Positions 1 to 64,000 of a DNA stretch of 64,000 bases are shown here, piece after piece. How positions within the stretch are numbered: position 1 is the first letter of the stretch; each line of letters starts with the position of its first letter. Under the pieces are notes generated by a model. The model saw only the letters and a program-made list of their open reading frames with translations, did no database searches and was not told the origin of the DNA. A program made the position numbers and the translations under genes. This stretch comes from Candidatus Muproteobacteria bacterium (GTDB taxonomy: Bacteria; Pseudomonadota; Gammaproteobacteria; Acidiferrobacterales; Sulfurifustaceae), in the NCBI GenBank assembly GCA_027449605.1, contig DAIDLH010000051.1, positions 45,037 through 109,036 of the forward strand, in the 5' to 3' direction.

Positions 1-478
1 GGATATCCCGCAAACGCATCGGATACAGGATGCCGTCGAGATGATCGCACTCGTGCTGCACGACGCGGGCATGGAAGCCGGAAACCGTGCGGTCGATGGG
101 CGTGCCGTGCTGGTCGAATCCGGTGTAGCGCAGATTCTTGTGGCGGGTGACCAGCCCGCGCAGGCCAGGCACGCTGAGACAGCCCTCCCAACCCTCCTCC
201 ATTTCGTCGCCGAGGGCGGTCAGCATCGGATTGATCAGCACCGTGCGGGGCACCGGTTCCACCTCGGGATAACGCGGGTTGGATTCGACGCTGAAGATGA
301 CCACGCGTTGCGACACGCCGATCTGCGGCGCGGCGAGACCGGCGCCGTTCAGTTCCGCCATGGTGTCGAACATGTCGGCGATCAGCGCATCCAGTTCCCG
401 GGTATTGAAACCCTTGACCGGCTCCGCCTTGCGGTACAGCAGCGGATCACCCATCTTGATTACGCGCCGAACGGTCAT
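1..478 (-). CDS. def: Peptide deformylase (3' end runs off the window; absent from ORF track)
   Basis: Manual translation from ATG at 478: [14 protein letters not shown]...[10 protein letters not shown]...EGCLSVPG...QHECDHLDG, the three PDF motifs. Confidence 0.95.
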
Positions 479-541
479 ATGGCACCCTCGATCTTGCCCG
501 GTGAATGAGAGATACTATTAAAAAACGCGCGCGAGGAAAAC

Positions 542-1123
542 ATGGTCAAGCGGCTATTCCTTATTCTTATCCTGACTTTTATCCCCGGCATGCTGCCGCA
601 CGCGGCGGCGCCCTCCGCCAACGTCTACGAAATCGAAGTGATCGTGTTTGAAAACCGGCTGCCCGATCTCGAAGGCGGCGAATTCTGGACGCGCAAAGAG
701 GAGAAAAACGCCGGCATGGAAATGAACGACGCGGTCAGCGTCGGCGAGAAACCGGCCGTGGACTCGGGCCTGTCGGCGACGGCGGCTGCGCTGGAAAGCT
801 CCGGCCGGCATCACGTGCTGGCCCACCTGCGCTGGCAACAAAGCGCCGAAGCCAAGTCGGTGTCGAAACCGGTGAAGATCGCAAACGCCAATGGAGCGCT
901 GGACGGCGCGCTGCGGTTTTATCTCAGCCGCTATCTGTTGGTGGATCTCAACCTGACGCTGCGGGAGGGGGCGATGACGGCGGGACTTGCCGCGGGCTCC
1001 GCGCCGGAAGCGCCGGCCTACCGTTTAATCGAGGGGCGGCGCGTAAAATTGGCGGAAACGCATTACTTCGACCATCCGAAATTCGGCGCGCTGGTGCGCG
1101 TCTCGCCGGTCAAGGCGAACTAA
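542..1123 (+). CDS. CsiV-like periplasmic peptidoglycan-binding protein
   Basis: Signal peptide, YEIEVIVFEN, LDGALRFYLSRYLLVDLNL and C-terminal HYFDHPKFGALV resemble the CsiV family. Confidence 0.7.
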   Translation: MVKRLFLILILTFIPGMLPHAAAPSANVYEIEVIVFENRLPDLEGGEFWTRKEEKNAGMEMNDAVSVGEKPAVDSGLSATAAALESSGRHHVLAHLRWQQSAEAKSVSKPVKIANANGALDGALRFYLSRYLLVDLNLTLREGAMTAGLAAGSAPEAPAYRLIEGRRVKLAETHYFDHPKFGALVRVSPVKAN

Positions 1124-1162
1124 AACTGGAGCCTGCCTCAAAAAATACTGACCTATATATTC

Positions 1163-1229
1163 GTAGGGTGGGCACCGCCCACCGTTGGACAGTTGACGAA
1201 GCCGTGTTGGTGGGCGATGCCCACCCTAC
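1163..1229. repeat. Inverted REP doublet (GTAG-type) between convergent genes
   Basis: GTAGGGTGGGCACCGCCCACC (1163-1183) and GGTGGGCGATGCCCACCCTAC (1209-1229); each is a hairpin and they are near reverse complements. Confidence 0.85.
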
Positions 1230-1244
1230 TTAGAGACAGGTTCT

Positions 1245-1997
1245 TCAGACCCCGGCGATCAGGGGGATGGCCTGCTCCAGCAGCGAACGGACCTTGGCCA
1301 TGCCCGTTTCCAGGTTCTTCTCGATTTCCCTGAGACTGATGGTCTCCTTGCTCATGCCCGCGGCGGGATTCACCACCACGCTGATCGAGGCGTAACATAG
1401 CTCGAGTTCGCGGGCCAGACCCGCCTCGGGCATGCCGGTCATGCCGACGATGTCCGCGCCGTCCCGTTCCATCCGCAGAATCTCCGCGGCGCTTTCGAAA
1501 CGCGGGCCCTGGGTGGCGCCGTAGGTTCCTTCCCCTCTCACACGAAGCTTGGCGCGTTTCGCCGCTTCGATCAGAACGTTCCGCAGTTCATCGCAGTAGG
1601 GATACGTAAAATCCACGTGCGTGACCTGTTTCTGGTCGGCGCCGAAAAAAGTATGGTCGCGGCCATAGGTGTAGTCGATGATTTGATCGGGAATCACCAA
1701 TGTCCCCGGCTCCTGGAAATCGGGAGAAATTCCGCCCACGGCGTTGACCGCGATGACCCTGGTCACGCCGGTCTGCTTGATGGCCCAGATGTTGGCGCGG
1801 TAATTGACTTCGTGCGGCGGTATCGTGTGGCCGGGTCCATGACGCGGCAGGAACATCGCCTCGCTCCCGCAGAGCTGGCCGAATACCATGGGCGCGGACG
1901 GTTCGCCGTAGGGCGTGCGGATCACCTCACGCCGCGTGATGTGCAGATTTTTCAGCTTGGTGAGGCCGCTGCCGCCGATGATGGCCACGGTGGTCAT
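1245..1997 (-). CDS. S-methyl-5'-thioinosine phosphorylase (MTAP/PNP family)
   Basis: AIIGGSG, FLPRHG.GH.IPPH.VNYRAN, TQGPRFE, VGMTGMPEA; VVVNPAAG (Asn) instead of the MTAP TDYD motif suggests 6-oxopurine preference. Confidence 0.85.
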   Translation of the reverse strand: MTTVAIIGGSGLTKLKNLHITRREVIRTPYGEPSAPMVFGQLCGSEAMFLPRHGPGHTIPPHEVNYRANIWAIKQTGVTRVIAVNAVGGISPDFQEPGTLVIPDQIIDYTYGRDHTFFGADQKQVTHVDFTYPYCDELRNVLIEAAKRAKLRVRGEGTYGATQGPRFESAAEILRMERDGADIVGMTGMPEAGLARELELCYASISVVVNPAAGMSKETISLREIEKNLETGMAKVRSLLEQAIPLIAGV

Positions 1998-2010
1998 TTT
2001 TTGTCTTGCC

Positions 2011-2568
2011 TCATTTCACTTCCGCCTCGGCGTAGATTCCGGGAATGTTGCGAAGATAACCTTTGTAGTCCATGCCGCAGCCGAACACGTACCGGTCGGG
2101 CACTTCGAGGCCGGTGAATTCGACCTTCACGTCGTGCGTGCGTTGGCGCTTTTTCACCACCAGCGCCGCCTTGTATACCTCGCGCGCGCCGTCGGCGCGG
2201 TAACGCGCCTCGATGCCGGCCAATGTTGTGCCTTCGTCGAGAATGTCGTCGATCAGCAGCACCGCCCGATCGCGCGGATCCTGATGCGGACCGGACAACC
2301 ATTGAAGCTGGCCGCCGTGGAGGCGCTTGCCATAGCGCGTGGCATGGATGTAATCGATCTGGAGCGGGAAATCGAGCCGGGTCAGCAGCCGGCCGAAGGG
2401 AACGACGCCGCCGGTCATGACGCAAACGAGCAGCGGATCGGAGCCGGCAAGAACTCTGGTAATCTCCGCGGCCATGTCGGCGAGCGCCGCTTCCACCTGC
2501 TCGGGAGAATACAGGCGGTCGGCCCGTTGCAGAACCTCCCACGCCTGCTGCGCGTTGATCGGATTCAA
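2011..2568 (-). CDS. hpt: Hypoxanthine-guanine phosphoribosyltransferase
   Basis: PRPP-binding VLLIDDILDEGTT, DRYVFGCGMDY, RN.PGIY; TTG start. Confidence 0.9.
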   Translation of the reverse strand: MNPINAQQAWEVLQRADRLYSPEQVEAALADMAAEITRVLAGSDPLLVCVMTGGVVPFGRLLTRLDFPLQIDYIHATRYGKRLHGGQLQWLSGPHQDPRDRAVLLIDDILDEGTTLAGIEARYRADGAREVYKAALVVKKRQRTHDVKVEFTGLEVPDRYVFGCGMDYKGYLRNIPGIYAEAEVK

Positions 2569-2599
2569 TTCCGGAGTGCTTTGTTTTTTTAAAAAATTT

Positions 2600-2968
2600 T
2601 TAATACGTGAACGTAACGACGTCTTCGTCCATCGCCTGGCTGATCACGTAGGCGCCGCCCACGGTCTCCTCGATTTCGGGAATCAGCTCGTTGCCCCACA
2701 GTTCGAGCGTGGGCGTGCATACCTTGAATTTGACGCCGGCTTCATGGGCGTCCTTGATGAAATCGTAAACGGTTTTCGGACTGCCTTCCTGCACCCGCAA
2801 CTTCTCCGCCACACCCTTGATCGCCAGCTCGCCGGCGCGCGCGGTCAAAATAACCTCGACCTCGTACTCCATCGCCGCCGCGACCGTCGCCTGAAAGAAC
2901 GGCGCCCCCAACTCGGCCGGATCGGAGGGGTCCGTGTTCACCATCACAATCATCAGTTTGTCAGCCAT
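2600..2968 (-). CDS. DsrE/DsrF-family sulfur-relay-like protein
   Basis: 122 aa from ATG 2968 with an AGGAG RBS; APFFQATVAAAMEYEVEV and GVKFKVC fit the DsrE fold. Confidence 0.7.
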   Translation of the reverse strand: MADKLMIVMVNTDPSDPAELGAPFFQATVAAAMEYEVEVILTARAGELAIKGVAEKLRVQEGSPKTVYDFIKDAHEAGVKFKVCTPTLELWGNELIPEIEETVGGAYVISQAMDEDVVTFTY

Positions 2969-3118
2969 GAAGTTCTCCTGGAAACCGGCAAAAACCGCAG
3001 TTACCGAACCGTGCTCGCGTGGGATTATATTGCCCTTTGTCACGCGTGGCTACCCGTGGCGATGAAACATATTAAGCGGGCATATCCGCGCCGTTATCGC
3101 AGGCGGGTTTGATAAAAA

Positions 3119-3988
3119 TCAAAGCTTGAGGTTTTTAAGATAGGTCAGAAATTTTTCCTTCAGCTCGGGATGGGTCAATGCGTATTCCACGGTCGCCTGA
3201 AGATAGCCGAACTTGTTGCCGCAGTCGTAACGCTTGCCGATGAACTCGTAGGCCAGCACTTTTTCATGCGACAGCAGCGCGGCGATGCCGTCGGTCAGCT
3301 GAATTTCCCCGCCCGCGCCGGGCGTGACATTCTCCAGCAGGCTGAAAATCCGCGGTGTCAGAATATAACGGCCGACAACGGCCAGCGTCGACGGAGCCTG
3401 CTCCGGAACCGGTTTCTCCACGATGGCCTCCACGTGGGAGATGCGCGGTCCACCAGCCTTGCTTTTCACGATGCCGTAACTACGCGTCTCCTCACGCTGG
3501 ACATTCTGCACGCCCAGGACCGAGCATTGGCAAGACTCGTAGATATCGACCATCTGCCGGAGCGCGCCCGGCTCGCCGCTGATCAGATCGTCGGCCAGGA
3601 TGACGGCGAAAGGATCGTTGCCCACCACCTGCTTGGCGCAGAGCACCGCGTGTCCGAGACCCAGCGCCTCGGGCTGGCGGATATAGACGCAGGAGGTCTT
3701 GTTCGGCAGAACGTTCTGCACCATCCCCAGAAGATCCTTCTTTCCGTCCGCCGTGAGTTCCGCCTCGAGTTCGTAGGCCTTGTCGAAATGATCCTCGATC
3801 GAGCGCTTGTTGCGACCGGTGACGAAAATAAGCTCGTCGATTCCGGCCGCGATTGCCTCCTCCGCGGCATACTGGATGAGCGGCTTGTCCACGATCGGCA
3901 GCATTTCCTTGGGGCTCGCCTTGGTGACCGGCAGAAAGCGGGTGCCGAGACCGGCGACGGGAAACACGGCTTTGGTGACGCGGCTCAT
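3119..3988 (-). CDS. galU: UTP-glucose-1-phosphate uridylyltransferase
   Basis: [47 protein letters not shown]. Confidence 0.97.
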
Positions 3989-4032
3989 TTTCAGGATTCC
4001 AGTCCGGTACAGTTAAGATGACAGCCCGACGT

Positions 4033-5364
4033 TCAGCGCCCGATACCGCTGTATTCGAACCCGGCGTCGCGCAGCAGCTGGGGATCGTACAGGTTCCGGC
4101 CGTCGAAAATCACCGGTTTTTTCATGAGCTTCCGGATGTGCGCGAAATCCGGATGACGGAACGGTTTCCATTCCGTGATGAGAATCATGGCGTCGACGCC
4201 GTCGAGCGCGCTGTATTGTTCGTCGACGAGCTTCAACTGGCCGCCGTCGAACCAGGCGCGCGGGAACTCGCGCTTCGCCGCCGTCATGGCGACCGGATCG
4301 TAGGCTTTCACTGCCGCCCCGGCGCCAATCAGTTCGTTCAGGAGAACAACGGATGAGGCTTCGCGCATATCGTCCGTGCCGGGTTTGAACGCCAGACCCC
4401 AGAGGCCGAACGTCATGCCCTTCAGGTGGTCGCCAAAACGCCGGCGGATCTTGTCGAACAACACGTGCTTCTGCGCCTCGTTCCTGGCCTCGACGGCATC
4501 CAGCACCTTGGGCTCGAAGTCGTGGTTTCTGGCCATGCGGACCAAAGCCTTCACGTCCTTGGGAAAGCACGATCCGCCGTAACCGGCTCCCGGATAGATG
4601 AACGAATAACCGATACGGGAATCCGAACCGATGCCCTGCCGGACGTTCTCCACGTCCACGCCCATGCGCTCGCAGAGGTTGGCTATTTCATTCATGAATG
4701 AAATCTTGGTGGCGAGCATGGCGTTGCCGGCGTACTTGGTCATCTCGGCGTCGCGTACGCCCATGAACAGGAGCCGCTCGTGATTGCGCATGAACGGCAG
4801 GTACAGATCGCGCATCGCCTTGCGCACCTGCTCGCTGTCGGTGCCGATCACGACCCGGTCCGGACGCATGAAATCCTCCACCGCCGCGCCTTCCTTGAGA
4901 AATTCCGGATTGCTGACGACGTCGCACGGCACGTCGACGCCGCGCTTTTTCAATTCTTCGCGGATGGCGTCCCGGACCTTGTCCGCCGTGCCGACCGGAA
5001 CGGTCGACTTGTCCACGACGATGGTATGGCGGCTGATATGCCGGCCGATTTCGCGCGCCACCGCCAGCACATACTGCAAATCGGCCGAGCCGTCTTCGCC
5101 GGGCGGAGTTCCTACGGCGATGAAATAAACATCGGATTCGGCCTCGGGGTCGTTCAGGGCCGTGCAGAAATTCAAACGGCCGTTCTTGTGATTGTTGACG
5201 ACGACCGACTCCAGCCCCGGCTCGTAGATGGGAAGCACTCCCTTCTTGAGGCCTTCGATCTTTTTCTTGTCGATATCGACGCAGGTTACGGTGTTGCCCA
5301 TTTCAGCGAAACAGGCGCCCGTAACGAGGCCGACGTAGCCCGTACCGATGATTGTCAACTTCAT
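4033..5364 (-). CDS. ugd: UDP-glucose 6-dehydrogenase
   Basis: IGTGYVG, KSTVPVGT, SNPEFLKEG, GYGGSCFPKD. Confidence 0.95.
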   Translation of the reverse strand: MKLTIIGTGYVGLVTGACFAEMGNTVTCVDIDKKKIEGLKKGVLPIYEPGLESVVVNNHKNGRLNFCTALNDPEAESDVYFIAVGTPPGEDGSADLQYVLAVAREIGRHISRHTIVVDKSTVPVGTADKVRDAIREELKKRGVDVPCDVVSNPEFLKEGAAVEDFMRPDRVVIGTDSEQVRKAMRDLYLPFMRNHERLLFMGVRDAEMTKYAGNAMLATKISFMNEIANLCERMGVDVENVRQGIGSDSRIGYSFIYPGAGYGGSCFPKDVKALVRMARNHDFEPKVLDAVEARNEAQKHVLFDKIRRRFGDHLKGMTFGLWGLAFKPGTDDMREASSVVLLNELIGAGAAVKAYDPVAMTAAKREFPRAWFDGGQLKLVDEQYSALDGVDAMILITEWKPFRHPDFAHIRKLMKKPVIFDGRNLYDPQLLRDAGFEYSGIGR

Positions 5365-5399
5365 GAAGTTTTACCCAAAAGAAAATTAAACGGATACTT

Positions 5400-7331
5400 T
5401 TATGTTTTTTTCGTCTGCTTCCAGGAATAGATCACGGCGGTTTTGTCGTTCTCCGACGGCGATTTGGTCAACCCGGTATGCTCCGGAACGAGATTCACCA
5501 GGAACTCGCGCAGGGCGGATTCATCGCCCCGGTCGCAGGCCTGCTGCATCGCACCGAAGGTTTTCTCCAGCGCTTCCCGGTCCATCTGCCGGCAGCGCGC
5601 CAGCAGGATTTTCGGATGACTGGTCTCGGCCAGCTTTTCCGCGTCATGAAAAAGTTCTTCGTACAATTTTTCACCCGGTCGCAGCCCGGTATATACGATC
5701 TCGACTTCCTCCCCCGGGATCTTGCCGGACAAGCGTATGAGCTGCTCGGCCAGGTAGGCGATTTTAACCGGTTCGCCCATGTCGAGCACGAATATTTCGC
5801 CGCCGCGCCCGATGACGCCGGCCTGCAGAATCAACTGACAGGCCTCGGGTATCGTCATGAAGTAACGGGAAATTTCCGGGTGCGTCACGGTGACTGGCCC
5901 GCCCTGCGCTATTTGCTGCTGAAACAGCGGTATCACGCTTCCCGACGAACCCAGAACGTTGCCGAACCGGACCGTGATGAAGCGGGTCCTGGATGCGGCG
6001 TTCAGGCTTTGACAATACATTTCGGCGACCCGTTTGCTGGCGCCCATCACGTTGGCCGGATTCACCGCCTTGTCCGTGGACACCATGACGAACGACTCGC
6101 ACCCGTACTTGTCGGCGAGATCGGCCGCCAGGCGCGTGCCCAGAACGTTGTTGGCGACGGCGGCGCGGGTTTGATCCTCGAGAATCGGGACATGCTTGTA
6201 GGCGGCGGCATGATAGATGACCGCCGGAGAATGTTGGCGCAGGATATTTTCCATCTGCACGACATCGCCGACATCGCCCAGCAGGCTGACGAGGGACAGA
6301 TCGGGCATGTCGCGCCGCAATTCCAGATCGATGTTGTACAGATTGAATTCGCTGCGGTCCAGGATAATCAGTTTTGACGGTTTGAGCTTGGCGATTTGAC
6401 GGCACAACTCGGCGCCGATCGAACCGCCGCCGCCGGTGACGAGCACCGTTTTGCCGCGTGTCGCGTCGGTGATGGCGCGCCAATCGAGGCTGACCGGTTC
6501 CCTTCCCAGCAGGTCCTCGATCTTTACGTCGCGCAAATCCTTGAGGCTGGCGCGGCCACTGACCAGGTGCTGGAGCTGCGGCAGAATGCGAAACGGCAAT
6601 TCCGTTTTTTCGCAAATCTCCACGATGCGCCGTATCTGGCGAGATGTCGCCGACGACAGCGCGATGACGATGAGGTCGACGCCAAGGCGCGTAACGACAC
6701 CGGGAATCTCATCGCAGGAACCGGCGACGGGAATGCCGTGAATTTCCTTGCCAATTTTATTGCGATCGTCGTCCACGAAGGCAACCGGCTGAAAAGGGCC
6801 GGCGGAATCGCGCAGCAGATCACGTGTAAGCATCTCGCCTGCCTTGCCGGCGCCGACGATCAGAGCGTTTTTGTTTTCACCTGCATCATAGGCATTCGCG
6901 CCACGCGTCCAACGGTAAAGGCGACGATCCTTCAGTGAACGATATAAAAATCGCGGCCCGCCGAGGAGCAGCACCAGCAAGATTCCTTCGAGGAAAAATA
7001 CCGAGCGCGGGACGCTTTCGAGGCGCGTCAGGATGAAACTGGCGGTTGCGGCGATCACGACACCGGCCGTGACCGCCTTGATAATACGCATCAAGTCGGG
7101 AATCGAGGCGAATCGCCAGATACCGCGATATAGGCCGAAATACCAGAACATCCCGCCCTGGGCGACCCATACCACCGGCAACAGCACCAAAGCCTGATGG
7201 AAAAAACCCTCGGGAATGGAATCGAGGTTGAAACGCAGCCAGTACGCGCCGAACCAGGCGACGGGGACCATCAACAAATCGTGCGTGAAGGCCGCAAGAC
7301 GCGAGCGAAAAAGCCGGAAAATTTCCTTCAT
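5400..7331 (-). CDS. Membrane-anchored UDP-GlcNAc 4,6-dehydratase (WbpM/PglF/CapD family)
   Basis: N-terminal TM helices, TGGGGSIG, HAAAYKHVP, STDKAVNP, VRFGNVLGSSGSVIP, GLRPGEKLYEEL. Confidence 0.92.
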   Translation of the reverse strand: MKEIFRLFRSRLAAFTHDLLMVPVAWFGAYWLRFNLDSIPEGFFHQALVLLPVVWVAQGGMFWYFGLYRGIWRFASIPDLMRIIKAVTAGVVIAATASFILTRLESVPRSVFFLEGILLVLLLGGPRFLYRSLKDRRLYRWTRGANAYDAGENKNALIVGAGKAGEMLTRDLLRDSAGPFQPVAFVDDDRNKIGKEIHGIPVAGSCDEIPGVVTRLGVDLIVIALSSATSRQIRRIVEICEKTELPFRILPQLQHLVSGRASLKDLRDVKIEDLLGREPVSLDWRAITDATRGKTVLVTGGGGSIGAELCRQIAKLKPSKLIILDRSEFNLYNIDLELRRDMPDLSLVSLLGDVGDVVQMENILRQHSPAVIYHAAAYKHVPILEDQTRAAVANNVLGTRLAADLADKYGCESFVMVSTDKAVNPANVMGASKRVAEMYCQSLNAASRTRFITVRFGNVLGSSGSVIPLFQQQIAQGGPVTVTHPEISRYFMTIPEACQLILQAGVIGRGGEIFVLDMGEPVKIAYLAEQLIRLSGKIPGEEVEIVYTGLRPGEKLYEELFHDAEKLAETSHPKILLARCRQMDREALEKTFGAMQQACDRGDESALREFLVNLVPEHTGLTKSPSENDKTAVIYSWKQTKKT

Positions 7332-7391
7332 CTCTTCATCGCTCGTTTATTTTCATCCCTTCCGATATGCGTCCATTATAGTTAAACATTC

Positions 7392-8423
7392 CTATAAAAT
7401 CCCTGTTTTATGATGCCGCGCCGCGAGCCGAGAAATCCAGACAAAGAAGACAAAATAAAACAGCCCCCATCCGGCAAACAACGCTGTTTGCAGTTTTCCG
7501 GAAGTATGAACACCCCACAGAGCCGTCATTGCGCAGCCAAGCATGATGGCGTATTCAAGCAACACTGTTTTGCGGTGCCCCCATCCTGCCTGCACCAGTT
7601 TCTGGTAATAATGGGTCTTGTGCGCCTGCCACAATTTTTCGCGCCGCATCAAACGGCGCAGCAACGTTACCGTCGCATCCGCGATGAAAGGTGAAAACAC
7701 CAGCACGGCGATCCAGAACGGGAAAATTCCGTCCCTTGAACCCCACAGGGAAAGCGTCGCCGCCAGGAGGCCAAGCGTGGATGAACCGATATCGCCCATG
7801 AATATGCGCGCCGGCGGAAAATTAAAAACCAGAAAACCCGCGGAAGCGGCGGCAACGATCAGGCTGATAATGAAAAACGCATCATGGCCTGCCATCCAGC
7901 CCATGACAGCAAGTGTGCCGAATCCGAAAACCGCCATGCCACCGGCAAACCCGTCCATCCCGTCCATGAAGTTGTAAAGATTAATCATCCAAACGGTATA
8001 AAGAACAGAAACCGCGGCGCCCATGACATAAGACCATTGCCAACTTATCCCAAGGACTTCCAGCTTTTGCAAATAAAAACCGCCATAAAGAATTACCGCC
8101 GCCGCGAGTGTGTGCGCGACGATGCGATAGCCGGGCGAAATTGAATAACGGTCGTCGAGAAAAGACACGCCCGCTACCATAAAAACACTGGCCGTGATCG
8201 TCGCCAACTCTTGGAGAGGATGGAACAAAGACACCGTCGCGACGGAAACAATGATTGCGATAAGAATGGCCAGACCGCCGCTGCGCGGCGTGGACCGTGC
8301 ATGCAGAGAGCGTTCATTGGGATGGTCCAGAATATGAAATCGCGAGGCCGGGTCGCAGAATCTCCACGTCAGCCATGCCGACAGAACGAAGCCGAGGATC
8401 GCTCCTATAAGGCTCACTGCCAT
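7392..8423 (-). CDS. Und-P N-acetylhexosamine-1-phosphate transferase (WbpL/WecA, MraY-like)
   Basis: Multi-TM; DHPNERSLH, TPRSGGLA, NLYNFMDGMDG, IFMGDIGS, HYYQKL. Confidence 0.9.
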   Translation of the reverse strand: MAVSLIGAILGFVLSAWLTWRFCDPASRFHILDHPNERSLHARSTPRSGGLAILIAIIVSVATVSLFHPLQELATITASVFMVAGVSFLDDRYSISPGYRIVAHTLAAAVILYGGFYLQKLEVLGISWQWSYVMGAAVSVLYTVWMINLYNFMDGMDGFAGGMAVFGFGTLAVMGWMAGHDAFFIISLIVAAASAGFLVFNFPPARIFMGDIGSSTLGLLAATLSLWGSRDGIFPFWIAVLVFSPFIADATVTLLRRLMRREKLWQAHKTHYYQKLVQAGWGHRKTVLLEYAIMLGCAMTALWGVHTSGKLQTALFAGWGLFYFVFFVWISRLAARHHKTGIL

Positions 8424-8469
8424 TCACCGCGCATTGGAGTCACACATAAATTATTTTTTGAGGCTTTAA

Positions 8470-9426
8470 TCAAACGCCTTCGGAATACCAAACCGCCGTC
8501 TCCCGCAGCCCTTGCGTCATGGAAAAGGGCGGAGTCCATTGAAGTTCCCGGCGAATCTTCGAACTGTCGACGCGCAATGAACCCAAAAGGCGTTCGACTT
8601 CCGCCGATTTACCGGTGAGTAATCCCGCAAGACGCAGTAGCGCCGGGGGAAAGGAGACTAAGCGGGGACGACGCCCCATTGCCTGAGCCAAGCGCCGAAT
8701 AAGCTCTGGCGTCGAAACGTCTTCGCCATCGCTGACCAGAAAAATATTTCCTGCCGCGCGCGGATGGGTCACGCAAACGACCAGGGCATCCACCAGGTTG
8801 CCGAGATAAATCAGGCTGCGCAAGTTGCGAATCGATCCCAGGGGCAAGGGGAAACCTCGATTGACCCAATCCATCATGCGCAAAAAATTTCCCCCTGCTC
8901 CGGGGCCATAAACCAGTGGCGGACGCACGATCACCACCTCCAGGCCCGTCTCGGCGGCGATTTTCAGCAGTGCTTGCTCCGCCTCCCACTTGGATAGTCC
9001 ATAGGCATCCTGCGGCTCGGGCGTATCGGCTTCAGTGAAGGGCAATTCATGCGTATGCTCGCCGTTGACCTTGATCGAGCTCACGTACACCAGCCGGCGC
9101 ACGCCCGCCGACGCCGCCATCCGCGCCAATCGCTCGGTACCCGCGACATTCACCAACCTGAATTCAGCCAGCGGATTCCGCGCTTTTTCTCTCAGCACGT
9201 GAACGCGCGCCGCCAGATGCACCACGGTTTCGACGCCACGCAGCGCCTGCGACCAGTCGGTTTCCGTTCCGATCGCGCCTACCGTCACGACATCGACTGC
9301 TTTCGATAACCCCGTCGCAGACGAAGGCTCGCGCACTGCCGCGCGAATCGCATATCCATGTTCCTCAAGAGACACGCAGAGCTTGCGCCCAATGAAGCCG
9401 TTCGCGCCGGTAACCAAGACCTGCAT
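8470..9426 (-). CDS. Extended SDR, WbpV-like UDP-4-keto-sugar reductase/epimerase
   Basis: TGANGFIG, HLAARVHV, YGLSK; sits next to wbpL/wbpM-like genes as in QuiNAc/FucNAc loci. Confidence 0.8.
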   Translation of the reverse strand: MQVLVTGANGFIGRKLCVSLEEHGYAIRAAVREPSSATGLSKAVDVVTVGAIGTETDWSQALRGVETVVHLAARVHVLREKARNPLAEFRLVNVAGTERLARMAASAGVRRLVYVSSIKVNGEHTHELPFTEADTPEPQDAYGLSKWEAEQALLKIAAETGLEVVIVRPPLVYGPGAGGNFLRMMDWVNRGFPLPLGSIRNLRSLIYLGNLVDALVVCVTHPRAAGNIFLVSDGEDVSTPELIRRLAQAMGRRPRLVSFPPALLRLAGLLTGKSAEVERLLGSLRVDSSKIRRELQWTPPFSMTQGLRETAVWYSEGV

Positions 9427-9558
9427 TAGGTCAACAACGGTCGAAGCACTGCTACCGTTCCATGTGCAATAGGTTCCATCGATAACATATCTCTAAAAGA
9501 AAGATATACCGCTGGGTCGGTATACAGATGCAATTCATGCCTCAAGATCAAACAGCCT

Positions 9559-10701
9559 CTATGTTAACAATTTATTGTAATATTCCAGCAGGGCCGCAAT
9601 AACGCGCTCCTTTGAAAAATACCGAAAGACTCTTTCACGCGCCTTCTCACCCATCCTCTCACGCAATGTATGATTCTGAGCAAGCTCAGCCATCAAACCA
9701 GTTAGTTGCTCGACATTTCCCGGTTCGTGCATCAGTCCAGTCACACCATCCTCAATCGCATCGGTAATACCATATATTCTTGACGCTATCGCGGGCACGC
9801 CAGCGGCCGCAGCCTCAATGATTACCATACCAAACCCCTCACGATAGCTAGGCAAACAGATCACGTCAGCCGCTGCGATGTAACGTTCCGGTGAATTGGT
9901 GTATCCGATGTGACCCATGACATCTGGATTTACCAATCCAAGTTTCTGCATTTGGGGCCAGATATCTTCCTCGTCGGGGCCGACGAATAACAACCTAGTA
10001 CGCAGGTCACGTTCGTATGTCTTCCGAAATGCTAAGGCGAGGTCCAGCAAGCCTTTGTCTCTGGTGAGCCTTCCAAGATAAAGAAAGACAACCTCATCAT
10101 CCTTTGCATGAATTTCCTTCCTTGCCGCGTGTCGTAGCGCAGGATCATGCCTGAATTTCTTTGTGTCAACTCCGCTGATCGATCCATCTCCCAACACAAC
10201 CGACTTTTTTTCACTGATCACAGCCTCCTCGATGAGGAATTTTCGTTCTGACCGGCTGATAATGGTGACATGCGTTGCGCAATTTGCCACAATGGTATCC
10301 ATCAATTTTAGAAACCACCTCCAGACACCTCTTCGGGTGCTCCACGGCTCTCCCTGAAAAGTATGGATTCGTACCCTGACACGCGCGAGGCAAGCCGCGA
10401 CCATTGCTAGCAAGCCCGCCTTCGGTGCAATGGAATGGACCAAATCAAATTTTTCCCTCCTGAAACAACGCCACAGAGAGGCCAATGCCAGCATGTCGCG
10501 CTGGAGAGCTACTTTTCGCTCGAGTCGTATTGGTATCACCCTGATTTTTTTCGGGAGATTCCGAAGCGTGACATCTAGCTTTGGATTAACGATAAGCGTT
10601 ACGTCGTACCTGTTGCTAAGCGCCTCCAGGATATCGATCAAAAAAAAATTAACGATCAGTGGGGTGGTCGTAACCAAACAAATTTTTACGTCGTGAGTCA
10701 C
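9559..10701 (-). CDS. GT4 glycosyltransferase
   Basis: HSIAPKAG, YLGRLTRDKG, PSYREGFGMVIIEAAAAG. Confidence 0.9.
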   Translation of the reverse strand: MTHDVKICLVTTTPLIVNFFLIDILEALSNRYDVTLIVNPKLDVTLRNLPKKIRVIPIRLERKVALQRDMLALASLWRCFRREKFDLVHSIAPKAGLLAMVAACLARVRVRIHTFQGEPWSTRRGVWRWFLKLMDTIVANCATHVTIISRSERKFLIEEAVISEKKSVVLGDGSISGVDTKKFRHDPALRHAARKEIHAKDDEVVFLYLGRLTRDKGLLDLALAFRKTYERDLRTRLLFVGPDEEDIWPQMQKLGLVNPDVMGHIGYTNSPERYIAAADVICLPSYREGFGMVIIEAAAAGVPAIASRIYGITDAIEDGVTGLMHEPGNVEQLTGLMAELAQNHTLRERMGEKARERVFRYFSKERVIAALLEYYNKLLT

Positions 10702-10724
10702 AGGGAGATAAAAACCTATGCTTT

Positions 10725-12731
10725 TCAGCTACTTGAGCTTGCTGGATTTTGTTCTATGGCATCGAACCATGCCTGGAACATCAGAATATTCCAGAGAGAA
10801 TGCTGCCAGTTGCGATGGCCCGACAGGTGTTCGCGCCACTTCTCGCGTATCGGCTCGTGGCGGAAAAAACCCTCCTGCATCAATCTGCGTTCATCCAGCA
10901 ATTCTTCCGCCCAATCTCGCAGTGGGCCGCGCAACCATTCATCGATGGGGATACTGAATCCCATTTTTTTTCGTTCGATCAACTCCCTGGGGACATACTT
11001 GTACAGAACGCGTCGCAATAGCCATTTTCCCTGGCCGTTCCTGACTTTCATCGATAGCGGTAGACGCCAGGAGAATTCGGCGAGGCGGTGATCCAGCAAC
11101 GGTACGCGCGCCTCCAGTCCAACCGCCATGCTGGCGCGGTCCAGCTTGGCCAGAATGTCGTCGGGAAGATAAGTCGTCGTATCCACGAACATCATCTGTT
11201 GCAAAAAATCCTGCAGAACCGGCCTTTGGCTGCTATCGGTCAACGCCGTCGCCGGCTCATGACCGCTCAGCACCAGCGCATCCGGTTTTTTCCAAAGCGA
11301 GATGAGGCCCATATATAAGTCCTCAGGCCGGCGCGCCGTGATTGCTTCAGCAAGCTTATGCAACTTGTCGCCGACGTGGCGCAATTTGATTCTGGGTGGC
11401 AATAACGGATTTAATGCAAAAAAGAAACCGTCCCACACATGAGGTGGAATCAGTCTCAGCATGACGGATGTCATGCTCCGAAGCCCATGCGGCATCCAGC
11501 CGATCGCGTTCCAGATCCGTTGGCCGCGGAAATAGTGATTGTATCCCGCGAACAGTTCATCGCCGCCGTCACCGGAAAGACTGACAGTAACATGCCGCCT
11601 GGCGAGCTGAGAAACCAGAAAAGTCGGGATTTGCGACGAGTCGGAAAATGGCTCGTCATACAACGTTGGCAGCTTTGGTATTACCGCCATGGCTTCTTTG
11701 GGCGTGACATAGAGTTCGGTATGTTCGGTTCCCAGGTGTCTCGCCACTGCCTTGGCATACACTGCCTCGTCGTACCACGGCTCATTGAATCCGATCGTAA
11801 ATGTTTTCACCGGGCGGTCAGACTGCTCCTGCATCAGCGCTACCACAGTCGACGAATCGACACCCCCGGATAAAAACGCACCCAAGGGTACATCCGCCAC
11901 CATTTGGCGTCTGACCGATGTCTTCAGGATGTTTTCCAGCTGCTCAACCGCCTCTGCGTCCCCTCCCCTGAAGGGGTTGGCAACGCCATCCGCGGCAATC
12001 TGCGTGACGGACCAGTATGCGCGCGCTGAAAGCGGCCCCGGACAGTTCGCACCGCCATTTGCGGGAACATTCCGGCTTTCCACGCGCGCCATCGATCCGG
12101 GCATAAGCTTATAGAAGCCTCGGTAGATCGAATGCGGGGCGGGGATATAACTCAGCCGTGCGTAAACAGCCAGCGCATCGCGGTTGATCTCGCCGTGCCA
12201 AGCCGGGTGCGCCCGCAATGCCTTCAGCTCCGAACCGAAGATAAAAGCATTCTTCACCCACCCATAGTAAAGCGGCTTCTCCCCCAACCGATCGCGCACC
12301 AGGTGCAATACCCTTTCCCGGCGGTCCCACAGGGCAAACGCGAACATCCCGGTGAAGCGACTCACGGCGGCCTCCAGCCCCCAGTGGGCGATTGCCGCCA
12401 ACATCGTTTCCGTGTCCGAATGGCCGCGCCATGCCACGGCGGCGCCCTTCCCTTCAAGTTCCTTGCGCAACTCGGAGTGGTTGTATATTTCTCCGTTGAA
12501 AACCACCACATAGCGCCCGTCCCTGGAATGCATCGGCTGCATGCCTTCGGCGGAAAGATCCAGTATGGAGAGGCGACGATGACCCAGCGCAATGCCCGCA
12601 TCCGGATCGGACCAGACATCGCCGGCATCGGGTCCGCGATGTGTCAGCGGCTCAACCATCCGGCGGGCGATGGCGCCTAAATCACTTCGCGCAGTATTCC
12701 CGGCAAAGAGTACTCCTGCTATACCGCACAT
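10725..12731 (-). CDS. asnB: AsnB-like glutamine amidotransferase (probable sugar uronamide synthase)
   Basis: N-terminal MCGIAG nucleophile, FNGEIYN, LSGGVDSS, SGDGGDELFAGY; polysaccharide context. Confidence 0.9.
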   Translation of the reverse strand: MCGIAGVLFAGNTARSDLGAIARRMVEPLTHRGPDAGDVWSDPDAGIALGHRRLSILDLSAEGMQPMHSRDGRYVVVFNGEIYNHSELRKELEGKGAAVAWRGHSDTETMLAAIAHWGLEAAVSRFTGMFAFALWDRRERVLHLVRDRLGEKPLYYGWVKNAFIFGSELKALRAHPAWHGEINRDALAVYARLSYIPAPHSIYRGFYKLMPGSMARVESRNVPANGGANCPGPLSARAYWSVTQIAADGVANPFRGGDAEAVEQLENILKTSVRRQMVADVPLGAFLSGGVDSSTVVALMQEQSDRPVKTFTIGFNEPWYDEAVYAKAVARHLGTEHTELYVTPKEAMAVIPKLPTLYDEPFSDSSQIPTFLVSQLARRHVTVSLSGDGGDELFAGYNHYFRGQRIWNAIGWMPHGLRSMTSVMLRLIPPHVWDGFFFALNPLLPPRIKLRHVGDKLHKLAEAITARRPEDLYMGLISLWKKPDALVLSGHEPATALTDSSQRPVLQDFLQQMMFVDTTTYLPDDILAKLDRASMAVGLEARVPLLDHRLAEFSWRLPLSMKVRNGQGKWLLRRVLYKYVPRELIERKKMGFSIPIDEWLRGPLRDWAEELLDERRLMQEGFFRHEPIREKWREHLSGHRNWQHSLWNILMFQAWFDAIEQNPASSSS

Positions 12732-13606
12732 TATTTATCAGTTTCCTTCGCGCATGCGGACCAATACTGCTCCCACCTTGCCCGATCCTGAACACTGATA
12801 GGCAGGGCGCGATGCCGCAGAATAACGCGCTCCAGTCCTGTCAAGATGGAAAATGCGTCCACCATTCCCTTGGCTGCCTGCGACAACAGCGCCAACAGAC
12901 CTGACAGATACTGGCCGTGGCTGGCCGCAGCCTGTGCCAACGCTCTGGAAAAATAATATCGTGTGACAAGAATTTTTTTCAGCGAAAGGGTTTCCTGGGC
13001 ATAACCGGTCAATATTTCGGGCAGACAGGCAAAACGGCTGGTTTGCCAGCTCCTGAGCAGCAGATCCTGGTCTTGTGCCTTGCGCATCTCGTTGCGGTAA
13101 CGGTGTTTTCGGAACCATTCGGTTCTTCCCATCCACGTGGGGTGCGCCAGATAGAATCCCGACCAGGGATTTCGGCATATCTCGTCGTGGGTCAGGCGCA
13201 ACGGGAAAGCTCCCACGGCGGCGCCGTCGTTCCCGAACACGACGGCGCCCGTCCCCAGAAGATCGATTTCAGCATGTTGTTGCAGAAACTCGACCTGACG
13301 CTGCAAGCGCTCGGGGTACGCGACGTCATCGGCGTCCAACCGTGCAAAGTATTTGCCGCGACAGATATCCAGCGCCTGGTTAAGACGCGAGGCCAGCCCC
13401 AGTTTTCTGTTGTACGAAACAAGCTTGATGCGCGAATCGTGGAAACCGGCAGCGATGAGACCGGTCGCGTCCGTTGAGCCGTCGTCGATCAGGATCAATT
13501 CCCAATGGGGATAGGTCTGCTGGATAACAGACCAAACGGCACGGCGCAACGTTTTCACGGCGTTATGAACCGGCATGGCGATGCTGACCAGCGGCTGAGA
13601 AACCAT
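12731..13606 (-). CDS. GT2 glycosyltransferase
   Basis: Start refined to ATG 13606 (MVSQPLVSIAMPVHN); DDGSTD, RLDADD, QDQDL. Confidence 0.88.
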   Translation of the reverse strand: MVSQPLVSIAMPVHNAVKTLRRAVWSVIQQTYPHWELILIDDGSTDATGLIAAGFHDSRIKLVSYNRKLGLASRLNQALDICRGKYFARLDADDVAYPERLQRQVEFLQQHAEIDLLGTGAVVFGNDGAAVGAFPLRLTHDEICRNPWSGFYLAHPTWMGRTEWFRKHRYRNEMRKAQDQDLLLRSWQTSRFACLPEILTGYAQETLSLKKILVTRYYFSRALAQAAASHGQYLSGLLALLSQAAKGMVDAFSILTGLERVILRHRALPISVQDRARWEQYWSACAKETDK

Positions 13607-13635
13607 ATGACGGGTTATCGCAACGAACCGGGGAA

Positions 13636-14868
13636 TCAGCTTTCCTGGTAAAAAAGCCTTCCAGGAATACCGCTCGCGCTGTACGTTTGCCGCCGGAACA
13701 GTCTCCAGCTGGTCTCGAACATCAACCGGCGCGCGAGCCTTGGTCCCCTCATCCGGCCGACCAGAATCACGCACGGAACAAGCAAGCAAAGCTTGAACGT
13801 TTTAAGCGCCCAACCGGCTTTATGCGCCTTTACGAAAGCGGAAAAGGCGGAGAAATCGATCCGACATAATGCCGGGCCTGAACCATCAGCCGCGACTCTG
13901 CCTGCCCGCGCTGCTCGTTCCAACAGCTCCCGGAAACGCAGATCATAGGTATGCTCAGCGCGGGTACGCGCATGACCTGCCCGGGCTATTTCATCCCGTT
14001 CCTTCGGGTGAGCAAGAAAGTGTTTTATCTTGCCGGCCATATCATCAATGCCGTCAAAAACAATGATTTCCTTTCCCGGGATGTAAAAGCTCTCCAAACG
14101 CTCCGCGTTCTCAGTCATCAGGAAACCCCCAGCGCCGGGAACCTCAAATACTCTGGCCTTGATCTGACGGCTTCTGCGCGGAACGAATCCGTGCAGCACA
14201 AAACCAGAATCGCCGAAATTGAGGCTGACGGCAGACTCACGGATGATTCTCGGAATATCTGTCGCCGGTACCGCGCCATTAGGCCACCCATGACCGAAGC
14301 ACGCGACGTCAATTCCTCTCTTCTTCAGTTCGGCTATCCATTTCGGACGGTTACCGTAGGCGGTGCCGACAAAAGACACTTCATAACGGCACTGGCGCGC
14401 TGGAAGAGGATCGGCAAGCCTACCTGCGTCGGCAGCCCACTGCGTCAGCATGAAATTGGACAGGCCGTCTTCCGCTGATTTCGCAAGCGCTGCCGGATAG
14501 GTCGTGGCATAGAGATCGAACACAGGGGCCACGAGCCGGGAGAACTGGGTGTACTTCCATGAATCGTCCGTTGACCAGTTGATGATGATGGCGGGACACG
14601 AGCGTCGCACTGTTTCCAGCGTCTCCAGCCACAGCTCATAGTGCATCAACACACAAAATATCAGATCGGGATTCTCGCGCTCAACCATCTTCAGGAAATC
14701 GACATTCAATTCTGCGAAGTTCTTATAATCGCTACGAAGCCAGGATTCGAAATGCACGACGTCGTGACCCAGACGGCGCAGCGCCGGAATGAAATTTGAA
14801 TACTCATATCCTTCACCCCGCGCGGGATCGCCGTAATTGTACCGGCCGAATACGCAAACTATTTTCAC
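13636..14868 (-). CDS. CgeB-like GT-B glycosyltransferase
   Basis: VSFVGTAYGNR, QIKARVFEVPGAGGFLMTE, EHTYDLRF. Confidence 0.8.
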   Translation of the reverse strand: MKIVCVFGRYNYGDPARGEGYEYSNFIPALRRLGHDVVHFESWLRSDYKNFAELNVDFLKMVERENPDLIFCVLMHYELWLETLETVRRSCPAIIINWSTDDSWKYTQFSRLVAPVFDLYATTYPAALAKSAEDGLSNFMLTQWAADAGRLADPLPARQCRYEVSFVGTAYGNRPKWIAELKKRGIDVACFGHGWPNGAVPATDIPRIIRESAVSLNFGDSGFVLHGFVPRRSRQIKARVFEVPGAGGFLMTENAERLESFYIPGKEIIVFDGIDDMAGKIKHFLAHPKERDEIARAGHARTRAEHTYDLRFRELLERAARAGRVAADGSGPALCRIDFSAFSAFVKAHKAGWALKTFKLCLLVPCVILVGRMRGPRLARRLMFETSWRLFRRQTYSASGIPGRLFYQES

Positions 14869-14873
14869 AACTG

Positions 14874-15620
14874 TCAGGGCTGCCGGGTCTTTTCTGCCGT
14901 GACGTGATAACCGACGGTAAATCGCTTATCCCGATCAAAACGATCCAGGTAACGGCACAGCAATGGAACAACCAATCCAAACAGCGGGACCAACGCAACC
15001 CAGATGACAGCCCACAACAATTCAACCGGAATTGGCATACCCAGCTTAAAAGGTCGTGTCATGCGGAGAAACCGGATCGACTCCTGGGAGAAAGTCATGA
15101 AGGAACCGGCGTTGGCATCAATGACGATATTGGCGAATCCGGCCTCTGACAAAAAACGTTTGTGCCAAAACTGAGTATATCCACCATAAAAATGGTATGG
15201 CTCTTGATGAATCCCCGAACCGAGCGGCGCGGTCAAGATCAGTTTCCCACCCGGTTTCAGGATTCGGCTGAATTCCTTGACTGCCTTGATGGGCTCGGGC
15301 AAATGCTCCAGAACCTCCGCGCATAGAATAGCGTCGAAGTGGCCGCTGTCGACCGGAATAGCGGTGGCGTCGCAGACATAATCAATCTGGCCATAGGCGC
15401 CATGTCGCAACTGTTCACCCTTCAACAGCGCGACATCCTGGGTCTTGTATTGACAGTGCGCGAAGAAGGAACGATAGGGACAGGAACCGGCGCCAATGTC
15501 GAGAACAAGGGTGCCTGCGGGGAGTCCTTTTGCCTGTTTCTCGATCCAGACATCGCGATTCACTAAGTTGAATGCGAATAACCTGCTGTCACGCAACAGG
15601 GTGCGCAGCTTCTTAACCAA
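14874..15620 (-). CDS. Class I SAM-dependent methyltransferase
   Basis: VLDIGAGSCPY, EVLEHLPEP, RILKPGG; probable TTG start at 15620 overlapping the upstream stop (track start 15815 overlaps the upstream gene by about 200 nt). Confidence 0.8.
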   Translation of the reverse strand: MVKKLRTLLRDSRLFAFNLVNRDVWIEKQAKGLPAGTLVLDIGAGSCPYRSFFAHCQYKTQDVALLKGEQLRHGAYGQIDYVCDATAIPVDSGHFDAILCAEVLEHLPEPIKAVKEFSRILKPGGKLILTAPLGSGIHQEPYHFYGGYTQFWHKRFLSEAGFANIVIDANAGSFMTFSQESIRFLRMTRPFKLGMPIPVELLWAVIWVALVPLFGLVVPLLCRYLDRFDRDKRFTVGYHVTAEKTRQP

Positions 15621-16422
15621 GCGGTTTTCTCCTGAAGATGAACATCCCGCAACCGTATTCACATTCACGCGCCGCATTGAGATTGCTGTTTTCGCTGTAA
15701 ATGGCAGTATCATCCACAAGCGAAAACTCGATAAGTTCGAGTTCAGGAAAGAAATTACGGACAGTCGAGGGATCAAATACTCTATGCGCATTGAAGCAGA
15801 CCCGCTCACGCCCAATGGGAGCGGACAAATACATCAGTCCGCCAGGTTTTAAAACGCGTTGTAGTTCTCTGGCGGCGAGTAAGCTGCCATCCGGATTGAG
15901 CGGATCGCCGTATCGGCCAAGCCCGATGTGCTCGATCACGTGCAGGCATGACAGTGACTCGATGGAACCCGACGCGAAGGGAAGATGAACGACATCCGCC
16001 GCCAGGGAGTGTAATCCGGACAAACGTGCTGCGACCGGTCGATAGTCCACGAAAACCGTTTCGACCATTCCACTATATACACTGACCGTCAAGACGCTCG
16101 AACCAATGTCGATGTGTAGTGAAGGCTTATATTGCGAAAGGCGGCGCGCGATCCAGGCACCTTGATAGAAATAATGCGGATCAAAAGGTGTGCGCAAAAC
16201 GCGGTCGGTAAGGCAAGGATAAAGTTCTCGTGCGCTGACATTCCCGTCTCTCGTCATGGCGGCGAATTTACGCCATTCGACGAAAAAGCGGGGCAGTAAA
16301 AAAATCCCCATGAAAGGCCTGGGTCCGAATAACAAAGGAAGCCATCGTTTCACAACCGTGGTGAACGAGGCGCGGCGAATACTATTCCCACTCATTGTCG
16401 TCATCCGCGGGCAATCATGCAA
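15613..16422 (-). CDS. DUF268-like SAM-dependent methyltransferase
   Basis: FDPHYFYQGAW, HIDIGS, SCLHVIEHIGLGRYGDPL, FNAHRVF; start uncertain. Confidence 0.75.
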   Translation of the reverse strand: MHDCPRMTTMSGNSIRRASFTTVVKRWLPLLFGPRPFMGIFLLPRFFVEWRKFAAMTRDGNVSARELYPCLTDRVLRTPFDPHYFYQGAWIARRLSQYKPSLHIDIGSSVLTVSVYSGMVETVFVDYRPVAARLSGLHSLAADVVHLPFASGSIESLSCLHVIEHIGLGRYGDPLNPDGSLLAARELQRVLKPGGLMYLSAPIGRERVCFNAHRVFDPSTVRNFFPELELIEFSLVDDTAIYSENSNLNAARECEYGCGMFIFRRKPLG

Positions 16423-16433
16423 TCATGAAATGC

Positions 16434-17666
16434 CTAGAGTGTTCTGTCGAAATTCAGGTGGCAGCCTAGCCTGATCAGCCTGGAATATACTCTGGAGGCA
16501 ATGGAATATTTCTTGATTGTCTGCGGCATTTTGTAAGACCCGAGCAACTTGCCCAGGAAATCGCATGCCTGCTTGACATCGCGCAAACCAAAGTGACTGG
16601 CATCGAGCGCGAGGCATCCACGCTCGTCGAGGCCATAACGCGGAATGTTTAACTGCTTTATTTTGTTACCGCGCTTTTTGGCATGGCGACGCGCGTATTC
16701 CTCCAGCCCATGCTTTTTTGTCGCGGCAAGCAGCTGCTCACACGCGAGTTCATATTCGTTGTCATCGAGTAAGGATATTTCGCGGATGATTTTTCTGACC
16801 GCTCTGTGAACGTTTAATCGGATCGAGTTTTTGTACCAGTGGCGCTTTGCCTGCATCAATGATTCCAACACGGCGGAAGTCACGGAACCATACACGATGC
16901 CGAAGATGATATCTCTGTCAGTATCAATTTCATCAATGAACGTCTGGGCTACCGATTTGTCGCTCGCCCGGTGAAATTGCGACGTGCCGATACTGGCAGC
17001 GGACGCGCCGTTAACAGAAAAAGGCCTGACAGAATAAAGATACGCGTCGGTTGCCGACAGGATCACAATCCCGGAATACACGTCCGGAATGATACAGCGG
17101 AAAAAGGGCTTCCCCTCTTGCATTATCCGCCTGATGAGGCTCATGGAGACAAAACTGTTATATAAAGTCGGCGTGCGGTTGTAAGGCAACCATAGACGTG
17201 ACACGTCTCTGAGTATGCGACTTGTTTCATAGCGTATCAGATGAGTCTGTAACGGGATTTGAAGATAATTTCGGTAGTGCTCGATGACGTGATTAGGCCA
17301 ACAATATTCCGCCTTGAGCCAGGTCAACGCAGACATACCGTTTCGTTCGAGGACATGAGCGATATCGCGCAGAGCTTGCGGCATCAACCCGTCATCGTCG
17401 CCCAGAAACGTTACAAACTCGCCTGTTACATGAGAAAGGCCGTGCTCCCAATTCTCCGACATGCTCACCCGCTTTCCGGGATTGACATATTTGATCCGCG
17501 GGTCAGAAAACGAGCCAACAACATCCCGTGTGCCATCGTCGCTGTGGTTGTCGCTGACGATTATCTCGGCGCTGTCGTAATCCTGCGCTACGCAGGTTTC
17601 AAGCGTTGAGCGGAGGGTTGCACAACGATTACGCGTGGGAATGACTATTGAGAATTTCGGTTCCAT
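16434..17666 (-). CDS. GT2 glycosyltransferase
   Basis: MEPKFSIVIPTRNR, SDNHSDDGT, FLGDDD. Confidence 0.85.
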   Translation of the reverse strand: MEPKFSIVIPTRNRCATLRSTLETCVAQDYDSAEIIVSDNHSDDGTRDVVGSFSDPRIKYVNPGKRVSMSENWEHGLSHVTGEFVTFLGDDDGLMPQALRDIAHVLERNGMSALTWLKAEYCWPNHVIEHYRNYLQIPLQTHLIRYETSRILRDVSRLWLPYNRTPTLYNSFVSMSLIRRIMQEGKPFFRCIIPDVYSGIVILSATDAYLYSVRPFSVNGASAASIGTSQFHRASDKSVAQTFIDEIDTDRDIIFGIVYGSVTSAVLESLMQAKRHWYKNSIRLNVHRAVRKIIREISLLDDNEYELACEQLLAATKKHGLEEYARRHAKKRGNKIKQLNIPRYGLDERGCLALDASHFGLRDVKQACDFLGKLLGSYKMPQTIKKYSIASRVYSRLIRLGCHLNFDRTL

Positions 17667-17809
17667 CGTAGCGGCTCTATATGCTCCCATGGCAAGCAAT
17701 ACTTTCAGAAGTGGATTCTTTCATCAGTTGCAGGACGCTTGAGAGTTGGAACAAGCTTTAGAAGCAGGCACACATCAGAAAACTAATGGTGCGTTAGATG
17801 TATCCGGGA

Positions 17810-18574
17810 TTAAATCCTTCGCAACCACGCCCGCGGCCAGTGCGTGATGTTATCGGTCAACCTGCTTTCATTAAACGGCCAGAGAGGCTGCTCGATGACG
17901 AACTCAGGATGGGATTGCGCGAATTCCTCGGCGGCGGCTGTCGGATTATCCCAAGCCCAGTCCGGTTTCCCGCGAGGAACGTCGTGGAGGTCTTTCATGC
18001 TGCCGTCGGTCGCGACGATATACGATCCTCGTGTAACAAGACCATGATACGCATTCAGCTCGTCGAGAACGTGCTGCTTGGAATGATTGGAATCAAGGAT
18101 CACAAGCACGGTTTCGCCGGGGCGGATTGTGGATTTCACCTGCTCAACGACACGTGGATCAATCGAGCTTCCTTCAACAAGCGTGATATATCCGGATAAT
18201 TCATGCGCTTCGATTGCCCTGCGATTGTGCGGCCGGATTTCTACATCAATACCGATAACTCGGCCCTTTTCCATTGCTTTGCAAAGACTGGCATAGAGAA
18301 TCAGCGAGCCACCATGGGCAACACCGGTCTCGAGTATCACGTCGGGCTTGATGCGGTAAATGACCTCCTGCGCCCGGAGAATATCCTCGGGAAGCTGGAT
18401 GATCGGTCTTCCCATCCAACTGAAGGTATAGGGATATTTCTCGTTCCACCCTACTTTGAGCCATTGGCCGGAGATCAGCTCGAAGGCTTCCTTGGAATAG
18501 AGACTGAACTCTTTTTTAGCGCGTGTATCCACTAAAGTAAGCTGATTGGCATCAGTGTCAATGATCAGTTTCAT
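17810..18574 (-). CDS. CmcI/cephalosporin hydroxylase family (sugar O-methyltransferase-like)
   Basis: WMGRPIIQLPED, ETGVAHGGS, ILDSNHSKQHVL.EL, GSYIVATD. Confidence 0.85.
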   Translation of the reverse strand: MKLIIDTDANQLTLVDTRAKKEFSLYSKEAFELISGQWLKVGWNEKYPYTFSWMGRPIIQLPEDILRAQEVIYRIKPDVILETGVAHGGSLILYASLCKAMEKGRVIGIDVEIRPHNRRAIEAHELSGYITLVEGSSIDPRVVEQVKSTIRPGETVLVILDSNHSKQHVLDELNAYHGLVTRGSYIVATDGSMKDLHDVPRGKPDWAWDNPTAAAEEFAQSHPEFVIEQPLWPFNESRLTDNITHWPRAWLRRI

Positions 18575-18577
18575 GCG

Positions 18578-19864
18578 TTATGTACACACCTGGGATTTCC
18601 GGTCGATAAGATACGAGTATTTTCTGATGAAGTCGCGGCCAATGCGAGCGCGCGTTCCAAACGAGTAATGGCCCTGTTTGAAAAATTCTTTATACCTTTG
18701 TTGCAATCTTTCATCTTCTTGGGTGTAAAAACCGGATCCTTCGAGAATTTGAAGCATTTCATCGATAAGATCCCGGATATCCTCTTCAGTGTTCTCGATA
18801 ACTTGAATGCGAGCATCTTTATACTGACTGGCGAATCTGTAATTCGCAACTGGAGAACAAAATATTTCCTCAAACGAGAGATAACGATTCTCATCCTGTG
18901 ACCAGTGAAGTTTGGGTATTCCTATGTCCATTTTGCCAAAAGGCATCACCGAGACGGGCACCAGGTTCGTGAGCGCCGAGGGAACACCGAACACGGTCGA
19001 GACCCAGCTTAAACCGGAATTGCTCCCCAAAAAAAACCGGCAACTGGCGCATAAGAATACATCCATCCAGTCGTGCTTCAGGTCGCTGTGTGCGTAGTCG
19101 ATGAGATGCTCCATTGCCGGTAATTTTGACATACTGGCATCGCCCATCCGTATGCACCATCCCCCCTTGCCGGTAATCGCCTTTATGGCGGAAGAATAAC
19201 TGCGAATATCGCAATTCCGGTAAGAATGAATCATTTCATCGTGCGGCGAATAACCGCCCTCTCTGGAATGAAGACAAACGAACCAGGCGTCCGGCGGCAT
19301 GCCGAGCTTTTCCAGGCATGCCCGTCCCCGGCGCTTGTCGGCCTCGCTTAATTGCAGCAAGGGAGGCCGGTCACCCCAACTTGTCTCAACTGCCGCGTAA
19401 GCAGCGGTCATGTCTATGGCGACGGCATAATGGGAAATATCCAGCCGTAACCGCTTATAAAGCAAAAATGGCGACAACAGCGTGCGCCCAATGGGGGACG
19501 TGACAACCCTGATATGTTTCCTCCAGTAGTTAAGAAAATGACGGTTCGCAACTGGACGGGCTGCCAACAATACCCCAAAATATTGCGGTCGCATTCCCAA
19601 TATGCCTTCCTTGATATAACAGTCGGGCTCCATCGCGAGGTGGCCGATCCGCTCCATGAACACGTCCAGGAATCTGACCCTGGCTAAATACAAAAACCAG
19701 GACGGTAGCCAATATAACAACCACAACGGTGGGCTGAATAACCTGAATGCCGCCCGGCGCAAGAACCAGGAAAAACCGCGATAGCGTATTGAATTTGCAA
19801 TGCGCGTTTTGATCTGTTGAACACGACTGAGTTGATTCATGTCAGAATGCATTTGACATTCCAT
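18578..19864 (-). CDS. Putative glycosyltransferase, TIGR04372-like
   Basis: RIGHLA, VCLHSREGGY, YRNCDI, IRMGD, FFLGSNSG; family recalled, not searched. Confidence 0.65.
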   Translation of the reverse strand: MECQMHSDMNQLSRVQQIKTRIANSIRYRGFSWFLRRAAFRLFSPPLWLLYWLPSWFLYLARVRFLDVFMERIGHLAMEPDCYIKEGILGMRPQYFGVLLAARPVANRHFLNYWRKHIRVVTSPIGRTLLSPFLLYKRLRLDISHYAVAIDMTAAYAAVETSWGDRPPLLQLSEADKRRGRACLEKLGMPPDAWFVCLHSREGGYSPHDEMIHSYRNCDIRSYSSAIKAITGKGGWCIRMGDASMSKLPAMEHLIDYAHSDLKHDWMDVFLCASCRFFLGSNSGLSWVSTVFGVPSALTNLVPVSVMPFGKMDIGIPKLHWSQDENRYLSFEEIFCSPVANYRFASQYKDARIQVIENTEEDIRDLIDEMLQILEGSGFYTQEDERLQQRYKEFFKQGHYSFGTRARIGRDFIRKYSYLIDRKSQVCT

Positions 19865-19912
19865 AAAAAGAGACCGAATTGATGGGCCATAATCACGTGG
19901 TTTCGATCGTCG

Positions 19913-22108
19913 TTAACGATGGAATCTGGTAGCGAGAATTGACAGTCGCGCACGAAACTGCAGTAATCGCTCGCATGCCCTCTTCGTCAACAATGTGCCG
20001 AGAATCCGCATAGCAACGCGATAGATTGGGCGAACCAGCGGGAAAAGAAGATTTGCGCTACGTTTCACTACTGTAATGACATATCGGGGGCCAGCGATAC
20101 CGCAAGTCCTGACTCGTTGCCGGACTTTTTCAATCCTCAGGATTCGCGACAGACCGGCAGCAACATGGCGCGCAATGCCCGGCACGCCCTCCCGCCGGTA
20201 AACCTGAGAGGCATACCACGCGTGATGCCGCCAAAGCAACGGCCAAAGCCGTGGATGTCGCGCCATATAATCGTAAACACTCTCACCGAGCGGCGACAAA
20301 AGAACCGGATATCGGATAAATGCCTTATACACATCGTGAAAATCGGGACTAAGAAATTCCGTGAAAATGGCATCGAGCACATCCTGGTGCCGCATTGGAT
20401 TCCGCATACCCTCCGCAGAATAAGACGTGACCCTTGCTCTCAGCGCAGCCTGGACCTCGGGAAGTATGCAAATTCCATAACGAAGTGCTATCACCTGCGC
20501 GGCAAACCAATCCGAATGCCATTCCATGCGGTTATGGTAGGCGCCTATGCTCTTCAATGCTTCACGGCGTATGATCGCGGCATTCGTGGATAGCCACACG
20601 ATTTCATGTTGCAGCCATTCCCGCAGTTGTTCCGGCGACATGTACTCCGGCATGCGGCTAAAATCGAATACCGGCGCGATGTCGCGCTGGGCAACGATTA
20701 CCTCGCTTCCCTCGTGAAACAAGGCATATTCGGAGAGACAAATCCCCACGTGCGGGTACTTTCTCCCCAGCGCGAGCATTTTTTCAAAGAATTGGGGTAA
20801 CACCTTGTCATCAGCCGCCGCCCAATTGATGTAATCGCCCGTTGCCACGCTCAGCGCTCGATTTATGCTGAACTGCAGCCCTCTATTGCGTTCGTTCCTG
20901 AGTACTTTGATAAATGGATAACGTGAAGCGAATTCATTGATAATATCCATACTATTATCCGTTGAGCCGTCATCGACGATGATCAACTCATCCGGTGGTT
21001 GTGTCTGCGTGCAAATGGCTCCGAGTGAATCGCGTAAATAATGCGCATGATTGTAATTAGCGAAAAGCACTGATAATGTTGGACGACTGGTGGAAAGAAC
21101 CGGCATGGCATCGCCACAACGGTAACGGCTGCCACGTGTTTCATCGATTACCCGCTCTTTGGCGATGTTCTTCGGAAAGAACTTCTCTTCGACGAGCAGC
21201 CGATATTTGCGGTATCCCGGGAAAAACGGCCAGCCAAATGGCGACCGCTTCATGGCCGGCAACACATGTTGTCCGAGCGGTGAAAACAGCACCGGATAGC
21301 GGCGGAAAGTCCATGCGATGTCCCAGTATCGCGATCTTAGCAGCGTTTTGAATACTGACTGAATTACCTTTCGTTGCCGGACAGGATCCTTCAAGCCCTG
21401 GCTGGAATAAGAGTCACCGCGCGCGCGGATTGCGGAAAGCACCTTAGGCACCACACAGGTCCCGTGGCGTAACGCGATAATAGTGTATAAAAACCAATCC
21501 GTATGCCAGCGTAACTCGGAGCGGAATCTTCCCGCCTGACGGATCGCCTCGACACTGGCGATCACCGTGTTTCCTGAGATCCAGACTATCCCCTGGTCCA
21601 AATGTTCCCTGAACAACGAAGGCGTCATGTATTCCGGATATCGCTTGATATCGAAGGAACCACCTTGACTCACGTCCATTGAATAATCGTGCACGTTTCC
21701 CGTGGCGTCATCGAGAGTTGCATATGCCGAAAAACATAGCCCGGCACTGGGGTACTTCTCCAGTGCCGCCATCGATCGCTCGACGAAATCGGGGAAAAAA
21801 ATATCGTCGGCAGCGAGGAATGCGACATACCTGCTGTTGCACGCCTCTAGCCCGCGTTGAACCGAATACAGCACCCCTTTGTTGGAAGCATTCCGGACCA
21901 ATCGCAAATTACGGTGTCGTGCCTGATATTCACCTATGACAGCAAGACTGTCGTCGGTGGAACCATCATCAATAATGATCACTTCATCCGGCATCCTGGT
22001 CTGCCCAAAAATTCCGCCAAGCGAGGTGCGTAGGTAGTGCGCATGGTTGTAATTAGCCATAACAATGGCAATGGAAAAGTTGCTCACGACGTTCGTCTCG
22101 AAGACCAC
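19913..22108 (-). CDS. Tandem two-domain GT2 glycosyltransferase
   Basis: Two homologous halves, each with ANYNHAHYLR.SL, DDGSTD, AADD, WH.DWF and RYPVL.SPLG. Confidence 0.88.
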   Translation of the reverse strand: MVFETNVVSNFSIAIVMANYNHAHYLRTSLGGIFGQTRMPDEVIIIDDGSTDDSLAVIGEYQARHRNLRLVRNASNKGVLYSVQRGLEACNSRYVAFLAADDIFFPDFVERSMAALEKYPSAGLCFSAYATLDDATGNVHDYSMDVSQGGSFDIKRYPEYMTPSLFREHLDQGIVWISGNTVIASVEAIRQAGRFRSELRWHTDWFLYTIIALRHGTCVVPKVLSAIRARGDSYSSQGLKDPVRQRKVIQSVFKTLLRSRYWDIAWTFRRYPVLFSPLGQHVLPAMKRSPFGWPFFPGYRKYRLLVEEKFFPKNIAKERVIDETRGSRYRCGDAMPVLSTSRPTLSVLFANYNHAHYLRDSLGAICTQTQPPDELIIVDDGSTDNSMDIINEFASRYPFIKVLRNERNRGLQFSINRALSVATGDYINWAAADDKVLPQFFEKMLALGRKYPHVGICLSEYALFHEGSEVIVAQRDIAPVFDFSRMPEYMSPEQLREWLQHEIVWLSTNAAIIRREALKSIGAYHNRMEWHSDWFAAQVIALRYGICILPEVQAALRARVTSYSAEGMRNPMRHQDVLDAIFTEFLSPDFHDVYKAFIRYPVLLSPLGESVYDYMARHPRLWPLLWRHHAWYASQVYRREGVPGIARHVAAGLSRILRIEKVRQRVRTCGIAGPRYVITVVKRSANLLFPLVRPIYRVAMRILGTLLTKRACERLLQFRARLSILATRFHR

Positions 22109-22186
22109 GCTCGTTCATTACGGCGACATTCGCTGATGCATAACATTTTTTTCAGGGCGTCAGACGGGGTATTGCTGCCAATGGAT

Positions 22187-23428
22187 TCAGAGCGTGTGCC
22201 GAGCTGCTGCATACGCATCAAGCGTGTGGCATATGACCAGCTGGCCTGTTTCCAGCAGATTTGCGTCAAATGCCTGTAATTTTTTAATGGCGGCGCCGTT
22301 GCCACCGACGATACAGTGCTCCCCTTGCCACGCGAACTGGTCCTGGAACGTACGGCCGCCTCCGAGGCGCTTCCCCCAAAGCGCGGGATACATCAGACGC
22401 AATCGCGAGGCAACGTGTCGTGCCCGCAACAGCACACACCGGGCGAAATACCGCACGGGAGATTCAATCGCCGATGCCGGCAATACGCTCGCCTTGAACG
22501 CTTCTGCCACCGTCTCAACCCTGTCCTTCCGGGCCAAATGAGCGGATATGGCGGCACTCAAGCCTTGTTCCTTGATCGAAGCGAAAACATACCGAACATG
22601 GACAAGATCAAGAATCCGTCCGACCTCAGCGCGACTGTAGCCTTGCGCAACTTCCGGCAAGGCAGAGAGAAATTCAAGCAACTCATTGCGATATTTGGCG
22701 TACGCGCCCAACAACCCTTCCGGGTCGGCGGCCAGCCATTCGACAGGATGCCAGCAAGTCGGATTTCCCGCGGATGGCGAGCGCCTCCTGCCAGCATAAA
22801 CCACGGGGATTCGTCGCACTTTTCCCATGGCCGATGTCAGGGCGCTTTGCATGATTTCGAAAAAAAGGGAATTCTCCTGTCGTACGATGATGCTGAATAC
22901 ACGCCGCTGCACTTCCGTGCGATAGATGGCGTAAAAATTCGACTGGTAATCCTTGAACAAGAAGGCGATGCGCTCGATCGCGTTCTCATGATCCAGGGAT
23001 AAATAATCATAGGGAACATCATCCACGAAATAACGGCGTTCACTCTCCGAGAACGCAAAGTAAAGACCCTGGGCACCGACATGATCTGGATGGCGCTCCA
23101 GGTGTTCTACACATTTATCGATGGCATCCGGTATGATGATGTCATCGTCAGCACACAGGGAACAGTATCTCGTTTCCACGTTCATCAGGCCATCGTACAG
23201 CTTCTGTCTGAACGCCGTGGTTGACGGATAGGGACGATAGTCAACATGAAGCGACAGGCCCGCGATCATGCTACGGTTCTTATCGGCGTCTTCCATGTCA
23301 CTGGAATCGAGCACCAGGACAGGAAATTTCACGCGCATTCGTTCGAGATACGTAAGCAATGCAGCGAGCCATGCATGCCGGTTATACGTGGGAATAACAA
23401 GCGTGTAGTTGATTCGCGCGTGGGTCAT
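22187..23428 (-). CDS. GT2-like glycosyltransferase (TIGR04440-type)
   Basis: TLVIPTYNRH, VLDSS, LCADDD.IIP, YAIYRTEV, FFEIMQS. Confidence 0.7.
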   Translation of the reverse strand: MTHARINYTLVIPTYNRHAWLAALLTYLERMRVKFPVLVLDSSDMEDADKNRSMIAGLSLHVDYRPYPSTTAFRQKLYDGLMNVETRYCSLCADDDIIIPDAIDKCVEHLERHPDHVGAQGLYFAFSESERRYFVDDVPYDYLSLDHENAIERIAFLFKDYQSNFYAIYRTEVQRRVFSIIVRQENSLFFEIMQSALTSAMGKVRRIPVVYAGRRRSPSAGNPTCWHPVEWLAADPEGLLGAYAKYRNELLEFLSALPEVAQGYSRAEVGRILDLVHVRYVFASIKEQGLSAAISAHLARKDRVETVAEAFKASVLPASAIESPVRYFARCVLLRARHVASRLRLMYPALWGKRLGGGRTFQDQFAWQGEHCIVGGNGAAIKKLQAFDANLLETGQLVICHTLDAYAAARHTL

Positions 23429-23612
23429 CTGTCATGCGGAGACAATACCGGTACATGGCCGATACACATCCGATTCCGTTTCGGTATTGACATCTTTTTC
23501 GGTGCTCGGGGGTCGGCGCAACACGCCGGACCCATTAACCCAACCAGCGGATCGGGTCACCTAAAGCAGTTGGTCTGATATTTACTGACGGGGATACGCG
23601 TTTTCAATCCGA

Positions 23613-24512
23613 TCAAATCATATTTGACATGACCGATATCCGCGGCGTTAGCTCGATACAGCTGGATATGCTTTCAATACTGTCCGCGCTGCCGATACCG
23701 AATTCCGTTTTCAGGCGGCTCATGTTAAGCGTGGCATGACGCGGCATCTGCTCGACGTTGATGCCTTTTTTTCGTGCCGAAATGGGGTTTACAAGACCCG
23801 GATCCGCGCCGCAGCGTCTGGCTATGTAATACGCCGCCTCGGCGTAGGTCAGCGAGGTCGAGCCGGACGCGTGGAATATGCCTTCCGGTTTTTTAGCGGT
23901 AAGCATGGCGGCGATCTCCGCCACGTAGCGCGTGCTGATGGGAGCAAAAAAAAGATCGGCAAATGGAGTTATGACTTCACCCTGCAGCAGTGAACTGCGC
24001 CAACCGTCAAACAGCTTGAAAGATCTGGGTAGGACCTTTGTCAGTCTTAAAACTGCCGCTTTGCCGGGCCAAGACAATAATTCACGTTCCACCGCCACTT
24101 TTTGACGCCCGTACTCAGTCACCGGGGATTGCTGCGTGTCTTCATCCAGATTTGGCCTGCTACCATCAAAGACGAGATTACTCGAGACAAATACCACATA
24201 GATTTCATGATCGAGTAATCGTCTGATAGCAGACAGAGTTCCTGTTACATTCACATAGTGAGAATCAACGGGATCCGCTTCGCAGTCCGCCAGCGCAGTC
24301 ACCCCTGCCAGAATGACCGCACAGTCGATGTTCGCCGGTGGTTGCCAACGAGACAAATCCTGGCGCAAATCAAGGAAAAGATGGTTTGGATTAACTAGCC
24401 GCCTGCTGGTTCCAATGCAATCTTTGCCCCACGCCTGAAAATGCTTGGCGATAGCGCCTCCAATCATGCTATCGATACCGACGATCAGTACCTTATTATT
24501 TTTCCTTCCCAT
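23613..24512 (-). CDS. RmlD-like NDP-4-keto-sugar reductase (atypical GIDSMIG motif)
   Basis: FVSSNLVFDG, YGRQK, LRLTKV, PFADLFFAP. Confidence 0.7.
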   Translation of the reverse strand: MGRKNNKVLIVGIDSMIGGAIAKHFQAWGKDCIGTSRRLVNPNHLFLDLRQDLSRWQPPANIDCAVILAGVTALADCEADPVDSHYVNVTGTLSAIRRLLDHEIYVVFVSSNLVFDGSRPNLDEDTQQSPVTEYGRQKVAVERELLSWPGKAAVLRLTKVLPRSFKLFDGWRSSLLQGEVITPFADLFFAPISTRYVAEIAAMLTAKKPEGIFHASGSTSLTYAEAAYYIARRCGADPGLVNPISARKKGINVEQMPRHATLNMSRLKTEFGIGSADSIESISSCIELTPRISVMSNMI

Positions 24513-24579
24513 GAGAAACCTTAATTATTTTCCTCCATGAATCGCCAAACTTAGAACGTTATAACATGTTTAGCTCCAA

Positions 24580-25920
24580 TCATTCCAAACGATAATTTCC
24601 CCAGTTCAATCTTGGCCGTAGTGGATAAGGCCAATAACCCCGGTACTCATCATGCATGGCCGGACCGTCAATGACGGTAAAGCGCAGACAATGGTCGGCT
24701 TGCGCCTCCGGTACGGTGTCATGGATTATATTGGCATAAATACTGAACTCTCCTGAATTCAGGAAAAATCCCGGTATTTGACACTTCGATTCATATCGTC
24801 CTTTTTTATGATATTCCTGCTTATAGTCACCTATGTCAATGCAGGCTGACCTGTAATTATTGACAGTTAAAAGCGGATAGCCTGTGTTGTCATACAAGGT
24901 AATGCTGGCGTTAAGTTTTACATTGTCAACCAGAACCTGATATTCAATATCAATTGAAAATTCCTCATCGGAACTCACTTGCAGACAAATGGCGCCCTTC
25001 TTGACGATTCGGACCGCCTTGATGCGTGCCACCATCCCACCGGGCGCCTCGGAGATATCGGACCATACTTTTTCACCCAAGGGGCGCTCCTGAGTGGTCG
25101 TTATCGTGTCCGTATAATCCTTGATTGTGCCCTCCACTTCGCCATCGTGAACAACTCGCCCGTGTTCAAGCAGGATCGCCCTGTTGCAAAAAGAACGTAT
25201 GGCCGAAGTACTATGGCTCACTAGGATCACCGTCCGTCCGCTCTTGAGAACATCGCGTATCTTTCTCAGTGATCTTTCCTGAAATTCGGCATCGCCAACG
25301 GAAAGAACTTCGTCAAGAAACAGGATGTCAGTATCAAGATTGACCGCGATCGAGAAAGCCAGGCGCACGTACATACCGCTCGAGTAATGCTTCACGGGCA
25401 TGTACAGAAATTTCTTTATGCCCGAGAATTCCACGATTTCGTCATACTTACGGCGAATTTCCTGTTGCTTCATGCCGATGAGCGCGCCGTTTAAAAAGAT
25501 ATTCTCGTGCCCGCTGAGTTCCGGATGAAAGCCAGCACCGACCTCCAGCAACGAACCGACACGACCCCGGATTACCGCGCTGCCCGTGGTCGGCAACACC
25601 ACCCTGGAGAGTATCTTCAGGAGCGTGCTTTTTCCGGCGCCGTTACTCCCGATCAGCCCGACGACCTCACCGTGGCCAACCTCGAAACTGACATTTGTGA
25701 GCGCCCAGAATTCCTCCGCCCTGATCTGTTGCGTCGGAAAAACAGGGTCACGGTTCGCTTGACCAGCGCCGTCACGCAGACCACCGAGCCACCTCCAGGG
25801 CGCCGTCAGGGCACGCTCAACATCCTCACGCAACAGGCTTTTGGGAGAAGCGGCGCCCGCCGAGGTTTGAATCAGGTATTTTTTCCCGATTCCGTTCAAT
25901 TTTATCGCGAAATTTCCCAC
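24580..25920 (-). CDS. wzt: Wzt ABC transporter ATPase with C-terminal carbohydrate-binding domain
   Basis: FWAL.NVSF, GSNGAGKST, YSSGMYVRLAF, LDEVLSVGD, VSHS, plus a C-terminal extension of about 170 aa. Confidence 0.92.
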   Translation of the reverse strand: MGNFAIKLNGIGKKYLIQTSAGAASPKSLLREDVERALTAPWRWLGGLRDGAGQANRDPVFPTQQIRAEEFWALTNVSFEVGHGEVVGLIGSNGAGKSTLLKILSRVVLPTTGSAVIRGRVGSLLEVGAGFHPELSGHENIFLNGALIGMKQQEIRRKYDEIVEFSGIKKFLYMPVKHYSSGMYVRLAFSIAVNLDTDILFLDEVLSVGDAEFQERSLRKIRDVLKSGRTVILVSHSTSAIRSFCNRAILLEHGRVVHDGEVEGTIKDYTDTITTTQERPLGEKVWSDISEAPGGMVARIKAVRIVKKGAICLQVSSDEEFSIDIEYQVLVDNVKLNASITLYDNTGYPLLTVNNYRSACIDIGDYKQEYHKKGRYESKCQIPGFFLNSGEFSIYANIIHDTVPEAQADHCLRFTVIDGPAMHDEYRGYWPYPLRPRLNWGNYRLE

Positions 25921-25948
25921 GACTTGCTTCTGAATTCCTATTGGGTCA

Positions 25949-26845
25949 CTAACTCAAGTGATCGCCAAGATGCTTGGTAAATTTGTTAAAAAACACAAAA
26001 CCGGAAATCAGAAACACTAAACTGCCTGCTACGGCAACCGTGGTGGCGAAAGCAGGAAAGGCGCCGCCAAACAGACACCAGTGGATCCCGATCATGACTC
26101 CCGCCAGCGGGTTTAACATCAAATATCGCGCGAACTCCGGCGGCCAGAAACTCAAGGGATAGACGACTGGTGTCAGAAACATCAGCACCATCGTGATAAA
26201 CGGCAGAATCACGCCAATGTCTCTATAGCGCACGTTTAACATTGAAGTCCAGAGCATCAATCCAACGGCATTGCAGATAAGGAGCGTCCAGTATATCGGC
26301 AGGTACAATATCGACAGGTGAACTTCCCGATAATAAAAAATGGCAAAGTACAGCAGATAAAGCGTGACCATGATAAACAGGTCGAATAACGCCGCCGCGG
26401 CGAACGCCAGCGGGACGATAATGGGAGGGAAATATACGCGCGACAAAATTCCCTGTTCACCGACAAGACAACTTGAACCATCGGAAATACACCGCGCGAG
26501 GAACTGCCAGTGGATATAACCTGCGATGACGAAGACGTGATAGGGTGTATTTCCGGTCGGGAAACGCGCAAAATATCCAAATACCAGACTAAACACCGTC
26601 ATCATGATGAGCGGTTGCAAGAGCAACCAGCTGGCTCCCGCCACGGTCTGTTTATAGCGGATGCTGAGGTATCGCCTGGTCAGTACGCTCAACAGCTCCT
26701 TATACTGAAACACTTCTCGCAGCCTGGCGAAATTCGAGGGTGGTTCCGGCTGGATATAGACTAAATCAGACTTTCCCACGTTCACTGCTTTTCCGGCCAT
26801 CGGTGAACGCGCGCCTTCCCCGGCACCTGTCTCGACGCTGTTCAT
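25949..26845 (-). CDS. wzm: Wzm ABC transporter permease
   Basis: RYKQTVAGASW..LQPL, about six TM helices, RYRDI, FLTPVVYP, NPLAG. Confidence 0.92.
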   Translation of the reverse strand: MNSVETGAGEGARSPMAGKAVNVGKSDLVYIQPEPPSNFARLREVFQYKELLSVLTRRYLSIRYKQTVAGASWLLLQPLIMMTVFSLVFGYFARFPTGNTPYHVFVIAGYIHWQFLARCISDGSSCLVGEQGILSRVYFPPIIVPLAFAAAALFDLFIMVTLYLLYFAIFYYREVHLSILYLPIYWTLLICNAVGLMLWTSMLNVRYRDIGVILPFITMVLMFLTPVVYPLSFWPPEFARYLMLNPLAGVMIGIHWCLFGGAFPAFATTVAVAGSLVFLISGFVFFNKFTKHLGDHLS

Positions 26846-26867
26846 GCCGTTAACCAGGTCATGCCGC

Positions 26868-27791
26868 TCATTTTCTCGCTTGCACGCTCGACAGGCGATG
26901 TCGCCACCAAGCGATGGTATCGACGATTCCTGATTCCAAGTCGAATTTAGGCTTCCATCCTATTTCAGTCGTCAGCCGGGTCACGTCCGCCAACAGTAAC
27001 GGCGGTTCTTCGGCGGCTATTTCTTGCTCGCCGAGCCTGAGAAGATCCTCGGCAGCCAGCTTCGATGCGATCATCGTGACAACATCCTTCACGGCTACCG
27101 GCTTTCCAGAGGCTATATTGACCGGTCCTGTCAATTCACCATCCAATACGGCCACGAATGCTGATGCCACATCATCGACATGCAGGAAATCCCGTATCTG
27201 CCGCCCATGCGTACATGTTGCGGGGCGTCCGTTGAGCAGGGAGAAGATGACCGAGGATACCAGCCGTCGCGGATGTTCGCCTGGGCCGTACAGAAAAAAT
27301 ATACGTCCCCATGCACTCGCGACACCGTTCTGCTTTGCCAACGCTTCTTCAACCAGATGCAGCGCGTGCTTGCAAGTGCCATACAGAGACTTCGGCGCGA
27401 GAGGGGTCACGTATTCCTTACAGCAGCCTGAAGCCCAGTCATATTCCGCACATGTCCCGGCCAGCATGGCACGTTTGCCGCCATGCGCGGCAAACGTGTT
27501 AAACAGATCCAGACTCGCCTGCAACCAGCGCAGGTTTTCGGTTGATTCCCAGTATTTTCCCGGCTCGGCATACCACGCAAAATGCAACAAATGTGTCGGC
27601 CTGACTTTTTTCATTATCACAGCCAGCGCCAATGCGTCGAACAGATCCCCCCGATGCCACGTCACCCCCGGAGTACTTTCAGCAACCGAACGGAAATGGA
27701 TGGCGTGCACGTCGTACTCCCTGTCGATCAGGTGAGCAAGGCTGTGTTTGCCGATGAAGCCGGTGGCGCCGGTCACTAGCACTCTTTTCAT
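26868..27791 (-). CDS. Extended SDR, probable CDP-4-keto-6-deoxyhexose reductase
   Basis: TGATGFIG, HFAW, GTCAEY, YGTCK, RDFLHVDDVA; last gene of the rfbFG block. Confidence 0.75.
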   Translation of the reverse strand: MKRVLVTGATGFIGKHSLAHLIDREYDVHAIHFRSVAESTPGVTWHRGDLFDALALAVIMKKVRPTHLLHFAWYAEPGKYWESTENLRWLQASLDLFNTFAAHGGKRAMLAGTCAEYDWASGCCKEYVTPLAPKSLYGTCKHALHLVEEALAKQNGVASAWGRIFFLYGPGEHPRRLVSSVIFSLLNGRPATCTHGRQIRDFLHVDDVASAFVAVLDGELTGPVNIASGKPVAVKDVVTMIASKLAAEDLLRLGEQEIAAEEPPLLLADVTRLTTEIGWKPKFDLESGIVDTIAWWRHRLSSVQARK

Positions 27792-28318
27792 GATCCTAAA
27801 TCGGAATACTGCGCATCGCGGTCGGAAAGAGCCGTCGGTGCAAGCGGCCAGTCGATGCCAAATACCGGATCGTTCCAGCGGACACCCTTCGACGACTCCT
27901 CGCGATAGAACTGGGAAATCTGGTAAAAAACTTCGGTGTTGTCCTCGAGCGTCTGAAATCCGTGCGCAAATCCGACCGGGATATAAAGCGCATTACGGTT
28001 TTCAGCAGTCAACATCACCCCCACCCACCGCTTAAATGTCGGTGAGTCGCGGCGCAGATCGACAATGACGTCATAAACCGATCCCATTGTGCAACGCACG
28101 AGCTTTGTCTCGGCATAAGGATCGTCCTGGTAATGCAAGCCCCTCAACGTACCTTTGGTTTTATTGAAGGAGACACTGCATTGCGCCCAATTCACAACCA
28201 GCCCGTGTGCCTCGAATTCGTTAACGCAAAAAGTCCTGGCAAAAAAACCACGCTTATCGCCATGGAGTTCGGGCTCCACGAGATATGCTCCGCGAAGTCT
28301 TGTCTCTGAGAACTTCAA
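27788..28318 (-). CDS. rfbC: RmlC-like NDP-4-keto-6-deoxyhexose 3,5-epimerase
   Basis: D.RGFFAR, GTLRGLHYQ, KLVRC, GFAHGFQTL; TTG start at 28318 overlaps the upstream TGA. Confidence 0.9.
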   Translation of the reverse strand: MKFSETRLRGAYLVEPELHGDKRGFFARTFCVNEFEAHGLVVNWAQCSVSFNKTKGTLRGLHYQDDPYAETKLVRCTMGSVYDVIVDLRRDSPTFKRWVGVMLTAENRNALYIPVGFAHGFQTLEDNTEVFYQISQFYREESSKGVRWNDPVFGIDWPLAPTALSDRDAQYSDLGS

Positions 28319-29571
28319 TCGAGCACTTTCACCTGCGGTATAGGCACGATAAATCTCCCGCCCCAGTCCCGAATGTGCGCCATTTGTTCCATGATCTCGT
28401 TCTTGAGATTCCACGGCAGAATCAACAGATAATCCGGTTTGGTCGCGCGAATTTCCTCAGGACCATGAATGGGGATTCGCGTCCCGGGCAAGAAACGTCC
28501 TTGCTTGTGCGGGCTACGATCAACAGTGTAATCCAGGAAATCACCTCGTATGCCACAATAGTTGAGCAAAGTATTTCCCTTCGCCGGCGCACCATAGCCG
28601 ACGACCGATTTCCCTTCACGTTTGACGCTAATCAGGAATTCCAGCAAGTTTCGCTTGGTGGCACAAGCGTTCTCAGAGAACTTTGCATAGGTTGCGATAT
28701 CGGTTATCCCGGAAGCGATCTCGCGATTTCTGAGCAACCCCACGTTTTCGTTCACTGCATAACTCTCGTGTTCGGTGTGCCGCGCATAGATACGCAGCGA
28801 TCCGCCATGGGTGGGGAGTTCCTCGATGTCGAAAAGCGTTAGACCATGCCTGGTAAAGATCCTTTCCACTGTGACAAGCGAAAAATACGAAAAGTGCTCG
28901 TGGTATATCGTGTCGAACTGGTTGTTCGCCATCAACTGCAGCAGGTGCGGGAACTCCATGGTGATGACACCGTCACGCTTGAGCGCGATTTTCAGGCCCG
29001 CAACGAAATCATTCACGTCAGGGACATGGGCCAGCACATTGTTGCCGAGCAGCAGATCCGCGAGTTTTCCGGAAACAGCCAGTTCCCTGGCCGTGTCAAC
29101 GCCAAAAAATTTTACCAGGGTGGGGATACCCGCCGCCTGCGCGACCTGCGCCACGTTCCCCGCTGGTTCGATGCCCAACACCGGTATTCCCCTGGCCTTG
29201 AAATTTTTAAGCAGATAGCCGTCATTACTGGCTATTTCAATCACCTGATTTGAAGGATCGAAACCGAAACGGCGTATCATCCAATCCGTATACGCCTCGG
29301 CATGATGCAGCCAGATCTCGGAATAAGACGAGAAATAGGCGTAATCGCTGAAAATATGCTGTGGGCTTTCGAACTCCTCCAGCTGCACCAGGAAACAGGA
29401 ATCGCACACATAAGCGTGCAATGGATAAAACGGTTCCATCTCCCGGTAATTCTCAGGCTTGATGAATGCATTGGATAAAGGCGACATCCCGAGGTCTACA
29501 AAGGTATGTGCCAGGGGCGCGCCACAGAAACGGCATCGACTGGCCTGCCGGCGTTTCGGCGCCGATTTCAT
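28315..29571 (-). CDS. NDP-hexose 3-C-methyltransferase (TylCIII/EryBIII-like)
   Basis: Zn motifs CRFC and CDSCFLVQL, EIASNDGYLL, NNVLAHVP, IYHEHFSYFS, YGAPAKGNTLLNY, LPWNL. Confidence 0.88.
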   Translation of the reverse strand: MKSAPKRRQASRCRFCGAPLAHTFVDLGMSPLSNAFIKPENYREMEPFYPLHAYVCDSCFLVQLEEFESPQHIFSDYAYFSSYSEIWLHHAEAYTDWMIRRFGFDPSNQVIEIASNDGYLLKNFKARGIPVLGIEPAGNVAQVAQAAGIPTLVKFFGVDTARELAVSGKLADLLLGNNVLAHVPDVNDFVAGLKIALKRDGVITMEFPHLLQLMANNQFDTIYHEHFSYFSLVTVERIFTRHGLTLFDIEELPTHGGSLRIYARHTEHESYAVNENVGLLRNREIASGITDIATYAKFSENACATKRNLLEFLISVKREGKSVVGYGAPAKGNTLLNYCGIRGDFLDYTVDRSPHKQGRFLPGTRIPIHGPEEIRATKPDYLLILPWNLKNEIMEQMAHIRDWGGRFIVPIPQVKVLD

Positions 29572-30644
29572 GCGGATGCCATCTCCTGGTATCGCTCGAC
29601 CTGGCTGATCGAAAACCGACGCATGTTTTCACTTTTCTGATACGCCTTGTACCACTCTGTGCTCCATTCGAGTGCGGAAGCTAACGTGAGCCTGGGGCGC
29701 CAAGCCAAGCGGGTTTTGGCCTTGGAGCAATCCAACTTGAGGTAATTCGCCTCGTGAGGCTGAGGGGAGGTATCGCGTGTCCAACACGCTCCGTTACCCC
29801 ACAGCGTGACGAGATGGTCGACAATCCAGGATACCGGTTTTGCGTCATCTTCATCCGCGCCGAAATTCCAGGCTCCGGCGTAGTGCCCCCCCTGCTTCCA
29901 CATCAACTCGATGAGTTGCAGATAACCCTGTAACGGCTCGAGCACATGCTGCCAAGGGCGGACAGCATCCGGATGACGGATCAAGACTGGATGCCCTTTC
30001 AGGAAGGCGCGTACGATATCCGGCAGCAACCGATCCTGCGCCCAATCCCCGCCGCCGATCACATTACCGGCCCGCGCGCTCGCGACAGCTACCGGACGAA
30101 AAGACGCGTTGTCCCCGCTGAAATAGGATTTTCGGTAAGCCGCCGTCACCAGCTCCGCGCAACCCTTACTGCTTGAGTAAGGGTCGTAACCGCCCATGGG
30201 CTCATGCTCGCCGTAACCCGTTAGCCGTTCCCTGTTCTCATAGCATTTATCGCTCGTGATGATCAGGGCAACACGAACGTCGTCGCTGTGGCGCACGGCT
30301 TCCAGCACATTGACCGTGCCCATGATATTCGTGGCGTAAGTCTCCACAGGGTTATTATAGGAATAACGCACAAGCGATTGGGCTGCCATGTGAATGACGA
30401 TTTCCGGCCGATGATTTTTCACCGCTGCTTTCACCGCCGTCAGGTCGCAAACGTCATCGTTCAACGAAATCATCCCTTCAGCCACATTGGCGGATTCGAA
30501 AAGATTGGGCTGGGAAGGAGGCTTGAGGGAATAGCCGATAACCTTGGCCCCTAGCTGCTGCAACCACAGACAGAGCCACCCGCCTTTGAAACCCGTGTGG
30601 CCGGTCACCAGCACCCGCTTGCCCCGCCAAAAGGAAGAATTCAT
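29568..30644 (-). CDS. rfbG: CDP-glucose 4,6-dehydratase
   Basis: FWRGKRVLVTGHTGFKGGWL, TSDKCY, YSSSK, RPWQHVLEPL; TGATG coupling with rfbF. Confidence 0.95.
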   Translation of the reverse strand: MNSSFWRGKRVLVTGHTGFKGGWLCLWLQQLGAKVIGYSLKPPSQPNLFESANVAEGMISLNDDVCDLTAVKAAVKNHRPEIVIHMAAQSLVRYSYNNPVETYATNIMGTVNVLEAVRHSDDVRVALIITSDKCYENRERLTGYGEHEPMGGYDPYSSSKGCAELVTAAYRKSYFSGDNASFRPVAVASARAGNVIGGGDWAQDRLLPDIVRAFLKGHPVLIRHPDAVRPWQHVLEPLQGYLQLIELMWKQGGHYAGAWNFGADEDDAKPVSWIVDHLVTLWGNGACWTRDTSPQPHEANYLKLDCSKAKTRLAWRPRLTLASALEWSTEWYKAYQKSENMRRFSISQVERYQEMASA

Positions 30645-31411
30645 CACCAGATTTTCCAGGGCGCTTTGCCGGCGGCCCATAATTTCTCTAGATAATTCTT
30701 GTCACGCAACGTGTCCATGGGATGCCAAAAACCGGCATGCAGGTAGGCGGAAAGATTTTTTTCTTTCGCCAGCTTCTCCATGGGCTCCCGCTCCCATAAA
30801 GTCTGGTCGCCTTCGATATAATCGATCACCTTCGGCGAGAGGACGAAGAAACCGCCGTTGATCCAACCACCATCCCCATGAGGTTTCTCGACGAAACCGG
30901 ACACCTGCCCCTGCGTGATGTTCAGGGAACCGAATCGCCCGGGCGGCTGCACGGCCGTGACGGTCGCGAGCAATCCATGTTTCTCATGTTGCGCGATCAA
31001 CTCCCGGATGTTCACGTTGCCTACTCCGTCACCGTAGGTCAGGCAGAAATTTTCGCCACGGAGATAGGGCTTCACGCGCTTGAGGCGACCGCCGGTCATG
31101 GTGTTTTCGCCGGTATCCACCAGGGTCACGCGCCAGGGTTCGGCGTTGTTTTGATGAACCTCCATGTGGTTTCGTGACATATCGAACGTCACATCGGACA
31201 TGTGCAGAAAGTAATTGGCGAAGTACTCCTTGATCATGTAGCCCATATATCCGCAGCAGATGATGAAATCGTTGACGCCGTGCGTGGAATAGATCTTCAT
31301 GATGTGCCAGATAATCGGTTTGCCACCGATTTCGATCATGGGCTTGGGTCGCAGGTGCGACTCTTCGCTGATCCGGGTGCCCATACCACCGGCGAGTATG
31401 ACCGCTTTCAT
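30644..31411 (-). CDS. rfbF: Glucose-1-phosphate cytidylyltransferase
   Basis: [40 protein letters not shown]. Confidence 0.96.
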
Positions 31412-31453
31412 TTTTCACCTTTTCCTGATGGCTGTATCGGAGAGACGGATTCA

Positions 31454-31498
31454 GGGCGCGACAGACAAGCGTCATCTCGATGCTTGCTGTGCGCGCCC
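31454..31498. other. GC-rich intergenic stem-loop between wzx and rfbF
   Basis: GGGCGCG-ACAG-ACAAGC...GCTTG-CTGT-GCGCGCCC pairs; no U-tract. Confidence 0.45.
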
Positions 31499-31532
31499 GT
31501 ATCGAAGGAGCGGTAAGGCGCCCTTTCGTTCA

Positions 31533-32909
31533 TCAAGCTGTCGCATGGGATCGATGCCATACCGAGCGGTAATGCGACCAGATCAACAGCACCACCGGGA
31601 ACACCATGGCATTAATTAGCAAATACCCGACGGCCATCCCTGTGGCGGAATAATACTTGCCCAGAATCAGGGTTGAAATTCCTATCAATACCGCTGTTAC
31701 AACGGAGAGGATCATCAAAGGCTCTCGTTTATGTGCTCGTAAGTATGCAGAAAACGGCATGGACGCGACGACCAGCGTCTGCGCCATGAGGAACAATCCG
31801 GTCTGCATCGGCGGTAAAATCCGCTTGGCCAGAAATACGTCCATGTTATACATCAGATACACGGCGATGAATATGCACAGCGCAATAACCGCCGCCATCC
31901 CCGTAACGATTCTGGCGATCTTCCCGAAGAACGAGTCCAGCTCGGTGTATTTTTTTTCGGCAATGAAAATGCCAAAACGAGGTACCTTGGGCATGAGCCA
32001 GGATGACGCAACCCCGACGACGGTCACAAGACTCCACGTCATGCCCATTTGACCGGCAATCGCCGGCCCGTGAAACTTGAACAAGACCGGCGTGAACAGT
32101 GAAAAGACAAAGTAACCGCTGATCCACGATAACGCCATGCGCCATTGCATGGGGAGCATGTCGTTGCGCCAGGATATCCGTTCGGATGGAATTTCCGCTA
32201 TAAAGAGGGATTTGGCGAACGGCCAATAGTAGCGACGGATGAAAACGTATGACATGACGACCGTCACCACGATAGCGATGCCTGCCGTCCATAGCTTTGC
32301 CCCAGCCAATATTGCCAGCCACGTTGCTAGGCTTGTACCGACTCCTTGCACCATCCGGTATGCATATAACCGCGATACCTGATTACATCCTTCGAGCAGA
32401 GACCACAATGGTACAAAAAAAATATTGGCGCCGGTGGCCAAACACAGAAACAACCACGGCTCAAACCACGAGATATTCTCCGCCTGCGATCCTTTAAAAA
32501 AGAGGTAACCGGCTGCGCCCAGCCCGAAGGCAACCACCACCCCTCCCGTGAAGTACCAGCGCATGGCGAGATGGGCGATACTGCGCAGACGCGACAGTGC
32601 CGCCCCGTCACCCGCGATGAAACCTTCCGCATCCAGTCGCAGTTTGGACCATTCATGACTGGCGAATTGGGTAATGACCGTACCGAGGCCCAACTCCACG
32701 AACACTTGCAGGGCGATGACCGTCGCGAAGGTGTAATAATATCCTTGCAGTTCCGGCGTAAAGTGCACGGCCACCATAACGGCCGTCACCGGCCCGGCCA
32801 ACATGGTCCAGACCTTGGCCAGTATTCCGAAAAATACGGCTCGATCCACTTCCATCATTTTCAGAAAATTGAAAATGGATGGTTGTACTTTGCCTGTTGT
32901 ATCAGTCAC
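31533..32909 (-). CDS. wzx: Wzx-like (MOP superfamily) oligosaccharide flippase
   Basis: Many TM helices, GYYYTF..VIALQVFVELGLG, P.QWRMALSWISGY. Confidence 0.75.
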   Translation of the reverse strand: MTDTTGKVQPSIFNFLKMMEVDRAVFFGILAKVWTMLAGPVTAVMVAVHFTPELQGYYYTFATVIALQVFVELGLGTVITQFASHEWSKLRLDAEGFIAGDGAALSRLRSIAHLAMRWYFTGGVVVAFGLGAAGYLFFKGSQAENISWFEPWLFLCLATGANIFFVPLWSLLEGCNQVSRLYAYRMVQGVGTSLATWLAILAGAKLWTAGIAIVVTVVMSYVFIRRYYWPFAKSLFIAEIPSERISWRNDMLPMQWRMALSWISGYFVFSLFTPVLFKFHGPAIAGQMGMTWSLVTVVGVASSWLMPKVPRFGIFIAEKKYTELDSFFGKIARIVTGMAAVIALCIFIAVYLMYNMDVFLAKRILPPMQTGLFLMAQTLVVASMPFSAYLRAHKREPLMILSVVTAVLIGISTLILGKYYSATGMAVGYLLINAMVFPVVLLIWSHYRSVWHRSHATA

Positions 32910-32985
32910 AAGAAATCGTGGTCAGTATTATCGGACTTGCCGCTTCGCGCGCACCATCAGCCGCGGACTACCGGACTCCCATCGA

Positions 32986-33717
32986 TCACCGAACGCGTGA
33001 ATCGTTCAATCTGGACTCGACCAGCGGATATTCCCGTTGGGCCCGTTCCAGACTGTCCACGGTGCCGATATCCCGATGATAAACCGCGTTGTGGAATGTG
33101 TTGATCCGACCCAAATAATGCGGAAGCACTTCGGTGCTGAAATCCACCGCTTCTTTTCCCAGCGAGGCGATATATTCGATAACCGCGGGTGAAAGGATAT
33201 ACACCGCCGCATTGGCCAAACGGCCCGGGGGGTGGCTGACTTTTTCGTGAAAGGCACGGACGATGCCTTGCTCGTCTAGCTCAACAATTCCACATGTTTC
33301 CGGCGAATCCGTCATGAAGGTCATCATCGTCATGTCAGCGCCGGCCGGCCGTCGGTCGTATGTCTGCATGAAAGCGGGCATATCGAATTTCGAGAGGTTG
33401 TCGGCGTGGATCAGCATGACCGGCCCGTCCTCGAAAAAACGGCGATTCTTGAGCAGCGTGCCCGCGGTCCCGAGCAACTTTTCCTCGAAAACCGTGGTAA
33501 TGAAATCCGAATAGCCCGAACGATCGATATAATCGTTGACCGCCTCCGGAAGATAATGCGTATTGATAAGTACCTTTTTGACCCCCGCGCCAATCAACAG
33601 GCCCAGCCAATATGAAAGAAGCGGGCGGCCATTGATCGGCACCAGGCACTTAGGTACATGGTCGGTCACTGGTCGCAAGCGCGTGCCCAAACCGGCTGAC
33701 AAAAGCAACGCACGCAT
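32986..33717 (-). CDS. Sugar-1-phosphate nucleotidyltransferase (HddC/GmhD-like)
   Basis: LLSAGLGTRLRPVTD.VPKCLVPI.GRPLL, LLGTAG, HADN, F.EK, DIGT. Confidence 0.85.
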   Translation of the reverse strand: MRALLLSAGLGTRLRPVTDHVPKCLVPINGRPLLSYWLGLLIGAGVKKVLINTHYLPEAVNDYIDRSGYSDFITTVFEEKLLGTAGTLLKNRRFFEDGPVMLIHADNLSKFDMPAFMQTYDRRPAGADMTMMTFMTDSPETCGIVELDEQGIVRAFHEKVSHPPGRLANAAVYILSPAVIEYIASLGKEAVDFSTEVLPHYLGRINTFHNAVYHRDIGTVDSLERAQREYPLVESRLNDSRVR

Positions 33718-33723
33718 GGGGTC

Positions 33724-35226
33724 TCAGGCCGGAAGCTCGAAGTTCTTCATTTCCGCCTGAAGATCGGACGGCCTCAGAGGAATATTGCCGATCCTGCCGA
33801 CCTGGCAGGCAGCCGCCAGCGATCCGAGATAGGCGCTTTTCCAGATATCGCAGCCCACCGCCATGGCCATGGAAGCGCACGTCAGCAGGGAATCACCCGC
33901 ACCGGCGATGTCTTTGGGCGCCGTATTGAAGCTCTGGAGCCGGTCGGTATGCCACTGTTCCCCGTTCGACGACGCCGCATGGATGAGAACGCCCTCCGCG
34001 CCCAGCGTGATCAACACATTCTTCGCCTGCGCCTCCACCCGCAATGTTTCCGCGAGCACAACGAGCCCCGAATTGAAATCTCTAACCGATATTCTTGCCT
34101 CGCGCTCGGTCGGTGTAATCAATGCCATGCCTTTGAACCGGGAGACGTTACCCACCTGCGAGGATGACTGGCTGTCCGCCACCATCATGATGCCTTTCCC
34201 CCGGCAATGGTCGATCAACGCGTTCACCAGCGCCTGAGGCAAACAGCCATAATTGAAATCGGAGAAAATCAACAAATCCGCGCGCGTCAGCGCCTCTTGC
34301 GCATCCCAGAATATCTTTTGTTGTATCTCCTTGCTGATATCCTGATTTCTCAGATGACTGACACGGAGAAGCGTCTTGTTGCTGGTACGAAAGCGCTGTT
34401 TCAGCGTGGTGGGCCGGCTATCATCCTCGTAAAGCGAATGACTGACGCCATATTCATCCAACCAATCCCTGGTCATTTGCGCCGTGACGTCCTTGCCGGT
34501 CACCGATATGAAGTCCACTTCTGCTCCAAGACCCCGGGCGTGCGCCGCCACGATCGCCGCGCCCCCGATGAACTTCTCGCTCAACACGGGTGATACGACG
34601 ATGGTCGGGTCTTCCTGGGACATGCCGAGGGGATCGCAGGTGATATATTCATCCACGATCGTGTCGCCAATGACGCAAATCCTGAGGCCGCGCATTTTTA
34701 CCAGCGCCTCGTTCAGCTCTTGCATCGCGAAACCATGACGATGCAAGAAATCCCTGGGGGCGACGATGGTGGAATAATTGACTTGCTGGAATTCCTTCCG
34801 CAGCAAATCCAACGAGGAGAATGAGACATCGCCGGAACTGAAGAGGAGTTTACCGCCGTAGGCGCTGACCGCCTGCGTTTCCGTATTGATGCCGGTCTCG
34901 TGCTCCTTGCCCTTGACGACAACGTTTGGCCGCAATTGTGCGATGAACTCCTCGGGAGCATCGCGCAACAAGAATGAGTAGCCGACCAGGCTGATGGATC
35001 TGACGCCTTCCAGTCGCAACTCCTCCTCGAGCAAGGCGCCTTGCGAGCGCTTGTCGTTGACGCCAACGACAAGAAAATCCCCGCATTCCGCCGCGAAGCG
35101 CAATAATCTCAGGTGGCCTGGGTGGACGATATTGAAATTGCCGCTGACGAAGACGATTTTCTTTTTCCCGCCAACCCTTCTCCTTATCTCGGTCAGGGCG
35201 TTGATGGAATCGGCGTGCAGTGACAT
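33724..35226 (-). CDS. Bifunctional nucleotidyltransferase (N-terminal) and PfkB kinase (C-terminal), HldE-like with swapped domain order
   Basis: SGNFNIVHPGHLRLL at the N-terminus; IGDTIVDEY, EAPTIV-like EDPTIV, SDFNYG, TPTERE, DIAGAGD at the C-terminus. Confidence 0.85.
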   Translation of the reverse strand: MSLHADSINALTEIRRRVGGKKKIVFVSGNFNIVHPGHLRLLRFAAECGDFLVVGVNDKRSQGALLEEELRLEGVRSISLVGYSFLLRDAPEEFIAQLRPNVVVKGKEHETGINTETQAVSAYGGKLLFSSGDVSFSSLDLLRKEFQQVNYSTIVAPRDFLHRHGFAMQELNEALVKMRGLRICVIGDTIVDEYITCDPLGMSQEDPTIVVSPVLSEKFIGGAAIVAAHARGLGAEVDFISVTGKDVTAQMTRDWLDEYGVSHSLYEDDSRPTTLKQRFRTSNKTLLRVSHLRNQDISKEIQQKIFWDAQEALTRADLLIFSDFNYGCLPQALVNALIDHCRGKGIMMVADSQSSSQVGNVSRFKGMALITPTEREARISVRDFNSGLVVLAETLRVEAQAKNVLITLGAEGVLIHAASSNGEQWHTDRLQSFNTAPKDIAGAGDSLLTCASMAMAVGCDIWKSAYLGSLAAACQVGRIGNIPLRPSDLQAEMKNFELPA

Positions 35227-35293
35227 GCTTAGAACCTCGATATAGTCATCAAACGGGGTTTCGACGCATGAGAAACGAAAGCCGACGTTCGGT

Positions 35294-36343
35294 TCATGAA
35301 TGTTCCCCGAGCACAATCAAGGGTCTTCCCACCCGGCGTTCTTCCAGATCATCCAGGGCTTGGTTGATCTCTTCGAGCCGGTAACGTTTCGTAATGAGCT
35401 TTTCGAGCGGCAACTTTCCCTCGCGGTAGAGCCGTCCGAACAAGGGGATGTCTTCATCCGGACTGCTCATGCCTCCCCAGCTGCCCTCCAGTCGCTTACC
35501 GCAAATAAAGTCATAGGGATCGAGACGAATCTTTTCTCCGTGCGCCGGGTGGGATGCGAAAACGCATAGTCCGCCGCGGTTTCGCACCGACTTAAAAGCC
35601 TGTTCTATGGTAGCGGTAAGACCCGCGGCTTCTATGCTGTAATCGACCCCTGTTCCCCCGGTGAGGCGGTAAACAGCCTCCACGGGGTCCGACTCGCTGC
35701 TGTCGACCGCGTGCGTCGCGCCGAATTCACGCGCGAGAACCAGCTTTTCAGGTTCGACGTCCACGGCGATTACCATCGCACAATCGAAGAGCCGCGTTGC
35801 CATCAGGGCGCTCAACCCGATGCCCCCCAGCCCGAAAACGGCGACCGTGCTGCCCTTCGCAGGCCTGATGGTGTTGGTGACGATGCCCGCGCCGGTCGGG
35901 ATGGCGCAGCCAAAAAGAACCGCGATGTCCATGGGCACGCCCTCGGGAAGTCGCACACACCGGTTTTCCGAGACAACGGAATATTCATTGAATGTCGTAA
36001 CACCACCGGCATTGATCTTCCTTCCATTCTGCTCGTATACCGTGCCTCCGGCATCGAGCCCTCCGCCTTTTATCCAGCCGAGTATGACGTGATCACCCGG
36101 TCGGACTTTCGTGACGCTGGGCCCCACTTCGACAACCTCGCCCGAACCCTCGTGCCCCAACAAATGCGGAAGATATGAATCGGTGCCACGCCGGCCACGC
36201 GCTTCCATCAGCTGACTGTGGCAGACCCCGCTATAGGCGAGCTTGACGAGCACCTGCCCCTGGCGCGGTACCGGAACCGAAATTCCGTCTTCGATGGCCA
36301 ATGGCTGACCGAGCTGTTGTAATACCGCCGCCTTCATTTTCAT
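35294..36343 (-). CDS. Zinc-binding medium-chain dehydrogenase/reductase
   Basis: VCHSQL, GHEGSG, FGCAIPTG, GLGGIG; the structural-Zn tetracysteine loop is absent. Confidence 0.88.
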   Translation of the reverse strand: MKMKAAVLQQLGQPLAIEDGISVPVPRQGQVLVKLAYSGVCHSQLMEARGRRGTDSYLPHLLGHEGSGEVVEVGPSVTKVRPGDHVILGWIKGGGLDAGGTVYEQNGRKINAGGVTTFNEYSVVSENRCVRLPEGVPMDIAVLFGCAIPTGAGIVTNTIRPAKGSTVAVFGLGGIGLSALMATRLFDCAMVIAVDVEPEKLVLAREFGATHAVDSSESDPVEAVYRLTGGTGVDYSIEAAGLTATIEQAFKSVRNRGGLCVFASHPAHGEKIRLDPYDFICGKRLEGSWGGMSSPDEDIPLFGRLYREGKLPLEKLITKRYRLEEINQALDDLEERRVGRPLIVLGEHS

Positions 36344-36376
36344 GTCACTGGCCGCCTCGAGAGTATCCGCGACGCG

Positions 36377-38170
36377 TCAATTCCGGGAAACCGCCAACGG
36401 CGGAACGATCATGGTCTCGAGAAATTCTTTCCTGTCGAGAAACGGTTCGGAATCCTCGATCGGCCGCCCGAATTTCACTTGTGGAATGACGCGATGCGTA
36501 TTCTTAATATCCACGTTGCAGAAGATCGGGCCCGGATGATTCACCGCCTCGGATAACGTCGCGTGTAATCCGGCATTGGCGCGTATATCGAGAGTCTTGT
36601 AGCCATACGCCTCGGCAATGCGCGTGAAATCGGGCATGGCGAGTCCGCCTGCAACCGTGGAAGCTATGTACTTCGAGCCCAGCCACTGGTCCTGTGTCTG
36701 CTGTATCATGCTGTATCCATGGTTGTTCAGCAGGATAATCTTGATGGGGAGATCGTGCCGCAACACGGTCGCCAACTCCTGGATATTCATCTGCAAACTG
36801 CCGTCCCCGGTTACACAGATGACCGACTTTTTATCTTGCGCCAGGCACCCCCCGATGCTCGCCGGTAACGCATATCCCATCGCCGTGTTATTGAAATCGT
36901 GGATTATTCGTTGCCCCCGTTTTACTTCAAAAGCCTGCATCATCCAGGCAATGGCGCAGCCCGTGTCGACGTAAATAGACGCTTCTTCCGGCAGCACGGC
37001 AGAAAGGGTTTTGACGAAAACATAAGGATTAACTGGTTCTTCCCCATAGTATCGCCGGGGACAGATGGGGTATCTCGCCTTCCATCCGTCGATTTTCCGT
37101 TTCCAGTCCGAAATATCACCCAGCCGGTCCCGTTCGAGCGCGCGCGCAAGATTCGTGGTGAATTCGCCGGCATCCGCGCAGATAAGAAGATCGGTATCCA
37201 TCCCGAACTTGATGAACTTTCCCAGTTCCGCTGGATCGATATCGACGACAATTTTTGTTGCGCCGCGCGCAAACGTGGAAAGCGGACTGCCGGCTTCGTG
37301 GGTATCCAGCCGGGTGCCGATGGCGAGAACCAAGTCGGCATTCTGCACCGCGAAATTTCCGTAACGCGTGCCGTGGGTGCCGAACGAACCGACCAGTTGC
37401 GGGTGATCGTGGTGTAGAAAATCAACCATGCCCCATGTGGGAACCACCGGAAAACCGAGCTTCTCGATCAGTTCCCGAGCGGCGATATCCGCCTTTGCCA
37501 GACGGATGCCCCAGCCCGTGATCAATACCGGTCGTCGGGCCCTATAGAGATGCGCCAGGCATTTTTCCACTTCGCTTTTTACCTTGCCGGCCGCGGCGGC
37601 GCGTGACGCGTTTTCCGGCTCTGGCGCATAACTTTCAAGCGTCTCGGCCTGAATCTCATCGCGCTGTACGTTGTCGGGAATATCGACCAACACCGGTCCT
37701 GGCCTGCCTGTTCGTGCGATATGGCAGGCTTTTTCCAATTCATACCGGATCCTCTTCGGGTCTTTAATGACCGTGACGTACTTGGTCACCGGGCGGCACA
37801 TCTCCACGATATCGGTTTCCTGAAAACCATACTGTCGCACCCCGGTATCCGCCTTGAAACGGAAGGTCGTAACCTGTCCGGTGATGAATATCGTCGGCAC
37901 CGAGTCATAATAAGCACAGCAGATGCCGGTTATCAGATTCGTCGCGCCGGGACCGCTGGTGGCAATCGCCGCACCGAGGTTGCGCGTGGCGCGCGCATAA
38001 CCGTCCGCCGCCATGGCGCCGGCTTGCTCATGCTGTGGGCAGATATAGTCGATGTCAGGATGCTCGGCGATGGAATGGATTAAATGCAGCGAAGCGCCGC
38101 CGGAGATGGCAAACACATGGCGAATCCCCTGCTTGGCCAGGAAATCGGCTACGAAATCCGATAGTTTCAT
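36377..38170 (-). CDS. Acetolactate-synthase-like ThDP enzyme (YerE-like candidate)
   Basis: Start MKLSDF at 38170; HEQAGAMAADGY, TSGPGATN, RPGPVLVDIP, GDGSLQMNIQEL...NNHGY; no small subunit nearby. Confidence 0.88.
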   Translation of the reverse strand: MKLSDFVADFLAKQGIRHVFAISGGASLHLIHSIAEHPDIDYICPQHEQAGAMAADGYARATRNLGAAIATSGPGATNLITGICCAYYDSVPTIFITGQVTTFRFKADTGVRQYGFQETDIVEMCRPVTKYVTVIKDPKRIRYELEKACHIARTGRPGPVLVDIPDNVQRDEIQAETLESYAPEPENASRAAAAGKVKSEVEKCLAHLYRARRPVLITGWGIRLAKADIAARELIEKLGFPVVPTWGMVDFLHHDHPQLVGSFGTHGTRYGNFAVQNADLVLAIGTRLDTHEAGSPLSTFARGATKIVVDIDPAELGKFIKFGMDTDLLICADAGEFTTNLARALERDRLGDISDWKRKIDGWKARYPICPRRYYGEEPVNPYVFVKTLSAVLPEEASIYVDTGCAIAWMMQAFEVKRGQRIIHDFNNTAMGYALPASIGGCLAQDKKSVICVTGDGSLQMNIQELATVLRHDLPIKIILLNNHGYSMIQQTQDQWLGSKYIASTVAGGLAMPDFTRIAEAYGYKTLDIRANAGLHATLSEAVNHPGPIFCNVDIKNTHRVIPQVKFGRPIEDSEPFLDRKEFLETMIVPPLAVSRN

Positions 38171-38207
38171 GATGGCAGGTTGCGTTGACCGGAGCCCAAA
38201 CGAAAAA

Positions 38208-39071
38208 TCATTTGCACCACGGCATCCGGGGCTTGCAGGAAACGAACAAAGACCCGTCACGATAGCTGGTCGGCATGTCCTGAATCGAACGCACCTGCGC
38301 CCAACCGGTCTTTTGTGAGAAGAGATTTGCGCCGAGCGCAGAAAGATGATCAAAGATCAAACCAGCATTCCGTTCGTTTCCGATCTCGATGATAGCGTCA
38401 CAATGGCGCCACTGGGAAGACGTGGTAACGGAAAGAATTTCCCATTCATGTCCTTCCGCATCGATCTTGAGAAAGTCGGCCCAATCGATCAAGTCGGCAA
38501 TTGCTTCCACCTTGACGGGAAATCTCTCCAAGTCGCCGTATGGATTATCTTTCGATCCCGCCAGATGGCTTCCCGTCGTATTGCCGAGAACGCGCACGAA
38601 TTCCATTTCTCCCGCCGCTTTCGAGACGGCGGCATTGAACGTTTCAACTTTTGCGCAATCATTGGCCCGCAGGTTGCTGTCAAGGACGTCGAAATGCTTC
38701 GGGTCGGGCTCGTATGAGCGGACATGAAATCCGCACTTGCACATCAAGATGGAATGCACCCCGATATTCGCACCGATATCGACGACATTTTTGTAGCGCT
38801 CTCTGTTCAGCCAATAGAAACTGAAAATGATCAATTCGTCCAAACCGAATAAATCCAGGGAGTCGATCGCACCCATGCTGTGGTAAGGAAATACAATCGA
38901 GCCGAACGGGCCGAAAGCCTTTGGATTCATTTTTTTATCGCTGAACAAATCCTCGATGTCACGGCGCGCGATCCGCTTGAGCAGTTCATACCAGCGACAG
39001 TTGGGGGCATGGTAAGCAGGGGCCTCCGGAAGAGCGAGAATCAGCTCGGAGATAATGGATTGGTCGCTCAC
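38208..39071 (-). CDS. FkbM-family methyltransferase
   Basis: VDIGANIGVHS, SYEPDP, LKIDAEGHE. Confidence 0.85.
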   Translation of the reverse strand: MSDQSIISELILALPEAPAYHAPNCRWYELLKRIARRDIEDLFSDKKMNPKAFGPFGSIVFPYHSMGAIDSLDLFGLDELIIFSFYWLNRERYKNVVDIGANIGVHSILMCKCGFHVRSYEPDPKHFDVLDSNLRANDCAKVETFNAAVSKAAGEMEFVRVLGNTTGSHLAGSKDNPYGDLERFPVKVEAIADLIDWADFLKIDAEGHEWEILSVTTSSQWRHCDAIIEIGNERNAGLIFDHLSALGANLFSQKTGWAQVRSIQDMPTSYRDGSLFVSCKPRMPWCK

Positions 39072-39119
39072 GATAATGTGATACCTCGTTTCATATGCAT
39101 TAAAAACCGGGTCGGCCGA

Positions 39120-39932
39120 TCAACCGGCGCGTCCGGATTCCACGCGTCTAAGCTTGTAAAGCTGTGGATTGCCGGCAAGAGCCCGCTCAAGCTCGACGCT
39201 GCCCGCTCGCGTCCCCCAATGATCCCAGACCACTGAAAAGTTCCTTCCGCCGGCGACCGGACGACCCTTATCCTTCAGCCAGTTGATGCAGCCGTAAATA
39301 TCCTCCAAGGGTGTACCCGCCTCGTTCCTGCCCAGAAACTCACGTGTCCGGCCGTAATTTGCGCCGGCCGCGTTTCCAGCCTGCATCGTTTGCGCATGAA
39401 TATTGCTTTTAACCCATCCCGGTCCGACGATAAAGTAGTTAATTTCCTTATCTTCGACATCAAGGTACTCGACTGTCTTCGTCAGCGCGATCTTGGCAAT
39501 GCTGTACGCTGAAAAATTCTCGAGCACGCCATTGGGCGCGCCGCCGGTGAAAAAGGCAACCGCGGCTCCAGGACGGTGCAGGCGATGAATTTCATGCAAC
39601 AGGCGCAACTGACCGAAAAAGTTGGCGTCAAATGACTTTTGCCAATCATCGAAACTGATTTTGAAGAAATTTCCTATCGGCTCGAGCAATCCGATGCTCA
39701 AGATCAGCAGGTCCCAGCCATATTGCTTTTGGGCGAGCACGGTTTTAAACGCCTCAATCGACGCGGGATCGGTGACGTCCAGAAGATGCAAATTGACGCC
39801 TTCCAGCTTGGATAAAATGGCCGATGTGGTCCGGTAGGTCCCCGAAACGTCCCATTTATCGCGCCGGTAAAGCCTGGCCAGCGACGAGCCGATTCCGCTG
39901 TTCACGCCGGCGATCAAGACCTGCTTTCTCAT
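39120..39932 (-). CDS. Classical SDR oxidoreductase
   Basis: AGVNSGIG, NFFGQ, YSIAK, PGWVKS. Confidence 0.82.
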   Translation of the reverse strand: MRKQVLIAGVNSGIGSSLARLYRRDKWDVSGTYRTTSAILSKLEGVNLHLLDVTDPASIEAFKTVLAQKQYGWDLLILSIGLLEPIGNFFKISFDDWQKSFDANFFGQLRLLHEIHRLHRPGAAVAFFTGGAPNGVLENFSAYSIAKIALTKTVEYLDVEDKEINYFIVGPGWVKSNIHAQTMQAGNAAGANYGRTREFLGRNEAGTPLEDIYGCINWLKDKGRPVAGGRNFSVVWDHWGTRAGSVELERALAGNPQLYKLRRVESGRAG

Positions 39933-39951
39933 GGCAATGTCTTTCCGGACA

Positions 39952-41010
39952 TCAGAATGGTCCCTTAAACCAGTCGCCGGGAACGTCGTGGGGCGATTGG
40001 CGGTTTTTCTCCGCTGCATCCGGTTTCAGATCCTGGCCAAGCATCTCGCTCGTTACGCGCACAATATCCGCGGCACCGCGGTAATATCCGCGTGTCAACG
40101 CCGGGCTGGTCGGTGAAGGAAAATCAGGCATCGCGATCCGGCGTGGCGCCTGCTTCAAGACATCGAACAGATGCATGGCGCTCCGGGCGATCACCTCGCC
40201 CGCGAAAGAGCCGGTTTCCGAAGCCGTATCCAAGACAAGCAACCGGCCGGTCTTCCTGACCGAAACCGCTATCGCTTCCCAGTCCAGCGGCATGATCGTG
40301 CGCAGATCGATCAGATCGCAACCCACTCCCAATGCCTTCATGTGCGCCGTAGCATGAAGCGCTTCGATGGTCATATACGACATCGACACGATGGTCAGGT
40401 CGTCGCCTTCCTCGAGCAGGTGCGCCTTGCCGATGGGTACCCAGAAATCGCCTTGCGGCACATCCCCCTCGACGTTGTGCAGCCAGCGGTGCTCCAGAAA
40501 AACAACCGGGTTGTCGTCAAAAATGCTGGAAAGGAGCAATCCTTTCGCGTCGGCTGGCGTCGTGGGCATGACAACCTTGAGACCCGGCACGTGCGCGAAC
40601 CAGGACTGCAGGTTCTGCGAATGCGTAGGGCCCTGGCCCCATCCTCGGCCGAGAATCAAACGAATGGTAATAGGAACGGATTGCTGACCGCCGAACATGT
40701 AGTACCACTTGGCAGCGTTGTTCACGAGCTGGTCCATCGCCAGAAGGAAGAAATCCAGGCGCTGATGAGTCATGACGGGCCGGATGTCATTCATCGAGGC
40801 GCCTATGCCCACGCCGGTCATCGCGTTCTCCGAGGTCGGCATGTCGAACACCCTGTCCTCGCCGAACCGGTCCTGCAAACCAAGAGTGGTGCCGAAGATG
40901 CCTTTCGGATCATCCACTCCCAGGCCGTAACAAATGACCCGTTGATCGGCCTCCATGGCGCATGCCAATGCCTCGTTGATCGCCTTGGCGAAATTAATGA
41001 CGCGCATCAC
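39952..41010 (-). CDS. 2-oxoacid dehydrogenase E1 beta-like subunit
   Basis: FDMPTSENAMTG..IGA, GQGPTHSQ, PGLKVVMP, DLRTIMPLD. Confidence 0.9.
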   Translation of the reverse strand: MMRVINFAKAINEALACAMEADQRVICYGLGVDDPKGIFGTTLGLQDRFGEDRVFDMPTSENAMTGVGIGASMNDIRPVMTHQRLDFFLLAMDQLVNNAAKWYYMFGGQQSVPITIRLILGRGWGQGPTHSQNLQSWFAHVPGLKVVMPTTPADAKGLLLSSIFDDNPVVFLEHRWLHNVEGDVPQGDFWVPIGKAHLLEEGDDLTIVSMSYMTIEALHATAHMKALGVGCDLIDLRTIMPLDWEAIAVSVRKTGRLLVLDTASETGSFAGEVIARSAMHLFDVLKQAPRRIAMPDFPSPTSPALTRGYYRGAADIVRVTSEMLGQDLKPDAAEKNRQSPHDVPGDWFKGPF

Positions 41011-41030
41011 GGGTTGTCCATGTCGGCCAG

Positions 41031-42041
41031 TCAGTCCTTGTACAAATGGGTAAACGTCTCGTCCGCGGATGGAAAGGGCGAAGATTCGGCAAACGCAAAG
41101 GCCTGCTCCACCTCATGCCTGATATCCGCCTCCATCCGGCCGATGTCTTCCTTCCCCAGAGCGCCCGTACCGACCAACTGTCCTTCAAGCCGCTCGATCG
41201 GATCCTTGGATTTCCAGGACAGAAATTCGTCTTGGGACCGGTAACCGATATCGTTGTCAAAATTCGGTCCGCAATGCTCCCGCCAACGGTAAGTGGTAAA
41301 TTCAAAAAACCGAGGGCCGGCGCCATTCCGGATCTCCTCGACCGCAGAGCGGACGCGGGTGTATACATCAACCACGTCATTGCCGTCACCCGATTCGCTC
41401 GGGACGCCCAGGGACCCGACCATGGCGTGAATCGAGCGCCCTGGAGGCTGACGGACTCGCATGGGGGAATAAACCGAATAAAAATTATTCTCGCACACAA
41501 AAAGCACGGGTAGCTTCTTCAACGCGGCGAAATTGGCCGATTCGAAAAATACGCCTTCCTCGACGGCGCCATCACCTAAAAAAACGGTGCTGATCTGATC
41601 GCCACCACGCAGCCTGATCGACAACCCCAACCCTACGCCCACCGGGATAGTGCTGGCGACAATCGCCGTGCTCCCCATGAAACCGACATCGCGGTCGATG
41701 AGATGCATTGAACCGCCCTTTCCGCCGCTGCAGCCCGTGGCTTTACCATAGATTTCCGCGATCATTTTTTTGAGGTCGCCGCCCTTTCCGAGGTAGTGGC
41801 CATGGGCGCGGTGACCGCTCACCGCAAAGTCGCCCGCACGCAAGGCCATTCCAACCGCGGCGGATACCGCCTCCTGGCCAATGGAAAGATGCGTCGGACA
41901 ACGCATCTTTCCCTCGGGATAGCGCTCGGCGATGGCTTCTTCCACCATCCGAATCCGCTTCATCCGGTAAAGCAGTTCACGGGCCAGGCCCGCATCCGCA
42001 ACACGCGGATTGTCCAGGCTTTCCCTGGCGGTCAAACTCAT
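41031..42041 (-). CDS. 2-oxoacid dehydrogenase E1 alpha-like ThDP subunit
   Basis: HLSIGQEA, GKGGSMH, GDGA...ENN ThDP motif, YRWREHCG; ATGA overlap with the upstream gene. Confidence 0.9.
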   Translation of the reverse strand: MSLTARESLDNPRVADAGLARELLYRMKRIRMVEEAIAERYPEGKMRCPTHLSIGQEAVSAAVGMALRAGDFAVSGHRAHGHYLGKGGDLKKMIAEIYGKATGCSGGKGGSMHLIDRDVGFMGSTAIVASTIPVGVGLGLSIRLRGGDQISTVFLGDGAVEEGVFFESANFAALKKLPVLFVCENNFYSVYSPMRVRQPPGRSIHAMVGSLGVPSESGDGNDVVDVYTRVRSAVEEIRNGAGPRFFEFTTYRWREHCGPNFDNDIGYRSQDEFLSWKSKDPIERLEGQLVGTGALGKEDIGRMEADIRHEVEQAFAFAESSPFPSADETFTHLYKD

Positions 42042-42697
42042 GGAATGAACCAGTAATAATCGCCGCTGTAGCCCACTTCCTTGAAGAACTCCTTCCATTC
42101 GTCGACGTGCATGATCGTGCGCCCGGTCAGATTCCAGTCATACATCCGGCGCTTCTCCTCTTCGTTGCGATATGCATCGACGGTAATGAAACTGCCGCGC
42201 CGGCTGACGCGTTCGATCTCGCGCAACGCTTGCCCGCATTCGTTTCTCTCGAGGTTGTGTACGGTATTGATGGAAATAACCATGTCAAAACTTTTATCGG
42301 GAAACGGGAGATGATTCGCATTGGCCACCTGAACGTGCGGCTTCATGTCTTCGATCGCGTTCTCGATGGCGTAAGCGGAAATATCAACTCCCTTCACCGT
42401 TATGCCGGGAATCAACAACGCCATATCGTGCAACATGAATCCCTTGGCGCAACCCACGTCCAGCACGGAACTTTCCGCGCTCAACTTGAAATGTTGCCGG
42501 AAAGTGGGAATTACCGGTTGCCAGAAGCGAGATTGGTAATTGAATCCGCCGTACCCGTGGCTGCGGTCACCGTCGAAGAACTCTTTTCCAAACCGGCGGG
42601 CAATGGCACGATCTTCTTCGCTCTTGGTCTTGCCACGCTCTTCGACATTGCGCTTGGTGCGCGGATAATTTTCCATCAAATCAATTTCCATTCCCAT
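42038..42697 (-). CDS. Class I SAM-dependent methyltransferase
   Basis: FFDGDR.HGYGG, VLDVGCAKGFML, GVDIS, SINTVHNL. Confidence 0.85.
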   Translation of the reverse strand: MGMEIDLMENYPRTKRNVEERGKTKSEEDRAIARRFGKEFFDGDRSHGYGGFNYQSRFWQPVIPTFRQHFKLSAESSVLDVGCAKGFMLHDMALLIPGITVKGVDISAYAIENAIEDMKPHVQVANANHLPFPDKSFDMVISINTVHNLERNECGQALREIERVSRRGSFITVDAYRNEEEKRRMYDWNLTGRTIMHVDEWKEFFKEVGYSGDYYWFIP

Positions 42698-42783
42698 GTT
42701 TCTCCTGTCATTCCCCATATTCCGGCTTCCAACAACGAACCGATGCAAGCCCTGAAAATAAAAATACGAGCGTGTCGTGCGAG

Positions 42784-43767
42784 TTACTTCTTATGTATGT
42801 AATCCAGGGGCTGCTGTTTGAGCGCTTCAAGATTTTCTTCCATCCACGCGATGGTTTCATCTATACCTTGCTCCAACCCGACCTGATCCCGCCACCCGAG
42901 CGAGTGCCGTGCCTTACTGCTATCGAGGAGATACGCGGCGTCCTTCCCCAGCCGCTCGCTCACTATCTCAACGTGATCCTCGAAGGATTTCCCCATGCGG
43001 ATGCATATCATTTCAACTATCTCGCGAATCGACAATGTCCGAACCGTTGACAAATGATATATCTCGCCGGGTTTTCCCTGAAGCGCCGCTTTGAGCGTGC
43101 CGTCCGATACGTCACGAATGTGGATGAACGAGCGTACCGACTGGCCGCCGCCATGAAGCTGCAGCTTGCGGCCGAGCCTTACGAATAGCGCCGTTCGGGG
43201 AATAATCCGGTAAAGCTGCTGACCCGGTCCGTACACGTTCGCCGCCCGCGTGAAAACGACCGGAAATCCGTAAGCACTGAAGAACGTCTTCAGGCTCATG
43301 TCGCATGCGGCCCGCGATACCGCGTAGGGCGTGCTGGGATTGTAGGATGCATCTTCGGTCACGTTACCCTGGCAGCTCCCGTAGACCTCGGGCGTGGAGA
43401 TGTGCACATATTTGTCCAGAAAATCACAGTGACGCAACCGATCATGCAGACGGACGCTCGAAACCGTATTGGTCATGAACCAGTCTTCCGGATGCTCCCA
43501 GCTTTGGGCGACCATGCTCTGCGCCGCAAAATTCACGACGTACTCGGGTCTGAATTGCAGTATCACCTCCATGATCCGGGCAAGATCATGGTTAAGATCA
43601 AGCTGGTGGAACCGGAATGACGGATACGATTTCCACTTGTAGGGCAAAAAAGCATCGTGAGGTTCAGGCGAACGACTGATACCCATGACCTCCGCACTGG
43701 CTTCCAGGGCATAACGGACAAAGCTCGCCCCCGAAAATGAATTACTCCCGATAACGACCAGTTTCAT
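42784..43767 (-). CDS. RmlB/Gmd-like NDP-sugar 4,6-dehydratase
   Basis: NFAAQSMV, STPEVYG, PSTPYAVSR (Arg at the usual Lys), NVYGPGQ, RSFIHI.D, GKDAAY.LD. Confidence 0.78.
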   Translation of the reverse strand: MKLVVIGSNSFSGASFVRYALEASAEVMGISRSPEPHDAFLPYKWKSYPSFRFHQLDLNHDLARIMEVILQFRPEYVVNFAAQSMVAQSWEHPEDWFMTNTVSSVRLHDRLRHCDFLDKYVHISTPEVYGSCQGNVTEDASYNPSTPYAVSRAACDMSLKTFFSAYGFPVVFTRAANVYGPGQQLYRIIPRTALFVRLGRKLQLHGGGQSVRSFIHIRDVSDGTLKAALQGKPGEIYHLSTVRTLSIREIVEMICIRMGKSFEDHVEIVSERLGKDAAYLLDSSKARHSLGWRDQVGLEQGIDETIAWMEENLEALKQQPLDYIHKK

Positions 43768-43785
43768 ATCGCGCGTGTCCCGACG

Positions 43786-44379
43786 TTAATCATGAGAAGT
43801 CGCCGACAAGGTTTGCATCACCATATGTCCAACGATCAGCTGCAGATCCTCGGCGATCTGCATGTCGTTGACCGGGAAATGAATGGCGACGTCGGCGAGC
43901 TTCAGGCACTGCCCGCCCGAATACCCGAGCACGGCGAATGACTTTACCCCGATCTCCCTGGCCTTTTGCAGCGCCTTAACGACATTGGGTGAATTCCCGC
44001 TGCCTGACAGGACGATGAGGACGTCACCGGCTTCGGCTTGTACCGCCAGTTGCCGCGAAAATATTTCGTCATAACCGAGATCGTTTCCCAGACACGTTAA
44101 CACCGAGGTGTTGGCCGATAGGGCCGAAACCTTAATGCCTTGACCGTCTTTAGCGACGCCATACAGCAAATCATTGGAAATATGCATGGCATTGGCGGCA
44201 CTACCGCCGTTACCGCACAAAAAGACCCGGCGTTTTTCCTTCCACGCCGTGTGGAGACCCTCAGCCAGCAACAATACCTTGCTCCAGTCGTATCCGGTCA
44301 GGCTGGACTGAAGACGCACCGCATAACCCGCTAGCGATTCCTTGTTCATTACGTTCACCGCCGTTTGTCTTTGCGACAT
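43786..44379 (-). CDS. SIS-domain GmhA-like sugar-phosphate isomerase
   Basis: CGNGGSAANA.H, ND.GY..IF..Q, SGSGNSPNV. Confidence 0.85.
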   Translation of the reverse strand: MSQRQTAVNVMNKESLAGYAVRLQSSLTGYDWSKVLLLAEGLHTAWKEKRRVFLCGNGGSAANAMHISNDLLYGVAKDGQGIKVSALSANTSVLTCLGNDLGYDEIFSRQLAVQAEAGDVLIVLSGSGNSPNVVKALQKAREIGVKSFAVLGYSGGQCLKLADVAIHFPVNDMQIAEDLQLIVGHMVMQTLSATSHD

Positions 44380-44424
44380 GTATGAATTAATCGGCCTAAT
44401 TTCTGCGGAAGTGGCTGATAAGCA

Positions 44425-45363
44425 TTACACCACCGATTTTTTCATCCACTTTAAATTATAAAATTTTTCTTCATCCTTCAGCAGCCCCTTGCCATAGGCA
44501 TCGATGATCTCCTTGATGGCGTCCTCTACGGTCTTCTTGGGTGAAAAGCCGGTCGCCAGCAGTTTGTCGGAGTTCACCCGGTACGATCGGGGATCGTTCG
44601 ATTCGGTAATCTTGATTTCCGCCGGAACGTGTTTTTTTACCAGCTCGGCGATGGACAGAATCGACAGATTCTCAAATCCGGCGTTATAGATGCCTTGCGC
44701 CTTGTCTCGCTTGTCGATGAAATGCAGGTAAAGATCCGTGATATCGTCGATATGGATATTTGGACGCGTCTGCTGGCCGCCGAAAACTGTTATCAAACCC
44801 CGGGTCAGCGCCTGCATGGTCAGCATGTTCACCGACACATCCAGTCTCATGCGCGGGGAATATCCACAGACCGTGGCTGGACGGACAATTTGAACCAGCA
44901 AATCCCGGCTATAGCTGAGCAACACCCGCTCGGCGACCATCTTGGTCTTGTTGTATTCCGAAATAGGTTTCAAGGGCAGATCTTCGGTTACTTTCTCCTC
45001 GTCTTTGATCCCATAAACGCTCCCCGAGGAGGCATAGATGAATTGCCTGACTTTGTTGCGAACCGCCGCGTCCGCCAGCTGCATGGTTGCCAGGGCGCTG
45101 ATCTCCCACGTCAGTTTGGGGTCGAGGTCGCCGCATGGATCGTTCGCGACAGAAGCAAGATGGATAACGATATCCATTCCCTTCAGCGAAATCTCATCGG
45201 TTTTGCGGACGTCACCCTTGATGACTTCGAGGCGATCGTGAGGAGCAAGGAAGTTCCCGAACCACATGGTGTCCACCACGGTCACCTGATAACCCCTCGC
45301 CAATAGTTTGGGCACCAGGATCGTCCCCTTGTAACCGCAACCGCCTGTAACCAAAACGCGCAT
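44425..45363 (-). CDS. Extended SDR NDP-sugar epimerase/dehydratase
   Basis: TGGCGYKG, HLASVANDP, ASSGSVYG, YNKTK, RPNIHI.D. Confidence 0.82.
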   Translation of the reverse strand: MRVLVTGGCGYKGTILVPKLLARGYQVTVVDTMWFGNFLAPHDRLEVIKGDVRKTDEISLKGMDIVIHLASVANDPCGDLDPKLTWEISALATMQLADAAVRNKVRQFIYASSGSVYGIKDEEKVTEDLPLKPISEYNKTKMVAERVLLSYSRDLLVQIVRPATVCGYSPRMRLDVSVNMLTMQALTRGLITVFGGQQTRPNIHIDDITDLYLHFIDKRDKAQGIYNAGFENLSILSIAELVKKHVPAEIKITESNDPRSYRVNSDKLLATGFSPKKTVEDAIKEIIDAYGKGLLKDEEKFYNLKWMKKSVV

Positions 45364-45387
45364 CTACCTCTCCTTTAACTTAGCTTG

Positions 45388-46632
45388 TTACCCGAAACCC
45401 GTTCTCGCCGGCAACGGACCCGGTCCGGCTTTATCCGTTTCATAGCGATCAAGCAGAAATTCCGCGAAGGCAAAGGCGCTCGTGAACGCGGGCGAGATCG
45501 CATTGAGCACGTGCATGGAAGACGCCGTCTGCTCGACAATGAAGTCCATCTCGAGCTTCTTGGAACGCAAATTGACCAGCTGCGGACGAATTCCGGTTTT
45601 ATCCGTGGGGATAAGATCGGCCGAAGTAATTTCCGGCACGAGGCGGCGCGCCGCCCGCACGAAATTCGTCTTGATGTATTTTGCCAGCTCATGATGGACC
45701 AATCGGCGAAACCCCTGGTGATTTTTAAAATACATCTCGACCAGTTCCCATGCGATTCCCATGCTTTCCGAGACATTGATCCCTTTCAACAGGCCGTAGT
45801 TTTCCCTCCCCAACGCGGGTATGGCTGTGGGACCGGCGTAGACGTCGCCGGAAATGACGCGAGTAAGGTGCACACCCAGAAAAGGCAGGGAAACATCAGG
45901 GACGGGGTATATGTTGGCCTTGACCAGGTCGCTTCGTTCCTGACGCAGTTTAAAATAGATGCCCTTGAACGGCAGCAGGATATAATCGTTCGCCAAACCG
46001 AACTTTTTCGCAATACGGTCGGCGTAAGCGCCGGCACAATTGAAGAAATACCCATACCTATATCCGCTGCCGCTAGCATACACGATATTCTGTTCAGGTT
46101 TGACCGCCGTAACTTCCTGTCCGGTCATCAACGTCACACCCTTTTCACGTAACAAGTTCCAGAGTTTTTTGACCACGCCGATGCTGTCGATAACAGCGGT
46201 ATCGGGGCAGTATAACCCGAACCGGTGGGCACGTGCGTGCGGCTCGATCTCCCTGATCCCCGATTCGCTCATTTTTACCGCTCGCAGATTGTTTGTCTTG
46301 GCATTGACCAGCAATCGTTCGATGATCGGAAGATCGTGCTCGTCCGTCGCGATGATTATTTTACCGGACTGAAGACACGATACACCGTGCTCCGCCGCGA
46401 ACACGCGCATGCGCGCGCCTCCCTTTGAACACAGCTGAGCCTTCAGGGTGTCCCGGCCGTAGTAAATGCCGGAATGAAGCACGCCGCTGTTCCGGCCGCT
46501 GGCGTGTTTCCCCGGCTGGGGTTCTTTCTCAAGCACGCAAACGTTGGCTTTGGGATATCGTTTCTTCAGCTCAAGGCCCAGCGTCAGGCCAACAATTCCC
46601 GCACCAACAATCAAAAAATCGTAACTCCGCAC
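45388..46632 (-). CDS. lhgO: L-2-hydroxyglutarate oxidase-like FAD oxidoreductase
   Basis: GAGIVG, HASGRNSGVLHSGIYY, YPVPD...PFLGVH, GIRPQ, NAISPAFTS. Confidence 0.85.
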   Translation of the reverse strand: MRSYDFLIVGAGIVGLTLGLELKKRYPKANVCVLEKEPQPGKHASGRNSGVLHSGIYYGRDTLKAQLCSKGGARMRVFAAEHGVSCLQSGKIIIATDEHDLPIIERLLVNAKTNNLRAVKMSESGIREIEPHARAHRFGLYCPDTAVIDSIGVVKKLWNLLREKGVTLMTGQEVTAVKPEQNIVYASGSGYRYGYFFNCAGAYADRIAKKFGLANDYILLPFKGIYFKLRQERSDLVKANIYPVPDVSLPFLGVHLTRVISGDVYAGPTAIPALGRENYGLLKGINVSESMGIAWELVEMYFKNHQGFRRLVHHELAKYIKTNFVRAARRLVPEITSADLIPTDKTGIRPQLVNLRSKKLEMDFIVEQTASSMHVLNAISPAFTSAFAFAEFLLDRYETDKAGPGPLPARTGFG

Positions 46633-46664
46633 GTATGAAGCACTTGATAGTGGTTGCTGGATTT

Positions 46665-47645
46665 TTAAGCGGTGCTCGCGACGGCTTGAAGGTAATCGGC
46701 ATAGGACTTGGCGATGCCCTCGCGAAAACCGGTCTTGGCTTGCCAGCCGAGTGCGTCCAGGCGTGAGACGTCCAGCAGCTTGCGCGGCGTGCCATCTGGC
46801 TTGGAGGTATCGAACACCAGTTGCCCGCGAAAGCCGACGACCTCGGCGATCAGTTCCGCGGCTTCGCGGATGGTAATCTCCTTGCCGACGCCGATGTTGA
46901 TGAATTCACCGACGTCAACGGCGCTGCATCGCTTCATCAGGAACACGCAGGCATCCGCAAGGTCGTCGCTGTAGAGAAACTCGCGCTTCGGCGATCCGGT
47001 GCCCCAGACCACTACCTCTTTGGCATTCTGCATCTTGGCCTCGTGCATCTTGCGAATCAGCGCCGGCAACACGTGTGAGCCCTGGAGGTCGTAGTTGTCT
47101 CCGGGACCGTAAAGATTGGTCGGCATGACACTCATGAAGTTGGTGCCGTACTGGCGGTTATAGGCATCGCACATCTTGATGCCGGCGATCTTAGCAATGG
47201 CATAGGGCTCGTTGGTGGGCTCGAGCAGCCCCGTCAGCAGATACTCTTCCTTCATCGGCTGGGGCGCGTGTTTGGGATAGATGCAGCTCGACCCGAGGAA
47301 CATGAGCTTCTTCACGCCGTGCTTGTACGAAGCATGGATGATGTTCGACTCCATCATCAGGTTTTGATAAATGAAATCGGCGCGGTAGATGTTGTTGGCA
47401 TTGATGCCGCCAACCTTGGCGGCGGCGAGAAACACGTACTCCGGTTTTTGCTTTTCAAAGAACTCATCGACCGCACGCTGATCAGTGAGGTCGAGTTCGG
47501 AATGAGTACGAGTGACGATATTGGTGTACCCCCCCTCACCCCGACCCTCTCCCGCATGCGGAGAGGGGGAAGTCAAACGGCGCATGATGGCCGAACCCAC
47601 CAGCCCCCGATGACCTGCCACATAAATCTTGCTATCGGATTTCAT
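46665..47645 (-). CDS. fcl: GDP-L-fucose synthase carrying an in-frame repeat insertion
   Basis: [55 protein letters not shown]. Confidence 0.96.
47529..47573. repeat. Palindromic REP-like element inside the fcl coding sequence
   Basis: CCCCCTCACCCCGACCCTCTCCCGCATGCGGAGAGGGGGA, encoding [15 protein letters not shown]; same family as the copies at 62862-62897 and 62934-62969. Confidence 0.85.
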
Positions 47646-47648
47646 AAG

Positions 47649-48767
47649 CTATTCGTGATAATCGTACGCGGAATACCCGTGTCGTTTCACCAGCTCGTCG
47701 CGCTCCGCCGCCTTCAGGTCCTCGCGCACCATCTCGGATACTAATTCCTTGAACTTTATTTTCGGTTTCCAGCCGAGCTTCTTGCGCGCCTTGGTGGCGT
47801 CGCCGAGCAGGGTTTCGACTTCGGTGGGACGGAAATAACGCGGATCGACCCGCACGATCGTCTGACTCTTTTTGGGGCCGTTCTTTTCGCCGCCTTCGAT
47901 ACGGCCGATGACGCCGGCTTCCTTCAGTCCCTTGCCGCGCCACTCAATGATCATTCCCAGTTCCCGGGCGGCGGCGTTGACGAAATCGCGTACGCTGTAC
48001 TGCTCGCCGGTGGCGATGACAAAGTCTTCCGGATTTTTCTGCTGCAATACCAGCCACTGCGCCTCGACGTAATCGCGGGCGTGGCCCCAGTCGCGCTTGG
48101 CGTCCAGGTTGCCGAGATAGAGACAATCCTGCAAACCCAGCTTGATGCGCGCCATGGCCCGGGTAATCTTGCGCGTGACAAACGTTTCACCGCGGATCGG
48201 CGATTCGTGGTTGAAGAGAATCCCGTTGCAGGCATACATGCCGTAGGCCTCGCGGTAATTCACCGTGATCCAGTAGGCGTAGAGCTTGGCCACGGCGTAC
48301 GGCGAGCGCGGATAAAACGGCGTGGTCTCGCGCTGGGGTATTTCCTGAACCTTGCCGTAGAGTTCGGAAGTCGAGGCTTGGTAAAACCGGGTTTCTTTTT
48401 CCAGGCCCAAAATACGGATGGCCTCGAGCAAGCGCAAGGCGCCTAACGCATCGGAATCCGCCGTGTATTCCGGTTCCTCGAACGACACGGCCACGTGACT
48501 CTGCGCCGCGAGATTGTAAATCTCGGTGGGCTGCACCTGCTGCACGATGCGTATCAGGCTGCTGGAATCAGTCATGTCGCCATAATGCAGGACGAATTTG
48601 CGGCCCTTCATGTGCGGATCCTGATACAAATGATCGATGCGATCCGTGTTGAACAGCGAGGTGCGGCGCTTGATGCCGTGCACCTCGTAGCCCTTTTTCA
48701 GCAGAAACTCGGCGAGGTATGCCCCGTCCTGTCCGGTAATGCCCGTGATCAACGCTTTCTTTGCCAT
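47649..48767 (-). CDS. gmd: GDP-mannose 4,6-dehydratase
   Basis: [58 protein letters not shown]. Confidence 0.97.
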
Positions 48768-48769
48768 GC

Positions 48770-50173
48770 TTATTTCGTCCGATTGTATTTGTCTTCGAAC
48801 CGCACGATGTCGTCCTCGCCGAGGTAGCTTCCGGATTGCACCTCGACGATTTCGAGCGGTATGTTTCCCGGATTCTCCAGCCGGTGCGTCGTGCCGAGCG
48901 GAATATAGGTGGACTGATTTTCCGTGAGCATGAAAACCTCGTCTCCCTTCGTCACCCGCGCCGTCCCCTTGACCACGATCCAGTGCTCGGCGCGGTGGTG
49001 ATGCATCTGCAACGACAGCGCCGCACCGGGTTTGACCATCAGGCGCTTCACCTGAAACCGCGCTCCGGCGTCGACGCCTTCGTACCAACCCCAGGGCCGG
49101 TACACCCGGCGATGCGTCTGATACTCGCTGCGCTTCTCCTGCTTGAGGCGATTGACCACCTCTTTGACGTTCTGCGCATGGTCCTTGTGTGCGACCAGCA
49201 CGGCATCCGGCGTCTCCACGACGATGATATCGTCAAGTCCCACCGCCGCGAGAAACCGGTGTTGGGAAATAAGCAGGGCGTTCTGCGTATCATGCGTGAA
49301 AACGTCGCCCTGAACGACATTTCCTTGTTTGTCCCGCGCCGAGGCCTCCCACAGCGACGACCAGGCGCCGATGTCGGACCATCCGGCGTCGAGCGAAACC
49401 ACCGAGGCCTTATCGGTCTCTTCCATCACCGCGTAATCGATGGAGTTCGACTGGCAGCCGGCGAAGGCCTGGGCGTTGACGCGGTAGAATTCGCCGTCGC
49501 GCCGCCCCTGTTCGTACGCCGCCTTGCACGCCTCGAGCATCGCCGGATGGAACCGATTCAGTTCCTCCAGCCATGCGCCGGCCAGCATCATGAACATGCC
49601 GCTGTTCCAGAGATACTCGCCCGAATCCACGTAACCAACGGCGGTTTCCGTGTCCGGCTTTTCCACGAACGCCGCCACGTCGCTGCCGTCGCCTTTTTTG
49701 ATATAGCCGTATCCGGTTTCCGGCGCCGTCGGCACGATGCCGAAGGTGACCAGCTGTCCTCGCTCCGCCAGCACCGCACCCACTTTCACCGCGGAATGAA
49801 ATTCCTTCACGTCTTGTATGACGTGATCGGCCGGCATCACCAGCATCAATGCGTCGTCCGGCGCCGTCTTCATGAGCGTCAGCGCCGCCAGGGTCAGCGC
49901 CGGCGCGGTATTGCGTCCGACCGGCTCCAAGACGATGTCGGCCGGTTTTTTGCCCAGTTGACGCAACTGCTCGGCGATCAGGAAACGATGCTCTTCGTTG
50001 CACACCAGCAGCGGGTCGGCGACGTGCTCCATGCCGTCCAGACGCGCGACCGTCTGCTGCAGCAGCGTGCGTTCGCCCATGAGACTGAGCAGCTGCTTGG
50101 GATATTGCTCGCGCGAAAGCGGCCACAGTCGCGTGCCGGAGCCGCCGGACAGAATGACGGGGTTAATTCTCAT
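48770..50173 (-). CDS. manC: Mannose-1-phosphate guanylyltransferase / mannose-6-phosphate isomerase
   Basis: [48 protein letters not shown]. Confidence 0.96.
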
Positions 50174-50209
50174 GACATGAAGATGTGTAATTATAGGGAA
50201 ACGGGATAT

Positions 50210-51220
50210 TCAGGCGATACCATAATAGGATTTGTACCACTCGACAAATCGGGCGATGCCGTGCTCCACGGACGTGCGCGGACGGAAACCCACGTCGTTT
50301 TCCAGGTTTTCCACGTTGGCGAAGGTCGCCGGCACATCGCCGTCCTGCATCGGCAGCATGTCCAGCCGCGCCTTCTTGCCCAGGCTTTTCTCCAGAACTT
50401 CGATATAGCGCATCAATTCCACCGGCTGATTGTTGCCGATATTATAGATACGGTACGGCGCGTAGCTTCGCGCCGGGTCCGGCTTATCGCCCGACCAGGC
50501 CGGATCGGGTTGCGCGGCATGGTCAATCGTCCGAACGACACCCTCGACGATATCGTCAATATACGTGAAGTCACGGACCATCTTCCCATTGTTGAATACC
50601 GGTATCGGCGTGCCTTCGATTATTCCCTTGGTGAATTTGAACAGCGCCATGTCCGGACGGCCCCACGGCCCGTAGACCGTGAAGAAGCGCAAACCCGTGC
50701 ACGGCAGTTTGTACAGATGCGCGTAGCTGTGCGCCATCAGTTCATTGGCTTTCTTGGTGGCGGCATAGAGCGACACGGGATGATCGACGTTGTCGTGCTC
50801 GGAAAACGGCAGCCTGGTGTTGGCGCCGTATACCGAACTCGAGGAAGCGAACACCAGATGCTTCACGCCGTTGCGCCGACAACCTTCCAGAATGTTGCCG
50901 AACCCGACCAGGTTGGCGTCAACATAAGCTTCGGGGTTAGTGATCGAATACCGCACGCCCGCCTGCGCCGCCAGGTGCATCGCGGCGTCGAACTTTTTCT
51001 CGTGAAAAAGCGAAGCCATCCCTTCGCGATCGACGATATCCAGCTTATGGAACTGGAACCGGGGATTCCCCATCGTGCGATCGAGGCGCGCCTGCTTCAG
51101 CCGCACGTCGTAATAGTCATTCATATTATCGATGCCGACCACCGCATCGCCCCGCTCCAGCAACCGGAGCGCCAGCGCGGAACCGATAAAACCGGCCGCC
51201 CCCGTGACGAGTATTTTCAT
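50210..51220 (-). CDS. UDP-glucuronate 4-epimerase-type extended SDR
   Basis: [52 protein letters not shown]. Confidence 0.88.
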
Positions 51221-51258
51221 TTTTCGTGAATTCCTATCGTTAGATGTCGATATTCTGA

Positions 51259-51293
51259 CACGCTACCGCCATGCAGAACATTGCAGTTCCGCA
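51259..51293 (-). promoter_or_regulatory. ops element with an upstream hairpin (JUMPstart-like)
   Basis: Minus strand reads TGCGGAAC-TGCAAT-GTTCTGCA-T-GGCGGTAGCGTG; the ops 12-mer (51270-51259) lies 38 nt before the ATG at 51220. Confidence 0.88.
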
Positions 51294-51355
51294 CAATTTT
51301 ACGGCGTCCAACCCCTGCCCCGGGCGGAATCGCCCGACTCCTGGCCCGGCCGAAC

Positions 51356-51958
51356 TTACTCGAGCCGCAGAATATCCGGAACCAGCACCCGTTCCTTGTC
51401 GATTTCCTTGATTAGCTGCTTGTAGCTGATCAGAGGTGAATTCAGTTCCGTCAACACACAGACATCGAAGGGCTCGGCCTGACCCAAATTCCGCCATACC
51501 GGCAAGCCGGCAAACCGGCGGCGCTCGGTATGCGGGTCCAGGATTCCGACGATCACGACGTTTCGGTCCTGTACCCGCAGCGTCGCAATTTCTGCGAGGT
51601 CCGAGGATCCGTAAAGCAGCACTCTGCGCCAGCCCCGGGCCTCGCATTCATGGAATACATTCATGCAGGAATCGCCCGCCTTGCGATAAAAGGCGAACGA
51701 TGAAGACAGGTATTTGGCCGTGAGCCGGCTTTTTTCGGAGAACCCTTTTGGCGTCAGGTAATAGAGATAGCGGTTGGCGGGCGCCTCGCTGATCTTGATA
51801 AAGCCCTTGCGGATGCAGCGCTTGAGATAGGAATTGGCGAGCCCCAGGGCGATGCCCATGTCGCTCGCCAGATGGCGCTGACTGACGTTGCTTTGCTTGC
51901 CGACGGCGTCCAGCAGTTCCAGAACCAGATGTTCTTCCCTGTCGCCTCTTGTGTTCAT
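51356..51958 (-). CDS. Winged-HTH (MarR/EPS-associated) regulator with a C-terminal Rossmann-like domain
   Basis: SQRHLASDMGIALGLANSYLKRCIRKG, YLYYLTPKGFSEKSRLT; C-terminal RVLLYGSSDLAE. Confidence 0.82.
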   Translation of the reverse strand: MNTRGDREEHLVLELLDAVGKQSNVSQRHLASDMGIALGLANSYLKRCIRKGFIKISEAPANRYLYYLTPKGFSEKSRLTAKYLSSSFAFYRKAGDSCMNVFHECEARGWRRVLLYGSSDLAEIATLRVQDRNVVIVGILDPHTERRRFAGLPVWRNLGQAEPFDVCVLTELNSPLISYKQLIKEIDKERVLVPDILRLE

Positions 51959-51994
51959 ACTATGAACACTATATCCCCCCGACCGTCCGGTCAA
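51951..51994 (-). promoter_or_regulatory. Putative sigma70 promoter with an overlapping 8-3-8 operator palindrome
   Basis: TTGACC (51994-51989), N17, TAGTGT (51971-51966), N7, ATG; GTGTTCAT-ACT-ATGAACAC at 51951-51969. Confidence 0.65.
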
Positions 51995-52010
51995 GAATTT
52001 TCAGCCGTTT

Positions 52011-52535
52011 TCAGGCGGGTTCTATCGAGGCGCTGTCGACGCTGGCGCGAGCGTCCCGGCCGAGGATATCGAGCAGCACGGTAACGCGGTCGCGGCCGCC
52101 GGCCGCCTGAAAAATACCTTCGTAGCCGGCGAAACTTCCCTGGGTGATCCGCACCCGGCTGCCCGGCTTGTATTCCTCGACCGGCAGAATCTGGATGCCC
52201 TGCGCATCCTCGCGCGAGCGCAGCGCCGCGATCAGGCTGTCCGGGACGCGCGCCGCATCGCGGCCGAACCGCACGATGGAGACGACCCCCAGCGTGGAAC
52301 GGATCGGAGCCCAGTTGTCGGTCTGGCTGCTCAGATGGACGAACAGATAGCGGGGGAACATCGGCGCGATGACGGTGGTGCGCCGGCCCTGGCGGCGACG
52401 CGCCTCGCGCATGAACGGCAGATAAGTTTCGTAACTCTGGCGGACGAGGTTCTCCCTGGCGACGGTTTCCTGCCGTGGCTTGCAGTAGACCAGATACCAG
52501 CTGCGTGAGTCGATCTTGCTTTTTGCCTCGCTCAA
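52011..52535 (-). CDS. rfaH: Transcription/translation antiterminator RfaH
   Basis: WYLVYCKPRQE...ENL.RQ, PMFPRYLFV, IRSTLGV, KOW motif VRITQGSFAGYEGIF; probable TTG start at 52535. Confidence 0.9.
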   Translation of the reverse strand: MSEAKSKIDSRSWYLVYCKPRQETVARENLVRQSYETYLPFMREARRRQGRRTTVIAPMFPRYLFVHLSSQTDNWAPIRSTLGVVSIVRFGRDAARVPDSLIAALRSREDAQGIQILPVEEYKPGSRVRITQGSFAGYEGIFQAAGGRDRVTVLLDILGRDARASVDSASIEPA

Positions 52536-52542
52536 TTCGGGA

Positions 52543-53844
<1,302 letters not shown>

Positions 53845-53882
53845 GCGTTATTGCTATTCGTTGTGATGATTTTAAAACCCGT

Positions 53883-54896
53883 TTACAAACCGGGGGCGAC
53901 GCCTTCCTTGCCGGCCAGACGGTCAATGTACCGGCCCACCCCCTCTTCCACGGTGAGGAAGGGCTTTTTGTACCCCGCGCGGCGCAACGCCGCGATGTCC
54001 GCCTGGGTGAAACTCTGATACTTGCCCTTCAGAGCCTCGGGGAAATTGATGTAGACAATCTGCCCGTCTTTTTGGAGGGTTTTGAGGTCGGCCGGCGTCT
54101 TGCCGGACCGGCGCCGGAAGCTGTTGATCACCGCCGCCGCCACGTCGTTGAAGGGCTGGGCGCGGCCGGTCCCGACGTTGAAAATCCCGCTCTTCTGCGG
54201 GTGTTCCAGAAAAAACAGGTTCACCGCCGCCACGTCTTCGACGGAAATGAAATCCCGCCGCTGCTCGCCGTTGCCGTAGCCGTCGCTGCCCTCGAACAAT
54301 TTCACCTTGCCGGATTCGCGGAACTGGTTGAAGTGATGGAACGCCACCGAGGCCATGCGGCCCTTGTGCTGCTCGCGGTCGCCGTACACGTTGAAATAAC
54401 GGAAGCCGACGATCTGCGCCGTCCGCTTCGAAAACATGCGGCGCACGTATTGATCGAACAGCCATTTGGAGTAGCCATAGACATTCAGCGGCGCTTCATG
54501 CTCGCGCGATTCGCGGAAAACCTTGCCCGCCCCGTAAACCGCCGCCGACGAGGCATAGAGATAGGGAATGCGCCGGGCTTGGCAGTAATGCAGCAACGTC
54601 TTGGAGTATTCGTAATTGTTGCCCATCATGTAGACGCCGTTGTGCTCCATGGTGTCGGAACACGCGCCTTCATGCAGAATCGCCTTGAACTTCTTCCTGA
54701 ATTCGCCGCCGCCGATCCGGTCGATGAAATCGCGCTTGTCGAGGTAATCCGCGATTTCGCAGTCGACCAGGTTGCGGAACTTGTCGCCATGCTCGAGATC
54801 GTCGACGACGAGAATGTCCTTCTCGCCGCGCTCGTTGAGCGCCTTGACCAGATTGGCGCCGATGAAACCCGCTCCACCCGTGACGACGTACATCAT
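53883..54896 (-). CDS. rfaD: ADP-L-glycero-D-manno-heptose 6-epimerase
   Basis: [50 protein letters not shown]. Confidence 0.95.
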
Positions 54897-55846
54897 CCCT
54901 CCAGTTCGTGCATGATTTCCGCGGGGCTCGCGGTCGCCGCGCCCAGCTTGCCGACGACGATGCCGGCGGCCACGTTGGCCAGATGCACCGCGTCTTCCAG
55001 TCCGCCGCCGACGGCCCAGGCGCAACCGATGGCGGCAATCACCGTGTCGCCGGCGCCGGTCACGTCGAATACTTCCCGGGCGCGCGCTTTGACATGCAGC
55101 ACCTGTCCGCTCCGCTGCACGAGACTCATGCCATCCTCGCCGCGCGTCACCAGTATGCCGCCCAGGTCGAGATCCTGAACCAGTTTCGCGGCCCGGCGTT
55201 CGAGGTCGGCGTTATCGCGAAAGCGGCCGGCGACCTGCTCGAATTCCTTGCGGTTCGGCGTGATCAGGCTTGCGCCGCGGTAGCCGCTGTAGTCGTCGCC
55301 CTTGGGGTCGATCACCACCGGGCGGGACGCGGCGCGCGCCGCCTGGATCATCTCCTGGATGTAACCCAGCCCGCCCTTGCCGTAATCCGAGACGATCACG
55401 GCGTCGTATTCCGGAAGATGCTTGAGGTAGTCATCGAGCAGTTTAACGCGCGCGTCCTTGCTCTCGGGGCAGTCGAAATCGATGCGCAGCATTTGCTGGT
55501 GCAGATGCTTGGAAATGACGCGCAACTTGACGGTGGTATTCAGCAACCTGTCCCGCTCGAGGCGGCAGTGGATGCCATCCTTGCCCAGGAGCCGCTCGAG
55601 GCTGTCCGCCTCACGGTCATCGCCGCAGATGGAAAACAAGGCGCAGTTCGCGCCCAACGCCCGCACGCTGCGCGCCACGTTGGCGGCGCCGCCCGGAAGT
55701 TCCTCCACTTTCTTGACCGCCACAACGGGCACCGGCGCTTCGGGAGAGATGCGCTCGACGTCGCCGTACCAGTAACGGTCCAGCATGGCGTCTCCCACCA
55801 CCAGCACTTTGGCGCGGGTGATTTTTTCAAGCAGTTGCGGCAGCAC
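54893..55846 (-). CDS. rfaE1: D-glycero-beta-D-manno-heptose-7-phosphate kinase (stand-alone HldA)
   Basis: [10 protein letters not shown]...[30 protein letters not shown]. Confidence 0.93.
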
Positions 55847-55934
55847 TTTGTTTAATTATCCTGATTCGGCGTATCGCGGACGGCTATTATCCGGGCATTT
55901 CCCGTCACTGTCGATTGGCGGCGCATGGGGCGGA

Positions 55935-56636
55935 TCAGGCGCTTTCGATTTCCCGATTGATGGCCGCGAGCGCCGCCACCGGGTCCGGCGCGCGCGTGAT
56001 CGGGCGGCCGATCACCAGGTAATCCGAACCGTCGCCCAGGGCCTCGGCCGGCGTGCGCGTGCGGCTCTGATCATCGGCCGCGGCGCCGGCCGGCCGCACG
56101 CCGGGCGTGACCAGCAGAAAGTCGCGGCCGAAGCGCCGGCGCAGTTCCACGGTTTCCCGGGGCGAACAGACGACGCCATCCAGCCCGGCCGCATGCACGA
56201 GCGTCGCCAGACGCGCGACGTGTCCTGCCGCGCCGGGTCCCCAGCCGATGTCGGCCAGATCGTCCTCGCCGTGGCTGGTCAGCAGCGTGACGCCGACGAG
56301 GAAAGGACGATGCTTCGAACGTTCGACCGCTTCGCGCGCCGCCAGCAGCATTTTCTTCCCGCCCAGGGCGTGCACGTTCAGCATCCACACGCCCAGCTCC
56401 GCCGCCTGGGTGCAGGCGCGCGCCACCGTGGTGGGAATATCGTGATATTTGAGGTCGAGAAACACGTCGAAGCCGCGGGATACGAGGCCCGAAACCACGC
56501 CGGGACCGGCCGCGGTGAACAGCTCCATGCCGACCTTGAGCCGGCAGTGCGCGGGCGCGACGCGCGCGGCGAAGGCGAGCGCGGAATCGGCGTCGGGATA
56601 ATCGAGGGCGACGATGACGCGCGGATCCGCCATCAT
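55935..56636 (-). CDS. pyrF: Orotidine-5'-phosphate decarboxylase
   Basis: [34 protein letters not shown]. Confidence 0.95.
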
Positions 56637-57793
56637 TCCTCCCGCACCGGCTTGATGGTGTTCCAGCGGTTGCAGCCCGGACACAGCCAGTGCAGGGTCT
56701 TGCCCTTGAAGCCGCACTGGCCGCAGGCATAGCCGAGATGCTGCGCGCGCAAGTCTTCGATGATGCCCTTCAGCAACAGCAGATCGTTGCGCCCCGAATC
56801 GGGCGCCTTGACCAGATTGAGTTCCAGCAGCTTGTGCAATCCATGGACGTTGGGCGCGCGCCGCAGCCAGTCGACGATGAATTTCTCCGCCGCCGGCACG
56901 CCGTCACGATGACTGATGACATCCGCGAACGCGAGCGCCAGCGACACCCCGCCGTGCCGCTGCAGCGCGTCCCGGAAATAATCGTAGAGGCCCTGTTCGT
57001 CGTTCATCTGCTTGTAAGCCTCGGCGATCCTTCCCGCCACCTCGCCGAGATAATGCATGTCCTGTTCCTCAACCCGGCACCAGTACCCGATCGCGTCGCG
57101 GAACTTTCCTTCCTGTGCCGCGATGTCGCCGAGCAGCATGCTGGCGCGCACGCATTTGTCGTCGGACGCCAGCGCGCGCTTCAGGTGTTCGCGGGCGCCG
57201 GCGTAGTTCCTGTGCGCGTAATCCTGGTCCGCCAGCTCGCAATAGAACTGTGCGATCGTGTCATCCATGTTCCTGCCCGAGACGCGCGCCAGCCGGCGCG
57301 TGATCGAGATCGCCTTCTCCCACTCCTTTTCCTGCTGGTAGATGTGCAGCAGCAGCTTCAGCACCTGTTCGCTGTGCACGCGGATTTCGGCCAGCTCGAG
57401 AAACAGATTTTCGGCGCGATCGAACAGGCCGGCCTTGAGATAATCCTGTCCCAGCTCCAGCAGCGCCTGGCTGCGCTGCTCCCGGTCGAGCGTCGGCCGG
57501 GCGATGAGGTTCTGGTGGATGCGGATGGCGCGCTCGACCTCGCCGCGGCGGCGGAACAGGTTGCCCAGCGCCAGGTGCGTTTCGACGGTGTCCGAATTGA
57601 CTTCCAGCACGCGTATGAAAACTTCGATCGCCTTGTCCGGCTGTTCGTTCAGCAGGAAGTTGAGGCCCTTGAAATACGCCGACGGCAGATCGAGCGATTG
57701 CCGGGCGTGACGTTTCTGTTCGAACCGGGCCGCGAGCCACCCGGAAGCGGCGGCCAGGGGCAACAGCAGCCACAACAGATCGGTGGCGTTCAT
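56633..57793 (-). CDS. lapB: LPS assembly protein B (TPR repeats plus rubredoxin domain)
   Basis: N-terminal [18 protein letters not shown], TPRs, C..CGF...W.CPGC..W. Confidence 0.95.
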
Positions 57794-57822
57794 TAGGGAA
57801 GTGCTGATTTATATGACCATCT

Positions 57823-57904
57823 GCCGCAAAGACGCGAAGGACGCAAAGAAAAGCTCATGAGAATAAAACACGAGAAATCTTCGCGCTCTTTGCGCCTTTG
57901 CGGC
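57823..57904. repeat. Inverted-repeat element built of CGC(A/G)AAG units, copy 1
   Basis: GCCGCAAAGACGCGAAGGACGCAAAG ... CTTCGCGCTCTTTGCGCCTTTGCGGC between lapA and lapB. Confidence 0.8.
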
Positions 57905-57928
57905 AAAAACTCATAAATCGGAAATTTC

Positions 57929-58225
57929 TTAAATGACATCTTTAATCGGCAGCGAGCGCAGATTGACGACTTCCTGCTCGATGTGACGGATTTCCTTGCG
58001 CGCCTGAACCAGTTGCCGCTGCATCCGTACCACGGTGCGCAGACTCGCGAGGTATCCGGCCACCACGCCAAACGCGAAGGCAGTCAGCAACGCCAGCGAC
58101 AAAGGTCCGGTCCACTTCAGACCGAAGTAATAACTCAGATCCACCATCTGCCGGTTCTGCACGGCGAACGCGATGCCGATGAGCAGGACGAGAATCGCCA
58201 GAATCGTGTAGAAAATCCGCTTCAT
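57929..58225 (-). CDS. lapA: LPS assembly protein A
   Basis: Two TM segments, FAVQN, LSYYFG, C-terminal coiled coil; directly upstream of lapB. Confidence 0.85.
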   Translation of the reverse strand: MKRIFYTILAILVLLIGIAFAVQNRQMVDLSYYFGLKWTGPLSLALLTAFAFGVVAGYLASLRTVVRMQRQLVQARKEIRHIEQEVVNLRSLPIKDVI

Positions 58226-58310
58226 GGGGCCTCCTATGTTGCCAGCACCGTACCCGCGCCAAAATGAGGCGGTTGACTTGGCTTAGATGCCTCTAATCAA
58301 AATGAAATTT

Positions 58311-58396
58311 CACCGCAAAGGCGCGAAGGACGCAAAGAAAACTTGGGAAGCAGAAGCATCCGACCGTTCCTTTGCGCTCTTTGCGTCTTTGCGGTG
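58311..58396. repeat. Inverted-repeat element built of CGC(A/G)AAG units, copy 2
   Basis: CACCGCAAAGGCGCGAAGGACGCAAAG ... CTTTGCGCTCTTTGCGTCTTTGCGGTG between ihfB and lapA. Confidence 0.8.
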
Positions 58397-58487
58397 AGCA
58401 TTTTGTTATAGCTTCTTATCTTTGGCCATAAAAAAACGACATGGGTCACCCGCATGCCGTTTCCTGTCCCGCGCAAAGCGAAAGCGC

Positions 58488-58775
58488 CTACTCCGTGCCG
58501 TTGTTGACGCGCTCCCTCAGTTCCTTGCCGGGTTTGAAATGGGGAACAAACTTGTCCGGAACCTGCACCGCGGCGCCGGTCTTGGGATTGCGGCCGGTGC
58601 GCGGCGGACGGTAGTGCAGGGAAAAACTGCCGAAACCGCGGACCTCGATGCGGTCGCCCGAGGACAGGGCGCCGGACATCTGCTCCAGCAGCTCCTTGAC
58701 CGCCAGCTCCACGTCCCGGTAATCCAGCTGCGGCTGCTTGGCCGCCAGCAGGCTGATCAGTTCAGATTTCGTCAT
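58488..58775 (-). CDS. ihfB: Integration host factor beta
   Basis: [45 protein letters not shown]. Confidence 0.97.
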
Positions 58776-58824
58776 AGTCACTCTACCTATAGAAAATAAG
58801 TAGAAAGATTTCAAGCAGTTTCAC

Positions 58825-58930
58825 GGGGTTTGACCAAAAATATTCCGGTCAAAACCCCCCTTGCCTGCAGCGCCAAAATCGCCGTACCCGCTACCCGGCC
58901 CGGGAAACCCTCCGGTCTCCGGACCGGAGG
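58825..58930 (-). terminator. Two stem-loops downstream of rpsA (possible terminator or processing site)
   Basis: CCTCCGGTC-TCCG-GACCGGAGG (58909-58930) and GGGGTTTGACC...GGTCAAAACCCC (58825-58858); weak U-tracts. Confidence 0.4.
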
Positions 58931-58939
58931 CGCCGGACG

Positions 58940-60625
58940 CTAGGTGTCGGAACTGTCGTGGCCGCCCAGCTTTTCCTTGAGCTTGTCGCCCAGCGACGAG
59001 GTGGCGGCACCGCCCTTGCGGGCGTATTCCTGCACCGCCTCGTTTTCCTCCTCCATGTCCTTGGCGCGGATGGAAAGCGAGATCTTGCGGTTCTTGCGGT
59101 CGATGGTGGTGATCTTGGCTTCGACGCTGTCGCCGTCCTTGAGCACCGAACGCGCGTCTTCGATGCGGTCGCGCGCGATTTCGGAGGCGCGCAAATAACC
59201 TTCTATCTCGTCCCCGAGTTTGACGACCGCGCCCTTGGCCTCGACGCTCGTCACCGTGCCCTTCACGATCGAGCCCTTGCCGTGGGCCGTGACAAAGCTC
59301 GCGAACGGGTCGCCTTCCAGTTGTTTGACGCCGAGTGAAATGCGCTCACGTTCGGGGTCGACCGCGAGGATCATGGCCTCGATCTCGTCGCCCTTCTTGT
59401 AATTGCGCACCGCTTCCTCGCCCGGCATGGCCCAGGACAGATCGGACAGGTGGATCAGGCCGTCGATGCCGCCTTCCAGGCCGACGAAGATGCCGAAGTC
59501 GGTGATCGACTTGATCTTGCCGCTGATCTTGTCGTTCTTGTTATGGTTGGCGGCGAACTCTTCCCACGGATTCGGCTGGCACTGTTTCATGCCCAGCGAA
59601 ATGCGGCGGCGCTCGGTGTCGATGTCGAGGATCATCACCTCGACCTCGTCGCCCAGTTGCACGACCTTGGTCGGATGGATGTTCTTGTTGGTCCAGTCCA
59701 TCTCGGACACGTGCACCAGGCCTTCGACGCCCGGTTCGATTTCCACGAACGCGCCGTAGTCGGTGATGTTGGTGACCTTGCCGAACAGACGCGTGCCTTC
59801 CGGATAACGGCGCTGGATGTCGACCCACGGATCGTCGCCGAGCTGCTTGAGGCCGAGCGAGACGCGGTTGCGTTCGCGGTCGTAGCGCAGCACCTTGGCT
59901 TCGATCTCGTCGCCGATCTTCAGTACTTCGCTCGGATGCTTGACGCGCTTCCACGCCAGGTCGGTGATGTGCAGCAGGCCGTCGATGCCGCCGAGGTCGA
60001 TGAACGCGCCGTAATCGGTGAGGTTCTTGACCACGCCCTTGACGGTTTGGCCCTCTTCCAGGCCCGAAAGCAGCGCTTCGCGTTCAGCGGAAATTTCTTT
60101 CTCGACCACGGCGCGGCGCGAAACCACCACGTTGTTGCGCTTGCGGTCGATCTTGATGACCTTGAATTCGAGTTCCTTGCCTTCGAGATAGCTCGGGTCA
60201 CGCACCGGGCGGACGTCGACGAGGGAACTGGGGAGGAACGCGCGGATGGTGTTCATGGCGACGGTGTAGCCGCCCTTCACCTTACCGGTCATGACGCCGG
60301 TGACGATGGTCTGCGCTTCGAAGGCTTTCTCCAGATCTTCCCAGGCCTTGGCGCGGCAGGCCTTCTCGCGCGACAGACGGGTTTCGCCGGAACCGTCTTC
60401 CAGCATTTCGATCACGACTTCCACCATGTCGCCGACCTTGACGGTGACTTCGCCGCGGCCGTCCTGGAATTCGGCGACCGGGATCACGGCTTCGGACTTG
60501 AGTCCGGCGTTGACCACCACTACGTTGTCGTCCACGTGCACCACTTCGCCGGTGATCAGCTCGCCGGATTGCAGGTGGATTTTATTCAGGCTCTCTTCGA
60601 ATAGTTGCGCGAAACTTTCAGTCAT
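58940..60625 (-). CDS. rpsA: 30S ribosomal protein S1
   Basis: [12 protein letters not shown] and six S1 repeats (e.g. [25 protein letters not shown]). Confidence 0.98.
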
Positions 60626-60745
60626 AAAGGTTTAGTTGGTTCCCATCGCCGGGCCCCCTGTCGGGACGCATCGCGGCGCACAGTTACTCGGGTCAGGTTG
60701 TAAAAGAGATCGCGGCGTCCTCTTCGATGCGCTGAAGAAGCGTGG

Positions 60746-61438
60746 CTACCCCGGCCGCCGCTGTTGCAGCAGGCCGTATATACGCTCAACCACCCCGGAA
60801 ATGTCGAGCTGAGAGGTATCCAGGATGCACGCGTCACTCGCCGGCTTGAGCGGAGAAGCCTCCCGCCCGGCGTCGCGCGCATCGCGCTCACGGATCTCGT
60901 CCAAAAGCCGGCGAAGGTTAACATCGAACCCCTTGTCTTTCAACTGTTTATAGCGCCTCTCGGCGCGTACCTCGGCGGAAGCAGTGAGGAATACCTTAAG
61001 TATGGCGTCGGGGAACACCGTGCTGCCCATGTCCCGCCCGTCCGCCACCAGGCCGGGCGCCTGGCGAAACGAGTGCTGTTTCTGCAACAGCGCCCGGCGG
61101 ACCTCGGGAATGGCCGCGAGGATCGAGGCGCGGCGCCCACTTTCCTCGGTCCGCAGCCGGTCGCCGATTTCCTGGCCGTTCAGCAGCACGTCCACCACGT
61201 CACCGCCGCCGCGGGGGGCGAAACGGATGTCCATGTCGATGGCCAGTTGCGCCAGCCGGGATTTGTCGCCCAGATCGACCGACGAGGCGTCGGCGGCCAC
61301 GGCCAGCGCCCGGTAAAGCGCCCCGCTGTCCAGGAAATGCCAGCCCAGCCGCTGCGCCAGCAGCTGGCCGACGGTGCCTTTGCCGGAGCCGCTCGGACCG
61401 TCGAGCGCGAGCACGGGAACAGCTGCGTCGTGGGTCAT
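60746..61438 (-). CDS. cmk: Cytidylate kinase
   Basis: DGPSGSGKGT, LDSGALYRA, LVADGRDMGS.VFPDA, ERDARD. Confidence 0.96.
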   Translation of the reverse strand: MTHDAAVPVLALDGPSGSGKGTVGQLLAQRLGWHFLDSGALYRALAVAADASSVDLGDKSRLAQLAIDMDIRFAPRGGGDVVDVLLNGQEIGDRLRTEESGRRASILAAIPEVRRALLQKQHSFRQAPGLVADGRDMGSTVFPDAILKVFLTASAEVRAERRYKQLKDKGFDVNLRRLLDEIRERDARDAGREASPLKPASDACILDTSQLDISGVVERIYGLLQQRRPG

Positions 61439-62754
61439 TGACCACCCTGCACTTCAATCGCCAGGCCCGAGCCCGCAGCCAGCTGGGCGAAACCCGGAAA
61501 AGAAGTATCCACGTTCTTGCAGTCGCGTACCGTGATCGGGCCGCTGGCACGCAACGCCGCCATGGCGAACGACATGGCGATGCGATGATCGCCGTGGCTG
61601 TCGACGTCTCCGCCCTGCAGCCGGCCGCCCTGGATGACGATGCCATCCGGTGTTTCACGCGCGTCGATGCCGAGACGTTTCAGGCCCTGCGCCATCACCG
61701 CGATGCGATCCGACTCCTTCACGCGCAATTCATGCGCGCCGGTCAATATCGTCTCGCCCTGCGCGCAGGCGGCGGCGATGAACAGCGCCGGAAATTCGTC
61801 GATCGCGAGCGGCACCTGATCTTCGGGGATGCGAATGCCGTGCAACTGCGCGGCGCGAACGCGAATATCCGCCACCGGCTCGCCGCCGACTTCGTGCGGG
61901 TTCAGCAATTCCAGATTCGCGCCCATGAGTTTGAGTATATTGATCACGCCGATGCGCGTCGGGTTAATGCCGACATGTTCGAGCGTGATGTCGGAACCCG
62001 GCGCGATGCTCGCGCCGACGAGGAAAAACGTCGCCGAGGAGATGTCCGCCGGCACGTCGATGTCGCAGGCCCCGAGCCGGCCACCGCCCTGCACGCTGAC
62101 GCGCGCGTCCTGCGTCTTCACGGCATAACCGAAACCGCGCAGCATGCGCTCGGTGTGATCGCGCGTCGGCGCGGGCTCGGTCACCGCCGTCTCACCGTCG
62201 GCGTACAGCCCGGCGAGCAGCAGGCAGGATTTCACCTGCGCGCTCGCCATCGGCATCCGGTAATCGATCCCGCGCAGTTTCCGGCCGCCCTTGATGCGCA
62301 ACGGTGGCCGTCCGCCTTCGGCGGTCGCGATCGTCGCGCCCATGGCGCCGAGCGGATCGGACACGCGCTTCATCGGACGCTTGCTCAGCGATTCGTCGCC
62401 GATCAATTCGGAATCGAACGCCTGGCCGGCGAGGATGCCGGTCATGAGCCGCATCGCCGTGCCGGAGTTGCCCATGTCGAGCGGCTGTTGCGGCGCTTTC
62501 AGTCCGTGCAGACCGACACCGTGAATCACCAGCCTGCCGTGATCCGGCCCCACGGCGCGCACGCCCATGGCGCGGAACGCGCCCAGCGTCGACAGCACGT
62601 CCTCGCCTTCGAGCAGTCCGGTCACATACGTCATGCCCTCGGCGAGCGAACCGAGCATCACCGAACGGTGTGAAATGGATTTGTCGCCCGGCACGCGGAT
62701 CCGGCCGGCCAGCTTGCCGCCGGGCTGTACTATATAGTCAACGGTCTTGCTCAC
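61435..62754 (-). CDS. aroA: 3-phosphoshikimate 1-carboxyvinyltransferase
   Basis: VPGDKSISHR, GNSGT.MRL, ASAQVKS, RDHTERML, ELRVKESDR, DHRIAM. Confidence 0.97.
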   Translation of the reverse strand: MSKTVDYIVQPGGKLAGRIRVPGDKSISHRSVMLGSLAEGMTYVTGLLEGEDVLSTLGAFRAMGVRAVGPDHGRLVIHGVGLHGLKAPQQPLDMGNSGTAMRLMTGILAGQAFDSELIGDESLSKRPMKRVSDPLGAMGATIATAEGGRPPLRIKGGRKLRGIDYRMPMASAQVKSCLLLAGLYADGETAVTEPAPTRDHTERMLRGFGYAVKTQDARVSVQGGGRLGACDIDVPADISSATFFLVGASIAPGSDITLEHVGINPTRIGVINILKLMGANLELLNPHEVGGEPVADIRVRAAQLHGIRIPEDQVPLAIDEFPALFIAAACAQGETILTGAHELRVKESDRIAVMAQGLKRLGIDARETPDGIVIQGGRLQGGDVDSHGDHRIAMSFAMAALRASGPITVRDCKNVDTSFPGFAQLAAGSGLAIEVQGGQ

Positions 62755-62840
62755 GATAAATTTTCCGGAAACAGAATCGACAGGATGCCCGGGATCAGCC
62801 GCGCACGAAAACAGGCGCCGAGACGCCCCGTGAATCCACG

Positions 62841-62994
62841 CTAGGGAACCTCTGATTAAGTTCCCTCTCCCTCCGGGAGAGGGCCAGAGTGAGGGGGATC
62901 ATACAAGGGCAAGCACATGAATTTTTTAAGATCACCCTCATCCCTCCCTTCTCCCGAAGGGAGAAGGAGAATGACTTGTTCACAGGTTCCCTAG
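62841..62994. mobile_element. MITE-like element with terminal inverted repeats, flanking CTAG and two internal REP-like hairpins
   Basis: Left CTAGGGAACCTCTGATTAA versus reverse complement of right CTAGGGAACCTGTGAACAA (16/19 match); no transposase. Confidence 0.72.
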
Positions 62995-63866
62995 GCTTGC
63001 ACATCGAACTTCTTGTTCAAGGCCGCGCGCGCATGCTTGGCGCGCGTGAAGGTTTCGCACAACAGCTTGCCGTCGCCCTTTTCGATCGCCGCCATCAGCG
63101 CGCCAAGGTCGTCCTGATACTGGCGCAGCGCCGCCATCAATGCGTCGCGGTTCGCGAGGCAGATGTCGCGCCACATCACCGGGTCGCTGCCGGCGATGCG
63201 CGTGGCGTCGCGGAAACCGCCGGCGGAACATTCGAGGATCGCGCGATGATCGTCGTGCCGCACCACCATGTCCATCAGGCAGTAGGCCAGCATGTGCGGC
63301 AGGTGACTGCTCACCGCGAGGATGCGGTCATGGTCCGCGGCCGAGAGCGTCACGACCTCCGCGCCGGTCGCTTCCCACATCTCGCGCACGCGCGCCGTCG
63401 CTTCGGCGTCGGTCTCCGGCCCCGGCGACAGGATCACGCGCCGCCCCTTGAACATATCCGCCTGCGACGCCGCCACGCCCGATTGTTCGGTGCCGGCCAG
63501 CGGATGTCCCGGGACGAAATGCGTGAAGCGCGCGCCCAATGCGCCGCGCGCCGCCGCGGTCACGCTGCCCTTGACGCTGCCCACGTCGGTGACGATCGCG
63601 CGATTCGTCAGCGCCGGTCCGAGCTCGCCGAGAATTTCCGCCATGCAACCGACCGGCACCGCCAGCACCACCATGTCGGCGTGGCGCACCGCGTCGGTCA
63701 GCGATACTTCCGCGCGGTCGATCACGCCGAGCTCGACCGCCTGCTCCAGATTTCCGACGCTGCGGCCGTAGCCGATGATCTCGTGCACGTAACCGGCCGC
63801 GCGCAGCGCGCGCGCCAGCGAGCCGCCGATCATCCCGATGCCGACGATGCAGAGCTTATCGATCAC
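62991..63866 (-). CDS. tyrA: Prephenate/arogenate dehydrogenase
   Basis: [29 protein letters not shown]...A..SHLPH, GGFRD.TRIA.SDP.MWRDI. Confidence 0.92.
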
Positions 63867-64000
63867 GCAAGACCTTCTTCAGCGCCGCGATGAAGCGCTG
63901 GTTTTCTTCGGGCAGGCCGATCGTGACGCGCAGGTGATTCGGCATGCCGTAATTAGCCACCGGGCGCACGATCACGCCCCCGCGCAGCAGCGCTTCGTAA
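63863..64000 (-). CDS. hisC: Histidinol-phosphate aminotransferase, C-terminal fragment (5' part outside the window)
   Basis: Manual translation [45 protein letters not shown]; GTGA overlap with tyrA. Confidence 0.85.

Follow-up and report, generated by a model that had tools for sequence, protein, structure and literature searches.

Thirteen genes in the genome of a Candidatus Muproteobacteria bacterium place two classes of thiamine diphosphate (ThDP)-dependent enzyme side by side in a polysaccharide cluster, which raises the question of whether they encode one sugar pathway and what it would make. We analyzed a 64,000-nucleotide stretch of one contig (the window), calling the domains of the 13 genes with Pfam and NCBIfam profiles. 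Several ORFs extend 5' of the likely start codon, and likely starts were judged by the lengths of orthologues in L001, a locus from a Pseudomonadota MAG.

A compact block within a polysaccharide cluster

The 13 ORFs are co-directional on the minus strand and fill positions 32986-46632 (Table 1), with junctions ranging from a start/stop overlap (MT1/E1alpha) to a gap of about 86 nt. The original prediction had described tightly packed genes of these families inside a polysaccharide operon, and both statements were borne out by ORFs and profile matches: the surrounding cluster extends over about 3-55 kb and encodes Wzm/Wzt, glycosyltransferases, WbpL-like and WbpM-like proteins and ManC-gmd-fcl. 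There are no unannotated gaps above about 200 bp within 3119-57793, the larger ones (1-1244, 1998-3118 and 57794-58939) lying outside the cluster. A profile scan of all window ORFs of at least 200 aa found no E2, E3 or ALS small subunit, in agreement with the prediction. There is no transketolase in the window and no GmhB phosphatase encoded in the block.

Directly downstream lies a gene for a weakly Wzx-like membrane protein, possibly an associated flippase judging from its sequence, whose membership of the cassette is uncertain. Orthologues of 44-53% identity occur in 7 loci; in L001/L007, L002 and L005/L006 they immediately follow the cassette, and those of L024 and L033 are counted among the seven and left out of this positional tally. 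RfbF (30644-31411) and RfbG (29568-30680) are also just downstream of the block, followed at 26868-29571 by a TylCIII-like C-methyltransferase, RmlC and a reductase, a complete tailoring set for the CDP pathway.

Table 1. Genes of the block and the adjoining membrane protein gene, in order from high to low coordinates.
Product	Coordinates	ORF extends to	Strand	Profile or structure match
FAD-dependent L-2-hydroxyglutarate oxidase (LhgO-like)	45388..46632		-	Pfam DAO
Extended SDR ('epimerase', EPI), Cj1427-like	44425..45363		-	Closest solved structure 6VO6/6VO8
SIS-domain sedoheptulose-7-phosphate isomerase-like (GmhA-like)	43786..44379		-	Pfam SIS_2
RmlB/GMD-like SDR ('dehydratase', DH46), orthologue of ORS285 'gdh'	42784..43767		-	Pfam + NCBIfam
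Class I SAM methyltransferase (MT1)	42038..42697	42748	-	Pfam Methyltransf_11/25/31
ThDP-dependent E1alpha, alpha-keto acid dehydrogenase 2 type	41031..42041	42098	-	Pfam E1_dh
E1beta	39952..41007	41010	-	Pfam Transket_pyr + Transketolase_C
Classical SDR	39120..39935	40019	-	Pfam adh_short
FkbM methyltransferase	38208..39071		-	Pfam Methyltransf_21 + TIGR01444
ALS-like ThDP carboligase, YerE/JanthE-like	36377..38170	38353	-	Pfam TPP_enzyme_N/M/C
Zn-dependent medium-chain dehydrogenase (ZnADH)	35294..36343		-	Pfam ADH_N + ADH_zinc_N
Nucleotidyltransferase-kinase fusion	33724..35226	35316	-	Pfam CTP_transf_like (N-terminal), PfkB (C-terminal)
Sugar-1-phosphate nucleotidyltransferase (ManC/HddC-like)	32986..33717		-	Pfam NTP_transferase
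Multi-pass membrane protein, weakly Wzx-like	31533..32909		-	NF041503 46 bits; no Pfam match

The block belongs to a widespread, modular operon family

The module is not singular: a synteny comparison recovered the same 13 genes in identical order, at 54-78% protein identity, in the Pseudomonadota MAG (L001/L007), and a modular cassette family with a core kept across many phyla. Because the order recurs in another organism, the arrangement is not due to chance. E1beta orthologues of at least 60% identity were recovered from 80 or more species genomes, spread over many phyla. Our counts refer to 86 loci in total, 51 of them fully covered and carrying an E1beta orthologue 60-76% identical; in 40 of the 51, again from many phyla, E1beta lies beside EPI, DH46 and MT1. 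The conserved core comprises EPI (66/86 loci), DH46, MT1 and E1alpha/beta, usually accompanied by the SIS isomerase, the fusion, the nucleotidyltransferase and ZnADH, itself a core gene (62/86 loci). MT1 is very conserved (69/86 loci, 65-81% identity in most) and usually adjoins E1alpha/beta, being immediately upstream in most loci.

The ALS-like, SDR and FkbM genes co-occur as a separable, optional sub-module, present in 23 of the 51 fully covered loci, the majority of which lack RfbF. Rhodopseudomonas loci, where the cassette sits between flagellin genes, are among those in which this trio stands beside the heptose/E1 cassette. Linkage of LhgO is rare (5/86 loci). In L007, L011, L052 and L056, which are unrelated loci, the cassette begins with a DAO-family gene. 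A Coxiellaceae MAG (L084) has the core at 50-67% identity, and E2/E3 were not found in five annotated family loci. Genuine and intact, the block belongs to a very widespread operon family and is itself composite, built from the conserved core, the optional ALS-like/SDR/FkbM add-on and the rarely linked LhgO.

Counterparts in Bradyrhizobium and possibly in Coxiella

The original prediction knew of no characterised pathway that joins both ThDP classes to a heptose-type activation set; uniqueness of the module is not supported. In Bradyrhizobium ORS285, an eleven-gene 'gdh' operon (BRAO285v1_100023 cluster) is required for the O-antigen of bradyrhizose, a C10 bicyclic sugar, and gdh mutants lack bradyrhizose (Busset et al. 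2016, PMC4743980). Our locus L103 is the ORS285 locus, matched exactly by the two published primers for gdh; it holds genes for the fusion, the nucleotidyltransferase, EPI, the SIS isomerase, gdh, a split transketolase, ZnADH, a hypothetical protein, an APH-family protein and a methyltransferase. Seven of the 13 window genes have orthologues in this operon at 44-72% identity (EPI 72%, DH46 to gdh 60%, SIS 55%, nucleotidyltransferase 53%, fusion 52%, ZnADH 49% and MT1 44%), and a two-subunit ThDP enzyme lies between the dehydratase and ZnADH genes, as in the window. However, the analogy is partial because that enzyme is a transketolase and not E1alpha/beta. The operon, which is known through genetics only (O-antigen loss), also differs in encoding an APH-family kinase and a 204-aa hypothetical protein, both absent from the window, and in lacking the window's ALS-like, SDR, FkbM and LhgO genes.

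The Coxiella burnetii phase I LPS ('virenose') region, CBU_0673-CBU_0693, resembles the window at the level of published annotations only, and these suggest that it holds the same gene set: CBU0674 is a phosphoheptose isomerase, CBU0676/0677 are epimerase/dehydratase SDRs, CBU0683 is a methyltransferase, and CBU_0686, 0692 and 0693 are annotated 'pyruvate/2-oxoacid dehydrogenase'. CBU0678, a reversed-domain kinase/nucleotidyltransferase, is essential for phase I LPS, its function being stated as unknown (PMC5843353). The region shares gmd/fcl and a TylCIII-like C-methyltransferase with the window; the literature has assigned its genes to virenose or fatty-acid metabolism.

Proposed heptose activation and oxidation

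The SIS protein matches TIGR00441 gmhA at 126 bits, under the cut-off. The fusion combines a cytidylyltransferase-like N-terminal half with a C-terminal half resembling PfkB heptose-7-P kinases (NCBIfam rfaE_dom_I 187 bits, dom_II 66 bits; top PDB match of the kinase domain HldA, 4E84), in a domain order opposite to that of HldE and the same as that of CBU0678. Closest in the PDB to the separate nucleotidyltransferase are mannose-1-P guanylyltransferases and HddC (5XHW).

The protein first labeled an epimerase is most likely a Cj1427-like NDP-heptose C4-dehydrogenase instead, matching 6VO6/6VO8 at E = 8e-46 against 1e-27 for the runner-up structure; we take 6VO6 to be Cj1427 by its deposited name and N-terminal sequence. 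Cj1427 converts alpha-ketoglutarate to L-2-hydroxyglutarate by a ping-pong mechanism (PMC10680097). This would explain the presence of LhgO in the block, which passes its equivalog cut-off (NF008726, 338 bits, cut-off 299) and most likely recycles the by-product L-2-hydroxyglutarate. In the window LhgO adjoins EPI. In the Campylobacter jejuni capsular heptose pathway, home of Cj1427, cupin epimerases and C4-reductases come next, without ThDP enzymes. C. jejuni activates its heptose with a GHMP kinase (HddA), not a PfkB fusion.

The 'dehydratase' DH46 is RmlB/GMD-like, with dTDP-glucose 4,6-dehydratases as its closest PDB relatives, and keeps the TxE motif, but YxxxK is replaced by YxxxR in 66 of 80 orthologues and the nucleotide-binding motif reads GSNSFSG, so its chemistry may be unusual. 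We propose that it is a heptose 4,6-(5,6-)dehydratase with an atypical active site.

Two classes of ThDP enzyme

Extension of keto-sugars by C2 or longer units is known for three classes of ThDP enzyme: E1alpha/beta, transketolase and YerE (PMC12247030). Sugar-branching enzymes of the alpha-keto acid dehydrogenase 2 type, with which the avilamycin enzymes cited in the original prediction and those of everninomicin are grouped, should form a tertiary alcohol by moving an acetyl group from pyruvate onto a ketone; a 2025 review places this class 'mainly' in specialised metabolites. Like the window, the aldgamycin, kosinostatin and kibdelomycin (KbDH-alpha/beta) systems have E1alpha/E1beta pairs without E2/E3 in a keto-sugar pathway. 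For the known enzymes the substrates are TDP-hexose-type sugars from actinomycete antibiotics, whereas the window family is associated with LPS or flagellin glycans and a proposed heptose scaffold. E1alpha scores 289 bits against TIGR03182 (cut-off 394), and E1beta is under the PDH E1beta cut-offs, those profiles stopping at residue 319-324 of 352. The C-terminal tail (...HDVPGDWFKGPF) is family-specific, with residues invariant in 16 sequences from many phyla, and sets the window E1beta apart from known E1-type sugar-branching enzymes. We propose from these matches that E1alpha/beta transfers an acetyl (C2) unit from pyruvate to a keto-sugar, and that ZnADH would reduce the branch carbonyl. 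High-carbon sugars of miharamycin and amipurimycin are proposed to receive a hydroxyacetyl C2 unit on a keto-sugar from split transketolases, an enzyme that the window lacks; besides the ORS285 operon, 5 of the 51 fully covered loci have one, in place of the ALS-like add-on and alongside E1alpha/beta.

The ALS-like protein matches the YerE class better than AHAS: its top PDB match is 8RPH (363 bits, against 294 bits for AHAS), whose ThDP motif is CDG as described for JanthE, and it is under every AHAS equivalog cut-off in NCBIfam. YerE-like enzymes (YerE, PpYerE, JanthE, ErwE and MMAR_2332; JanthE nearest) share with it a three-domain ALS-like architecture, no small subunit, a neighboring reductase and an LPS cluster; the classical SDR is its proposed ketoreductase partner. 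Unlike those systems, the window lacks 3-deoxygenation genes and an aldolase, and the acceptor is likely a heptose-derived intermediate and not the CDP-3,6-dideoxy-4-keto-glucose used by characterised members.

A proposed pathway and its alternatives

We consider it probable (roughly 60%) that the block encodes a pathway from sedoheptulose-7-phosphate to a nucleotide-activated, chain-extended, methylated O-polysaccharide sugar. The SIS isomerase would form D-glycero-D-manno-heptose-7-P, the PfkB domain would phosphorylate C1, and one of the two nucleotidyltransferases would yield the NDP-heptose; housekeeping GmhB would be needed because the block encodes none. The Cj1427-like SDR would then oxidise C4 with alpha-ketoglutarate as electron sink, regenerated from L-2-hydroxyglutarate by LhgO, and the RmlB-like protein would dehydrate across C5/C6. 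E1alpha/beta, acting without E2/E3, would decarboxylate pyruvate and pass the C2 unit to the keto-sugar, followed by methylation by MT1 and reduction of the new carbonyl by ZnADH. A second acyl unit would come from the YerE/JanthE-like carboligase, with reduction by the partner SDR and methylation by FkbM. By analogy with Bradyrhizobium, where C7 + C2 + C1 gives the C10 of bradyrhizose, the product may be carbocyclised. The chemistry originally predicted (heptose activation, a 4-keto intermediate, ThDP-dependent C2 additions, reduction and methylation) fits all of the homology and synteny, with strong indirect support from ORS285. Our analysis establishes the gene content, the orthology, how the family is distributed and the genetic tie of the orthologous operon to bradyrhizose; the individual reactions, their regiochemistry, the choice of nucleotide and the structure of the end product are all inferred. 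Several points weigh against the pathway: GmhA, HldE-domain, RmlB, PDH-E1 and AHAS profile scores are all under NCBIfam equivalog cut-offs, so substrates may differ from those of the named families; the pathway gives no role to the second nucleotidyltransferase, and the block brings no GmhB; LhgO linkage is confined to 5 of 86 loci; and a C4-dehydrogenase alongside a 4,6-dehydratase-like enzyme looks redundant.

With RfbF and RfbG just downstream, the block might instead hold two or three unrelated neighboring pathways, namely an ordinary (6-deoxy)heptose and YerE-type branching of CDP-4-keto-6-deoxyglucose from RfbF/RfbG. The separability of the ALS-like trio and the substrate of characterised YerE-like enzymes favor this reading, which we nevertheless judge unlikely: DdhC/DdhD 3-deoxygenation genes and an aldolase were not found in the window, the CDP pathway already has its own tailoring set, and the trio accompanies the heptose/E1 cassette in loci mostly without RfbF. 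Somewhat less likely still, the ThDP enzymes, ZnADH and SDR would make an acetoin- or butanediol-like C4 fragment for attachment to an ordinary heptose. Acetoin and 2,3-butanediol metabolism draws on the same enzyme families (ALS, acetoin-type E1alpha/beta, Zn-ADH and SDR), and many orthologues are labeled 'acetoin:DCPIP oxidoreductase' in JGI annotations, but about half of the family lacks the ALS-like gene yet retains E1alpha/beta and ZnADH, and we found neither acetolactate decarboxylase nor a transferase for such a unit. The ALS-like protein also stands nearer to the YerE-like enzymes, which accept ketones, than to either AHAS or AlsS, and Bradyrhizobium has a transketolase at the equivalent position and a C10 sugar skeleton as product.

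It is very improbable that E1alpha/beta lies in the cluster by coincidence and serves, together with E2 and E3 from other loci, as the E1 of a housekeeping or catabolic pyruvate/acetoin dehydrogenase, even though PDH E1 alpha and beta are the top profile matches and Moses et al. read the Coxiella copies as acetyl-CoA-supplying enzymes. Scores under the PDH equivalog cut-offs, the company that E1beta keeps with EPI, DH46 and MT1, the lack of E2/E3 in the window and the annotated loci, and a conserved E1beta tail missing from PDH profiles all argue against that reading.

Significance of the operon family

We know of no enzymology for any member of the cassette family. It is uncharacterised and not unseen, because Coxiella apparently has the gene set (by published annotations) and a transketolase variant lies in the bradyrhizose operon. 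Judged by its sequences, this operon family appears to use thiamine-dependent enzymes to build a larger, methylated sugar from an activated seven-carbon one.

A thirteen-gene block inside a polysaccharide cluster

The thirteen-gene block foreseen in the original prediction is real: thirteen ORFs lie co-directionally on the minus strand at 32986-46632, with intergenic spacing from a start/stop overlap (MT1/E1alpha) up to ~86 nt, and Pfam together with NCBIfam reproduced the labels given to all 13 genes. The statement that neither E2/E3 nor an ALS small subunit is encoded in the window was also borne out, with none found when all ORFs of at least 200 aa were scanned. Promoter- or terminator-like sites showed no enrichment over shuffled sequence in a scan of the window, a result that lends a single transcription unit only weak support.

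Features of the thirteen-gene block (genes numbered in transcription order) and its surroundings. Probable starts are taken from orthologue lengths; several ORF calls reach upstream of the probable start codon.
Feature	Coordinates	Strand	Probable start	Assignment	Support
Gene 1		-		DAO-family flavoprotein, L-2-hydroxyglutarate oxidase (LhgO) equivalog	NCBIfam, 338 bits versus cut-off 299
Gene 2, EPI	44425-45363	-		Extended SDR	Pfam/NCBIfam
Gene 3, SIS		-		GmhA-like SIS protein	Pfam/NCBIfam
Gene 4, DH46	42784-43767	-		RmlB/GMD-like SDR	Pfam/NCBIfam
Gene 5, MT1	42038-42697	-	42697	Class I methyltransferase	Pfam/NCBIfam
Gene 6		-	42041	E1alpha	Pfam/NCBIfam
Gene 7		-	41007	E1beta	Pfam/NCBIfam
E1beta tail	39952-40030	-		C-terminal extension of gene 7	
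Gene 8		-	39935	Classical SDR	Pfam/NCBIfam
Gene 9		-		FkbM methyltransferase	Pfam/NCBIfam
Gene 10		-	38170	ALS-like ThDP protein, three-domain	Pfam/NCBIfam
Gene 11		-		Zn-dehydrogenase (Zn-ADH)	Pfam/NCBIfam
Gene 12, fusion		-	35226	Cytidylyltransferase-like/PfkB kinase fusion, domain order reversed versus HldE	Pfam/NCBIfam
Gene 13, NT		-		NTP_transferase	Pfam/NCBIfam
Second branched-sugar pathway	26868-31411	-		RfbF (glucose-1-P cytidylyltransferase), RfbG (CDP-glucose 4,6-dehydratase), TylCIII-like C-methyltransferase, RmlC, SDR reductase	
TylCIII-like gene	28315-29571	-		NDP-hexose 3-C-methyltransferase	Methyltransf_13/14
Membrane protein	31533-32909	-		458 aa, weakly Wzx-like	46 bits; no Pfam match
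gmd and fcl	46665-49088	-		Directly upstream of the block	
Upstream of ManC	51356-52817	-		NusG-family paralogue (268-aa ORF) and winged-helix protein	

The enclosing polysaccharide cluster runs along the minus strand from ~3 to 55 kb, and every unannotated gap between 3119 and 57793 is at most ~200 bp. Its G+C content is 50-58% (50-59% when taken over ~8-52 kb) versus 60-66% in the housekeeping flanks, consistent with horizontal acquisition. Upstream of the block lie those housekeeping genes (aroA, cmk, rpsA, lapB and pyrF), a NusG-like protein and ManC-gmd-fcl; downstream come the membrane protein and the second branched-sugar pathway, whose full gene set is predicted to make a CDP-6-deoxy-3-C-methyl-hexose, similar in kind to virenose (a 3-C-methyl-6-deoxyhexose), followed by Wzm/Wzt, glycosyltransferases, an AsnB-like amidotransferase and WbpL-like and WbpM-like genes.

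Several neighbours merit separate mention. The Wzx-like membrane protein is odd beside the cluster's otherwise Wzm/Wzt ABC exporter; orthologues (44-53%) occur in 7 of the compared loci (numbered L001 to L103), directly downstream of the cassette where this was checked (L001/L007, L002 and L005/L006). One or both of gmd and fcl also stand directly upstream of the cassette in L052, L056 and L097 (Leptospira fluminis, Sulfurimonas and one metagenome contig), and Coxiella CBU0688/0689 (gmd/fcl) have the same placement by annotation. The fcl product of the window has a ~15-aa insertion and scores 498 bits, just below the 500-bit cut-off. The NusG paralogue and the winged-helix protein could act specifically on this cluster, as antiterminator and regulator.

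One configuration of a widespread modular cassette

The module had been put forward as unique, and this did not hold, as a Pseudomonadota MAG (L001/L007) carries all 13 genes in identical order at 54-78% identity and rearranged versions occur on Elusimicrobia, Leptospiraceae and Patescibacteria contigs. For E1beta alone, the database search gave over 100 relatives at 69-76% identity, spread over widely differing phyla. With one genome scanned per GTDB species, 585 candidate loci emerged; the best 80 of the 585, with E1beta at 60-76% identity, include Leptospira, Rhodopseudomonas, Legionella, Coxiellaceae, Prochlorococcus, Arcobacter, Sulfurimonas, Roseibium, Balneatrix, Viridibacterium and Asaia. 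The cassette is thus carried by at least 80 species-level genomes across many phyla, with up to ~585 candidate loci. Culturable carriers include R. palustris, Arcobacter nitrofigilis, Roseibium marinum, Viridibacterium curvum and Balneatrix alpica. We found no prior description of it in the literature on the gene combination or on flagellin-heptose-thiamine links, within which in-silico BGC surveys were incompletely covered.

A gene-presence matrix built by tblastn over 86 loci separates a core from optional parts. EPI, DH46, MT1, E1alpha and E1beta are each present in 66-86 loci and are joined by SIS, Zn-ADH, the fusion and NT in 35-65, while the classical SDR, FkbM and ALS-like genes form a co-varying optional trio (each in 33-40 loci) and LhgO is linked in only five. 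Fifty-one loci extend 7 kb or more to each side of E1beta and are here called fully covered; in these, E1 occurs with an ALS-like gene in 23, with a split transketolase in five and alone in 23. Because of these counts, the combination of two ThDP systems, originally regarded as singular, is common in the cassette family and not specific to the window. In ten loci (L008, L015, L022, L023, L029, L033, L039, L047, L061 and L074) E1alpha/beta is accompanied by a split transketolase, at 36-44% identity to the Bradyrhizobium type, in place of the ALS-like enzyme; this is a third ThDP pairing.

B12-binding radical SAM enzymes are often found in or beside the cassette, with matches of at least 30% identity in 13 loci (L003/L004 from Leptospiraceae, L002, L005, L011, L024 and others); the window has none. 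Neighbours of the Leptospiraceae cassette include GT2- and YfhO-type genes.

ThDP enzymes and the pathways they might serve

Keto-sugar branching is performed by exactly three ThDP superfamilies, namely YerE-like decarboxylases, E1alpha/beta-type alpha-KADH2 enzymes and split transketolases, the latter two known mainly from antibiotic pathways (2025 review). By sequence assignment, the cassette family appears to combine all three on one scaffold. The adjacent E1alpha and E1beta proteins, in the first of which the ThDP motif GDG...NN is visible, are very unlikely to be a housekeeping PDH: both score under the PDH equivalog cut-offs, the cluster has no E2/E3, and EPI and DH46 flank the pair in 40 of the 51 fully covered loci. 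E1beta also ends in a tail of ~28 extra residues, terminating in HDVPGDWFKGPF, that PDH E1beta profiles lack, and in 16 compared sequences, of which 12 bear different high-level taxon labels, its residues D341, P343, G344, W346, F347, K348, G349 and P350 are invariant.

The ALS-like protein falls under all AHAS cut-offs in NCBIfam, and among PDB entries it scores 363 bits with JanthE (8RPH), 294 bits with AHAS and 287 bits with PpYerE (5AHK). Its closest match, 8RPH, has the ThDP motif CDG, reported as a hallmark of the YerE-like enzyme JanthE. In the main competing explanation, the ALS-like trio would work for the CDP-hexose pathway next to it. Of the genes for supplying CDP-3,6-dideoxy-4-keto-glucose, the window has RfbF and RfbG, but no DdhC/DdhD-type gene for 3-deoxygenation was found in it, and the co-occurrence patterns of the trio also count against this assignment, which we disfavour. 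A caryophyllose/erwiniose model, in which a YerE-like enzyme and an aldolase act on the same CDP-sugar (Steitz 2022), was rejected, the window having neither an aldolase nor DdhC/D. The R. palustris cassette, which sits in a flagellin locus and has no aldolase, likewise departs from the aldolase-containing O-antigen BGC that Steitz et al. proposed. Direct production of virenose by the thirteen-gene module is also unlikely, as the separate pathway with the TylCIII-like gene suits a sugar of that kind.

Probable heptose activation and a proposed Cj1427-like redox step

The closest solved relative of EPI is 6VO6/6VO8 (E = 8e-46, runner-up 1e-27), which we take, from the deposited name and N-terminal sequence, to be Campylobacter jejuni Cj1427. 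The catalytic YxxxK is kept, with EYnktK aligned to EYgidK of 6VO6. A Cj1427-like EPI would explain the presence of LhgO in a sugar operon: EPI may use alpha-ketoglutarate and release L-2-hydroxyglutarate, as suggested indirectly by the adjacent LhgO equivalog and its recurrence: four unrelated lineages have a DAO-family gene at the cassette head, with identities of only 28-59%.

The TxE signature of dehydratases is kept among DH46 orthologues: 77 of 80 sequences have [ST]TPEVYG and 2 more have single variants of it. The catalytic Lys of YxxxK is replaced by Arg in 66 of the 80 and by His in six. In the window copy, the nucleotide-binding glycine-rich motif reads GSNSFSG versus GxxGxxG. We speculate that the role of DH46 may be limited to dehydrating what EPI produces. 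The isomerase, anomeric kinase and nucleotidyltransferase of heptose activation are all present, all three scoring below equivalog cut-offs; the kinase domain of the fusion is closest to HldA, and NT to ManC and HddC. No GmhB-type 7-phosphatase was found in the window or the operon of Bradyrhizobium ORS285, and GmhB may be encoded elsewhere in the genome.

A transketolase variant tied to bradyrhizose

In Bradyrhizobium ORS285, the bradyrhizose O-antigen is lost when gdh (BRAO285v1_100023) is disrupted by Tn5 or by insertion mutagenesis (Busset et al., PMC4743980), and gdh belongs to an operon of eleven genes that is conserved among six photosynthetic bradyrhizobia (PMC4743980). Bradyrhizose is a plant-immunologically silent ten-carbon bicyclic sugar whose biosynthetic genes have been delimited only genetically. 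The published gdh primers encode DAFLPYK(W) and DMSLRTYF, and DH46 of the window has DAFLPYKW and DMSLKTFF at equal spacing. Scanning metagenomes with the exact primers gave no match, and protein searches seeded with Rhodopseudomonas E1beta and Azospirillaceae DH46 surfaced no Bradyrhizobium proteins. A degenerate-primer metagenome scan identified high-G+C contigs with a cassette variant, and exact cluster look-up placed a metagenome DH46 in a 90% cluster with ORS285 protein CCD83612.1, leading to the ORS285 contig (L103), which both published primers match exactly.

In order, the ORS285 operon encodes an NT-kinase fusion, NT, EPI, SIS and gdh (the DH46 orthologue), followed by transketolase N-terminal and C-terminal subunits, Zn-ADH, a 204-aa protein, an APH-family kinase and a methyltransferase. 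Seven orthologues are shared with the window (fusion 52%, NT 53%, EPI 72%, SIS 55%, DH46 60%, Zn-ADH 49% and MT1 44%), clustered in both although in different order. In contrast to the window, the operon lacks E1alpha/beta, ALS-like, SDR, FkbM and LhgO genes, and tblastn of its transketolase, 204-aa protein and APH kinase against the window gave weak E1 cross-matches only. The transketolase variant of the cassette is genetically tied to bradyrhizose. Because the bradyrhizose aldehyde can close its ring onto O4, O5 or O9, we infer that C9 is bonded to a quaternary C4, the outcome that would be expected if a ThDP enzyme added the unit to a 4-keto-sugar. The number of carbons agrees as well, with seven from heptose, two from the transketolase unit and one methyl giving the ten of bradyrhizose.

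Coxiella LPS and flagellin loci

In the C. burnetii phase I LPS region, CBU0674 is annotated as a phosphoheptose isomerase, CBU0676 and CBU0677 as epimerase/dehydratase proteins and CBU0678 as a kinase/adenylyltransferase of 'unconventional, reversed domain arrangement', which is essential for phase I LPS and has no assigned function (PMC5843353); gmd, fcl and a TylCIII-like methyltransferase also lie there. Compared through these published annotations, the region has the same gene set as the window, and the E1alpha/beta version of the cassette lies in this locus by annotation. A Coxiellaceae MAG (L084) carries the cassette core as judged by tblastn. [quoted passage not shown]

In R. palustris (L087, 1-21053), and also in L050, L053, L057 and L059, the whole cassette sits amid flagellin genes (Flagellin_N/DUF1522/Flagellin_C) with a neighbouring gene for a 715-aa TPR and Glyco_transf_41 (GT41) protein. 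Because of this position between flagellin genes and beside the TPR/GT41 protein, the loci suggest that flagellin in R. palustris and its relatives is glycosylated with the cassette product.

Proposed scheme and significance

The chemical logic first advanced for the module, with heptose activation, a keto-sugar and ThDP-mediated C2 additions, is the best available explanation, and we consider this general scheme rather probable; its details are much less secure. Beyond it we propose, with a probability of roughly 0.4, that the window represents one version of a large 'bradyrhizose-class' family, not recognised before, making C2-extended, diverse C9-C13 surface sugars. An NDP-heptose would first be oxidised and dehydrated, and interchangeable E1alpha/beta, split transketolase and YerE-like carboligases would then add C2 units, giving C9-C13 products, some of them carbocycle-fused, that would go to O-antigens, flagellin glycans and other surface glycans in many phyla.

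If this is true, LhgO and the Cj1427-like protein would together form a dedicated redox shuttle, and that half of the C. burnetii phase I LPS locus which is uncharacterised would produce a bradyrhizose-class sugar not yet detected, with the C. burnetii 'pyruvate dehydrogenases' and the essential CBU0678 becoming parts of one sugar pathway. The model would also provide the first enzyme-level scheme for bradyrhizose and a biosynthetic route, open to testing, for the cassette that Leptospira, Legionella, Coxiellaceae, Rhodopseudomonas, Arcobacter, Prochlorococcus and others carry. Ketone-accepting ThDP enzymes are of interest as biocatalysts toward tertiary alcohols, and, should the model hold, sugar branching by E1alpha/beta and transketolase enzymes, so far associated with antibiotics, would extend to primary cell-surface glycans.

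Follow-up and report, generated by a model that had tools for sequence, protein, structure and literature searches.

An old in-frame copy of the BoxC/PIT/TMECO repeat in the GDP-L-fucose synthase gene of Sulfuricaulis-like gammaproteobacteria

How does a palindromic repeat reported from between genes come to be translated inside a conserved enzyme, and what has become of it there? The question is raised by fcl, the gene for GDP-L-fucose synthase (Fcl), in a stretch of 64,000 nucleotides from a Candidatus Muproteobacteria bacterium, which we refer to as the window. An earlier note, made from the letters of this DNA, had proposed that Fcl carries about 11 extra residues after its first Rossmann helix, that these are encoded by a hairpin matching two intergenic repeats near 62.9 kb, and that a genomic REP-like repeat had been translated in frame and tolerated.

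Profile searches place fcl in an operon of the order manC-gmd-fcl (Table 1). In its SDR Ser-Tyr-Lys residues, its GxxGxxG motif and its gmd-fcl operon context the window protein has the features of an Fcl, and it matches E. coli GFS (1bsv) with an E-value of 2.4e-114, its Ser119, Tyr148 and Lys152 aligning with the catalytic Ser107, Tyr136 and Lys140 of the E. coli enzyme. Against the NCBIfam equivalog GDPFucSynFcl it scores 498 bits at a cutoff of 500; the shortfall of 2 bits would be expected as the cost of the gap penalty incurred by the insert. As the window's Fcl, with its insert, lies just under this cutoff, automated annotation may miss the name GDP-L-fucose synthase for it. The window's own Fcl had no record in the assembly index, and the fcl region was absent from the RNA runs searched.

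The alignment with 1bsv contains a gap of exactly 11 residues opposite the insert, between helix A and strand 2 of the Rossmann fold, which confirms both the number and the place of the extra residues. A structure model built from a 40-sequence alignment was poor (mean pLDDT 52) and only its secondary structure was used; it has a helix at residues 15-25, a strand at 43-46 and low confidence at 28-36, in agreement with the placement by 1bsv. Because of the quality of the model, surface exposure of the loop rests on the 1bsv alignment and the topology of the Rossmann fold.

The gene stands at a border, with the conserved manC-gmd-fcl block on one side and variable glycosyltransferase and wzx/wzy genes on the other, and the genes 3' of fcl differ in every relative examined. 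In one relative, a PIN-domain pair of toxin-antitoxin type lies between gmd and fcl (L001:9146-9794); in another, a second pair of this type, a Polbeta nucleotidyltransferase with HepT, lies between manC and gmd (L208:1014-1848).

By its sequence, the repeat in fcl is a copy of BoxC/PIT/TMECO, a G/C-rich intrastrand-triplex motif that Bergler (in 1992) and Hoyne and Maher (in 2000) are said to have treated earlier. The motif was named first BoxC, next PIT and last TMECO, and its published pattern is CCCTCNCCC-N3-6-GGGNGAGGG-N3-GGGNGAGGG (Holder et al. 2015, PMC4666352). The same study counted 3610 copies in 262 proteobacterial genomes, obtained the triplex in vitro, noted that a purine-motif triplex is possible in DNA only, and tied the motif to local rearrangement and instability, with no mobility genes found nearby; in E. 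coli K-12 the copies are "always located intergenically" (PMC4666352).

A scan of the window for the TMECO pattern returned exactly three copies, the one in fcl and two intergenic ones, with 1, 1 and 3 mismatches, against no match in 19 of 20 shuffled sequences and a single match in the remaining one. The fcl copy thus stays within the one stem mismatch allowed by the sequence definition of the family. Further copies as a close inverted pair are present as well, at 62863-62967 within the 64-kb window. The intergenic habit reported for the family, which lies outside its sequence definition, is broken by the copy in fcl, which occupies codons 27-38. This copy contains a perfect 8-bp inverted repeat (CCCTCTCC/GGAGAGGG), and the window has the string CCCTCAC-N5-CCCTCTCCC in three places (47533 on the plus strand, 62875 on the minus strand, 62935 on the plus strand) where shuffles predict 0.02, so that the match to the intergenic repeats stands. 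The name REP-like fares less well: the repeat is palindromic and multi-copy, but it is BoxC/PIT/TMECO and not a REP. Its hairpin part is predicted to form in the fcl mRNA. Relatives have the perfect type B form CCCTCTCCC-CTCGC-GGGAGAGGG-CCG-GGGTGAGGG, the copies in L002, L083, L204, L208, L209 and L211 are without a mismatch, and about 120 kb of related fcl loci held no copy of the motif beyond that inside fcl.

The two intergenic copies of the window, together with outer inverted repeats, form a doublet predicted to fold into one long hairpin (dG -81.8 kcal/mol, z -6.7), none of 200 shuffles being as stable. At roughly 150 nt, the doublet has a MITE- or REPIN-like layout.

Table 1. Positions of the features discussed (window coordinates, unless a locus L or an accession is given)
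Feature	Position	Strand	Basis
fcl, GDP-L-fucose synthase, 326 aa (insert: codons 27-37)	46665..47645	minus	ORF and profile/structure match
gmd, GDP-mannose 4,6-dehydratase, same operon, directly upstream of fcl	47649..48767	minus	profile search
manC, mannose-1-phosphate guanylyltransferase/isomerase, start of the GDP-fucose operon	48770..50173	minus	profile search
BoxC/TMECO copy in fcl (coding strand)	47533..47567	minus	inverted-repeat and published-pattern scans
fcl copy, C-stem CCCTCTCCG	47567-47559	minus	
fcl copy, loop 1 CATGC	47558-47554	minus	
fcl copy, G-stem 1 GGGAGAGGG	47553-47545	minus	
fcl copy, loop 2 TCG	47544-47542	minus	
fcl copy, G-stem 2 GGGTGAGGG	47541-47533	minus	
Net insertion relative to empty alleles, 33 nt = 11 codons	47535..47567	minus	filled/empty DNA comparison
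Intergenic TMECO copy, 1 mismatch: CCCTCTCCC TCC GGGAGAGGG CCA GAGTGAGGG	62863..62895	plus	pattern scan
Degenerate intergenic copy of TMECO with 3 mismatches, in opposite orientation to that at 62863-62895	62935..62967	minus	pattern scan
Inverted doublet, about 150 nt: both intergenic copies and outer inverted repeats CTAGGGAACC...GGTTCCCTAG	62841..62994	unstranded	
IcmF-like mutase with in-frame repeat	L093:2926-6423		Pfam
NAD-dependent DNA ligase LigA with in-frame repeat	L174:3173-6157	minus	Pfam
Methionyl-tRNA synthetase (MetRS), two in-frame copies	L103		Pfam
Lipoyl-E3 fusion with in-frame repeat	L157:247-2226	minus	Pfam
Type I restriction subunit HsdR with in-frame repeat	L131:455-2212		Pfam
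GH31 glycosidase with in-frame repeat	L171:941-2335		Pfam
GlnE with in-frame repeat	L197		Pfam
Bracketed DUF559 loci	L103:2111-2649; L140:5594-6026; L221:1428-1890; L215-L217, L219		
E. coli ycjD (DUF559) locus, L212	NC_000913.3 1351204-1351760		

Among the best 120 relatives and the window's own protein, the Fcl sequences fall into two forms, 69 that are filled (about 326 residues) and 52 that are empty (about 315 residues). The filled proteins are 83-92% identical and carry the insert peptide or close variants of it, the empty ones are 80-86% identical and read RRLxxGGY, and the source names of the closest relatives point to Sulfuricaulis. As a control for loop length only, about 75 more distant and diverse metagenome Fcl matches (mostly around 65% identical) were inspected, and all of those among the matches listed have the short RRLxxGY loop; for the history of the gene, alleles were fetched singly. 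At the DNA level the two forms differ by exactly 33 nt, the empty allele reading CGG CTG CAG GCA GGG GGA TAC and the filled one CGG CTG ACT TCT (CCC ... GAG) GGG GGA TAC. In this comparison the last stem of the repeat is completed by the target's own G run, which leaves the edges of the insertion ambiguous by a few bases. Empty alleles were also found beside the filled form in runs X1 and X11, on contigs exactly 33 nt shorter that swap 136, 145 or 177 bases for a divergent stretch shorter by that amount. The proposed in-frame conversion of a repeat into a tolerated peptide is thus supported by empty alleles lacking exactly the inserted bases and by purifying selection on the gene (see below). 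The insertion is old, allelic and common to a large Sulfuricaulis-like group, rather than of recent origin in this genome.

On the gene tree of Fcl, the filled forms do not separate from the empty ones but are interleaved with them. Two empty proteins (P0093, P0102) are 100% identical to a filled one (P0015) over residues 61-315 and only 83-85% identical around the insert. Likewise, comparison of an empty gene (L082) with a filled one (L083) gives 3 mismatches over the roughly 1100 nt that follow position +160, against 37 between -50 and +150. Parsimony requires 21 changes of state on a tree of residues 63-315 and 4 on a tree of the 48 flanking columns, compared to about 38 for shuffled labels. 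Insert status therefore goes with the local 5' haplotype rather than with the remainder of the gene, which marks fcl as a recombination mosaic, on evidence drawn largely from metagenome contigs, in which chimeras between strains could imitate part of the recombination signal. Most simply, this is read as a single old insertion into an allele of the RRLA(T/S)-insert type, followed by homologous recombination of the 5' segment between lineages.

To follow the insert at the nucleotide level, we compared eight distinct filled fcl genes, which share 79-86% DNA identity except for one pair (L002/L083, 99%). Outside the insert, 238 of 301 degenerate codons show synonymous variation, so that synonymous sites are nearly saturated across the gene, and the amino acid varies in only 85 of 313 codons, which places fcl under purifying selection. 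Within the insert, synonymous variation is confined to 4 of 13 codons, significantly fewer than in the rest of the gene (Fisher p 4e-4) or in the flanking codons (36 of 41; p 2e-4), in a test that comprises these 13 codons and eight haplotypes only. The four variable codons hold the pre-repeat codon, the last base of the C-stem (in the window only), loop 1 and loop 2. The three 9-nt stems are almost fixed at synonymous sites, and both loops drift, loop 1 by single steps through CTC, CTG, CTT, CGC, CAT and CCG. Because selection on the peptide cannot fix the third positions of Gly, Glu, Pro and Ser codons, we infer a constraint on nucleic-acid structure. This suggests that a DNA hairpin or triplex, or an mRNA hairpin, may be preserved beyond the peptide alone. 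One decaying repeat with non-compensatory changes (L210) indicates that the constraint on the stems is not universal.

Could the insert have arisen from misassembly, given that short-read assemblies are error-prone at G/C-rich palindromes? A Logan contig from run X1 covers positions 47300-47787 of the window with one difference and no gaps, and contigs of runs X2 and X11 contain the insert at about 87-94% identity. In all, about 69 independent protein clusters from JGI, ENA, NCBI and Logan have it. At least four sources of independent assemblies and the contigs of three different runs thus show the same 33 nt, always with the frame kept, and an artefact of assembly or sequencing at the hairpin, which the earlier note had named as a way in which it might fail, is effectively refuted. 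The interleaving of the two forms might alternatively reflect repeated, independent insertion and excision at a hot spot in fcl and not the recombination of old alleles. The 21 changes on the tree of residues 63-315 and the local instability to which Holder et al. (PMC4666352) tied the repeat would be accounted for in this way. However, the tree of the flanks needs only 4 changes, the filled alleles have distinctive flanking codons in common, unlike most empty alleles, and no empty allele resembles the clean excision product of a filled one, all of which makes a hot spot very improbable.

The main rival to a constraint at the nucleotide level is concerted evolution, with the insert as a neutral passenger whose stems are kept alike through ectopic gene conversion from other copies of the motif and not by selection. 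The repeat is multi-copy and near-identical across genomes, and very short conversion tracts would produce frozen stems beside variable synonymous sites. Nevertheless, the single-base steps in loop 1 fit point mutation from one ancestor, which overwriting by a donor would not produce, and few donor copies lie near these loci; we therefore regard gene conversion as unlikely, albeit as an explanation with some weight. Selection might instead act on the protein, with the 11-residue peptide itself being adaptive, for example as an interaction or regulatory loop. Its conservation over about 69 clusters and the recurrence of the PSP..GEGxGEG frame in other proteins would fit such a role, which yet leaves the frozen synonymous third positions unexplained and sits poorly with the many close relatives that thrive without the insert, with the co-occurrence of both alleles, and with a loop-1 residue free to vary (L/H/R/P). 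An adaptive peptide is thus improbable, though slightly less so than a hot spot.

We favour, with a probability of roughly 85%, a joint reading of one old in-frame insertion, a tolerated loop, an allele shuffled by recombination and a preserved stem structure. A single BoxC/PIT/TMECO copy would have inserted once, long ago, into the codons of fcl for the loop that joins helix A to strand 2, in an ancestor within the Sulfuricaulis-like gammaproteobacterial group. Its G-rich strand would be read as PSP-x-A-GEG-R-GEG, a loop rich in Gly, Pro, Glu and Ser, and the reading frame stays open because the insertion measures 33 bases and brings no stop codon in frame. By the alignment with E. coli GFS, the loop would lie on the edge of the Rossmann sheet opposite the NADPH site, and Fcl probably keeps working because of this position; that the insert-bearing enzyme is active is further suggested by its intact catalytic triad and strong purifying selection. 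The 5' segment with the insert would then have been kept as an allele alongside the empty one, and insert status would track the haplotype because homologous recombination moves this segment between lineages.

The repeat, and its passage into proteins, extend well beyond fcl. A scan with one genome per species yielded at least 120 loci, with 158 repeat matches in them, often with several copies within 500 nt. Those among the matches listed include Pseudomonas, Xanthomonas, Enterobacter, Acinetobacter and cyanobacteria, and also Planctomycetota, Chloroflexota, Acidobacteriota and Verrucomicrobiota. With two further copies in the window and a multi-copy family in other genomes, the claim of a genomic repeat is borne out. 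In the 120 loci, 44 long stop-to-stop frames span a copy; 40 of them were scanned against Pfam, and at least seven real genes have an in-frame copy with Pfam domains on both sides (Table 1), so that peptides like that of Fcl do occur in other genes and in-frame insertion of BoxC/TMECO is not unique to Fcl. The LigA, HsdR, GH31, lipoyl-E3 and mutase cases come from Planctomycetota, Polaromonas, Acidobacteriota and unclassified bins. In LigA (L174), the comparison to the E. coli structure 2owo reveals a 29-residue insertion between residues 159 and 162, which includes PSPPWGEGRGEG.

Most of the genic copies are read from the G-rich strand in the same frame as in Fcl, as PSP..GEGxGEG. As the repeat is open in five of its six frames, the preference for this one suggests that a filter acts in favour of a flexible peptide of Gly, Pro, Glu and Ser. 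A literature search for the motifs of the insert peptide found nothing. Most of the scanned spanning frames had no domain on either side and were rejected as spurious G/C-rich frames or upstream extensions; at L161 and L190 the copy probably lies between genes or before the true start, and the spanning frame at L195 has SH3 domains on one side only.

In the loci L216 and L219, each genus has its own variant of the repeat stem, CCCCCTCCC/GGGAGGGG/GGGGAGGG in Sphingomonas and CTCTCTCCC/GGGAGAGAG/GAGAGAGGG in Neisseria. The three segments change together in these variants, as expected if three-stranded pairing matters.

A connection of a different kind leads to genes for DUF559, a Vsr-like endonuclease domain, which are typically bracketed by inverted BoxC/TMECO copies. 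Five of the 120 repeat loci contain a DUF559 homologue, in each case at a distance of 0-16 nt from a copy, and none was found in 709 kb of control loci. The brackets are consistently oriented, the hairpin lying on the far side of each copy and the third segment on the side next to the DUF559 frame; the doublet of the window and the inverted pairs of E. coli are arranged end to end in the same manner, their copies being only 39 or 16 nt apart. In L103, the two copies in MetRS bracket an in-frame DUF559 domain, the whole unit being in frame within the synthetase. Among DUF559 loci of a plasmid collection, four of eight (Azospirillum, Sphingomonas, Sinorhizobium, Neisseria) have lineage-specific repeat variants within about 150 nt, often as pairs and on both sides, and Synechocystis is a weak additional case.

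The repeat also reaches into the DUF559 genes themselves. Tails derived from it form the C-terminus of 28 of 120 DUF559 cluster representatives clearly, and more loosely that of about 20 others; one such tail reads SPSPSRGEG. The DUF559 gene at L221 has no tail and is nevertheless bracketed, one copy ending 17 nt before its ATG and the other starting 3 nt past its stop. E. coli ycjD ends in RRSPSP inside a degenerate copy, and a full TMECO is found 168 nt further downstream, next to a duplicate of the 3' end of ycjD. In E. coli K-12 (L212:1780-1870, between fabI and ycjD), this second copy of roughly the last 40 nucleotides of ycjD lies about 100 nt past the gene and immediately precedes the full TMECO, which suggests an old rearrangement there.

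These brackets hint at the mode of spread of the repeat. Tentatively, TMECO could be the terminal structure of a small DUF559 cassette and not an orphan structural motif, with solo copies and doublets without an ORF, among them the fcl insert and the pair at 62863-62967, as miniature derivatives that land in genes and survive in the PSP..GEGxGEG frame across phyla under structural constraint, a possibility that we put below even odds. The relation would resemble that of MITEs to insertion sequences or of REPINs to RAYTs. In all 10 places shown, out of 24 contigs read, the DUF559 gene of L221 (P0141) occupies the same fixed locus, and it thus gives no direct sign of current mobility. Our literature search found no paper linking DUF559 with the BoxC/TMECO repeat.

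How does the insert compare to known repeats? With BoxC/PIT/TMECO as described, the window repeat shares the pattern (type B, with CCG/TCG as second loop), the multiple copies, the inverted pairs and a setting of elevated rearrangement or recombination. It differs in that the published copies are intergenic in E. coli, whereas that of the window lies inside a conserved enzyme gene, where it is translated and has long been kept; moreover, the published catalogue covers proteobacterial genomes only, whereas our scan finds the motif far outside Proteobacteria. REPs and REPINs are likewise short G/C-rich palindromes, often in inverted doublets that form long hairpins, and the repeat may, like them, pair with one flanked enzyme gene, here DUF559. 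However, BoxC/TMECO is a different sequence family, no RAYT (an IS200/IS605-like TnpA) was seen, and the gene seen flanked elsewhere is DUF559. REPs are not usually conserved across phyla. Their palindrome has on one side a conserved terminal tetranucleotide, GTAG or CGTC (PMC3733652). By direct reading, neither GTAG/CTAC nor CGTC/GACG abuts the repeat in 47520-47580 or 62840-63000, and for lack of such a head we dropped an identity with REP/RAYT.

A parallel in outcome is provided by the Rickettsia palindromic elements (RPEs), which (Ogata et al. 2000, as cited in PMC3184786) lie in frame in protein genes. As proposed here for fcl, a selfish palindromic repeat is tolerated in frame as an extra surface peptide. 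The elements themselves are unrelated in sequence, 100-150 bp long and restricted to Rickettsia, whereas the insert in fcl measures 33-35 nt and its family occurs in many phyla; with this length, and with relatives whose names indicate a Sulfuricaulis-like gammaproteobacterium, membership among the RPEs was rejected. The pneumococcal BOX, RUP and SPRITE repeats and small mobile sequences of enterobacteria (Croucher 2011; Delihas 2007; reviewed in PMC3184786) are also fused to open reading frames, internally or terminally. Within single species, they mostly extend a reading frame at its end or disrupt it, whereas fcl has a conserved internal loop in a housekeeping sugar-nucleotide enzyme.

The BoxC/TMECO family is thus already known, as is the in-frame survival of repeats in the form of RPEs, BOX/RUP and small enterobacterial repeats (PMC3184786). 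New are the translation of BoxC/TMECO inside conserved enzymes, the recurring frame, the frozen stems, the mosaic of filled and empty alleles and the DUF559 brackets. In-frame survival of selfish repeats, best known from Rickettsia, is hereby extended to a 35-nt, triplex-forming repeat found across phyla, whose function and spread have been questions since the 1990s. From the recurring frame, a simple rule suggests itself as to which insertions of the repeat a protein can tolerate. For such questions fcl offers a natural experiment, with filled and empty alleles on near-identical backgrounds, which allows tests of the neutrality of the peptide, of selection on DNA or RNA structure, and of recombination promoted by the repeat at the edge of a variable polysaccharide cluster. 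The association with DUF559, if it holds, would provide a candidate enzyme for mobilizing or recognizing the repeat, and if the cassette reading is true, derivatives of the repeat would supply conserved proteins quite generally with new, flexible loops.
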